DNA of 63,522 nucleotides, counting the filler, from Platydemus manokwari (lineage: Eukaryota), in assembly GCA_037951405.1 (NCBI GenBank). It is 6 parts of 6 records of this genome, joined end to end, with 100 filler letters (N's around TTAATTAATTAA, not from the genome) between each part and the next. Parts side by side here need not be neighbours in the genome. Positions count along the whole stretch, not along the records: positions 35,118 to 44,413 come from JBBMOY011270206.1; positions 44,514 to 53,649 come from JBBMOY011294650.1; 4 more parts are not named here. One strand, 5' to 3'. The position numbers and the translations under genes were made by a program. Positions 1 to 63,522 of this stretch are shown here, piece by piece. Under the pieces are notes generated by a model that saw only the letters and a program-made list of their open reading frames with translations, had not been told where the DNA came from and ran no database searches. Numbering within the stretch: position 1 is the stretch's first letter; every line of letters begins with the position of its first letter.

Positions 1-1946
1 ACCATTTTTAAATGGAAATTTGGTTTTGAAAGGTTGAAATGACTTATACCACTTTCATAATCAAGGGCTCAATTCATACATTATTATCTAACCAATAGAA
101 TTGTAACGAGACGACTTATTTATTAAATGAAACCTTTAAACACCCCACCAGTACATGTTCCGCTATTTCAATCCAACAAAGTAAATCACAAAATATTTAC
201 ACATCATCACATAAAAAACTTAAATTTGAATACAAAATCCAATCAATTAAAACCAATAATAATAGTAACTACGGAGATTTTGGGAATAAAATATCACATT
301 TACGTTTGATAAGCATTTATACAGTAAGATGAAGTACAAAAAGTGAAATATTACTATAGAACATACATATTGAACATAACCAAAAAACAAATAAAACATC
401 AAGAAAAAATTAATTGTGATTAAAATTATAAATTGATTATCATAAAAATCGTGTTAATTTTCCATTATTACAAAAATGAAACAGATTGTAGAATAATCGA
501 ACCGAACAAAGATAAACCATAAATCCATCAATCCTATTTGGTTAGAGTTGAGAGAAAGCCCATAATTTACCGATCAAAATTTGAATGAATGACATTAGCG
601 GAATGATTCACAAACTAAACGGGTTACATTTATTCATCAAATATTATATTTCTTGAAATTTTCAAATCAGCGTAAAATTTAATTTAATAAACAGATTAAT
701 TTGTGAAAATTATCTCTCATTTCCCGTAGCAACCGGTCGAGTTCCGATACTAAAATTGCTATTGGGGAATAAATTAACACAATCGATTAACATAATTTCA
801 AAATAAATAGCGGGAACTAGCGAACAATGTATAATATTTCATAGAACAGACTTTATTTCTAGTGTAAAATGTTTTATTTATTTAATTATTGTAATATATT
901 TGTCACGAAATTAAGTGTTAGCGAAAATATGCTTGTCATTCAACTTGTTGCTAATGTCAAATGGAATTTTTAAAATATAAACCTGTCGACTACAGATGCC
1001 ATGTTACACAAAGAAAAATATGTTGTGTAAACTTTTATTCCAGTGAAAATTCATAAAATGTTAAAAATTATTGCAAAACTGTATTGCAAAAAAGTATTGC
1101 AAAACTGAATTATGTAAAGATATTTTTTAAAATAAAAAACCAAAAAGATCATAATCGATCACAAACATATAATAGAGTGTATTAATAATCTTAATTCTAA
1201 TCATATACGTTAAATGCATAAAAGTGAAATTTTAAAATGATATTAAAGAAAAGAATCCAGACATGCAGGATTACTTAATGATCACGTCGATAATGACAAT
1301 ACCATTAAATCACTTAAAACATAAAGGCGTGCAAAGTCATTCTTCGACCGAGAAGTATCGACTAGTGAGAGCGATATAATTAGTTAGAGGAAGAAAATCC
1401 TATGGAAAATGATTTCAAGACCAAAAATTCGAAATATCCTTGGAATATAAAACATAAGTACAATATTTTTACAAATACCTTATATAAAAAGTTTGAATAT
1501 TTGGTTTGGATTTGTAGATTTTATCGATTAATCAGAATATATTTCAGTTAACGAAATAGTCTAGACATACCAGGAAAACGTTTTGATGAATATTTGAAAA
1601 TTCTAGCAATATCTATAAAATAAACCCACATTTCTGAATAATGTATGATTTTTACCTATCATATTCCATCAAACAACTTGTTATTAAGACAATAGAAGAA
1701 TTAATAATAAAAAGGACAAACGATAATAAGATTATTTAATAATATACTCGTCTGTTGAGCTTAATAAATATCGAATATGTGATGTTTAAATGGATTTAGG
1801 CCGAAAATGAGTATTAAAACCAATGGGAATTTTTTCTCCGAATAAAACGATAACTGGTAGAAATTATAAGAAGGATTTAAGTCAAAAAGTTAAGCATAAA
1901 TTATACATTAAATCGAGTTAGATGTCAAAAACTAGCTAATAGATCT

Positions 1947-4900
1947 CTATTGAATCAAATTCAAGCATTTTGGCTTGGAATAATCATTAATGAATTGAAG
2001 TGGATGAATATTTTCAGTTAATTTGTTGAATTTTAAAACAGGATCCTTTTGGATTTGAAAAATCAATAAAAAGAGAATCCATGTTATTCTGAATTTTTTC
2101 CCATTTTTAGGGAAGAGTTGAATTGCAATGAAAATACTCAATTTATCATTTCAAGCTGCGCACGTGGATATAAACAAGCTAAATTTAATAAAAACACCAT
2201 ACATAAACAACCTAGTTATAAATATTATAAATCTCAGTGCTTATTAGATGTGTAGTTGAGTGATTAAATAATTTATGTGTCACTGTCCCCTAACTTGTGG
2301 CCCACTCTGTATATATTTTCAGTCAAATATAATAAAAATTCTTAATATTATTGATTACAACGTAGGTAAACAAAAAGATGTAAAACTAAAAAAATTGATG
2401 TTTCTCAAGAAAATCCCTTGTCATTCAACTGCTAAGTCATGGACTATAAATTATTTCCACAAAATCAACAAGTTGAGTCATGAGATCAATTGAGAAATTA
2501 AACCACAAAACAATTTTAATCCGAAAATCTTTTCGTTGAACTATAACAAATTAAGTAACGAGAAATTTTAGAAAAATAAGAGTTTTAGGATAAAATTAGC
2601 TTCATAATAAAAAACAAACTAAAAAATGACAGATATTAAATACAAAAATTAAATAAAAATTGTTTATTGCAGTTTCTGTATCTTCAATGGCCAATGAAAA
2701 TAAGCCATTACCTTTTGTTGATGTAGCGTTATTCTAAAATGTGATATTGACGTGAAATATTTGAGTACAACGGTTCCGAAAACGCGTAGCAAAAACATTT
2801 GTTTTCAATATTAATATCAATTTATAATGCTAATCATCATAAAGCCAACTGAAAAGATTTTCAAAAATAATGCGCATCTTTTAATAGATAGCTAAAAGAA
2901 CAAATTTCATTTCTAGGTACGAGACAAATTTTTTGACTTAAGGCAAGGGTAACTGTGCAAATGGTTAGGAAATGTAAACAACAGCATATAGAATTATGTA
3001 GCTTAAAAGAAAGTAATATGAAATTGCTCAATTTCAAACTTCAGTGTGCAAGTGACAAATTTAGTTGATCCAAGTAACTTATTTTATAATTGATTTATCC
3101 CTCGATTTTCAAAACAAATTAATTGTCACAAAAATTATATGATCAGATTACATGTCAAATATCAGTAATCATATCAACATGTACAGCTCAGAAAATTTCA
3201 ACTTACATTTTGATTGCAGCCATTGTACCGATTAATAGAATTGTTCATTGTATGATTTATATATTTTCGTGTTAGTGCTTGGTCATTTGTTAGCATATTT
3301 TGAGCAGTTAGACCAGAATTCAGAGTAGCTTTGTTAATTTGCATGAGAGAAGAGTCTGACTGAAATTTATAACCGGGAATCACTGTTTCTGGCTTGTTAT
3401 CCAATTGTGACAATATTGTATTGAAACCCGAATCTGGACCAATAACAATTGTCGCATTAGGTTTATTGAGTTTATTATTTTGTGAAAGACATAATCCCTG
3501 GAATGTGGAAATCTATTTTCAATAATGAGTAATTATAGACCACTCGATTAACAAGTTATCACTAACATTAGCATTTACACTAGAACCCCTTGGTAATTTA
3601 ATATTGCCGTGCCATGAATTTCTTTGGTTACATAAAATTGAGCTCGGAATTAGATCGAAATTATTGTCCTATATTATTCATTATAAGATTATTTTTAAGA
3701 TTATTATTATATTATAAGATTAATTTGTAAAAATTATGAAAGTAAGAAATAAAAGTAAAATACTAATAGTATTATAAATATATGATATTTCAATTACTAT
3801 TAGTAATAATAATATTGTAATAAATATGAACTTTTAAATCTTCAAAAACACAATTCAAATGTGAAATACAAGCAAATATAAACCATTATATGTTAAAAAT
3901 CCAAATAATAATATCAATATTAGTTTCTCTAAGCCTCTGAATCCTGAAAGAAATTTTCCTTTGTTTTCAAAGAATAATAAATAAAAATATGCAATAAACA
4001 ATATCAAAACCTTTATCATAAAATTAGAAAATGTTAAATTACAGAAACAGTGTAGTGTACCCTAATCAATATCCTGTCTCATATCTTCAATATCCTAATT
4101 AAATTTTCAATGAATCAATTTCAAAAATGTGGTGATTTGTCAATGCCAGTGTCGAAACAAAATTCCGTTGTATCAAGAATATAATAGATAATTTCCAAAT
4201 CATTGAATTCCTTTTTAGAATTCAATAATAGAAAAAGGTAAATTTCAATGCCTTCATAACCGCTATAAAGCATAATTATGCCAATTCTAATTGTTTCCCA
4301 AAGCTATATTTTTTTGTTCTAATTTTTTAACGGAAATTGATGGCCAATCAAGGAGAAAGATAATAATTGGTATAATTTTATCTTTAATGATTGAGTAATT
4401 TTGATATTGTTTAAAGTGGTTGAAAAGTATTGCAAGGTGTACATTGTTTTGTAACAATCACGATATCAAAATAAATATTACACCAATAAGCAGCTATTGG
4501 AATGTGGTGTATTTTTGAAATACATTCAACCCTCATTAATCCGAAAAATTAGAAATTGATTTCCTTTCGGATTGTGACTTGATTCGGATAATGAAGGAAT
4601 TTAAAATCTATATGATCGCCATATTAATAATGAAATTATTAAGGAAAAGACAAATATTTATTTAAAAAATCATCTAAAGTTTTTTGTAGAGTTTTCTTTT
4701 GAATGAATTTCTGTAAATCCACTTTGACTTTTTTTTAATTTTTTATTATATCATTGGTTATTTTTTGAGTAGATCTGTTTAAAGAAGAACTTGCTTTGAT
4801 GATAATTTGAATTGCATAGAATAAATTGCTCGAATCAAAATGTGACACAAACATGGCACAAAAATTACACAGATCCTGAGTATAAATATCGATGTAAAGA

Positions 4901-7900
4901 TAATCAACTGCCCGTTGGAAGCCAGATTTTGGTTGTTTTTGAGTAGTACGAGTATTAATTTTATTGTATTTATGTGTTTTTGTGAGTCGCACTGATTAGT
5001 ACGCAGATTAGAAATCAAGTCTATAGCCTTCGGTTTTTGAAGTCAGTGATTATTCGGTTGTTAAGAAGTAAAACCCAACGTATTTCGATTTGAAAAAAAT
5101 TATTCATGGTCTTCAATACATTAGGATTTATTATACTATATTCATTTGGTAATACTCGAAAGGCTATTGTGTCAATAATCATTTTAAAATATATAAAAAT
5201 AATAAATAAAATGATTATAACATACTAATAAAATTTTCGATCTACTCTTTTGAGTATCCTTCGTTTTCTGATCAATATAACCATAATTAGATTTATTGAT
5301 AACATACTGAGAACCCGTCATTTCGTTTCCTTTAAATTGAAAAATTAACTTAAATCTGAAATAATTAAGTATGATATTGATTATATTTTTCATTCATTAC
5401 TTGTTTTTGAAAATATAAAGTTATTACTCCACTCTCAAGACCGTTGAGAAGGAGTAAGAATAGAAAAATGCGAGCATTTAAAAAATGAAAGTCAATATTA
5501 ATAAAAAGAAAAAGCTTCATTGTTTCGTTTTGTAAATTGAAAATTCTTCAATTATTATTCTTTGGTGATTGTGAAAATTTTGGTAAGAAATAAACGTTAT
5601 TAGTTAACAAAATTTCGTCGGAGTATTTTATTAGTTTATAACCAAACCTCCGAAGAATAGGCACTCAGAGCTGCTATTTTAATAAATACAAATCTAGGCA
5701 GTTCACTCCAAAGTTTATGTCATCACAATGATATTTATCATAGATAGTAACACGAATGAAAAAGGCTTAACGAAACAAGAAATGGATTCAACAAAATTTG
5801 AAAATAAATGAAAATCTCCTGTTATATCATGAAATCAAGTTGAAACCACAAATACCACAGATACACCGAAATGTCAAATGTCTAAAACGAAAATAGAACA
5901 TAATTTGTATAATAGGAATCAGCGTCTGTTAACTAGGTTAAATATTTCATTTAATAATTATAAATAATATAATTAAAAATTACAAAATGAAATAAAAATC
6001 TTTAAAATGTTTGATTTAAAGACATAATGTATAATATAATATCAAAAAACAAAATAAAATGTTGCAACGGCTATGTGATTTTAACTTGAGTATATGTATT
6101 AGAAATTCTTCAATTTAAAATCAAATATTTACTTTCCTCAATAAATAAACGTATATTAGTCAGACAAAGCGATTTGCAAAATGTCTATTGATGATGAAAT
6201 TTTTTAAAAAATCGATATAAATTTCAATGTCAAGTGTTGATAACTTATCGATTATAACAATTAATAATAAATATAATATAATAAATAATTATATTTGATT
6301 GATTACGAGAACAAATTTAAACTAGTACCAAGCTGTTTGAACTTATTTAAAAAAGAATCACCATGAGAAACATTTTTCTAACAAATGTTTATCCTATTTC
6401 CAGATATACCCGTACATCAGAATGTTACATTGACTTTTTTAAATATCTGATAGATGGTGGTAACACGTCAATATAAATATAATAAGATAAAATTATTTTA
6501 ATAGCACACTAATCAAACTCTTCATTTATTTTGGTCCACTAAGTTTACTTTTAAAAGCTGATTGATTATTCATTATTAACAGCATCGATATAACATCGTA
6601 ATGTGAAGAAAATCAAAAATCAATTGAGATTGCTCAATAAATTTAACATTGCATTAATCGTTTGCTTATTTTCGAATTAATAAACATTTTCTCAGATTTT
6701 ACGAATTGGAAATATAAAAATATATGAAGCTGATTCAATTTTAACTATTATTTTAATATGATCCTTTGTTATTAAATATCAAAAATCAATAATAAATCAG
6801 AAAAATTAGAATTTCAAATTTCTTTTGGAATGCAAATAATGAAAGAAAACAAAAATTTAATTCAATAATATAAGATCAAATATAATTTTACTGTTAAAGT
6901 GAAATATAAAAAAATCAATTATGATCACAAGTCAATATCGATTTCTTTGACTAATAATTGAAAATAACAATAAAAAAATTCACTTCGAAGCATTAAAAAT
7001 CTATAGAATATCAATGTGACTTATTTAATACCCTATTTTAGCTTATATAAGCTGTATATCACCCATAAGCTGCTTGAAGCTAATAGCATGGGCTAATTAC
7101 AGTCACAATTAAATAAAAAAATCCGAAACAAATGGGAAAAATATAGTCCAAATGATTAATACTTTTACATAAAAATGATGATATGAGAAGCCTATCTTAT
7201 GCCGATACTTGTAATTAGGTTATCAATAATTTGAATAAAACCTCACATGAATGTATCATAGAATGCCCATAAAATACGCACACATCATTATTGTGTTAGT
7301 CATAGTTCTAATATCTCAATTACATTTTACAATGATAGCATTTCTAGTAATAGTAGTGAATCGAATGAAATTAGATCATAATTTGGGTTAATATTGTGAG
7401 GTTTAATTAAAAATAATTTAATAATAACAACTTTTAAAACATTTTAAAATTTATTATTTTTATATAAAATGTTTTAAAATTTTATAAGTAAAATTTTTAA
7501 AATAAATATTTAGATTAAAATTAAATGAGAAAGCTCTCCAAAATTTGTTTGAATAATGTTTATTTGTTTTATGAAATAAATTTGAGAAAATCCTAATCAT
7601 GAGTTCTTTTGATGAAACACCAGTAACAAGTGAAGTAGCGGCCACTAACAAATATGATGATATTTTCTTAAGCATTACATATCGAGTCTGATAAAGATTT
7701 CAATGGCCTTGAATAAATGTGATTTTCACATTCCATCCGTTAGTAATGTTTTAAGTAATTATTTAAATTAGTAAAATTTTAAATTTTCTATTTATTTTAT
7801 ATAAGCTGCGACTGATAATCGCAAAACATGGTAATATGTTCTTCGTATTAGACATAAACTATTATTATGAAAATTATAAGTTATTATTCATTATATATAT

Positions 7901-10900
7901 AATAGTTAAAAAAGAAAGGCATAAAACCAGTTTCAGAAAAATTACTCTAAGGCCATTGTAATGACAATTTCGATGAGATATTTATTAGAAATAGTGAAAG
8001 AAATAATTAATATTTAATAATTTATGAGATAAGAGGAAATACGAATGATTGCTATTGTTAAAGACATCAACAAATGAAAACCAGCATATTTGCTATTCAT
8101 GAGGAGAGTTTTAAAGATGCCAATAATCTATCTTTTAATTCATACTTAAAAACTCGATGAAAATAATTTCGTAATATTACGATAAATAAACGCAGCTACC
8201 CAAAATGTTCTAAAACTCTAAACTTATTTTAGAAATGAAAAATCATTATTTAAAAATATTCATAAAAAATTAATTAAGAAAATAGAAAAATTGTTTTTAT
8301 ATGATTCAAAAACGATATTGAATTATTTAATAATTTAATTATATCACATATTAAACCTGCCGTTTAAATTATCAGAGTTATTTATTAATTAAAATTTATA
8401 AAACTAATCAAAAATATAAAAAATTATTTTAACCTTTTGTTCAGATTTTTGTGTTTCTGATAGAAATATAATTTACAAACACTCGATCTAACCATGATTT
8501 TCTCTTCCCAATGCTAGTTAGCATATCATCATTACTTTTAATCTTTATCAATTCAATGCTATTTACTGGTTTTCCTAAACCAATGACAGTTTCTTCTTCA
8601 CAATACGTTTAGCGAAACAAAGTTTAAAACTCGATTAAACGTTATATTTTATGTAATATTATGAAGGAGTCATTGAATGGTATAATATAATTGATTTTAT
8701 AACTCCATCAACATTGTATGTCACCAACAGTGTATGGATGTTTTCCGATGTTGTAATGCTTCTCTTAATTCCGACTTAATTTATAATTTAATGTACTCAT
8801 TCTGTTTATTTAAAATTATGTCGCTACAAAGTTGTCTGGAATTTTCATGTATGTTTCACATTATACTACAAATTCCTTTAAACATTCCCTAAAATTAATT
8901 CCAGAAAAAGTTGTTGGTTCATTCATTATCACTTTCTAATACTTTATATTATGAAAAATGTTTAATGTCAAATTTGAAGGAGACGTATTTCACCCCCCTT
9001 TATACAAAATATTACTTTGCTCATGAACACCACATGTCAAAGATCTTCATTTCATAACACGATTAGATTACTTATCTAAAATTAAAATTTTCAACAAATA
9101 TTTTAATAATACTAATCATGAAATTAAGAAAACTTTTTATTTTCATTATCATAAGTCGAAATATCTGTATATATTCTCAAATAAATCCAAAGAAATTCAA
9201 TACGTTACTTGACGTGTTCAACTTGTGACACAAAAGGAAAAATATTTTCAAATATTGTAAGTCTTACCATTTTGAGATAGCATTGAATTTCTTAATGAAT
9301 TAGTTTTATTCGTCAACATTCTCTTACAATCCATCAATACTTGCTTATTGAAATTGTATTTCTGAAACAGAAAATAAAATTGTAAAAGAAATATATTTTA
9401 ACATCAATATCCTAATGGAAGAATGTCTTGTAGAAATAAATATGACAAAAAAATATTTTTTGTACATTCATTATCTTGATTATTTTTGTTTTTATTATTA
9501 GTTTTATGAAACAGTGAACAGGAACTCAAGCTACAACGAGCTCAAAAATATAAAAAACCAAACAAAGGTGAGGGATTTCCCACCCCCTCAGGAAGATCAT
9601 GTTTATGTTTAATAAATATTAGATTTTTTAATAACATTTTGATTTAATCGATCTGCTGCTTTCAATAGCTATTCCAAAATATTTACATAAAGATCAAGCA
9701 GAGAAATAAATTTAACAGGAAAGCTGAATCTAATAGCTTATGAAATTACATAAATATTTATCATTCTGGAAGCTAACATAAAATAGTACATATTAAAGTA
9801 CAAATAACAAAGGAAATTCTTGAAATTATCGTTCTAAGATGAGAGCGGTTATAGATCATAAATAAATACTAAATAATTAAAGATTTTGGTTGTCAATAGT
9901 TACAGTCACTTTTTACAATATACGATGAATTTTTCGATAAGAGAAATATATTAGAATTTTATTTCGCTAATTATAGAAGAAAGGACAATCATAACAAATG
10001 CAATCCAATTACAAAACTAAACCTATCTTTAACATTGAATACAGTTCCGTTTCCATAAGCACATCACATTTATTGTAGAATCATGATTTGATAAAAAATA
10101 TGTGTACATCAACCTCATAAGAACCAGTACACACATGGACTGTAAAAACATTGATTTTACATTCACTATTTTCGCCTTTTCTGATTCATCTTTTATCTTT
10201 AGCAAACAGTCTTGAGGCGACACAACCATCACATGTTCATCAAATGTGTATTCGATCAGCCTATCACAATACATTTACACATAAGGAACTTTGAAGGAGA
10301 AGTGTCTCCGACAATAAGATAAAATCGTGTAATAATAAACTCCAAGTTCCGAAAATAACCCCGAATTTCACATCAAGTAGAATCTTTTGAAAAATGTTTT
10401 TTATTCCACATCCTTATACATATTTCATTTTAATCGATTAATATCGAAAACCACTGGTATTCTGCAAATTTTCACATGAAAACATTACCGAATGTGACGG
10501 ATACCGATTTTCTTGGATAACAAATTATGTTTATGTCATTCTATGAAATCCTGTGATGGTTATTATTTAAGAGAAATTTTTATCAAACCAATAAACGTAT
10601 AATCTTATCTTATTAGCAGATTCTTAATATAATTAAAGCAAATTATTCTCTAACTAATTTCTAAATTCAATTCACATCTCACAAACAACAAAAGAAACTA
10701 ACAACATTTTTCCTGATTAAGGTTTGATTATTTAATGAAAAACATCTTTGAGATCTAGCAATGTCTCTTTGTGAGATCACTCCTCGCTCCAACAATCTTT
10801 GCTGAAATGACATCTGATTTCGATCTGGAAATGGGTAATCAAGTAATATGCCTGGAGTATTGTTTAGGTCTGAACTTTCTAAAAAGTTATCATTTCCGGT

Positions 10901-12064
10901 GGTTTCCACTGTGTATGATGTAAGGATTGGATTTTCTGATATGGTCGAATGTGAAGTTGATGAATTAAATGATGGCTGCGGCACAGTGATGTCTGGTGAG
11001 TATTTTTGTTTTTTGTAGAAATGAGGAATAGCTTTACATCTAAATTATAAGAAATTTTTAAAGAAATTGAAATTATTGTTTGTAAAACCTGTAATTCTAA
11101 AAATTTATTAAAATCATAAAGCTATTAATCAAAAATTTATAATCAATCGAATATAACCATGGTAAGACTCAAAACACTTATTCAACCAATTTATCATTTT
11201 TTAAATTATGTATCTCATAAATTAATCAAGTTTATGAATTTTATTTTAATTTTTATATAGAGTTGTAAAATTATAGTATTGTTCTAACCAAATTCCATCT
11301 TACCTAGTTACAGTCACAATTGTACTCCAATGCTTCTCAAAAAAATAGTACTTCCTGACTGCTAGAAATCACTTATTTTAATAAGGGTGATCATTAAAGA
11401 ATTGAAATTCTAAAAACAAGGTAAACAGGACAGTTCTTTCTGATGTGAAGTTCATTTGAGTTTTTGGAATCATTCCAACTCATTAAATTTCGCACAATAT
11501 TATTCAAATTTTATCTATAGATTTATAATTTATTATGATTAAAGAAACAGCTCCATTGATTTTAGAACTTGAGACGATGTAATTTCCTTTTTCTAAAACA
11601 ATGTTTATCCTATAATGGAAAAATTAAAATAGAATACAATGGCAATCAACAGAATATTAAATTATAATATATAGACACTGAAAATAAATTAAAAAATCAA
11701 GACAATCTAGGATATGGTTAAAACTATTAAATTTTAGCTCAAATAACTGTTTAACAAACTCAATCATTTCACTCCACTGAGATTAATTAGATCGGGAATT
11801 AGCGAGACCATGGCTTGTAATTATATATTTATAAACAATAAATTAAATATACTGAATTTTCTTTAGAAAAATATTTGATATTAACTCTCTTCCGTGTTCT
11901 AATTTCCTCGAATATTGCATGCTATAAAAATAAAAAAAACATCCCCAATACCAACACCGTATTAAGAATAAAATTTGAAAAAATAATTCACATTTTATTG
12001 AAAAACTCGATTAGAGAATCCAGATAATTTCTATCAAAAGTCAATGGAACAACAAATCAATTAA

Positions 12065-12100
<36 letters not shown>

Positions 12101-13331
12101 AAAAACAAATAATTTAATTATAATTTAAGCAAGCGAAGAATACGCCAAAAATATTAAAATAGTGTAAGCAAGCGAAATACAGAAATCAAGTTAGACACGC
12201 TAAATGTGAAACCTACCTAGGTGTTAAGCAATTCCAACTCAATCTTTTAGGAATCAAAAGATTGCTCTTGATTCCTTTTTCTTCAATGCAATTCCAATAA
12301 CTAATATTCAGAAGCGATTGACGAATAAATGCCCTAACCCATTGATAATAATATTATTATTATATAAATATCTTTTAACAGATGATTGGCTAATAAAAAT
12401 AATGAAATTAAAAATGTTGAGCACATATACAATTCAATTTCACATTACAGTACTTAAAGGTTAGAGGTTAGATATTCAGAAACTAATGAGAGAAATTTCT
12501 TTACAACATAATTCCGAATGATGACATTAACAAATATATGGCTAAAGTTAAAAAAGGGTCCTAAAATGAAATTTTTAATTTATTGTGTATTGCAAAATTC
12601 TATATAGTTTATTTAATTATATTCTTTATAAACATTTTGAGTTTTTTATTTAAATACTTAAGAATTTTAGTTGTTTGAAATCAAATGTTAAATACACTAG
12701 AGCTTAAAAATCTCCTAAAATTTGATTATTTTAAAAAATGAAAAAAGTAGGTCGAATTGTAATTTATTGAAAATTAGCGAGAACTCCTTTTTTAACTTTA
12801 TAATCAAATCGAAAGACATTCTCAATTTTAACAATTATTTTATAAAAATAAGCAATGATATTATTAAACATATCTGAAATTAACTAACTTGATTTATAAT
12901 TATAAAAATTTAAATTTAAAAACTGATATAATCATATAGCAATGTTAAGATTAGAACATGAACTTGGTTTTAAAACTGTTTTGTCACTTTTAGACATCTT
13001 GAAATATGAGATATTAAATGAATTATACGAATAAATCAGACATAGCAGTTATATATAAAATGTAGTTATAAAATTATCCCATGCGCGAAAATTCATTATA
13101 ACGAAAGTAGGTCAAAGAACCCTTTTTCTTAATTTAAGCCAAGAAATACTTATATACAAAATAAATAAATTATACCGCNNNNNNNNNNNNNNNNNNNNNN
13201 NNNNNNNNNNNNNNNNNNNNNNTTAATTAATTAANNNNNNNNNNNNNNNNNNNNNNNNNNNNNNNNNNNNNNNNNNNNTACACACATACACTTCTAACAT
13301 ATTCTGAATTCTTTGTAAATTTCTGGTCAAC
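1947..13331 (-). CDS. Multi-exon protein-coding gene of unknown function (5' end not resolved)
   Basis: Phase-compatible GT-AG exons read by hand: 13331-13290, 12333-12217, 11354-11304, 11039-10703, 9361-9268, 5329-5226, 3668-3567, 3512-3207, 2045-1947 (TAG). They join into one open frame: LTRNLQRIQNMLEVAFIRQSLLNISYWNCIEEKGIKSNLLIPKRLSWNCLTPRKYYFFEKHWSTIVTVTRCKAIPHFYKKQKYSPDITVPQPSF...RNSWHGNIKLPRG...KPKCLNLIQ*. No family recognised. The 11354 and 5329 acceptors were chosen to keep frame, and the last exon is the least certain. Confidence 0.6.
4830..5090. repeat. Degenerate dispersed repeat, copy 1 (intronic); related to 16660-16900
   Basis: Shared blocks CGAATCAAAATGTGA, GATGTAAAGAT, CAACTGCC-GTTG-AA-CCA, TTTTTGAGT--TACGA and GTATTTCGA occur in the same order in both places. 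The minus-strand peptides KSGFQRAVDYLYIDIY...VSHFDS and KLGFQLAVGNLYISIY...VSHFDS align. Confidence 0.65.
12070..12097. repeat. (AT)n microsatellite
   Basis: Perfect AT dinucleotide run. Confidence 0.95.
13179..13278. other. Assembly gap with artificial six-frame-stop linker (N44-TTAATTAATTAA-N44). Identical gaps at 25875-25974, 35018-35117, 44414-44513 and 53650-53749; plain N gap at 54800-54927
   Basis: The identical 100-nt construct occurs five times. TTAATTAATTAA places stops in all six frames and is a scaffolding spacer, not biology. Confidence 0.95.
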
Positions 13332-16300
13332 CTGAAAATCATATTTAATCTATCTCTTTAGAGACTATAATCAAAGTTCTATTAACTTTTTAATTAAAAT
13401 AATTAAATTTCTTTTTATTTAAGTGTTTATTTGGATCACTACAGAAAATTTGAAAAGCTCGATATAAAATAAACGAGAAACAATGCCGACCAAAACCGTT
13501 ATCAATAAGATTTTATTAATAGATAAGTCCAATATGGAGTAGAGGCTAGATTGAACACTTAAACCACTTGAGCTACCTTTTCATTTAAATTCGTAATTCT
13601 TACGCAGGATTAAAATAAAAGAATTAAAATTAGTAAGAAGTATTGAAACAATTTAATTGATGGTATTAAATCGATCGGATTAAAAATAAACAAAAGATTG
13701 GAAAATAAAATATGTAAAATATATCAAACTATTATTGTTAATGAATCAATACTATCACTGTGAAAGTTTTAAACTGTTGACAAATAATTTTTAATCATTT
13801 TAAATAAAATAAATTAAAAATATTAAAAAAATTGTTTGAATGTTTTGTTTAAATAAGCTCTTGTGTGTTGAAATTTTAAAATTCGCTCTGAATTCATATC
13901 CAGTGGATTAGTAGCAGGTTAACAATTATTATTTTGGCAGAATAATTAACTTAATTAACTCATAAATCAGCACACCTGATATTCTAAAAACTAATGTTGA
14001 TTAAAATCATAAATCTCTTGTAATTAAAAACACATATCTCTTGTAAATAACACCTACAATAGAATTTGAAGTTGCTGCATAGCATAATAATGTTATAATT
14101 AATATAATATAATAGTCATGAAAATACTGAGTAATTTAGGTACAAAATAGGAGAGTTTTGATAAATCTTTGGAGTTGATTTTGTTTGTTATTTTGAGACA
14201 ATCGAATAAATTTTAGTTTTAGCTCTGAATTCATTTGTCATCTTCAGATAATTAAGCATATATCTATCTATTTTGTGATTGTTACTCTGTATCGCAACAT
14301 AATCACGCTTGCTGTTGTTGTTCAAGTATTCAATATTTTCTACACTGATAATTTATCATCAAAATTTAAATAGTCAAGTAATAATTTAAACAAAATATTC
14401 CACAATAAATATGAAAAATGATTTGACAAAAATTGTTTCGATAAACCTCTTTGTCCCTATTGTTCGCATTATTACTGCCAGCATTGTTGTGAGAATTGTA
14501 AAATTATTGATTTCATTCCTGCTTATTAAAAAAAAACATTTACCCACAGCAATCTTTAAAAATAATATTGATTTATATGTTGTGAATTTGTGTGCTAAAA
14601 ATTATTTCTCTACACCGCAGAATTTCTCAAAGACTGATTTCAAGACATTCTGAAAAACATTAACTCTTCTGTATTTTTAGTGTGTGTATGTGTGCGTGTA
14701 AAAACATTTGAATATTTTAATAAAACAAAAAATTCAAAAAATTAGATATTTTTCATTATTTTTATAAGCAAATAATATAATGAAATTGATGATCATTTTA
14801 TTATTGAATTTTATTGATTTTTATTTGGGTCTAAATATTCATGAATATGATAATATTAATTTCGTGTTTTTCTATTTAAATAAAATATTTAAAAAATATT
14901 TGAAAGGATTATTCATTCATTGAGATGAACAAAAAAATATTCTTATAAATTAGAGCGATATTGAAAATTCTTTTCTTTTATCATGTTCAGGTTTTGTTTA
15001 ATTTTAATTCTGGATTTTCTTTGAAGAAACCAACAAGATCAATCCAGTGAAAAATTGTCAATAGCAGTGAAAGATATTTATTTCCTATAAATTAGAGTTA
15101 GATAATATCAGATGTATATATGCTTGTGACATGGTAGTGAAAGGCAGATCTTTTCGGAGATGTCAGATTCAACAGACCCAGATAACAATAAAAATTATGA
15201 GGATCAATTATTTCATTTCATTTATAATGGATCGTCGTTCTTTTATAGAATATTATAGCTCATTAATAATGATAGTTGAAAGCATTTCAATCATTAACGA
15301 TGTTAGTTGAACTAGTATAATTTCTATAGCTATGCATTTTTAGATATATACAGTGACTTCGAAAATAATGAGAAGAGACATTAATATCAATGATATAATG
15401 ATTTTTATGAAATGATCTGGTATTATAAAAGAGCATACATGGTTTATTATTGATAGATTATGAGGAATGTTGTTTTTTTGTAGGACATTATAGATTCATT
15501 GATAATAATGAATAATTTAATGATTCGTTTTGCTACTAATATAAATCGAGGATGAATGATAAAGTTTTAATTCGGAATTACAAAATTATTTAAAAACTAA
15601 ATTGTCAAACAATCACGGATCGGAACTACATTTATAATGATTAAATAAAAACTCAATACACAGTGAGATTAACAACCACAAAGACTACTTGCTAGAAAAT
15701 CACCTAAAAGTCACAACAACTAACAGTTATCGACTAAGGAAGACCGGCGGATGGTCTCAAGATCCAATTCCTGATATAGGTTTATCATTTGTGCTCACTT
15801 GATGTCTCAAAAATTTACTTTTCAATAGACAAGGCCGTTTACACGTCTGTGTATTGGAAAATTTTTGTATCTCTCGTTCCATTGGCAAATCTCAATGTTT
15901 GTTGTTGGTGTGCGCTAATTGATTAACAAGTTTTATATATGAATTGATATATAGAAAGCGTCTGATTGGATATTATTAACATTTCTGAATATAACCAGTG
16001 TCATCATCATTAACAGATAAAGTAATTGATTATCTAGTTATTGCTTTGTTATTGTCATATTTTATTCAAACACTAGTGCTAGCAGGAAATCGTTAAATAA
16101 GTAAATATGAGGTATTACATTTATCAAATTTACTTAAATAAAATTCGATATTAATGCCGTTCAAACAGTCGTCACAGTGTTGTTAGAGGCTAAAAAAGAA
16201 GATATTGCGGTACCTGAGACATTACCAGGATTCTTGAGTCTGATTAAATTAACATTAACACAAAAATATTAAGTTTCTCGTTTCACCTCAAATAGCTAAT

Positions 16301-16659
16301 GTTGATAACAAAAATAATCTATAAGCCCCAAACATAACATTTAAATATGAGGATAAACTATTGAAAATAGAAACATATTCATTTTGAATTTATAGCCTTT
16401 AATGGTTTAAAAATTAGAAATGAAAATTTTTCAACGATAAAATATTTACTTGTGAGTAAAAAATGAAGGGATATCAATGTGAGGTTTTAAGTGATAAAGT
16501 AGTTGATGTAAGGGTTTTTACCTCATTAATATTACACGAGTCACCATCTATAGTTGTGATTTGATAGATAGTGAATTTTGGTAAGAATAAAATCAAAATC
16601 ATTGTAAAACAATTGAAAAATAAAAAACCAAGCAATAAATTCAATTGGAACTTAAGAAA

Positions 16660-16900
16660 TAATACATCGAATCAAAATGTGATACACAAATTACACGCAG
16701 ATCTCAAATATAAATGCTGATGTAAAGATTTCCAACTGCCAGTTGAAAACCAAGTTTTATGTTATTGTTTTATATTGATTTGTGGGTTATTTTTGAGTTT
16801 TACGACTATTTTGATACGTACTGGCTGGCACCTTTTAGTTAAATACACATTTCAAGCTTCGATTCTTTTGATCCCCAAGACAATGTATTTCGAATAAACA
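16660..16900. repeat. Degenerate dispersed repeat, copy 2; related to 4830-5090
   Basis: Same collinear blocks as the copy at 4830-5090. Confidence 0.65.
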
Positions 16901-17245
16901 AATTCCATCAGCTCTGTTAATTTCTAAATACTTTTTAAATCTTAATACATTTTTAATTCTCATTATATACAAGGGTTTTGATGATTTGACGGTTAAACGC
17001 TTGGAATTCCAAATTTTAGTTAATCTTTTGATCGATATTGTAGTAATTAATATTCTGAGAAGATCTCGAAACAACTATTTCATGATTCACCTGCTGGCAA
17101 ATTCAAATCCACAGCAATTTCATTGTCATTTATCACTTGTTTTCATTCATTTGGCTTTATTTAAGAATATTTTCTCCAATAACTCACCTTTTTTGATCCC
17201 CGTATTATTTTAATATTAAAAATTTTGCATAAACTATAAAACATC

Positions 17246-17909
17246 TTAAATAATCTTTTGTTTCTGTTGAACCTATAGTAAATTCATATTATTTTATAAT
17301 TTAAATTTATATTTACAAAATAATCCATGGGACATTAAAATTAATCAATATACTTGAAATGCCAGCCAAGCTAGTAAATTGATTTTCCATTTTATAAATA
17401 CCCCTATATAGCCTATTAATCTAATAATAATCGAAAAACACACATGCATTTAATTATTATTATTTATTATTCTTTAAATAATATTTCATATTAATTTTTA
17501 CTTGATTCAAACGATCGATAGTTTTATCCACAATTTTTTTCACTTCATCAGAAAGATTTGAATATTTAGTACGCCATTTATTGAGATTTCGAACTAAATC
17601 AGTAAGTTCTATTAGAATAGAATTTAATTTATTTAGTCGATTAAATCGAGTTCTTTGAGCAAGAGTTGGTTTGGGATTATCTAAATCAATCTGAATAATT
17701 GTTTTTAAAAAATATCAAAATATATAATAAATACAAACTTGTTTTTGCATTGATACCAAATAATGTTTCTTTACAGTTTTGGAAACTTCATCTAGATTTA
17801 AACATATTTTTTCAAGAGGATCAATTAACTCCTTTCCGGGTTTATTGACTAATATAGCTGGTTTCTGCTTTTTCTCTTCTTCAAAAATGACAGGATTTGG
17901 TGTAGCCAT
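17246..17909 (-). CDS. Small helical/coiled-coil protein (~130 aa), three exons
   Basis: ATG at 17909. Exons 17909-17739, 17690-17502 (48-nt GT-AG intron) and probable 17272-17246 (TAA); read-through to TAA at 17460 is the alternative end. MATPNPVIFEEEKK...MQKQ|IDLDNPKPTLAQRTRFNRLNKLNSILIELTDLVRNLNKWRTKYSNLSDEVKKIVDKTIDRLNQ. Confidence 0.7.
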
Positions 17910-18246
17910 TCTTTGTTTCACTGATCGATCAACTTTCTATTTTTCAACTGAATTTTTCTGTTATTTATGCACCACATGTTTGCACAGGTTATTTAGAATT
18001 ATTATTGACAAATTAAAATAATCCATTGAATAGTTAGGTTGCTAGGTTTAGTGAGTATGCTAATTTAATTTAACATGGAAAATGAAAAATTGATTATTTT
18101 TAATATCATTCATTATTAGCTTACGAAAAAGTTTTGAACCGATTTGTTTTATTAAACTTTATAATTGAATCAAAATTAAAATTCGATATTCAAATTGAAG
18201 TTAAGTTAATTAAATAAAATTAAAATAGTGATTAAATTTTTATATT
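17910..18246. promoter_or_regulatory. Probable bidirectional promoter
   Basis: 337 nt between two divergent start codons (17909 - and 18247 +). Confidence 0.45.
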
Positions 18247-19252
18247 ATGAATCATATACGTCGAGATGAATTGGAGAAAATTAAAAGACGTCGTAAACGC
18301 AAATCGAATTATTTAAATCAATCATCTACATCAAGAACTTTTGATGCATTTAACAAGCATATTGAAGTTACAAAATCTATTATAGAGAATGCAAGATTTC
18401 AAAAATGTTCTTCTAATTTGGATTTAGCTAAAAAACCACTGAAATTAACACTTGGAATATTTGATAATGCGATTTGTTCACGAGTATGTTTAAAAAGAAT
18501 TAAATTGTTTATAAATTTATTAAGAATATTGATGACATTTTGAAGCCAATTGAAGTGAATAAATTATCCAACATGGATAAAATAATTCAATCGACAAATA
18601 ATGATGACAGCTTGGATAGAGATGAGATGAATATTGAACAAATAATAAATGATCTATCCAATCAATGTTGTCAACAATTGAATATTGATCAGTTCACTCT
18701 TTATGGTGTGGATAAATTGGATAATTTACGTGTTGCTAAGGCGGAATCTAAAAGAAATAATCGACTTTCTCTGTTATATTATGTGAGAATATAATTAATT
18801 GCATGTAAAATGATTGAGAATCGTTGATGCAGAACGGGTGTGATGCAGCCAACCCTCATAAATATGTGCCACGAAAACAGCTGGACAATGACACGCGCTA
18901 TCCTCATCAAACATTGAACATCAAACATGATATCGTGACGATGCCAAATGAATATTTTGGGTCCCTGTCAGCATCAACATCCATATCGAGACCAGCTCAA
19001 ACATTCTCACAACAAACATCAATCTTTGATCAATTGCCATCCTTCAATAGATGTCCAGCTGCGCAATATCATCATCATCATCGTCATCATCATCAACGAT
19101 TTGATGCCGTCCATCCTTTGTGGGACACACCAGATGAGTTGAGAACGTCTTGTCCGACATCGTTTACTGATCGAGAAGTGCTCGATAAAACATTATCGGA
19201 AATGAATGAAACGAGATTCGGGTCGCTATGGAAACTTAGTGACAGTCAATAA
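18247..19252 (+). CDS. Three-exon gene, ~304 aa, basic NLS-like N-terminus and His-rich disordered C-terminus; function unknown
   Basis: Exons 18247-18483, 18525-18782 and 18833-19252. The 41-nt and 50-nt phase-0 GT-AG introns join three ORFs of the track into one frame. Contains KRRRKRK and LTLGIFDNAICSRNIDDIL. Confidence 0.8.
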
Positions 19253-21199
19253 TGGATTTATGATTTGTTTTAATGAAATGAATTAATAAATTTTAAAATT
19301 GTTTTATGATCTATCAATTAAAACAAATAAATGATTTTTTGTTTAAATATTAAAAAAATTATTAGACATCATTATTGGAAATATTAAAAGAATTCCAAAA
19401 TAACAGCGCTACTCTCAAATATAATATCAATCCCATATATCTCTCATGTCAATCCATGAATGAAATCTGATTTTCATTTTCACTCCCAATTTGAATGATT
19501 TGAAAATTATGATTTTTTCTTGTCAATCTATACGAAATCGACTGCTTTTCTGCATCTTTTAGTTTTATCAATACATATATGATTACTCATGTCACTTTAT
19601 AATTTTGTTGGAGAAATAGGAATGACTGCACTTGTGAGGAAAATTTAAAAGAACAAATTTAATAATAATTTTAAAATATATAATACATTTTACATCTTAG
19701 TCATTTATTTAAAATTTAATATTATATATAATACGCTTAGTTAAGATTTGCTAATAAAATAAGCTCTCTGGAAAAATATTTTTATTTGATTTAAAAATGT
19801 TTAACTTGTTTTGAATAATAAAATTTACGAAAGTCTTCTGAAAGAATTCTTCTAATGAATCACAAATTTTAAGCGACGTAGGTATCAGTAACATTATTAT
19901 CGTTGACATATGAATACAATAATATAATTCATATTTAACAGAATGATTAAATAATGGTCAAGCAAAACGTTTTTAGGCTGCAGAAGTAATCTACAAGAAC
20001 CTACATATGCAGCATCGGAAAATGTATAATGAAGTAAACTAGAATCACTTTTTAAATATTGATGATAAAATAAAGAACATGGAAATCAATTTGATTGACA
20101 CTATATATCTCTGGGATCATTTGGATTTAGGGATGAGAGATCTAGATCGAGAATAATCCAACGAAACTAATTGAATATGCCAGATAATGTCAATAACGTG
20201 TTTATCTAGGTGATTGTTATTAGCTTTAAACATTTGTATTTTATCTATGTGTCGGATTTTGGGGCTCATCAATTTTATCCAACAAATGAGCTTGATTAAG
20301 GCTAATCTAATGTAAATTCAAATGTACCATCTCGATGTATCGGTATATTTAACAAATAAATCAAAAGACAAAGATTTTTATATAGAATAATCCACCATTG
20401 AAATCAAAACAAAGTGTACAATTATTCTAATATTTTACAAAAATTAAAAAATTAAATAAATTTAATTAATTATCGGACACACACATTTTATATTACAATT
20501 ATCCAAACGAAATATTTTAACTCCAATGATTTTATGGTTGAGAGTGAAAATTCCCGATATATATAGGAATATTTTAAATTTAGAGATTGAAAAATATATA
20601 TCAAACAATCAACGTTCGTTAATTCGAACTTTAGATATTTGTCTTCCTTTTTATAATACCAAGTACTACCAAAGATTCCATAATCGATTTTTATGGGTTC
20701 TTCTAAGCTTGTTACTCCTGCTACGCTATTGTCGGATAATCCAAGTCAGTTTCTTTTCTTAGAATTCCTGATTTCAGGTTTTCTCTTGACGAAGTTTTAT
20801 GTCGAGATTTTCATGAGCGAAAATTTCTAGTTTTTGCAATCTATTTATACTATTTTTGAAGTGGAAATTCTACTTAAGAAACTTAAAATATTTTTATTTT
20901 TCAAATTTGATTTAAAAATTAATTTTATTTTTTATTAAAATTCATTCGATGTATTTTATGAATTTGTTGGGTTTTGGAAAATAACTTTATTTTGTTTAGG
21001 AGATATGACTCCGTATTCATTTTTGTGTATGAACTTTTTATGGTTACCATGTAAATATTCTGTGTATATTCGTAGTAATTTTTATTATTAATAATACCTT
21101 TTTATCTTATTTATTTTTCTATCTGGAGAAATTTCTTAAATATTTATTATAATAAAATAAAACTAAAATTTAAATAACTTTGAAAAGTAAAAGTTATAA

Positions 21200-22317
21200 T
21201 TATAGAACCGATTATTGAAAATATAATTAAACCCGAAAATTAACCTATATTTTAAATCCCGTAATTAAAAAATACCTAAATATTCAAATTACCCCTATAA
21301 AATAAATAACCCTTATTTAAATTGGTTAGAAATTGGCTGGCAACTAAAATAAACATCAATATAAATAAATCCCTTTTGTTAAAAAAATAATAAACACCGT
21401 TTTCCACCCGCATATTAAAATGACAACCCGTATTAAATAAAAATTCATTCAAAATAAATTAAAAAGAACCCGCATTCTAACCAAAATTCAGTCCAAATAA
21501 AGACCCGTATAAATAGGCCTTTAAAATTAATAGTCTTGCCCGAAGCTGACAGAAACCAGCAGCATAGTGTGCCCGTCATTAAAAATCAACTATTCAAATT
21601 CTTTGCCAAAGAAAGCCAAAAGCCAATTTCCCTTGTATCAATCATATGCCCAGTTCATCCGGAAGATCAATTTAAATATTGATATTCGAACTGATTGATG
21701 GAATACCGAAGATTAAGGAGTTAACCGTAAGATACGATTCTTGTAAAATCATTATCAATTTAAATTTGAATCGCATATTCTTCCTATTTATTGGGTTAAT
21801 CCCAACCATCTTGAATAATCAGTTCTGCTCCTCTTGGGAGCATTGTTAACCAGAACTTTTGTCCAGAATTGTAAATCTCTGTCCGTTTCAGTGTATACAA
21901 GTATTGTTCATATTTAATCATAAATCGTTGTAAAAAAGTAGTAATTCATAGCCATAATTGTAATATAAAAGTAGTAATTTATATTGTAATTTATATTGCC
22001 CTACTTATCATTTCATTGTTCGTAAAGAATCATTGTATTGTCAATTCACCACCTTTTGAGAAGGGTGTAAGGAGGAAAATAATAGTAATAATAAATTGAG
22101 ACTGATCAATAAGAAAGCAATATCAGTGAGCCGTTCATCCGGTCTTCATATGATGATTGATATGATCAAGGCGAAGGAAGATCATACAAAAATAGGTTTA
22201 GTAGATACCTGGGGTTATAAGAACTCTGTGAGACTGATTAAACTTTGATATTGCCCAAAGAAAATTTAAATATCATAAATAAAAAAATTGAAAAGAGACT
22301 GACCCCAAAATCTTACA
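21200..22317 (+). mobile_element. Diverged solo/3' LTR remnant related to the 3' part of the giant LTR at 45100-46105 (left edge approximate)
   Basis: CGTATAAATAG TATA block (~21506, as at ~45278). AATAGGTTTAGTAGATACCTGGGGTTATAAGAACTCTGTGAGACTGATTAA matches the MITE-free 45778-46022 sequence. Three GAGACTGA boxes. Ends CCCAAAATCTTACA (compare CCCAAAACGCAAACA) with no PBS after it. Confidence 0.6.
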
Positions 22318-24270
22318 ATTTTAGAAAATTTACTCTATTTATTTTATTAAATTCTATAATTTAAGAAAATTCCAATGAATTTATTTTAGTGAATCTTTAA
22401 TAATTGATTTTCGTCCGCCTATTATGCGGTCGTCGCATAAGGTCTCATGTGTCACTGAAGACTTAAAAGTGGTTGGGCCTGATGTTCTAGTAACCACATG
22501 TTGTATCTGTGTTTAGGTTAAGTTTGATAGTTAATTAAAGGTGTTAAAGATTACTGGGTTGTATTATAGTAATAATAAGCTCAAACTACAAATGTGCAAT
22601 TTGTAAAAAGATATAAATTAATATTGTAGTTTTAAATAACGTTAAATAGATTCCCAAATGTATTCACCTTAGTTCTTCAACTTATCTGGACTCCAAACAG
22701 ATAAGTGGTTGTTGTCGCTTAATCGCTCGTTTATAATAAAAAAATAATATTTAAATATATAGAATGATAAAATAAAATACAGTGCAAAATTAGAACAAAA
22801 TAAAATATATTAATCGACAATTAAAAATCTGAATACAATCAATTTAAAATACTAAAGGCGGTGTTCGCTATTGTCGGAGCAAAGAGTATTAGTCAAGTAA
22901 ACAGTAAAGGGCGTATCACTTAGGTGCTCGGGTAAGCCTTTCGTGACAAAATGAAAGGTGGGAAACTTTGAAGTAGAATTAATATGATTTTAGCAGACCT
23001 CAAGGCTAAAACTAGCCGAGGATAGAAAATTAATTGAGCAGTTAAAAAATTTACTTGTGGAATACATCATTAAAATCTTCAAATCAGCATTGGCATGCAA
23101 AAATATCTTCAGAATGGTAAAATCTGCTGATCAGAATCGAATTAAATAACTTCTTTAAATTGTAAATAAGTCAATTCGAAGTGACTTGTGCGATGATTGT
23201 TTGTTACTGCAAGTACTTATATTATTTTGTGTCTTATTATGAGATACGTATCTTGTTGCTATTTTCGGTATCATTCTATGCTTAGTAGCATATGTTACTA
23301 ATCTTAGCATATGTACAGCATATGTTACTATTTTTAGTTTTAGTGCTTATTTTTAGCAATTAATGTGGTTATTACTGTTTTTATGTACATGGTCGGTTCT
23401 ATTTTTAGATTCCAATGCGATTTTTTCCTAATGACCTTAGTGTCAATTAGTTTTGATGTGGTAAAACAAATTTTAAAAATTTATGAATATTTTTGTGAAT
23501 TTTGGCCTTATTATTTTCTTTAATTTGAGACTTATTTTTTAAAATTTTCATATTGATTTGTTTATTTTTCGGTTATTTTGGTTGGGTCAAAATGGCGTAG
23601 TTAGTTCTCCATAAAGGGTAGTTGGGTGCAAGCCAAATAAATTATTGATGTCGGTAGAAAAGGTAATTGTATTGATATAAAAGATGGAACTCTTTCTTTT
23701 GTCAATATTAGAAAAAATATTAATAATCACCTTATAAAAAAATCAAGAAATCTCATTAATATTAAGGTTGCTAATTTACGGATTTAATTGAATGTTTCAA
23801 AATAGGCCGAATGTTGATGGAGTTATCTACTGTTTTTACTTAAATTATATATAAATATAAATAAATTCTAGAACTCAAAATAAGCTTTAATCATCACAGG
23901 CACCCACAACCCAACAATACTCATCATTATTTTTACATTGAACTTGGCTGAAACTATTTGATACAGAGGCTAAAAATAGATTTATCACTATTTCATCTTT
24001 TTAAACCGGTAATTCAGGTTTTTTAAAATATAATTGTTCAAACAATTTTGAAAATCTTTTAATAAAGAAACCCTTCTAAAATATTGACTGATTAAAGAAA
24101 ATTTGTTTAAAATTATCAATTCTATTTATTTGATCAATATAAAATATTTTAAGTTGAAAAATAATTGTGATGTCCATTGATAAAATTGCAAATGTATATC
24201 CTTTAGTTTATTTTCTTTTTTAGCTATTTTTAAAAATTATATTCATTATTTGAATAAATTACTATTTTAG

Positions 24271-25302
24271 TATGAAAATAGCCACAAACAATCCCATCAA
24301 TATAATGATTATCGTAAAATTCGATTCTCATTACGATTAAGAAATAAAATATTGAAATGTAAAAGTGAATCTTTTAGTAACGTTGAAGCTAATAAATCTG
24401 ACTTTCATTATGATAATGTTAAATTACAAAAGGAATTTTCTAAAAAATTGATTGGTAAAAATGATTTTAAGCGTAAATCAATCAAATGGAAGCAGAAAAA
24501 GAAAACTGCACAATTAATAGGCAACGGTAAGAAAAATATTCTATGCAAAATTTGCCATATCGTTTTACATTCAACGAAATCTTATGAAATTCATAAATGT
24601 CGGCATTTCAAAAAGCTCATATTCCAATGTAAAGATTGCCAGAAAACATTTAAAAATAATTTCTCTCTCATTACTCATATCAAATCATATCATCTCAAGA
24701 TTTCTCCTAAACGACAACAATGTCAGATTTGTGGTAAATTAGTATTGAACCTAGATATTCACATACGACACCATAACAATAAACGATTCCGTTGCGAAAT
24801 ATGTGACAAACGATTCATTACGAATACGTATTATTTGGAACATTTATCAATTCATAACAATATACGCTGTTTCCAATGCCAAATTTGCCAAACAAATTTT
24901 AATCGAAAATGGAATTATCAAATCCATTTGGAAAATCACGAGAGAAGAAAAGATAAAAATGGAAAATATTTACCGTTAAAACCTCGAGGAAAAGGCCATG
25001 TGAAATATAAAGAAAATAAGATTTTATCCACAAGAGAAAATTTAGTGGAAAAGTGGAAAATTGTGGAAAAAAATTCAAGAAGCTCTGATACATCGAATCT
25101 AGGAAGTGGAATTATTTTAGAAGATGAAATATTGATGACGATTCATGGCTGTTTATGGGAAAATCGTGATGAGATGAAAGATAATTCAAATATGCTCGAT
25201 TCAGATAATGAAACATGGTCAAATGTTTTATTGAGTTCAAGAAGTTGCGATACATCTGATTTGGAATATTTTTGCCATTTTATGCTTCAGTTTAATTGTT
25301 GA
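24271..25302 (+). CDS. C2H2 zinc-finger protein, terminal exon (five fingers)
   Basis: Fingers CKIC..HKCRH, CKDC..HIKSYH, CQIC..HIRHH, CEIC..HLSIH and CQIC..HLENH. The frame is open back to a TTTTAG acceptor at 24270. Upstream exon(s) not located. Confidence 0.9.
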   Translation, partial: YENSHKQSHQYNDYRKIRFSLRLRNKILKCKSESFSNVEANKSDFHYDNVKLQKEFSKKLIGKNDFKRKSIKWKQKKKTAQLIGNGKKNILCKICHIVLHSTKSYEIHKCRHFKKLIFQCKDCQKTFKNNFSLITHIKSYHLKISPKRQQCQICGKLVLNLDIHIRHHNNKRFRCEICDKRFITNTYYLEHLSIHNNIRCFQCQICQTNFNRKWNYQIHLENHERRKDKNGKYLPLKPRGKGHVKYKENKILSTRENLVEKWKIVEKNSRSSDTSNLGSGIILEDEILMTIHGCLWENRDEMKDNSNMLDSDNETWSNVLLSSRSCDTSDLEYFCHFMLQFNC

Positions 25303-25974
25303 TATGCTCATGAAAATTTTTATTGTTTTGTTTTGCGTTATTCTCATATTTCGTGAGATTTTTTAATAAATAAATTTAATTCTCTATTTTAATTTTATAT
25401 TAACGCTTTATTTTGCTACCAATTTCTGGTGTATTAAAACAAATGTGTACCATTTAATAATATTAATAAAGATATCATATGTATAATGAATCAATTATTT
25501 GATAGTTTTCTGCGCGTATGGTAAAATATCAAACATGGTGAAACAAACACTGCGAACATAGAATCCTAATAAAGAAAATGAAAGTCAATGAAATGCACAA
25601 GTTAATGATAATATTGGAAAGATTAATTAGAGACATTGTTGTATAAAGGGTAATTATTCGAGAAAGAATGTATATAAGAAAGAAATTTAAAGATGTCACA
25701 ACTATGTAGACCAGGATGGAATGTCTAGAAGCACATACATACATTAAAAATATTACCGTAAATGTAAATTAATAATAGCAGTCCATCACAAACGATGATG
25801 ACAACATCTTTTTTTGTTTGTTGCAGCTGCGTCTAAATCTTGTGTGTACGAAGAGGGCTGAACAATACAATTTGNNNNNNNNNNNNNNNNNNNNNNNNNN
25901 NNNNNNNNNNNNNNNNNNTTAATTAATTAANNNNNNNNNNNNNNNNNNNNNNNNNNNNNNNNNNNNNNNNNNNN

Positions 25975-26044
<70 letters not shown>
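25975..26044. repeat. (AAT)n microsatellite at contig edge
   Basis: Perfect AAT run next to a gap. Confidence 0.95.
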
Positions 26045-26051
<7 letters not shown>

Positions 26052-26561
26052 TAACCACTCAAGAAATCCGATTTTTATTTTTATTGTGAATTTTCTGAAA
26101 TCAACATTAATGACAAACTCAAAGTACACGGACAATCTCGATAGATATCGTATTAAAATGGACTCCAGTGTGATAATTTTGATAATTATACTATGCACAA
26201 GATAAAATTCAAACAGATCATAGACTCGTTTAATTATTTATTACAATACATTAAAAAGAATTCATTAATCATAATATGTATTAATAAATTATAATGCAAC
26301 GTTTTCCTAAGGCAAAATAATCGGTATAAGCAATAATAATATTCATAACTATCCCGGGGAGGACTAATTATTTATCGATCGATTATTTATCAAGAAATTG
26401 TCAATAATCAAGTTATGAATTGAGATTTAAAATATTTTTACCTCCTCCACCACCCCACAACTATAAAAACTCATAAAAATACTTCACCATACTCATTCAA
26501 TAAAACATTATTTCGACAATAAATTTCTTAGACATGATGAAAAATGTAAGAATACTTTCTC

Positions 26562-26756
26562 TCATTCAACGGAGTCTTTGGAAAAGAGTTCATCATAAAC
26601 GACTAAATCGATCATATGTTTAAGGATTTTGGACTGTGAGATGGATTCGACAATATCAGAAATCAAAACAGAGACATTAATTATGATAGCAATCAGAGAG
26701 ATTGAAGAAACGACAAGAGAAAGAAATATGATTTCAGTCACGGTAATATTTGATAC
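26562..26756 (-). CDS. Candidate terminal exon of a membrane protein
   Basis: TACAG acceptor followed by VSNITVTEIIFLSLVVSSISLIAIIINVSVLISDIVESISQSKILKHMIDLVVYDELFSKDSVE* with one hydrophobic segment. Upstream exons not found. Confidence 0.3.
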   Translation of the reverse strand, partial: VSNITVTEIIFLSLVVSSISLIAIIINVSVLISDIVESISQSKILKHMIDLVVYDELFSKDSVE

Positions 26757-27251
26757 CTGTATGACAGTTTTGAGTCATAAAATCGAAACAACGTGTGGTA
26801 TTATTTGTTTTTATCACTATGGTTTTTGTTTCTCGTTCAAGAAACCAATTTTAGAAATATGGGGGAATGTTTTTTTGCATTTTCTGATTATTTATGAAAT
26901 AATAACAGTAATTTCATGGTTAATTATTATAAAATCATGATTTTTTGAAAAAGTAATTATTTTGTTTTAATATTAATCATAAATAAACCCCAAAAAATCT
27001 GATTTTGTAATTATGGTTTATCGAAATGCTATTGGTAGATTTTCCAACCAATCAAATCGAATTCTTGACTTTAAATCGCATCAATATCAGAGAACCGATA
27101 AAAATCTATCTATTTATTAAATTATGTTCCTCAAATTAAAATTTACATACTCATATTGAAAAATATCGACCAAAAAATCACCAATAAATGAATTAATCAC
27201 GTAAATTAAGAATTACTGTTTGAATTGACTGGTCTTTCTTTTGTCTGCATA

Positions 27252-27854
27252 TTAAGCGAAATTGTCCATTTGGATAAAAACTCTATTAATCGTAGGCAAT
27301 TCAACAAATTTTATCACTCTTATATGAGTATCGACATCTGTCAGACTTCGGCACATTTTACACATATAATCAATCATGCGCATACATGCTAAATGACTTG
27401 AATATGTTGCTTGATCGTTGTAGACGATTTCCACAAGTACGAATTCGCTATTGATTTGATGGACATTCGTTGCGGCTATTTTACAATGGCAACAGCATTG
27501 AATCTTATCGAGAAAATGACAAGGTTCTTCACGCAGAAAGATCCTTGCCATTTGACTGGCTTTATTAATGAGAAAAGAAAACATGGAGATTCGGGAATTT
27601 TTCAATTCATTCGATGTTAGAAAACCATTTTTACATATGTGAGTCGTGCCGAGAATCGTTTTTCCCGGTTTTATTGCGAGAATGTCCATCGAATTGTTCA
27701 ATGATGAGGAAATGTCTTTTTTCATTGATAGATATTCGAATGAATTTGGATTCCTTTGTTGATTTAATAGCTTTCTTCGGAATTGATTGTATTTTCGTTG
27801 ATAAAGCTTATTCGGTGTACTCAGTGAGGAGAAGCTAGTACATGAGGTTTTCAT
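27252..27854 (-). CDS. Intronless 200-aa hypothetical protein, Cys/His-rich C-terminal half
   Basis: ATG-to-TAA ORF of 603 nt, long for this AT content, with balanced composition. No family recognised. Confidence 0.6.
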   Translation of the reverse strand: MKTSCTSFSSLSTPNKLYQRKYNQFRRKLLNQQRNPNSFEYLSMKKDISSSLNNSMDILAIKPGKTILGTTHICKNGFLTSNELKNSRISMFSFLINKASQMARIFLREEPCHFLDKIQCCCHCKIAATNVHQINSEFVLVEIVYNDQATYSSHLACMRMIDYMCKMCRSLTDVDTHIRVIKFVELPTINRVFIQMDNFA

Positions 27855-30800
27855 TGTTTTTGCTTGGATTGATTATTTATAGATATATCGATTATAATAA
27901 TAATCTTTATTCTCTGAATGAGTTTGTAGATTAATAACTCAATATACTTCTATTTGTTACTCCGGTAACACGCAAGAACTTGGCTAATTTGTAATTACTG
28001 TTCGTCCTTGCAATATAACGTGCATTATAATCTTTACAGCTACATTAGCACCGCAATGTTTACAAATTTTTTCATAAAGCAGCATTCTTTCATTTTCTGT
28101 TTCTTCATGAAATGGTACACAACACCACGTGTTGATCCTTTGTGTAATTTCATATCCACTCTTTCTATAATATTTAGTAAATACGATTTTCTATGGTTAT
28201 TTTACATTTACTTTGGTTTACCAAATAATCTCATACTTAACACACCCATAAGCTTGAAGTTACATTTTTGGTTTATTTATCTTTTCCAGAGATAATTCAG
28301 GGACCTTTTATTTCAACCAAATAGAAGTCATTGAATTATTGTTAAAGTAGGGTAGATCAAAAATCAATCAAAAGGGTTACAATAACCAAGTAAATAACCT
28401 TTAAAAGGGTCGATACACTAGGAACCGATATCCACTTGTGCCGTCAGCCAATCAGATTCTTTCTAATATTTATCCATATCTAGAAGCTAAGAATCGACAG
28501 ACACATACCTACAAATTGCAGCAAGCTCAAATATCCGCCAATGGCATGAGAGATGCGAGGAAAATTTCAAGTAGACCGACCTATGAACATATTCAGCAAA
28601 TGGAAAACGAAGATCCGTGACATCAACCAGACACACCAGATAGATCTATAAAAGAGGTTCAGTTCCATGAATAACTGCCAGTCTTTTTTGTTGGAAACAG
28701 TGCGTGTTGGTATCTTTTTGTGAGTTTTAGTAATCACTTTTTTTGATTACTTTCTATTATGTTTTTGACTTTCGGGCGCTAATCCCATCTTTTATGATTA
28801 ACTATTGAGAGTTTGTAAAAAGATTTACTAGTAGTTATTGAGATTTCGATTGCCATATTTTGAGTAATACAGTTTTCACATATAACTGTTGGTTAATACA
28901 CACAATAGAAATAGGATTCAAGCGACCAGATATCAAAATCGTCAAATTAGACACCCATTCAGATATATCCGAATAAAATATGAAAATTATTTAAACAAGT
29001 GCTAAAAATAGTAACAAAATTTAAAATATGGGCATTAAAAAATTAAAATAATGCATGAACAATATCGAATATAAGATTACTTATTCTGAAATTGTTTCTC
29101 ATGAACTTCAGACTCGAAATACAAGATCGGAAATTGTTTATTGGGTTTTTCCTCCCGTTTTTCAAAACTCTTTAATCAATATATTTAGATAATTTAATAA
29201 AAAAAATAATATGAAAATCCGTGTGAAATATTTCGCAATGGAGTTTAACCACATGAAAATACGTGATATTTGAAATACGACGACTAAGCTTTTTCTGTGA
29301 ATTATGAATTCATAGATATTCTATTTTCTGATTAGTAAAACAAAATAATCACGGAATTTGATATCCATTAACCAAAATGAGGGAATCTGAATGTCTGATG
29401 TAATAAAAGTAAATTCCGTCAATTGGAAAAATACTACAAACAATATTGTATAATATAAATAAGTTTATATATAATCTCTGCTCCTATCGATTGAAGATAT
29501 TTTATTTCTAGTAATAGCACTCATATATTTAATGCAAATCACTGGAGACCCATTAGAGATTGTTTACGCGTTATTTTTACTGAAAACACATCTATTGAAA
29601 GGGTCCGAATAGTCATTAGAACTAACGTGAAATTTTTTCTAATTTTATGTGAATTATAGCTGATTGCAACACAAATGAAGTTGAGATGACCGAGGGATAA
29701 AATGTCATGTACTATCTCTATGATTCAATAAATATCTACAAGCATGCACAAGAGCATATTCTTCATTATTTAAATTATTTTTACATTATTCATTCACCCA
29801 ACCCGTTCGCTTATTCACATTGTAAATGATAATAATACTGAATAGAGATGAAATCTCACAAAAGGAAAAGGATTTTGCACCTGAGAGCCCTTATTTTAGC
29901 ACTTAAAACATTTTCATGCCTGCGCAGCCATACAGACATAGCAACCAATCAATCACATTTGACTTAAATGAAAAATTTTAATTCGAAAAACGAACATAAT
30001 CATATGATAACACTCACGTAGGGATTGACCAATCCCGAGCACACAAAATCAATAAATTTAATAAGATCTTGAGAAATAAAAGATCGAAATTAAAACGTGA
30101 TACATGAATTGTACAAAAATCTCAAGGATAAATACTAATGTAAAGATGACCAACAGCCATTTTGAATTCAAGTTTTATGTTGTTGTTCTATATTGGTATA
30201 TGAAGTTTTTATTGAGCTTCAGAGTCCTTTTGGGTACGTATGGATTAGTGAAATACAGATTGCAATTTTCAATTCTTTTGAAGCCCAATAATAATAATAA
30301 TAACAATAATATTCGTAATAAAAATGCCAGTGAAAATAATAATAGTGCTTTAACAATCTCAGATATTTATAAACAGATAAGATTAGTAAAACATATCTCC
30401 CAAGTAAAAATATAATTTCTCATATTACAGATGAATCTAATCAAAAAAATATTCTTAAAAAATCTTAAATAGATATTCCAATACTAAATTCCAAACAACT
30501 GATACAAATTTTATTAAAATTATTAGTAATATTCATTATAAATACGAAATATAATTATAAATATTTATAAAATAGATGTTTTATCTGAAAATAGTTATTT
30601 ACCTTAACCTTTCAGAAGCAATTCTATAATAAATGTTGAAAATTATGACAAGCATCTTTATATTATATATTAGTTCATTTTTTCAAAGTGAAATTAAAAA
30701 AGGTTCAAAGATAAAACCCGTTATTATATGACGAAACATATTGAAACGAAACATAAATAAAATTTACAACTCCAATTAATGAAATAAAAATCTTTGAAAG

Positions 30801-32164
30801 GAACAAAAATTCATACTGAAATAAAAAAGAGCTGTAAATGTTTCCAATTTATATTTATGGGAAGAATTAAATTAGAGTATTTAGACTAAGATGGAAACTT
30901 CGTCGTGTTTATATAAAAATTTTGAAGTCAGATATCAGCTATTAATTAAGAGCAAGTGAAAAATTAAGTATTTTTGATTGGTGTTGTAGTTATTATATAA
31001 AAGAAAATAATTTTTAAAATCATCGATGAATATGTAATAAATATGGGAATGGAATCAACAGAATAATTACGCCCATAGTCGATAATAATAAAATTTCTGA
31101 ATTTTTAAATAATTAACACCAGATGGTGGCAACACATGTGATAATAGTTGCCGAGGAGAAAAATTAATTAAAAATCAAACCAATAAATGTTTTAGGAAAT
31201 CCTTCATGTATTTATTTGATTTAAATGTGACAAAATTTAATTAAGTGTGAAAATAAAACATTTCGAAAAGAAAACTATGTGGGAAGAGTTTATAAATTGG
31301 ATAAAATAAACAATGAAAATCAATTTCTAGAAATATGGGCAAGATAGATCTGAGGAGAATGAAATCAATTTGATTAATTCAACGAAATGTTTTTATTCCA
31401 ATATAATATTTACAGATTAGTGTTGTTAACTTTGAAATTGTGAGCATTGATTAAAAAAGAATTACAGTCATTTATGTGATAAGGTCTCCCGCTATATTTG
31501 GATCATGGAATAAAAGAATATGGCAACGAAATCGGTTCATCTTCTAAGACTAAAAAAGCCAAAAAGATAAAAAAAATAATAAAAATATTATCATTAACTG
31601 GAGAAATGAATACTTCGTTTAATTATAGTTTTCATTATATTTAATTATATTTAATTATGTTTAAATATTCGTTGAAATTTTTGCCTTTGGAAAAATTGAG
31701 TAAATCAATTAGGGATGAAGAGTTTATAGAGTTAAAAGAGAATATTCTGGTAAGAATTATCAAACAATTAAAAAGAAAGGAAATTATAGATAAATTATTA
31801 AAAAATAATAATTTAAAACAACGAAATATAGATCTTCTCCGTCTTTCTCTAATGTTTCTAATAATTTTAACTTATTCTCTGGATTTAAAATTAAATTTAG
31901 CGAAAAGAATTGTAAATATTTTACAATTAATTCGCCTTTACGTTTTGTTCCATAAAATATTCTCTCATTACCAAAACTTCTAATTCCACTAAATTTTATC
32001 GGCTTTAATTTTCTTCAAATCTCAATTAGTGCTTTAATAAGTGTTTTTTTAAATCCAAACATTCTCGTAATTTTATTTCTGATCATGAAAATTCTTTCTT
32101 CTTTTACAACCTTCATTGATGAACGTCTATAATGAAAACTTAATTTCTTTCAAATATAACTTTA

Positions 32165-32755
32165 TAATTTTCCTTGGATTTGGCAGTTTTTTATAGTTTT
32201 ATCAGGAATCCAATCCATTAATTCACAAATTTCTTCAATGGGTTCACCTAATAAATCAAAAATTAGCGTAGTATGTGTTTTCCTAAAACTATTCTCTGCA
32301 CTTCCGATCTGATGTGCACCTAGTATCAATCTAATTACACAAAATAAATAAATAAATAATTTCCCAATGTCAAATTTAATTACTAGAACAATTTTAATTC
32401 CGATATCAAAAAAGCCACATCTCTGTACTATCAATAGATTCAAACTCTATTAAACCATGTGTATTTAAATTAGATGTTGATGGTGATAGATTAATAATAT
32501 AGAAGATTTATTTTTAATTCCACCACTAGATTTAAGATTATTTATACCTTGTTTACTAGATTTTTACTAAATGAAATATTTTTTAAGAATATTACTTATC
32601 CTAATTTACTTAATTTTGGTAAAATACTATTTTCTGAATTATATACATCATTATGTCCTCATTTTTTAGCTGCTAATAATTTTCTTAATTCATTTAATGA
32701 TCGTATTGGCTCAATTGCTAACGCCCAAATTGTTCCCCTGATAATCCGATGTTCT
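32165..32755 (-). pseudogene. Decayed tyrosine-recombinase-like coding relic (Crypton/DIRS-type)
   Basis: TIWALAIEPIRSLNELRKLL resembles YR box I (R..E...L). ENSFRKTHTTLIFDLLGEPIEEICELMDWIPDKT resembles box II (HxxR...LG...I..L.GW). In-frame stops and short intron-like AT spacers lie between them. Confidence 0.4.
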
Positions 32756-33439
32756 TAATAATAACAAAATAAATATTAATATCTTTTTGTTTTAAATATT
32801 CATAATAAATTAATTTCTTCTTAAAACGGTTTTCTCGTGATTCTGTAAATGACAACGTTATTTATAAATCTTTTTAAACGATTATCAAATAAAATAGGGA
32901 GAAATATAATTACGAGAATTAATTACGAAAATTTTACCATGAATTTTAGTATAATTAAAATCAAGACTACTATTTTTTGTGTTACCACATGAATTATTTG
33001 TTAGCCATGTATTAAAAGAAAAATCATCGAAATTAATATATATAATGGAATTAAATTAATTGTTTACATCACCTCGACGTCTTGCTTTTTAATATAAATT
33101 ATTCTTAGAACCAGGTGGAAATAACCTGATCTATTTTATTTTCTAAAGCTTTTATATTTTTAATTGAGTCGTCTATAGCTATTTGTTATTTTATTTCAAT
33201 AGTTTTTAATTTTTTGTCTGAGTCTTGGATTTCTAATTCAATGTTTATTTCGACTTTTAAAAAGTGGGTTCTAAAAGAATATATTAACAAAAATAATTAA
33301 AAGTTAAGAGCACCATTTTTTAGAATCTGAAAGTCAATCGGGCATAAAAATTAATAATACTTAAACTTGTTTGTGTATAAGCGAATTCACTTTAAAAACA
33401 TATTGTTCTCTTAAAAAATAAACTCAACCTTTTTTCTAT

Positions 33440-34019
33440 GGCGACCCATTTCCCCATTTTTAAGATCTCGACCTATATATTGTTGGTGTTTAGTTTGCAA
33501 TTGATATTGCAATGTTTCTTAGATTCCGCAGACAAAACTTCATAGAAAATGACACATTGCGGCTTTTGAACGCCCGATGAAAGAATGTAAGTAAATCCAA
33601 AGTTGATAAATTCATCTGCATATGGGCAATTTCTGATTGTTGAAGTCATTCAATGGGTTTTTTGAAATGATATTTTGGTATAAGTGAAATGATATGTAGA
33701 ATATGTTATATAGAATGAAATGATATTTACTTATCATTTGATTTACATGTCAATGATTTACAACACGTGATGAATTACCTGTAATAATAAGATTATCAGA
33801 AAATAATTAACATTACCTATAAAATACTTAACTGTAGTAGTCAAGGTAATTGTGAACAGAAGTAGTTTAATCAGCATCACAAACTATTTATTTAACAGAA
33901 TCATAAAACACGATTTTTCTTCACATGTAATTGTTTTTGCACCTACCATAGTTCGGCGACCCTTTTAAAAATGCTTGTCAACCTCATTTGGGATAGCAAT
34001 CCCGGGGTTGGAACCACTG
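33440..34019 (-). mobile_element. hAT (Buster/Charlie-type) transposon 5' remnant
   Basis: Terminus CAGTGGTTCCAACCCC on the minus strand from 34019. ATG at 33649 gives MTSTIRNCPYADEFINFGFTYILSSGVQKPQCVIFYEVLSAES, then shifted LQYQLQTKH; this is the N-terminal BED-finger signature (FGF...KPQCVIC.EVLS.ES...L.TKH) of Buster transposases. Confidence 0.8.
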
Positions 34020-35117
34020 CCTTAGGAGAATTAATATCAATATTTATCGAACTTTACCAGTACTATATTTCAAATTATTCTAATCGAGATATATATTATG
34101 AAAGTGATACCTTTTATATTATTTTCAATTTTTAAATGTGTGGTTAAATTTGTTTGAACATTCTTGGAAGAATGTGTTAAAAATAAAAATAATCATTATA
34201 ATCAAAAGCATATTGATCATATCAGACAGTCTTTATCATTGATTATATTGCAGAATAGTGGCTTTATTTTTCTCATTTTTATCGGAAATTAGAAGCCAGA
34301 ACTGTAATTTATATTGGAAACAATTGGCAACTTTGAGATTTTGCTTCCAACTATCACTAAAAATGTAATAAGATCTGACTTAGGCACTTTAATGAATATC
34401 CTGCTTTTTAAAAATAAAATTTAGAGAACGAATCAATGAAATCTGATTAACATTCATGTTTTTCTTATTTTGTAGTTAATCTGAAATTTTGAAATACAAA
34501 CTCATTATATTGATTGAATAATTACAATCGATAACAGTATTTTGAATTTAAATTATCATTTAAAATTGCTAGCATGTAGAGATTTAAAGATTAATTACGA
34601 CCAATTTAACAAACCATATTTGATGTTGTCTAAATTATGGCAGTAGGTATTTTATTACGGCTGGCAACTTATTTATCTGAAATAGAAGCATTTCTTGATG
34701 TCAGATATTAATTAAGGTTATCAAATAATTTTGACACCATCGAGATGTAACGATTCAAAAAAATGATTATGATAATAATAATAAAAAAAATGTCCACAAA
34801 AACTCAAAGTTTTTTTCTTTCTTATTAACCAATCAGTATACTGGTTTATGTTTCTATCAAGATTAATGTAATCTAAATTGTGAATGATCAAATTAAATTT
34901 ATTCTTTCATTCTATCACTAAAATTATTGGTTAAAATAAGTCTGCTTCTTAAAATAATTTTCTTTCCATCATTATTATCATTTTCAAGAAAAATAATCCA
35001 GCACTTTTTAGTAAATANNNNNNNNNNNNNNNNNNNNNNNNNNNNNNNNNNNNNNNNNNNNTTAATTAATTAANNNNNNNNNNNNNNNNNNNNNNNNNNN
35101 NNNNNNNNNNNNNNNNN

Positions 35118-35194
35118 AAGTTTCATCAAACCATCTTTTGCGCAACAAAAATGATCCTTTCCTTGATCGAATTGTAACGTGTGACGAGAAATGG
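35118..35194 (+). mobile_element. mariner transposase fragment (cecropia/Hsmar1-like)
   Basis: VSSNHLLRNKNDPFLDRIVTCDEKW contains the first catalytic Asp motif IVTCDEKW. Truncated by the gap on the left and unrelated sequence on the right. Confidence 0.9.
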
Positions 35195-35679
35195 CGACGT
35201 TCAGATAAGTGCTTTGTCTAAAATCAGTATAAATACCGATACCAAATTCAGTAGAATCGCCTTACAGCGCTACAGTTAATCAATCACACGAATAATCTGA
35301 AGCGATTTGCAACGCAAAATTTATCATGAGTAATTCATTCTTGTTAATTAACCATTCCATAGTTATATCTGCAATCCATTCACGAACTTGTCAGTTACTA
35401 TAACTCTTCTCTGTCGAAACTCTTATCGGGTCTGAGTCTGTGTCCGGGCTATTAGGCGGCACCGACAATACCCATCATCTTTAGGGATAGGTATCGAACC
35501 TGCTCTTCTGGAAACTCTTGTAAATTACTATTTTCAACAAGTTATTCAGCTCGTATATCTGTTATATATCTCAATAAACATTATTATATACGTTGTGTTT
35601 TTGTTTTATTCTGTAATTGTCATAAGTGGTATATAAGTGCTAGTAGAAGTGCTAGTATCCGCAATCCTTTGGAGTCAGA

Positions 35680-36746
35680 TTGCTTAAAACCTCTCAATCC
35701 TCGAGATACAAAATCTCCACAAGTAGTGTAAATTAATTGTGATATAGTAGGACTGCTACCATTAACAAGGAACGGAAATAAATTCATATTAGTCTTTTGT
35801 GGCTATATTACTAAATGGCCTGAATCATATCCAATACCAGATCACACAGCGAATACAATAGCGAATACAATATGTAGAAGAAATTATATTCCAATTCGGA
35901 ATACCGAAAAAGGTACTTACGGATAGATAAACGGAATTTATGAGTAAAACCCTTACAGAAATTAATAATTATTTACAAATTACGAAACCAAACACATCAC
36001 CATACCACCCGCAAACAGATGGTTTAATAGAACGGTTTAATGGAACTTTATTAAATATGATATCATCATACGTAAATACAGCACAAAACGACTGGGATGT
36101 ACATATACCATCATGCCTTTTTGCATACCGAATTGCAGTACATGAAACTACAGGGTATACACCCTTTTAGCTTATGTATCTTCGAGACAGTAATTTGCCA
36201 GTCGATATAATAATAGAACCAAAAATATCACAATACATAAACATCGAGGATTACGCGGTATTAATGAAAGAAAGACTCTCGGAAGCATGGCAAAGAGCAA
36301 ATCTCAATATTAAATATTGACAAGAACAATTAAAAGAATAATATGATAAAAATCGAAAAAACCATTCAATTCAAGTAGGAGACAAAGTTATGATAGAGAA
36401 TCGAATATGTAAAAAGGGGATATCACCACAATTAATACCACCATATAAGGGACTATATATAGTAGAAAAAGTGACGGATACCAACTTATTAGTAAGATCA
36501 AGAGGAAAAAATAATGCTGATCCAATATGGGTTCACGCACAGCAATGTAAAAGATATGATGAATATGAAAATGAAACGCTAAACAAAGCAACACAGATAA
36601 GATCAATAGAAACAGAAGAAAATGAAATCATACCATCAACAAGTAAACAAGGATCAACCAGTCATAGATTTCCACTCAGATCACACCTTGATGATGATTA
36701 CCTTATTGAATATGTTAACAATAGCAAATTGTCCCATTTATACTAA
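35680..36746 (+). pseudogene. Ty3/Gypsy integrase (rve core plus GPY/F-type C-terminal domain), disrupted
   Basis: CDIVGLLPLTRNGNKFILVF...TKWPESYPIPDHTANTIA; FGIPKKVLTDR; TSPYHPQTDGLIERFNGTLLNMI; WDVHIPSCLFAYRIAVHETTGYTPF; QVGDKVMI...LIPPYKGLYIV...VHAQQCKRY. Frameshift and stops present. Confidence 0.95.
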
Positions 36747-36894
36747 ACCACCTATCATTAGACATAATTGGAGTTTAATTTGGGCAGAATTCTGGATAGT
36801 AATTCACGTACCTGAAAAGTTACCTTTTATAATAAAGTAAGACTATATACTTACAAAAGTAAACTTATTGATTCAGCAATAGTAACTAAGGAGC

Positions 36895-37538
36895 ATGTAT
36901 TCGAAAGTCATCACTGTAAAAATGGAACTTTGGTGCTATATTAAAAATAACGATATATTAATAGACAAAGACATCGTCGAGATTCAATTGAAATCACGTT
37001 TCACAGGAATAACAGTAGAGTCCGACAGACAATACATCTCAATTATAAAACCCGAAAGTAGATATTATATAATAAGAGCCAGGGTAATAGGAGAAAATAC
37101 GAAGGAAGCTAAACACTACATGATGTTAGAACATAAACCTAAGACAATGCATCTACTCCGGGACCCATGTGAAGAACCCATACGAGACACATCACTTGAA
37201 ATACAAAAAGAACTAGACACGAAATAAAACCAGCAGAAAACTGTGATTGTCAAAACACTACAAGAAAAGGAATAACGAAAAGTAGAAATACTTCACCTAC
37301 TAAAACAACAATAACTAAAAAACTAAAACCAATAATGGGAAAGATATCACCACAATTATGGTCACACATTAAGCAATCTAACAAAAATAACATAGACCAA
37401 ACTCAACTAATACCACATTATAACCAGAGGATCCGAAACGAACAAAATAATGAAATAATACTATTATATTCTACGCTATCAATAGAAAAACTGGAAATGA
37501 TAAATAGAGCGGAAGTAATGATTGAGCTGCCTCGATGA
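36895..37538 (+). pseudogene. Accessory ORF0 remnant of the retroelement, unknown function
   Basis: ORF pieces 36895-37227 and 37335-37538 with the same A-rich coding bias as the integrase. Beta-strand-like pattern VEIQLKSRFTGITVESDRQYISII. Confidence 0.5.
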
Positions 37539-37791
37539 TACTAATGGCTATAACCACACTATTTATGGTAATGGTAATCGGTAAATGTAAATAAAAGAGG
37601 GATTGTACAGACAGTAGGACCTACTTTTACAATAATAGGTCATATAAAATGACAACGTTATGGCAATCATAGTCAGAGAATATATCACCAATGATACAAC
37701 TATAAATCATATTAATATTTATCATATCATTTTTTATAACACAGCATCAACATAACTTGAACACAATTTAACTCTTTTCATGCAGATTAAA

Positions 37792-39265
37792 ATGAGAAGA
37801 AACGAGGTTTCAAGCTATCTATCTACCTACACTAGTAAAGCAACTTCCTATACCTACTCTACCGAAGCACCAGTTGGCTTACAATATCACGAGTATATGG
37901 CAATAAAAGCAAGAAAAGGTACTAGATATGTGTCCTTCGTAAAATCAATTACAACTGCCAAACAAACTCAAATATAGCGGACGAGTTAGTAGACACATTC
38001 AAGCTGCTCTACTAACCTATACAAATGTACAAATATTGATACAGCTAATGCCAGCTCTACAAAATCAAAAACACTACAACACCTTAATCCTAACAACTAC
38101 CAATGGGCCACTCACGGTCTACATCGCTGGAGTAGGAGAACCAATCTATCTCTCACCGCACACCAGCTTAGAACTTGGAAATTATGACGAAAGGATCGAA
38201 CGAATAACCCTTCTAAGTCAGGATGTACCAACAGCAGTGGTACTAGTAATGATCAAGAAGGAACAAGAACCTAAAGCGTATCCAATAACTAGAGGATTTG
38301 AAGAAATCCCTCTCAAAACACTCGATGCATATGAATCACACCAGAAGAAGAGCAACTCAATACATTATACATAGCGGCATTCTATGTGGATACCTTGGAA
38401 ATAATCACGGAAAAAATTCCAATAACCACTATTTGCTCCATCTCAATTCCGATCAAACGGAGCAACTATTAATCAATTCATTAATTACTCCTCGAAATTA
38501 CGTCAGACACTACAGAAAATATGACCACAAATTGGATGAAGAAAAACTAATAAATCAATCGGACCAAGCAGAGGCATATGAAAAAATCAAGGAAATAATT
38601 GATCAAAAAGTCTTTATAGGCTTTCAATTCGCGGACATAATAAAAGCCCTAGCGTTCCCTACATACTGTATTATGGGAATTAAGGATCTGTCAACAGAAG
38701 AACTGCTAACAAGATACAAGGTGTATGATAAAACACCATATAAACTTAAAAGAGTAGAACAACAAATACTGACAAACCTATTGAAGAAAATCCATGAATT
38801 AGAAACCAACAACCGAGTGGAACAAATAAAGGAAATCCATGACCTTATAAAACTCAGTGGAGACCAGCAGTCAACACTACTCCACTAATATCGGATTATG
38901 AATCAATCGACTTGGATACTGGAGAAATAGAAACCGAAATAGAAGAAGGAAATTCAGAACAAATGTCAAAAAAGGGCAAGTATGGGCCAAGCCTAACCTC
39001 TGGAATACCAACTGAACCCTTAAGTACAGATATCAATACTGATATCCCACAGCTAAGAGGAGAAAGGGTGCCTTATTTGCCACCAACAATTCTCCAAACA
39101 TTAATCGTAGATAATAAGGGATGGTACATTACGGCCATCCTCTATACGTGTGAAGACGACCTGGATGAGTTATGTCTCGACTTTAGTAATGAGGGCTTGG
39201 AACAAGCAAGATCCGGACAACAAGCCTTCGGACGAAAAGCAGTGAAACAAAGAGTCAGAGAATAA
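37792..39265 (+). pseudogene. Accessory ORF-A: beta-rich domain + DEDDh/REX4-like exonuclease fold + acidic linker + WxITAIxYT motif
   Basis: Frameshifted pieces read YIAAFYVDTLEI...TICSISI / LLINSLITPRNYVRHYR...LDEEKLINQSDQAEAYEKIKEIIDQKVFIGFQFADIIKALAFPTYCIMGIKDLS. This follows the REX4/ISG20 pattern (V.P...V.DYR....I....L.......V...V..ll..kilVGH....D..aL.......I.DT). Confidence 0.7.
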
Positions 39266-39593
39266 TGATAATGAGTAACGACAATGTAAATTAATTAACT
39301 TTTGTGATTATTTTTATGACAACTTTGTGTGATCATTCTTATAATTTATGTCTTCATTCTTATTACTTATGTCTTAGTGTTGTAATTTAAATCAAAAAAC
39401 TTATTACGCCTTAAGGATGTTGAAATTAAAGCAAATAACCAGAGCATAACAAAAATAAAGCCTAAAATATATAAAAACCAATCATAATAAATTAAAAAGT
39501 CTATTAACGTAATATATAACATACATTATATTGAATACATTATACAATATGTTATCAACCTTAAATGTTTAATCTTTATTTTCAGAAAATGAA

Positions 39594-41097
39594 ATGATTC
39601 AACGTCATCCACAACTCATTGGGACACACCCAACCAAATATTTCACAATTCCAAAGTTATACTGTAGATACGGTTATAACAATAATTTCAATGCGTAAAT
39701 GGAACAAAAAACCTGCCACAGCCAAACCTTTAAGGACCAAACACATCTTCCTAACAATATGAAATTCCCAAATAGAGGCCACAGAGCCCTAGAGACTATA
39801 TTTATCAATAATAGAAGAACTACTTCTCTAACACAATTATTTAACGATATCAATTATGCCACCGGAGTAGACGTAGTGTGCATACACACCACGGTAGTTC
39901 AAATATCAATCGTTATTCCTGGTCTTGAGGAAGTGATCTTCCTCCGAAGACATCATGCATTAGACATCACACAATGATGAAAGATTACTGAAAGGAGGAG
40001 TTTCCTTCTCAGTCCTGCCAGTAAATCTAATCCTGGAATCTAGTCGCTACGACATTGCACCGATGAAAAGTACAGTCACCTTCATACTAACTTAACCTAC
40101 CTGGGTATCAGAGAAGATATTCTTAATAGGCATTCCTTCATTCGAAAGAATCTGCCTCAAGATAAAATAAGAAGTAATATAAGAATCCTGGCCACTCAAA
40201 TAATGGAAACCATCAAAATCACAAGCAGTAAAGATACTGACAAGACAGTATGCGCTGTCACCGTTTTAACCTAAGAAGGATTAGTTGTACTCAATACAAT
40301 GGTTAAGCCTCGACACTATATCAGACACTGGAGAAATCAGGGAACGGATCAATTAACAGAAAAGTACATCATAGATGCTTGGAATGAATAAGCACTCGAG
40401 AGATACATTATATCCGTTCTGGACAAAAGAATTGTGATAGGGCTCAACGTAAACGAGTAATTGGAAGCTCTAAATTACTCTACTCACAGGCTTCTTGGCA
40501 TAAGAGACATAAGCAAATTCAAATACTGAGTCAAGTGGATGAGCCTTCAAAGGAATCCAGCGGATAACAAAATTAAAGGAAAAACTCATCCCAGATCATC
40601 GAGTTAATATGAAAAGAATAATCAGCTACCAAAAAGCGTACGATATACTAGAAATATGTCGCATAATGGAATATGGATGGCAAAATCATCCCATACTTCC
40701 TCGAGAAGAAACCAATGTAAATGAGCAGCTGGAAATAGAAAACGACAATAACCCAAAAGCAGCACCAGATCTAACAAAACAATTCAAGCCAAGCTACAAA
40801 GTCTTCGAAATAATTCCAGAGGAAGATGAACCAGAGGACTCAGAAGGGGAATACGTCTCATCAACAGAAGACGAAGAAGATGGAGAAAATGAAGACTACC
40901 CGATGACCGAACCAAGAGAGGAAACAAATCTCCCGCAGTTACCAACAATAATACCGCCAATGGTATTACTTAGCAGGGAACGATGGTTAATTACAGCCAT
41001 CCAGTACACTTAACCAGAAACGTGGGAACAATTTCTGCAAAGCTATACCAACCCCAAGCTGAGAAAATATGAAAACTATTTAATATCCTTCGTGTAA
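39594..41097 (+). pseudogene. Accessory ORF-B, full-length paralogue of ORF-A
   Basis: RILATQIMETI...TVCAVTVLT*EGLVVLNTMVKPRHYIRHWR...SVLDKRIVIGLNVNE*LEALNYSTHRLLGIRDIS, then an acidic tract, then LPQLPTIIPPMVLLSRERWLITAIQYT (ORF-A: VPYLPPTILQTLIVDNKGWYITAILYT). In-frame stops and frameshifts. Confidence 0.75.
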
Positions 41098-41483
41098 TCA
41101 TAAACTATAAACTTGAACTTCATTATTACTGTGAGATATTTGAGATGAATTAAATTTCAATTTAATTCAAAACTATTTTAATTTACAATTATTCAAATTT
41201 TATTCAGATTTAATTTAATTTTATAAAAAATTAAGTTAATATAAAATTGAAAATATTTGTTTAAATATTTGGATTTAAAATAGAATTGATTGTGTCTTGA
41301 CATTTTTGGTTTGATTTTAGTTTGTGGTTTCTAAAATAGTATGAGCAGCTAACAATTACTATAAAATTGATGTCATTAGAACGTGTCTCATCTTGAATCT
41401 TGTATAAATGTGTATCTTTCATGCCTGAAAAATGGCACTGAAAAAGTTTTATGTAAAACAAATACCAGGACAATTAATTATTT

Positions 41484-41514
41484 CTCGGGACGAGAGAACT
41501 TTAAGAGTGGCATA
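41484..41514 (+). other. Polypurine-tract / pre-LTR motif
   Basis: CTCGGGACGAGAGAACTTTAAGAGTGGCATA directly before TGT matches the usual Ty3/Gypsy TCGGGACGA...TTAAG-purine-TGT junction. Confidence 0.7.
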
Positions 41515-41700
41515 TGTTTGAAATAAACAGTAGTAATCAAATAATAGTAAATAGTAAATAATAATCATAAACAAATAATTAATTAAGCACCAGAATTTTT
41601 CATCCAGAATCTTCAGAATTTCCTAAAATAACCCTAAAAATAAATAAATAACAAAAACAATGAGAGATCATCTCAAAAACAATGGAGAAAAATCAATTAT

Positions 41701-41820
41701 CCAATAGGAATAATACCCTTAAAATCGCAACCAATAAGTAAATAACCAATATTCTGACACCCAATCAAAATCGAGCTCTTAAAACATAAAAGTGGCCCTA
41801 AACTCATTAAGTCTCATTAT
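41701..41820 (+). promoter_or_regulatory. CCAAT-box promoter for the LTR-embedded ORF
   Basis: CCAAT at 41701, 41731, 41746 and 41761; CATAAAAG at 41785; TCATT initiator-like sites downstream. Confidence 0.55.
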
Positions 41821-41901
41821 TTTACTGGAAGAATTCTACTCGTAGACAATCAAGTAGTTATTGTTCATTTTTCAATGTTGTTAATTTTATATTCCCAAGA
41901 G

Positions 41902-43620
41902 ATGGAACCCTCGACGACAATAATACAGTTTTTTCCGCGCCGATTCTATCTTGGTATAGAATCAGAAAAAAGAAAGACCCCATTCGGAATTGAAAGAAGG
42001 ATTTTTGAAAAAATAAATGAGCTACCCGACAAGTTAAAGTCAGCTTCACAACAACTACGAACAACCGTAGTCATACATTCCCAAGAACAAGCCAGTTTTC
42101 AGTTGGGAGATATAACGCAGAATCTAATCTTCAATCCGAGCATGATTAAAATTCACTGCTCCCAATCTGATATTGCAATCAAATGTGTGAATGAGCTGAT
42201 TGAGTTGGAGACATTCTCATCAGCATCCATCCATCTTATCCCACTAAGAAATCAACATGCAGAGTTTCAAAAAATGACAATCAGAGCCAAGGAAATACCC
42301 TACACGATCATGGTAGAATATACAAGGCCAGAGCCGGAGGAGTTAGGAGAGTTCGGAGAATCAAAGCCATTCACAATCAATAGTCCGAGTCAATTGCCAT
42401 TCAGTGAGCCTAAAAATAGGATGTCATTCAAGAGAAAACCTGACGGTGTAAATCGTTATGAGGAGAGATTTTTATTGAATTTCCTTGATGTCAAATACGC
42501 AGTCAATTACAATTAAAAGGAATATCCGACCTGGATTAGCATAAGAGATCAGATGAGGAGAATAATTTTAGAACAGACTTGCTTTTCGAGGAGAGAAATA
42601 AAGCATTACTGCGTCAACAAGAACGGATTTGGAGAATATGTAGTCAGAGGAGCAACAGATTCTGAAGAGTTAAGCAAACAAGCAATCGAATTATTGAGGG
42701 GGAAGATCATTGTTGATATGATCTTAAGAAAGAGATGAAAGCACTGTCAATCTTGACTGAGGAAATAATGGGCGCAAGAGACATCAAAGGAGTCAGAATA
42801 ATAAAGAAAATCATGAAGGAGAAAAATGCTTTCCAGAGTGAAAAATTGAAAGATATTTATGCGGCAATTACCAACAAAATAATGGCACAATACGGAGAAA
42901 TGACAGATGAGATTCAGGCAACCATCAGCATTTATAACGAAGCCATCGATCATTGGATAGATGACATAGAAGATTGTGAAGATCAAAGATACCAAGAAAA
43001 AGTGGAAGCAGAAGGAGAAAAGATGCTGTCAATATATTCGAATGGGCTGAAAAAAACTATTCAACAAAAGGAACCATAATTCGAACCAAAGAGAAAATCT
43101 AGAAATTAAAATCCGCGGAAGAAATTTATCTCAGCATGAGAAAAGACAAATTTTGGCAAAAGCGTATGGGGGAGTACAGAGAACTCAGAGAAAATCAGAA
43201 GTCTGAGAAGGTACAGATAATTAACCATGATATTTTTTCAATTTATGTTGATGAAAACAACGTCAATGAGGAGTCATGACCATGCAGCAGGAGTACTATC
43301 TGACCGATGAGGACCAAATATTTTTAGAGCAGCTCTGGGTAGATGCCAAGGCTGAAGATCAACTGCTGATGAATGAGGAGCGAGATTTTGAGCGACTCCA
43401 GAAAGATTTAGAGGAATTCATCGAACAAGAGAAAAACAAAAAGATTGTTGAGAATTCTAATTTGTATCCTGATGCTGAGGAATTCCTACCAGGGCGGCCA
43501 TGGGAAGTCGTCAACGTAAAATCAATGAAAAAGTAACTCAAAAGGAAGCTGAAGGAACCATCAGAGCCAGATGCAAAGCATCAAAAGCATGAGGACATGC
43601 TTTCTGAGACCCCCCAGTAG
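41902..43620 (+). pseudogene. Accessory ORF-C inside the LTR: beta-rich domain paralogous to ORF-A/B, helical/coiled-coil region, PAM2-like motif
   Basis: ORF pieces 41902-42516, 42517-42738 (same frame after one TAA), 42735-43079 and 43276-43620. SNLYPDAEEFLPG at 43456-43494. Could be two genes rather than one. Confidence 0.7.
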
Positions 43621-44127
43621 TGTTGGGGATTTGAGAAAACAGCTCTATCCAATGTATTAATTCAATATCAATACAATGTAACAATCCAACATAACAATTG
43701 TGACTCGAACATCAAACATTAATTATGCATGGCCTAGCTGTATGGGCATTTGTTATTTTGTCATTTTCCATAAATGTAAATGTATCAATGTTGTAACAAT
43801 TTTAGGGCTTGATTATTCAAGCAGTTATTATTGTACCAATTTTTATGAATAGCTTGATTAATCAAGCAATGCATATTTTATTGTTACCTTTTTATTGTTG
43901 GGATCCCCACTCATCACAAAAATACAGAATACACTCATCACAAACTCACAAATTATAACTCATATACCCTTTACATAGCACACACACCCAATAGGAAATC
44001 CATTACATAATGCATGTACATAACAAATAAGCCTTTAGCTATGGAAGCAGATATCCAAAAGCAGACCCATCATTTATTCCAATCCAAAGTCAATCCAAAT
44101 TCAAAATGTCAACAACATATTATCCCA

Positions 44128-44290
44128 ATATTCAATTATCGACTCATGACTGCTTATCCAATTTTATTATTGCTTGTCATAACAATTTATTATAACAATC
44201 TATGACTGCTTTTTCAATTTTATTATTGCTTGACAATGTATTATGTCCAATTTTATTATTGTTTGTTATGATAATTTATTATATCTTCAT
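44128..44290 (+). repeat. Short degenerate tandem repeat (CAATTTTATTATTGCTTG core, three copies)
   Basis: Core visible three times between 44140 and 44270. Confidence 0.7.
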
Positions 44291-45791
44291 AATGTATTAT
44301 TTATTATTGTGAGGGTTATGTATGAATAAAGGAATGAAGGGAGAATGCGGGTGATGAGGGATAACGACAATGAATATAAAATAGGATGATAAAAGAAAAT
44401 ATTAAGTTATAAANNNNNNNNNNNNNNNNNNNNNNNNNNNNNNNNNNNNNNNNNNNNTTAATTAATTAANNNNNNNNNNNNNNNNNNNNNNNNNNNNNNN
44501 NNNNNNNNNNNNNCAAAACCATCGACAGAAATCAAAGATAAGTACATGGAACAAATAAGTACTGATGTAGTGCATTTAATAACTCGATAATCTCATCAAC
44601 AATAACCTAGAAATAGACAGATCCTATTATTACATTTTTCACACAAGTAAAAAAACTACTATTTATTGATCTGTTGGGGATTCGAGAAAATAATGTATCA
44701 ATTCAAGTCATTCTGCACATCTATTATCGTCTCAATCGATTGATTCGGAAAAAAAACATTCTAATTGGAAATTTCTGAGAAACATTGTGAATTAATTATT
44801 TATAACATTAAACATTTATTTTAGCTTGTCTGTACAAGCATTCAATTTATAATTATATGGATTTTTATTTTTGGTTTAGTTGTATAAAGTGTCCATTTTT
44901 GTTTGGCTTGATTAAGCAAGCATTTGTAAATGTAACAATTTTATTTTGGTCTTGATAATTCAAGCATATCAACTTGTAATATTTTTTATCTTTTAATTAA
45001 AAGTTTTGTTTGTTGATTAAGCTTCTGGATAAATTAATTGAAAAGAAATAATAATAACTATAATAATAAACACGCTAATAATAATAGTCATTATAGATAA
45101 ATGATGAAACCTTGAAGATTTTTGTGAGACATAAATTTAATATGTTATATTATTTATATAGGCAATCTTTAGGAGAATTTTTTATTTTTAAGAATAAATG
45201 GTAAATCTCTTGAGAATTAAGATAAATGCATCCATTTTCTTCATTTAATCGTGACGAATAAAGCCGTCTTCCAAATCGTATAAATAGTGGGTTGAAAACC
45301 TCATAATTTCGCCCTTATTTGAAACCACTAGCTTGTAGTGCGTACGTATCCTATCCATATTTGCCAGAAGCATTCTTGTCAATCAATTGTTCAATTGTAT
45401 ATGCCAATAAACGTGAGTTCGATAATTATTTAACAAACTGACCGTTACTATAAACTTCGTGAATATCTTCTATTATAGAGTTGTGTCTCACATCCTTGAA
45501 GGTGGTTTTGCTAAAAGAGCGTGCAGTTTATTAATCCTGTACTTGTCGTATAAATTGTTCATTTTTATCAAACCATTTTATTATTACTGTAGTAATTTAT
45601 AATCGGTGTCAATTGTATATGTTGTGTCAATATACGTTTCATAAAACCCAAAATTGTTGATTGTTGATTAAATTGAGACTGATTAAGTTGAGACTGATTG
45701 CTTCAAAATCATTAGATCATTGTTCCCGTTTGGTATTGTCACAATATAATATTGAACACGAGGTGAAAATATAATTAATAAGGGTTCAATA

Positions 45792-45978
45792 CAGTCAAAC
45801 CTGTTTTTGTGCGGTCATTTTTTATGTGCTTTTTTGTGCCTCTACCGCATAAAAAAATTTCTTTACTATGCTGTGAAAAAGTATTTCTTATAGCTATTTA
45901 TGAAGTTTTTGAATATTTTTTTTGTGTGCTGTTTTTTTTCTGAAGTCCCTATCTACCGCACAAAAACAAGTTTCACTG
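45792..45978. mobile_element. 187-bp Tc1/mariner-superfamily (pogo/Tigger-type) MITE inserted in the LTR
   Basis: TIRs CAGTCAAACCTGTTTTTGTGCGGT and ACCGCACAAAAACAAGTTTCACTG (22 of 24 matching), flanked by TA on both sides. Absent from the related LTR at 22.2 kb. Confidence 0.9.
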
Positions 45979-46107
45979 TAGTTCGTACCTAGGGCTTGAT
46001 CAGAACCACGAGAGACTGATTAATTCAACATTGATCTACAAAGAGTTAAAATGTCAGACTGATAAGAATAATAAAACAAAAACCAGCAAGCCCAAAACGC
46101 AAACAAC

Positions 46108-46652
46108 TGGTGCCCCGAGTGATGATGAAATTGTTATAAAAATTTGAAAACCCGAGTGAGGATAAAATTGGTTTGAACTTTGATAAAAGTTTGAAAGCAA
46201 ATAGTTAAGTAAAGTTTAAGGTCCCGAATGAGGATATAATTGTTTTTAAAAATTGTAAGATTTTCTAAGGTTAATAAATATACATCAACTGGTGACCGTA
46301 GTGATGAGAAATTTGGTTTAAAACTTGATAAAAGTTCGGAAGCCTAAATAGTTAGAAGACAAAGTCGTTTTCAAATTTGAGGAATAAATTGGTTAAAAAT
46401 TTTGAAGACGTGAATAATTAGTAAAAATTGAAGACCCAGGTGAGGACAAAATAATAGTAATGCACAACAAGTGGTATCTAGGTGAGGTCAAATTTACTGT
46501 AAAATAAAAGCGAGGAACAAATTGTTTATAAGACAACAACTGATGCTAAAAAGTGAAATTAAACATCAACTGGTAAACCCGAGTTATAGTTTCAAAGATA
46601 CATCAACTGGTGCAATAGTAAGAATTGAAATAAATGTTAACTAGTGCCCGAA
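46108..46652 (+). repeat. Primer-binding site (elongator tRNA-Met type) followed by ~9 degenerate copies
   Basis: TGGTGCCCCGAGTGATGAT at 46108. Further copies at 46151, 46221, 46290, 46433, 46472, 46541, 46571, 46608 and 46642. Consensus TGGTGCCCCGAGTGAGGAT. Confidence 0.75.
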
Positions 46653-46760
46653 TAGCAAATTTTTAAATTGATATAATTGCGAGTTTAAAAATTGAGAGGT
46701 TAAAGTTAAAGATTGGTAAAATTGTGAAATTGGAAAAATAGTTAGAATATGAATAAAGTT

Positions 46761-46910
46761 GATAAAATTGAATTAAGCCATGGAGCTATTGATAAGTTTA
46801 ATCTGAGCCAAGGAGTTATTGATAAATTTGAATTGAGCCATGGAGCTATTGATAAGTTTAATTTGAGCCAAGGAGCTATTGATAAATTTGAATTAAGCCG
46901 AGGAGCTATT
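46761..46910 (+). repeat. 30-bp minisatellite, five copies, alternating A/B units, inside ORF 46749-47006
   Basis: GATAAATTTGAATTGAGCCATGGAGCTATT alternates with GATAAGTTTAATTTGAGCCAAGGAGCTATT. Translates DKIELSHGAI DKFNLSQGVI DKFELSHGAI DKFNLSQGAI DKFELSRGAI. Confidence 0.9.
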
Positions 46911-47699
46911 ATTTATAAATTTAAATTGAAATTCAGTCAGAGAGCTTTTGATAAATTTGATAATCAAAGCCCGTTAGATAATTTATTGCGTGAACTGGAG
47001 AGATAGTTTAATGACGCATAATAAGTAACTTTGATATATAAAAAGAAGAAAAACAGATTAAGGTTTTCAAATTTATAGCAACAAAGTTAACAATTTGAGA
47101 GGTCTACACCCTGCTCTAAGTTTTATTATTTAGTAAAGAGATTGATAACTTAATAGGTCTAGTTTCATAATAAGCATTGATCGTTCCACGAAAAGTGTTG
47201 AGTTTTTTTTGCACATATCAAATTGATTCTTAAGATCTACGATGCGGGGCTGATTTTTGCTTTTGTTTCGGGTCACCAAACCTGGCCGTAGTTTAGTTGT
47301 AGATTCTAGTTTCTTTAAAAATATGATAAATAAATAAAATGTTCATAATATTAAAATTATAAAATTTTTAGTTAAAAGATACTTTTTAAAAAATTATATT
47401 AAAAACAAATATACCACATTAATATTTATAAAAGTACTTTCTTAAAAAATACTGTTATATTCTCACTTTTAAAATTAGTAAAATTATTTAAATTAATAAA
47501 AGTAAAATTTAAATATTTAAAAAAATAAGATGTAATAAAAAATATGGGCATTTTTATTGAAATTAAAAATGAAAACAAATCAAATGGAACTAAATTTTAA
47601 ATTTAATATTTAAATCTTGTTTTAAAATCAATGTATTGAAAAATAGATTTTTGTTCTGTTGTAAACAAGACTTTTGATTTGAATATTAAAAACGAAGAA

Positions 47700-49300
47700 G
47701 TTTTGGCAACTAACAGTATTCATGTCCGTGTCGAAGCCTATTGTATTTTTTTAACCCCAGCAAAGTGTGGACTTGTTGGCCTGAATGGAATACGGAGTGA
47801 AATTGAGTAGCATCAGGTTGTTGAGCGATTGATGTGCAAAGATCTACAGCTACAGTGACATGTTGAAGTTTTTCAAAGGCTTCTGCGATAGATGTGAAGC
47901 TGAAAAATAGTTAACCAACTTTCGCTGTTTTTTCATTGTAGACCAAAGATTGCAGAAGGGCTTGAGAAAAAATATATCTCCTCTAGCAATATGATTATTT
48001 TATCTGCACAGGTCAGAGCTGAGAATTCACTTTTATGGAGTGTAATCTTAAGAAGATCTGGTGAGAAAGTCGATTGAAAGACAGAATAGTGCCATTAATA
48101 AATGACATCTTCACCTGACACCTCGGTAAATTAGTATTAGAGATATTTTTAATTGGCCACAATAGTAGTTTGATTTAAAGTCCTCGCATAAGGCTTTGAC
48201 CAGTTGGATATAGTGAGAGTTACAGCCCATTTTGTCGAGAGTTTGATAAACGACATCATGAGAATGCTTTTGAAAGTCTATCCAGCAGATGTGTAAGTCT
48301 TTGTAATGTTGAGGTGCATATTCTGAAAGTGTAAATAAATAGGCATAAATGTCAGAGGCCTTCATTGCATTCTGATTCGGAGAGAGAAAATTTCTAGCCT
48401 CGATCCAGTTGACAAGTCGGTGATCGAGGATAGTTGCAAAGATTCAGTATTATGGCTCCTTGAAATATTTGCCAGTATGAGGATACAATGTAAGAGGTTG
48501 GCTGTTTCACGAGAAGGTTGGTTTTGCATTCTGTCCATTGATTCGGTATTGTCTTTCTTTGAAGGGTTTTGGTTAATAAAGCTAGTAGAAAAAATGTTTG
48601 GGATCGATAATCTTCCAGTCCATGTATTTGATGTCGTTTGAAGGTGTTGCAGATCTCCGATGTTGTGATTTCTCTGGGCTTGAATTAAGCCAAGACATAG
48701 TGTGGAGATAACTCTGATGGAAATGGAGAGGGAGTCGAAGTTATGCATTGCACTATGATTTGAAACAATATTGGTAGAGATACTGGTTGTGAGTAGGGAT
48801 AAATATTTCTGATTATATTCTTGAGCTCAGTGAGACATTAGCTCCAAAATTTGAAATTTGAGGATGAATTATTATTTAAGAGGAGTACTAATGGTTTGAC
48901 AAGTTTCTTTGCTGGAGATCTCAAGAGATCGCCGATAGATAACGCTGTTTTGTTAGTAGACTGTATTCGTTTGAATTCCGGAGAGTCGACCTCGAGCAAT
49001 TTGATGATTTCAAGCAGAAAGAGTGTGTTGCTTGACCAGTGCTTGGATGGCTGACTTAATGTCTTTCGGAGGAGTATTATGTTTGCTATAGTCCGACTGA
49101 TGTAAGATTAGGATATTGTCCAGCTTGTGTTGTAGGGGTTCCTGTGGTTTCCATTCCAATGAAAAGTCATAAGACGATTTTACAATATTACAGTTTTTGG
49201 AATGGGAATTAGAGTTAGAAGTCCTTGAAATCCCGATTGTTGGTGGCGACTGCATACCGCAGATTGATTATTGGATTCGGACAGTTTTGCAAGGGGATGA
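47700..49300 (-). mobile_element. Decayed non-LTR retrotransposon reverse transcriptase (R2/NeSL-like early clades likely); edges approximate
   Basis: IPNQWTECKTNLLVK; LHICWIDFQKHSHDVVYQTLDKMG..HYIQLVKALCED...ILIYRGVR* (RT 'DF.KAFDSV.H' and 'RGVRQG' regions); SALTCADK (YADD remnant). Many frameshifts. Confidence 0.8.
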
Positions 49301-50425
49301 TCCGGAAGAAAAGTGATAAATGACAATATTGTCAGGCCCGTCATATAAGACAATAGAAGAATTAATCAAACATATCTACACCAGGAAATCCTGAAAAATA
49401 AACCGTAAGCCCAGACATAATAGATTTAGATAGTGAGGTCACCATGACACAACTATCTGCGCAAATACACACTTGAATGACCACCACCCGATCAAAATAT
49501 TGTGCCAAAAATAAAATGTGTGCATATAGAAAAAATAACAATTGTAAGTGGACAGTGGCATTATCACTAAATTTATCGAAAAAAAATGAGAATCGCAACC
49601 ACAAGAACACATAAAAAGTTGAAAGAAAACCAGTATCTAAAAAAGAAATATATGATTTTTGAAAATAATGATGGGAACTTTGGAATAATGGAAAGAAATT
49701 AACAGGAATAGAGAGAAAAAAGACTAAAGCGATAACAGAGGAGTAAAACTGATAATAAAATGAATAGATTAAAAATACTGACACCGGTCTCATGTTTTTT
49801 TAGTCAATCCCCGACTTATGTTACGGTAGCATGCCAGACAATCAAACACCTCATTCCTCATCCCAACCTTCTCATTCTCCATCAGACTCAGCCAAGATTT
49901 CCAATCAAAATGAAACAACCTGTATTAACAAACCGATTTTAATTTTTATGAAAATAAATTTTAGTCTTTTGTTATTTATTCTGTGTTCCGATGGGCCATT
50001 AATATCAGGGAGGATTAGTAGAATATTGGAAAAAATATTACTTATCTAAAAGATCTCGAATAAAATTTTTTGTTTATTAGACTATAGTGTAAACACAATG
50101 TTTATTATTTAATGCTGTATATGTTTATCAGAAAACTATACAATGTTTACATATCGTAATTTAGATAAAATGGAACAAGTGATTAAAAATAAAAAATATA
50201 AAAATGCTCAATTATCGATGCATTAAATTTAGAGGATGCGTTAAATCAAATTGTTGAACAAAAATTATATCTGACCATAATAAAAAAATTGTGCAAACAG
50301 AACTTGAAATACTTTCAAACTTATCATGGTTTCACATTTTAATGATTTTTATAAACAGATTTTATAAAAATTAACAAAGGCTAATATTGAATATGAAATT
50401 TATTTACAATAAAACAACGTTTAAT

Positions 50426-63522: not shown

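Follow-up and report, generated by a model that had tools for sequence, protein, structure and literature searches.

The interval 41515-46105 of the window (the whole stretch of 63,522 nucleotides of Platydemus manokwari DNA that was analysed) proved to be a chimera of two contigs from different retrotransposon copies, joined across an artificial spacer, and not a single 4.6-kb LTR. In our main reading, which we hold at about even chances, the interval joins contigs of different copies, the contig before the spacer (contig A; contig B follows it) is the decayed 3' half of a likely Ty3/gypsy element, and the broken reading frame ORF-C probably lay within a long composite U3 region of that element. 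The initial annotation had described a complete gene inside a 4.6-kb LTR; this is wrong as stated, since the interval is chimeric and the gene is decayed, with in-frame stops and frame changes.

A chimeric interval and two related LTRs

Positions 44414-44513 are an artificial 100-nt contig spacer (44N-TTAATTAATTAA-44N); each of its six frames contains stops, and the window has four more spacers of identical sequence. Because of this spacer, the TGTTTG start and ORF-C lie on one contig, and the TATA box, the LTR end and the PBS on another; each contig carries one element end only. Segments 43621-43896 of contig A and 44672-44998 of contig B are diverged paralogues (187 of 267 aligned bases, about 70% identity over a block of about 0.3 kb), and the two contigs must therefore represent two copies, and not the halves of one LTR. 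The CCAAT promoter motifs, about 1.75 kb of coding-type DNA, AT-rich segment, TATA box, CAAACA end and PBS-like site of the initial annotation were all found where it had placed them, but not on one contig.

The LTRs used for comparison are the following:

44672..46105, + strand: contig-B LTR of 1434 nt, with TGTTGGGG start, TATA at 45279, AATAAA at 45406 and CAAACA end at 46100-46105
46108..46660, + strand: PBS-like sequence with a TGG start 2 nt after CAAACA, then several degenerate PBS-like repeats
20250..22317, + strand: related LTR of 2068 nt without ORF-C

The contig-B LTR, in which no frame of 60 or more residues was found, is probably the 5' LTR of a different copy from contig A. The PBS-like site at 46108 is presumably of the elongator Met tRNA type; no tRNA gene was found in the window. 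No gag follows the PBS in contig B, where decayed LINE-like frames come after the leader; the contig-B element is cut at that point. The LTR at 20250..22317 is probably a solo LTR. Its start matches the inverted LTR end at 13 of 16 positions, the unique best of 1111 TGT sites, and its U5 is similar to that of contig B (equalled in 0 of 200 shuffles); no TSD was found there. A start at 20800 was dropped in favour of 20250, which has the better inverted-end match, and a 98-aa frame inside this LTR is not distinctive, being equalled in 9 of 16 control stretches. The TATA box said to be common to both LTRs is indeed accompanied at 45279 by CGTATAAATAG, identical to the sequence at 21506, but 10 of 200 shuffles score equally. 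The distance from TATA to end is 809-826 nt in both bounded relatives, and ORF-C is absent from both (1434 and 2068 nt, the two LTRs compared), with no tblastx match in 20250..22317.

The contig-A element and its accessory reading frames

The following features could be assigned to contig A:

35700..36725, + strand: decayed integrase, end of pol (Pfam rve_3 E=5.6e-4, rve E=2.1e-3, both below the curated cut-offs)
36730..39265, + strand: accessory ORF-A, broken, with a C-terminal part paralogous to ORF-B
39586..41091, + strand: accessory ORF-B, broken, tandem paralogue of ORF-A
41481..41514, + strand: hairpin and PPT-like tract, purine-leaning, ending in TA before TGTTTG
41515..41520, + strand: candidate 3' LTR start TGTTTG, directly after the PPT-like tract
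41701..41820, + strand: promoter-like segment, by motifs only (four CCAAT at 41701-41765, CATAAAA at 41785, TCATT motifs near 41810)
41875..42738, + strand: ORF-C piece 1, 287 codons, internal stop at 42514
42735-43079, + strand: ORF-C piece 2, whose start overlaps the stop of piece 1 (ATGA)
43103-43279, + strand: ORF-C piece 2b
43276..43620, + strand: ORF-C piece 3, 114 codons, internal stop at 43534, ATGA overlap at its start
43598..43642, + strand: hairpin spanning TGTTGGGG and the stop of ORF-C; its left arm is C-rich and no PPT
43621..43896, + strand: U3-like block carrying two CTTGATWAWTCAAG palindromes and sharing homology with the start of the contig-B LTR
44375..44381, + strand: TATA-like box; contig A ends 39 nt further on

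The integrase frame has 4 stops in 279 codons and is followed by several non-pol ORFs; contig A contains no RT, RH or gag and is likely the 3' half, now decayed, of a retrotransposon of Ty3/gypsy type that carried several accessory ORFs. ORF-A and ORF-B matched each other in blastp searches of a small local database (E=1.6e-8 and 9e-5), and their profile showed weak matches to ISG20L2 (E=0.035) and ISG20 (E=0.28), so that the C-terminal part of ORF-A possibly has an ISG20/DEDDh exonuclease-like core. None of the BIR, ankyrin, BCL2 or env-type Pfam domains of Burro/GYPSM1 could be identified in the 17 frames scanned. The contig itself begins with mariner-like sequence, and a very high-depth repeat is located at 41008-41317.

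ORF-C is real coding DNA, but broken. It comprises about 1.75 kb of coding-type DNA (41875-43620) in four pieces, and its longest stop-free frame of 252 aa exceeds both the mean (96) and the maximum (186) of 500 shuffles. An intact reading frame is not present in this copy, which has two internal stops (42514 and 43534) and three frame changes (near 42735, 43080-43103 and 43276). The composition is A-skewed like the rest of the element (34-42% GC). No homologue of ORF-C was found in a set of 5.8 billion proteins (in which piece 2 was also searched separately), among 1.84 billion representatives, or in the ESM Atlas, PDB sequences and metagenome contigs; the best Pfam match (E 0.016) is below cut-off, and piece 2 gave one weak match to a PHROG of unknown function (E=0.0037). 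Single-sequence folding of piece 1 gave a pLDDT of 32; two putative RRM-like units in it are an idea formed by eye. DNA motif scans yielded 0 matches in one case, 8 chance matches without PPT or retroelement context in another, and 1 unrelated contig; viral contigs scanned for integrase showed 2 weak loci, and an Rfam search found nothing real. The segment before ORF-C shows no detectable relation to other U3s, either against shuffles or against real windows.

Candidate starts of the 3' LTR in contig A

Two positions compete as the start of the 3' LTR, one on each side of ORF-C. The TCGGGACGAG hairpin and PPT-like site, the sole one in the window, lies just before 41515 and about 400 nt after ORF-B, and we take it to resemble the pre-LTR ends of Ty3/gypsy elements. 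The tract has 9 of 15 purines before TG, as compared to 8 of 15 at 43621, and its hairpin is not significant (z=-0.88). The + strand of the interval has four occurrences of TGTTTG, the window as a whole 22, and the terminal match of TGTTTG with CAAACA on which the initial annotation had relied is near chance: over 16 nt, 41515 matches the inverted LTR end (46105) at only 7 positions, which 479 of 1111 TGT sites (43%) equal, while 43621 matches at 11 and 44672 at 10.

The second position is marked by TGTTGGGG, which adjoins the stop of ORF-C piece 3. The block after this stop is clearly related to the U3 of the PBS-bounded contig-B LTR (score 48 against 21.2+/-2.6, reached in 0 of 200 shuffles; best unrelated stretch 31 among 1090 real windows). 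The homology begins exactly at TGTTGGGG in both copies (43621 and 44672), and no homology between the contigs was detected upstream of it (16 against 17.8, equalled in 178 of 200 shuffles). A direct repeat beginning downstream of ORF-C had been named beforehand as the observation that would speak against an LTR-borne gene, and it is half borne out, because homology with contig B begins at TGTTGGGG after ORF-C. The hairpin at 43598-43642 has z=-2.6 in a trimmed stretch (3 of 200 shuffles) and z=-1.64 in a wider one; that it represents an LTR-LTR junction is speculation. The TATA-like box at 44375..44381 may be the main LTR promoter of the contig-A copy, from which R-U5 is missing. Inspection by eye suggested a MITE at about 43892-44373, which comparison did not establish.

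These observations give some room, at clearly less than even chances, to the explanation that ORF-C is the last internal accessory ORF, that TGTTGGGG (43621), or a position past the contig end, marks the true start of the 3' LTR, and that 41481-41514 is a relic or internal PPT of a shorter ancestor. The homology breakpoint lies exactly at TG, the inverted-repeat match is better at 43621, and the relatives of 1.4-2.1 kb are without ORF-C. The available part of PMC3601003 gives TGTTRNR as the consensus start of animal Metaviridae LTRs, which TGTTGGG fits and TGTTTGA does not, and elements with further ORFs placed after pol and ahead of the 3' LTR are described in the portions at hand of PMC6431247 and PMC5408684. 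On the other hand, a run of six C and no PPT precedes 43621, whereas the upstream PPT-TG junction looks intact and would be expected to prime; moreover, the contig-B end GCAAACA itself does not fit the consensus, and inverts to TGTTTG.

Other copies were surveyed in a public sequencing run (the matches listed comprise 6 of the 591 rows of loose ends and 8 of the 2942 pieces). Among the matches listed, high-depth relatives track contig A at least as far as 41441, and none extends past 41628. At least 10 contigs have loose ends at 43585, inside ORF-C and 36 nt before the junction at 43621, and thus match from before the junction, which argues against an LTR start there. Among the matches listed, other copies of ORF-C show about 80-88% match, about as diverged as the internal copies, and no contig bridges PPT and ORF-C in another copy. 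Mean contig depth is 121 in ORF-C, 153 and 181 in the lowest internal bins and 437 in the block after ORF-C; the rise of about 3.6-fold after ORF-C fits an internal ORF, with the proviso that run depth is not copy number and single positions range from 17 to more than 1000.

An old patchwork origin of contig A is rather improbable: the 3' LTR start of one element, part of another's accessory region and a nested B-type LTR would have come together, spread as a passenger or by segmental duplication, and never worked as an LTR cassette. Nested and truncated elements do occur throughout the window (the mariner-like start, the repeat at 41008-41317, the LINE-like frames), and the contig-B element is itself cut; yet the promoter-like segment, ORF-C and downstream block stand in functional order on one strand, the divergence of ORF-C copies is about that of internal copies, and neither a TSD nor a terminal repeat was seen flanking ORF-C.

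That ORF-C lay inside a composite U3 of contig A, in an LTR of about 3.7 kb, is evenly balanced in our estimate against all else. For it speak that the sole PPT-like site precedes ORF-C and no PPT precedes 43621, that ORF-C shares the composition of the element and roughly the divergence of its internal copies, and that contigs match from before the junction while high-depth relatives end by 41628. Against it stand the start of the homology at TGTTGGGG with better inverted-end matches there, the two bounded relatives without ORF-C, the weak PPT and non-significant hairpin, the depth of ORF-C below that of the lowest internal bins and the following block, and the lack, among the matches listed, of a contig that bridges PPT and ORF-C in another copy. 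The earlier proposal of a coding cassette between PPT and U3 block cannot be kept as drawn, but for contig A, where the U3-homologous block directly follows ORF-C with no PPT between, it is still the most economical reading of the sequence.

Under a composite U3, plus-strand synthesis would be primed at the PPT before 41515, so that the CCAAT promoter, ORF-C and the contig-B-type block with TATA near 44375 would be copied into both LTRs. The downstream block would supply enhancer palindromes and, at its TATA, the start of the genomic RNA; ORF-C would be transcribed from a separate promoter ahead of it, as in MMTV sag. The LTR length of about 3.7 kb follows if the TATA-to-end distance of the relatives is adopted. 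Such a composite would most likely have arisen when a short B-type LTR became joined to the ORF-C end and the unit was then amplified. The product may be an accessory protein that evolves fast, or else a set of three short proteins made by stop-restart, with a putative function in aiding the element in the host cell. Somewhat more tentatively, just short of even chances, we propose a planarian Ty3/gypsy lineage with composite LTRs of about 3.7 kb, formed by a short LTR behind the last accessory cassette with the upstream PPT kept, in which a promoter-driven orphan gene (possibly three ATGA-coupled ORFs) is duplicated at each insertion and left in solo LTRs.

Relation to known systems

If ORF-C was part of U3, retrotransposons, and not retroviruses alone, would be able to place a complete expression cassette in the LTR; there the cassette would survive LTR-LTR recombination and spread orphan genes through the genome. 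Capture of an LTR behind an accessory ORF would then suggest a growth route for the very long LTRs of giant planarian elements. If ORF-C was not part of U3, contig A is nothing unusual, a decayed element that carries extra ORFs, and the interval is a warning that concatenation spacers can produce false multi-kilobase LTRs.

The plant elements Ogre and Retrosat2 share multi-kilobase LTRs (1.9-6.5 kb; >3.2 kb) and orphan extra ORFs, but the descriptions place these ORFs internally or before gag-pol, and not in U3. Burro and GYPSM1 are giant gypsy-like planarian elements with accessory ORFs and decaying copies, as seen here in probably the same host group; the available text of their account reports no ORF inside LTRs (PMC6431247). 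Their ORF1 of about 5,000 aa, env between gag and pol, BIR/ankyrin/BCL2 motifs and length above 30 kb are features of their own, and the corresponding region lies outside the window. Bdelloid Juno and Vesta carry a DEDDy exonuclease ORF3 in addition to gag and pol, not placed in the LTR in the part of the description at hand (PMC5408684). They share with contig A a non-env accessory ORF after pol and a possible 3'-5' exonuclease fold, whereas contig A has two tandem paralogues with weak ISG20-like (DEDDh-type) similarity, plus ORF-C. The closest layout is that of MMTV sag, a superantigen ORF described within the LTR (PMC11998498, as far as available): a coding ORF inside the LTR of an LTR retroelement, as proposed for ORF-C. 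However, sag is an intact, functional gene whose presence in both LTRs is proven, whereas ORF-C is broken, without homologue, longer (about 1.75 kb) and part of an invertebrate retrotransposon, with a proposed place in the LTR. If the proposal is true, ORF-C would be a retrotransposon counterpart of MMTV sag beside short-LTR relatives that do not have it.

Contig structure of the interval 41515–46105

The initial annotation had placed a complete gene inside the U3 region of a 4.6-kb LTR, from TGTTTG at 41515 to CAAACA at 46105. The motifs it listed were found where stated, but the interval is split by a spacer (44414–44513) into two contigs, of which contig A (35118–44413) bears the PPT-like site, TGTTTG and the coding cassette ORF-C (about 1.75 kb), and contig B (44514–53649) bears TATA, CAAACA and the PBS. 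The window is AT-rich (25–27% GC outside elements), and its segments of 9–13 kb are linked by five identical 100-nt spacers with a palindromic core containing a stop codon in all six frames.

Spacers
13179, 25875, 35018, 44414 and 53650: each 44 N, TTAATTAATTAA, 44 N

Such spacers serve for contig concatenation or for marking gaps of unknown size, and findings that span one in this genome are suspect. A separate 128-N gap at 54800 resembles an ordinary scaffold gap.

Contigs A and B do not together make up a single LTR. Positions 43621–43896 of contig A (the B-type block) align with 44672–44998 of contig B (187/267 bases identical); the score is 101 versus 61±8 in 60 shuffles (maximum 81), and with stricter scoring 48 versus 21±3, with 0 of 200 shuffles as high and 31 for the best unrelated stretch among 1090 real windows. 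Within the window, a palindrome pair is confined to these blocks (4 sites; 7 strand matches versus 0.41 expected). Since 70% identity is too low for allelic overlap, the blocks represent different copies, and the single LTR as drawn is an assembly chimera. The pairing of TGTTTG with CAAACA as LTR ends also carries little weight, as 41515 matches the inverted end at 7 of 16 positions, a score equalled or exceeded by 479 of 1111 TGT sites. The corresponding values are 10 for 44672 (at least equalled by 30 sites) and 11 for 43621 (by five). An LTR start consensus is available in PMC3601003.

A start at 44672 gives a contig-B LTR of 1434 nt without any 60-aa frame; an inverted repeat lies within its U5 at 45790–45980 (tblastx). 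A related LTR on another part, the 22-kb relative, is bounded at 20250–22317, its start being the unique best of the 1111 sites (13/16); no TSD was found for it, and it lacks ORF-C. No gag follows the contig-B PBS, only a repeat-rich leader and then LINE-like remnants and PLOD. The leader (46108–46660) contains degenerate copies of the LTR-end/PBS motif (e.g. 46151, 46223, 46286, 46435, 46567, 46604, 46639), with a 30-nt tandem repeat beyond them (46759–46910). Past the truncated element, decayed non-LTR (LINE-like) reverse transcriptase frames were seen by eye on the minus strand (47700–49300), followed by the host gene PLOD (procollagen lysyl hydroxylase; 49900–53300, minus strand, many short introns), whose named matches of highest identity are from flatworms (65–70%). 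Together with the low GC content outside elements, this suggests that a planarian is the probable host. Elsewhere, the window holds an intact C2H2 zinc-finger ORF of 343 aa (24271–25302) and a dispersed 250-nt repeat (16630–16878 versus 30047–30288, 73% identity; partial third copy near 4830).

ORF-C and the element upstream

ORF-C is real coding-derived DNA. Its longest open frame is 252 aa versus a maximum of 186 among 500 shuffles, its pieces have 0–1 stops each in the coding frame versus 3–27 in the other two, and its composition equals that of the internal ORFs of the contig-A element. It is not a complete gene, being broken into four pieces by three frame changes and carrying two in-frame stops.

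Pieces of ORF-C
41875–42738: first piece, in-frame stop at 42514
42735–43079: second piece
43103–43279: third piece
43276–43620: last piece, in-frame stop at 43534

At two of its three frame changes a stop and a start overlap as ATGA, so native ORF-C may have consisted of three short ORFs. Searches of protein, profile, PDB-sequence and metagenome-contig libraries gave no homologue, and the predicted fold is unusable (pLDDT 32). Other copies in contigs of the public sequencing run X1, the only run with matches, show about 80–88% identity among the 8 of 2942 pieces listed, like internal copies; the window itself may derive from this run, in which case they would be copies within one genome and no independent support. 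Four CCAAT boxes precede ORF-C (12.7 per kb versus 2.7 window-wide) and, judged as motifs, are suggestive of a putative promoter, but seven more occur in 43621–44413 (8.8 per kb).

Upstream, contig A carries the decayed remains of an integrase (Pfam rve_3 at E=5.6e-4 and rve at E=2.1e-3) and, downstream of it, the tandem paralogous accessory ORFs ORF-A (37850–39265) and ORF-B (39586–41091). Both are weakly similar to ISG20-type exonucleases (ISG20L2, E=0.035; ISG20, E=0.28) and had no match in Pfam or in PDB searches with single sequences. The layout is gypsy-like with extra ORFs behind pol. A mariner-like transposase fragment was seen by eye at 35118–35200 (summed depth in its bin about 92,000, run X1), where 27-aa frames had no Pfam match. 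A very high-depth repeat (41008–41317; summed contig depth about 100,000, run X1) lies in the 3' untranslated region shortly before the PPT-like site.

Position of the LTR start

Plus-strand priming sets the start of an LTR, and the sole PPT-like hairpin and tract in the window, about 400 nt past ORF-B, precede 41515 and thus ORF-C; a composite U3 enclosing ORF-C is therefore the most economical model. We take this hairpin and tract to resemble Ty3/gypsy pre-LTR ends; the tract has only 9 purines in 15 and the hairpin is not significant. High-depth relatives in run X1 follow contig A as far as 41441 or beyond, and none is left by 41628.

The composite U3 would comprise, in order, PPT, TG, CCAAT promoter, ORF-C, the B-type block starting TGTTGGGG, and TATA near 44375, with R-U5 presumably lost at the end of contig A. 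From the TATA-to-end distances of its relatives (826 and 809 nt), the LTR would measure about 3.7 kb rather than 4.6. A small inverted-repeat element with CTCATCAC motifs at each end may occupy 43892–44373, within the U3-like region.

That ORF-C is instead internal, the PPT before 41515 being a relic, seems to us doubtful, although several observations favour it. Homology to contig B begins exactly at 43621, with none upstream (178/200 shuffles score as well there); 43621 is the better inverted-repeat match; and both the contig-B LTR and the 22-kb relative lack ORF-C. Depth also leans against duplication of ORF-C (mean 121, versus 437 for the following block and an internal median of 1081, minimum 153), albeit as a measure that is no copy number, and single positions in internal spacers and the U3-like block fall to 17–30. 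Against an internal ORF-C, 43621 is directly preceded by six C and no PPT; the run is unlikely to be a PPT decayed by point changes, and it makes up the left arm of a hairpin, with z=-2.6 for the trimmed stretch and -1.64 for the wider one. Moreover, the loose ends of ten run X1 contigs fall within ORF-C, at 43585 and thus 36 nt before 43621, and their upstream agreement is low (0.57); among the 6 of 591 loose-end rows listed, none falls at 43621 or 41515.

We propose that a short B-type LTR was joined behind ORF-C and the joined unit then amplified, which would account at once for the exact TG breakpoint, the absent PPT and the common junction. That contig A is a patchwork without function as an LTR cassette appears improbable. 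Of the LTR-embedded gene, then, the drawn feature is chimeric and its ORF decayed, and a cassette inside a composite LTR survives as an evenly balanced proposition.

Comparison with known systems

In narrow phrase searches, no report of an ORF inside a retrotransposon LTR was found among the matches consulted (for one phrase, the 25 listed of 2,299), which does not imply absence from print. The portions consulted of PMC8532177, PMC11410931 and PMC13238120 contain nothing on LTR structure, and those of bioRxiv 10.64898/2026.05.04.722472 and PMC13558583 are irrelevant to such ORFs. As far as the excerpts describe them, planarian Burro/GYPSM1 elements are giant and gypsy-like with accessory ORFs, and Ogre LTRs reach 1.9–6.5 kb (PMC6431247); figures or supplements of the Burro paper may already show ORFs in LTRs. 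Retrosat2 has an orphan ORF0 that precedes gag-pol, and its LTRs exceed 3.2 kb (PMC3485330, in part); MMTV sag is encoded in the LTR (PMC11998498, in part). Exonuclease ORF3s are present in rotifer elements (PMC5408684, in part), to which ORF-A and ORF-B, by their weak ISG20-type similarity, form a possible flatworm parallel.

Follow-up and report, generated by a model that had tools for sequence, protein, structure and literature searches.

The window analysed here, a 63,522-nucleotide stretch of Platydemus manokwari DNA, is AT-rich (~26% GC) and interrupted by gaps. In and around the LTR retrotransposon that is our subject, it contains the following features:

44672 to 46105 (+): 5' LTR (TGTTGGGG ... 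CA), start predicted
45277 to 45287 (+): TATA-like box CGTATAAATAG, also present unchanged within the diverged LTR, at 21506; putative promoter element
45790 to 45980 (no strand given): MITE within the LTR, with 26-nt inverted arms (92%) and TA at both ends
46749 to 47006 (+): first ORF start, 85 aa to a stop and decayed beyond; presumed gag
20965 to 22317 (+): diverged LTR from the same lineage; aligned blocks agree in ~57-64% of columns; start tentative
35618 to 43896 (+): neighbouring decayed element, with a Ty3/Gypsy integrase at 35618-36632, ORF remnants to ~43600 and a related LTR start at 43621

An LTR retrotransposon remnant and its relatives

The start of the 5' LTR at 44672 is homologous to the related LTR start at 43621 (score 43, null maximum 35), and a second block of homology joins 43650-43896 to 44733-44998 (score 90, null maximum 52). 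At its other end, the LTR aligns with the terminal stretch of the diverged LTR, 22206-22310 (score 53, null maximum 38), and cover by sequencing contigs, described below, sets in within the bin 44628-44740, near the LTR start. We found no identical partner LTR in the window; the ends of this TG...CA repeat are predicted from its two diverged relatives and from contig cover. Other copies lack the MITE, with contig joints running from 45741, 45749 or 45769 to 45979 or 45985. The diverged LTR also ends in CA, with no primer-binding site (PBS) behind it. We considered and rejected the idea that 43896-44814 is an insertion, with a 5-bp target duplication, that splits a single LTR, since a second LTR start was found at 44672. 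No polypurine tract was seen before the LTR starts at 43621, 44672 and 20965 (43606-43620, 44651-44671 and 20946-20964, respectively); a C-run precedes the LTR start at 43621, which is expected to belong to a 3' LTR.

The element that carries the array described below is truncated near 47200, and no pol lies within its extent. Its first ORF, starting at 46749, contains five 30-bp (10-aa) repeats at 46759-46910. We found no usable relatives of this 85-aa ORF start or of a 252-aa ORF at 41758, and the 252-aa piece has no Pfam or Atlas match. The integrase at 35618-36632 matches RT-RH-IN polyproteins at 62-70% and is tied to the LTR start at 43621 by adjacency only; by association with this integrase-bearing relative, the array element is provisionally assigned to the Gypsy type. 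On the plus strand, ~7 kb of decayed ORF remnants (36600-43600) separate the integrase from the LTR start, which suggests that the element was giant and had accessory genes behind pol. The Burro elements of planarians, giant Gypsy elements of >30 kb, encode a giant polyprotein with BIR, MATH, BCL2 and env-like domains. As described in the available portion of a review (PMC6431247), they resemble the elements here in their flatworm host, long internal regions, accessory ORFs and tandem repeats; they differ in that a Pfam search of 17 ORF pieces from the window found no BIR, MATH, BCL2 or env-like domain, and that portion of the review is silent on the PBS.

Further features lie around these elements. 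A third stretch starting with TGTTGGG (43896-44413) interrupts the LTR at 43621 and runs into a gap, with no second copy in the window. Repeats of the type GCTTGATTAA..CAAGC at 43800-45020, in the U3 part of the two related LTRs, are possible enhancer motifs. Just before the integrase remnant (35600-35660), a CA is followed by TGGTAT, possibly the end of another short LTR; this TGGTAT matches none of the tRNAs examined. Decayed minus-strand frames at 47600-49300, which by eye we take to resemble a LINE reverse transcriptase, have no Pfam match. A PLOD lysyl hydroxylase exon at 50810-51136 (gene 50700-53000, minus strand) has flatworm proteins as its best matches, and a host C2H2 zinc-finger ORF lies at 24271-25299 on the plus strand.

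The primer-binding site and its degenerate repeats

The region behind the LTR is made up of the following units:

46108 to 46126 (+): unit 1, the PBS, 18/19 complementary to elongator tRNA-Met; first 15 nt from the tRNA 3' end perfect
46145 to 46289 (+): units 2 and 3 (46145, 46217), partial PBS from the C-run, no TGG head, long tails
46290 to 46428 (+): unit 4 (mock LTR end followed by TGGTG, 14/19), then two weak units (46366, 46403)
46429 to 46540 (+): units at 46429 (headless, -19.4 kcal/mol), 46472 (TGGT head, -17.2 kcal/mol) and 46499 (background level)
46541 to 46660 (+): short distal units at 46541, 46571, 46608 and 46642, 30-37 nt apart behind CAAC- or TAAC-type ends; good pairing only at 46571 (-16.8 kcal/mol)

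Unit 1, TGGTGCCCCGAGTGATGAT, starts 2 nt past the CA at 46104-46105, exactly where a reading of the sequence alone (the sequence-only reading) had placed the first PBS copy. A PBS is expected 0-5 nt from the 5' LTR and complementary to a tRNA 3' end; here the spacer is 2 nt, which is also the median given for Drosophila LTR elements in the text available from PMC2790888, and 18 of 19 positions are complementary. A search with the consensus 19-mer, allowing up to three mismatches, found a single match in the window, at 46108 (one mismatch), and none of 100 shuffles yielded any.

The same reading had named elongator tRNA-Met as the source of this complementarity, and two sets of tRNAs bear it out. 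A metagenome scan with an exact 16-mer (consensus positions 4-19) found at least 120 loci; 24 of those among the matches listed continue as a tRNA. Nineteen of these 24 are called by ARAGORN as tRNA-Met(CAT) and start with G1, and so are of the elongator type, initiator tRNAs being recognised by the A1-U72 rule; the rest are two damaged Met-like copies and three intron-bearing Ile/Thr genes. In Schmidtea mediterranea, the 3' end of MET-CAT_tRNA_5 is the exact complement of the consensus, and within the planarian tRNA table this end occurs only there and in two Met-like derivatives (PMC7962491, supplement file 2). Mammalian tRNA-Met-CAT-1 deviates by one position, as given in an excerpt of PMC13338051. 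The combined matches support elongator tRNA-Met as the predicted primer. We rejected the intron-bearing tRNA-Ile(UAU)/Thr, whose 3' end is shared by three of the 24 tRNA-like loci listed, because only Met and Met-like tRNAs carry this end in the planarian table and because the LTR boxes described below fit the Met anticodon arm. These three tRNA-Ile(UAU)/Thr(UGU) genes (L051, L076 and L097) have their last 16 bases in common with eukaryotic elongator tRNA-Met. Scans of viral and prokaryotic sequences (2, 0 and 13 viral loci; 7 genome loci) found no related element, the matches being chance or phage/bacterial tRNA-like ends; in viral contigs L124 and L135, a CCA-encoding tRNA-like end matches at least the first 15 bases of the PBS.

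We delimited 13 units from 46108 to 46660 by eye from motif scans and scored each by its duplex energy with the 18-nt tRNA 3' end, for which the 1% level of the background is -13.9 kcal/mol. Unit 1 scores -33.4 kcal/mol. The units at 46145, 46217 and 46429, all without the TGG that pairs with the CCA of the tRNA, score -25.6, -23.2 and -19.4 kcal/mol; those at 46290, 46472 and 46571, which retain TGGT and have internal mismatches, score -18.7, -17.2 and -16.8 kcal/mol. The six weak units (46366, 46403 and 46499, at -9.0, -5.2 and -9.1 kcal/mol; 46541, 46608 and 46642, at -10.0, -12.0 and -12.8 kcal/mol) are individually inseparable from background, as 1.7-46% of 9894 background sites pair equally well. 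Unit 1 aside, six sites reach -16 kcal/mol or lower, as compared with at most two in any of 200 shuffles and at most two in any of 214 other window segments. We conclude that the array of PBS-like repeats is real.

A functional PBS would be expected to start with TGG and to pair over at least 10 nt. None of the 12 extra units does so, the TGG-bearing ones mismatching by position 5-7, and among the 13 units only unit 1 combines a full 3'-end match with a position at the LTR end. Hence, where an array of about ten PBSs had been proposed, the repeats stand but only unit 1 is a near-complete PBS; judged from its sequence, 46108 is most likely the sole working PBS of the array. Mock LTR ends of the CAAC/CAAG type lie ahead of five units (46290, 46472, 46541, 46571 and 46608), and AAATT(G)GTT-type tails lie behind six (46108, 46145, 46217, 46290, 46366 and 46499), much as had been described earlier. 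The segment 46295-46408 duplicates 46150-46260 (72%). The farther a unit lies from unit 1, the weaker its pairing tends to be, a trend that is not significant (Spearman 0.54, p = 0.055, n = 13), and no special RNA fold of the leader is supported (z = 0.83).

Other copies of the element were sampled through one sequencing run, X1, which is possibly the source of the window and which supplied 2788 contig records on 44515-47900 at 80% likeness; their depth is not copy number. Cover is 412-4082 across most of the transcribed LTR, 693 at unit 1 and at least 3000 at the ORF start, and along the array after unit 1 it is 204, 83, 37 and 62, with 37-83 at the distal units. Joints at 46122>46300 and 46122>46309 lead from unit 1 straight into the tail of unit 4, at 46173>46286 and 46323>46153, contigs leave out part of unit 2 together with unit 3, or repeat units, and in some contigs an extra PBS-like unit follows a CAAC end. 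Of the 416 variants recorded, 40 were listed, and none of these falls within the array. The array is not private to this locus, and its units are differently arranged between contigs; it is the most variable part of 44515-47900 across the X1 contigs. The highest X1 cover in the stretch, 77571, falls on the 30-bp repeat at 46759-46910, maybe an abundant coding repeat or an element-derived satellite.

Among the matches listed from the metagenome scan, one locus of 31% GC, L113, has a perfect 19-nt PBS after CA and one base, followed by two decayed repeats that start at the C-run of the PBS (~nt 7), as does unit 2 in the window, and that have different tails. Because the likeness between L113 and the window is limited to the junction (83% over 47 nt), common descent and convergence of the two arrays cannot be told apart from their sequences.

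We compared the PBS-like part and the spacer of duplicated units. Between units 2 and 4 of the window, 12/19 positions of the PBS-like part and 38/47 of the spacer are identical; between units 1 and 3 of L113, the figures are 13/21 and 36/44. The pooled counts for these two pairs are 25/40 and 74/91 (Fisher p = 0.028, a generous value: chance matches come more easily to AT-rich spacers, and an AT bias may speed the decay of GC-rich sites). Units 3 and 5, outside the pool, differ in the same direction (11/21 versus 19/26). CpG decay does not account for the faster divergence of the PBS-like part (CpG observed/expected 0.93). The expectation that tRNA-complementary positions would be better kept than spacers was thus reversed in both duplicated pairs compared, and we regard this as modest evidence that unit divergence runs opposite to what a selected array would predict.

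Anticodon-arm boxes in the LTR

A second class of putative tRNA contacts lies within the LTR itself:

45674 to 45697 (+): two TGAGACTGA boxes (45674, 45689), complementary to tRNA-Met(e) positions 27-35, within a 15-bp tandem repeat
46012 to 46062 (+): third and fourth boxes (GAGACTGA at 46012, AGACTGA at 46056); the third aligns with 22229 in the diverged LTR

Exact tRNA-complement matches of at least 7 bases in 44820-47300 fall in the array, at 47054, and in the (T)GAGACTGA boxes at 45674, 45689, 46012 and 46056, which are complementary to anticodon-arm positions 27-35 of tRNA-Met(e). GAGACTGA occurs six times in the window, on the plus strand every time and three times per LTR (at 22098, 22230 and 22295 in the diverged LTR), and is the most repeated 8-mer common to the two window LTRs. 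TGAGACTG is the sole 8-mer present in all three LTR segments, the third being the 295 bases ahead of the L113 PBS, such that complementarity to positions 27-35 is conserved in two window LTRs and, in a single copy, in L113, which may share its descent with them. Dinucleotide-shuffled tRNA bodies match equally well in 373/20000 cases (three copies in each LTR) and 210/20000 cases (all three segments), and mononucleotide shuffles in 10/20000 and 19/20000, respectively; we take the p value as ~0.01-0.02, for a motif that was noticed before testing. The box matches none of 14 non-Met tRNAs and 8 of 17 distinct tRNA-Met variants, and a planarian tRNA-Met gene carries the box-matching stem. Positions 27-28 of the tRNA-Met(e) anticodon stem differ between eukaryotes. 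The box also overlaps a TGATT(A) motif, and a transcription-factor or other protein site is possible.

The sequence of the LTR boxes together with that of the PBS suggests multipartite primer binding. Likened to the extra sites of HIV-1, Ty1/Ty3 and Drosophila gypsy, the LTR boxes are more likely than the array units to be accessory tRNA contacts. An AATAAA lies 35-40 nt ahead of both LTR ends (46070 and 22278); if it is the polyadenylation signal, R would be long and the anticodon boxes would lie at both ends of the RNA.

Several known systems bear on this comparison, each seen here through excerpts of the papers cited. In HIV-1 MAL, an upstream U5 loop makes an extended contact with the tRNA anticodon, much as the LTR boxes might (PMC3185550). 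In a Met-using HIV-1 construct, the Met PBS opens with TGGTGCCCCG, and TGAGACTG, which is natural in these LTRs, lies within the anticodon match that was built into U5 (PMC1084362). Drosophila gypsy has two sites for tRNA-Lys2, the second of which is directed, as here, against the anticodon stem of the primer (and its T stem); that second site is single, 11 nt long and near the 3' end, with no PBS array, and its binding is experimental, whereas ours is predicted from sequence (PMC1635307). The bipartite PBS of Ty1/Ty3 likewise provides multipartite tRNA binding, of the kind predicted here, but these elements use initiator tRNA-Met, their extra sites pair with the T and D arms, and an array is absent from the description available (PMC5371799).

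Origin and possible roles of the array

Among the functions that the sequence-only reading had put forward, a record of slippage fits best, a loading scaffold is kept alive by the LTR boxes, and a decoy for 3' tRNA fragments is unsupported. Our preferred account, to which we give somewhat less than even confidence, is that the element had one working PBS and that the array is the debris of out-of-register re-annealing at strand transfer. A flatworm Gypsy-type element, now truncated, would have primed at 46108 with elongator tRNA-Met, and its LTR end, PBS and first leader bases would have been duplicated repeatedly as nascent DNA re-annealed out of register. The slips may have taken place at strand transfer, the step at which the plus strand stops within or close to the PBS; a restart inside the PBS would give headless units, and a restart at the LTR end would give units with a mock CA end. 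The copies would later have decayed and turned over between subfamilies, and the (T)GAGACTGA boxes in the transcribed LTR could have opened the anticodon arm of the primer. Repeats start at the same PBS position (the C-run, ~nt 7) in window unit 2 and in L113. As far as the available text describes it, plus-strand synthesis of Ty1/Ty3 is repeated and dead-end strands accumulate; repeated priming gives strands that end in a copy of the tRNA, a possible source of junction duplication, and the tRNA does not serve to correct the PBS, so that a mismatch such as that of unit 1 could persist (PMC5371799). By analogy, dead-end plus strands are a plausible substrate for junction duplication and may have served as such here.

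The nearest parallels to the array come from HIV-1, again as described in excerpts. The MAL-type 23-nt insertion is, like the present units, a point-mutated partial duplication of the PBS directly downstream of it; HIV-1 MAL has one such short duplication, whereas the flatworm element has about twelve, some of which copy the LTR end, and multiple anticodon boxes (PMC3185550). HIV-1 variants with an altered PBS also have multiple PBSs, which arise during reversion; unlike the present element, these are laboratory constructs, they are transient and the tRNA is mammalian (PMC1084362).

Strand-transfer debris is not the only account of repeats in this position. Unrelated tandem repeats occur elsewhere in the element (units of 15 bp within the LTR and of 30 bp within the ORF), and given these, slippage at the DNA level would explain the array equally well. 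Direct repeats tend to be lost during reverse transcription, and for this reason the persistence of the array in several lineages could need selection.

A selected role as a tRNA-loading scaffold is possible, if unlikely. The leader units and LTR boxes would bind several molecules of tRNA-Met(e) and thereby concentrate the primer in the particle or bridge two genomes or the two ends of one. In keeping with this, six extra units pair at -17 to -26 kcal/mol, sites for the acceptor/T arm and for the anticodon side are both multiplied in the same RNA region, L113 is laid out in the same way, other host copies hold PBS-like units of their own, and the second site of Drosophila gypsy (anticodon and T stems) lets the tRNA bridge RNA ends, according to the part of PMC1635307 available; the faster divergence of the PBS-like parts is the modest evidence to set against it.

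We think it unlikely that the array is a minisatellite of ~36 bp, generated by DNA replication slippage or unequal exchange, that was seeded by chance on the LTR-end/PBS junction with no involvement of reverse transcription. In favour of such a process, the units lie 30-43 nt apart or at twice that distance (72, 73), there is a 145-bp higher-order copy, and LTR and ORF hold further tandem repeats. However, L113 too has repeats that begin within the PBS, with tails that differ from those in the window, and the partial PBS duplication of HIV-1 arises in viral replication (PMC3185550, in the part available).

A broader form of the scaffold, which we consider rather unlikely, is a multivalent tRNA-capture leader maintained throughout a flatworm Gypsy lineage. 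Boxes and array would load multiple elongator tRNA-Met molecules per genome, the architecture being maintained while the sequence turns over, and would either secure the primer against translation or hold genome ends or dimers.

It is improbable that the units with CA, 2 nt and TGG (46290, 46472, 46571 and 46608) are spare priming junctions, which would prime if unit 1 were blocked or lost and leave a CA end usable by integrase. These four retain the CA-AC-TGG spacing of unit 1, the mismatch of unit 1 at position 16 is common to unit 4, and some contigs pass from unit 1 directly into the unit 4 tail; but their pairing is far weaker (-12 to -19 versus -33 kcal/mol), with mismatches from position 5 or 6, and the PBS-like units that downstream priming would leave inside an LTR end are absent from that of the diverged LTR. 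Least probable by far is a decoy role, in which the array would draw off 3' tRNA fragments before they could block the PBS. Five or six units retain TGAGGA, complementary to the 5' end of an 18-nt 3' fragment, unit 1 has a mismatch there, and 3' fragments that act on retrotransposon PBSs are cited in the available text of PMC7962491, but TGAGGA is lost from the extra units of L113, sites in cis would presumably draw silencing onto the same RNA, and the available part of a survey in S. mediterranea, another species, reports 5' halves, tRF-5s and internal fragments, although the 3' class may be under-sequenced.

There is precedent for partial duplication of the PBS, for HIV revertants with multiple PBSs and for second tRNA sites; in the literature searched, coverage of which is incomplete, we came across no description of a retrotransposon with a long PBS array. 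If the array is a by-product, as in the strand-transfer account that we prefer, it would be a fossil record of strand-transfer errors in a non-model retrotransposon, and a warning that mock CA-TGG junctions may lead PBS callers to put LTR ends in the wrong place. Were it instead a true multi-tRNA scaffold, the array would represent a new packaging principle. If the boxes bind the anticodon arm, evolution would have reached the very 8-mer with which HIV-1 U5 was engineered for more stable priming by tRNA-Met, and how elements secure an elongator tRNA would become a question directly testable with short RNAs.
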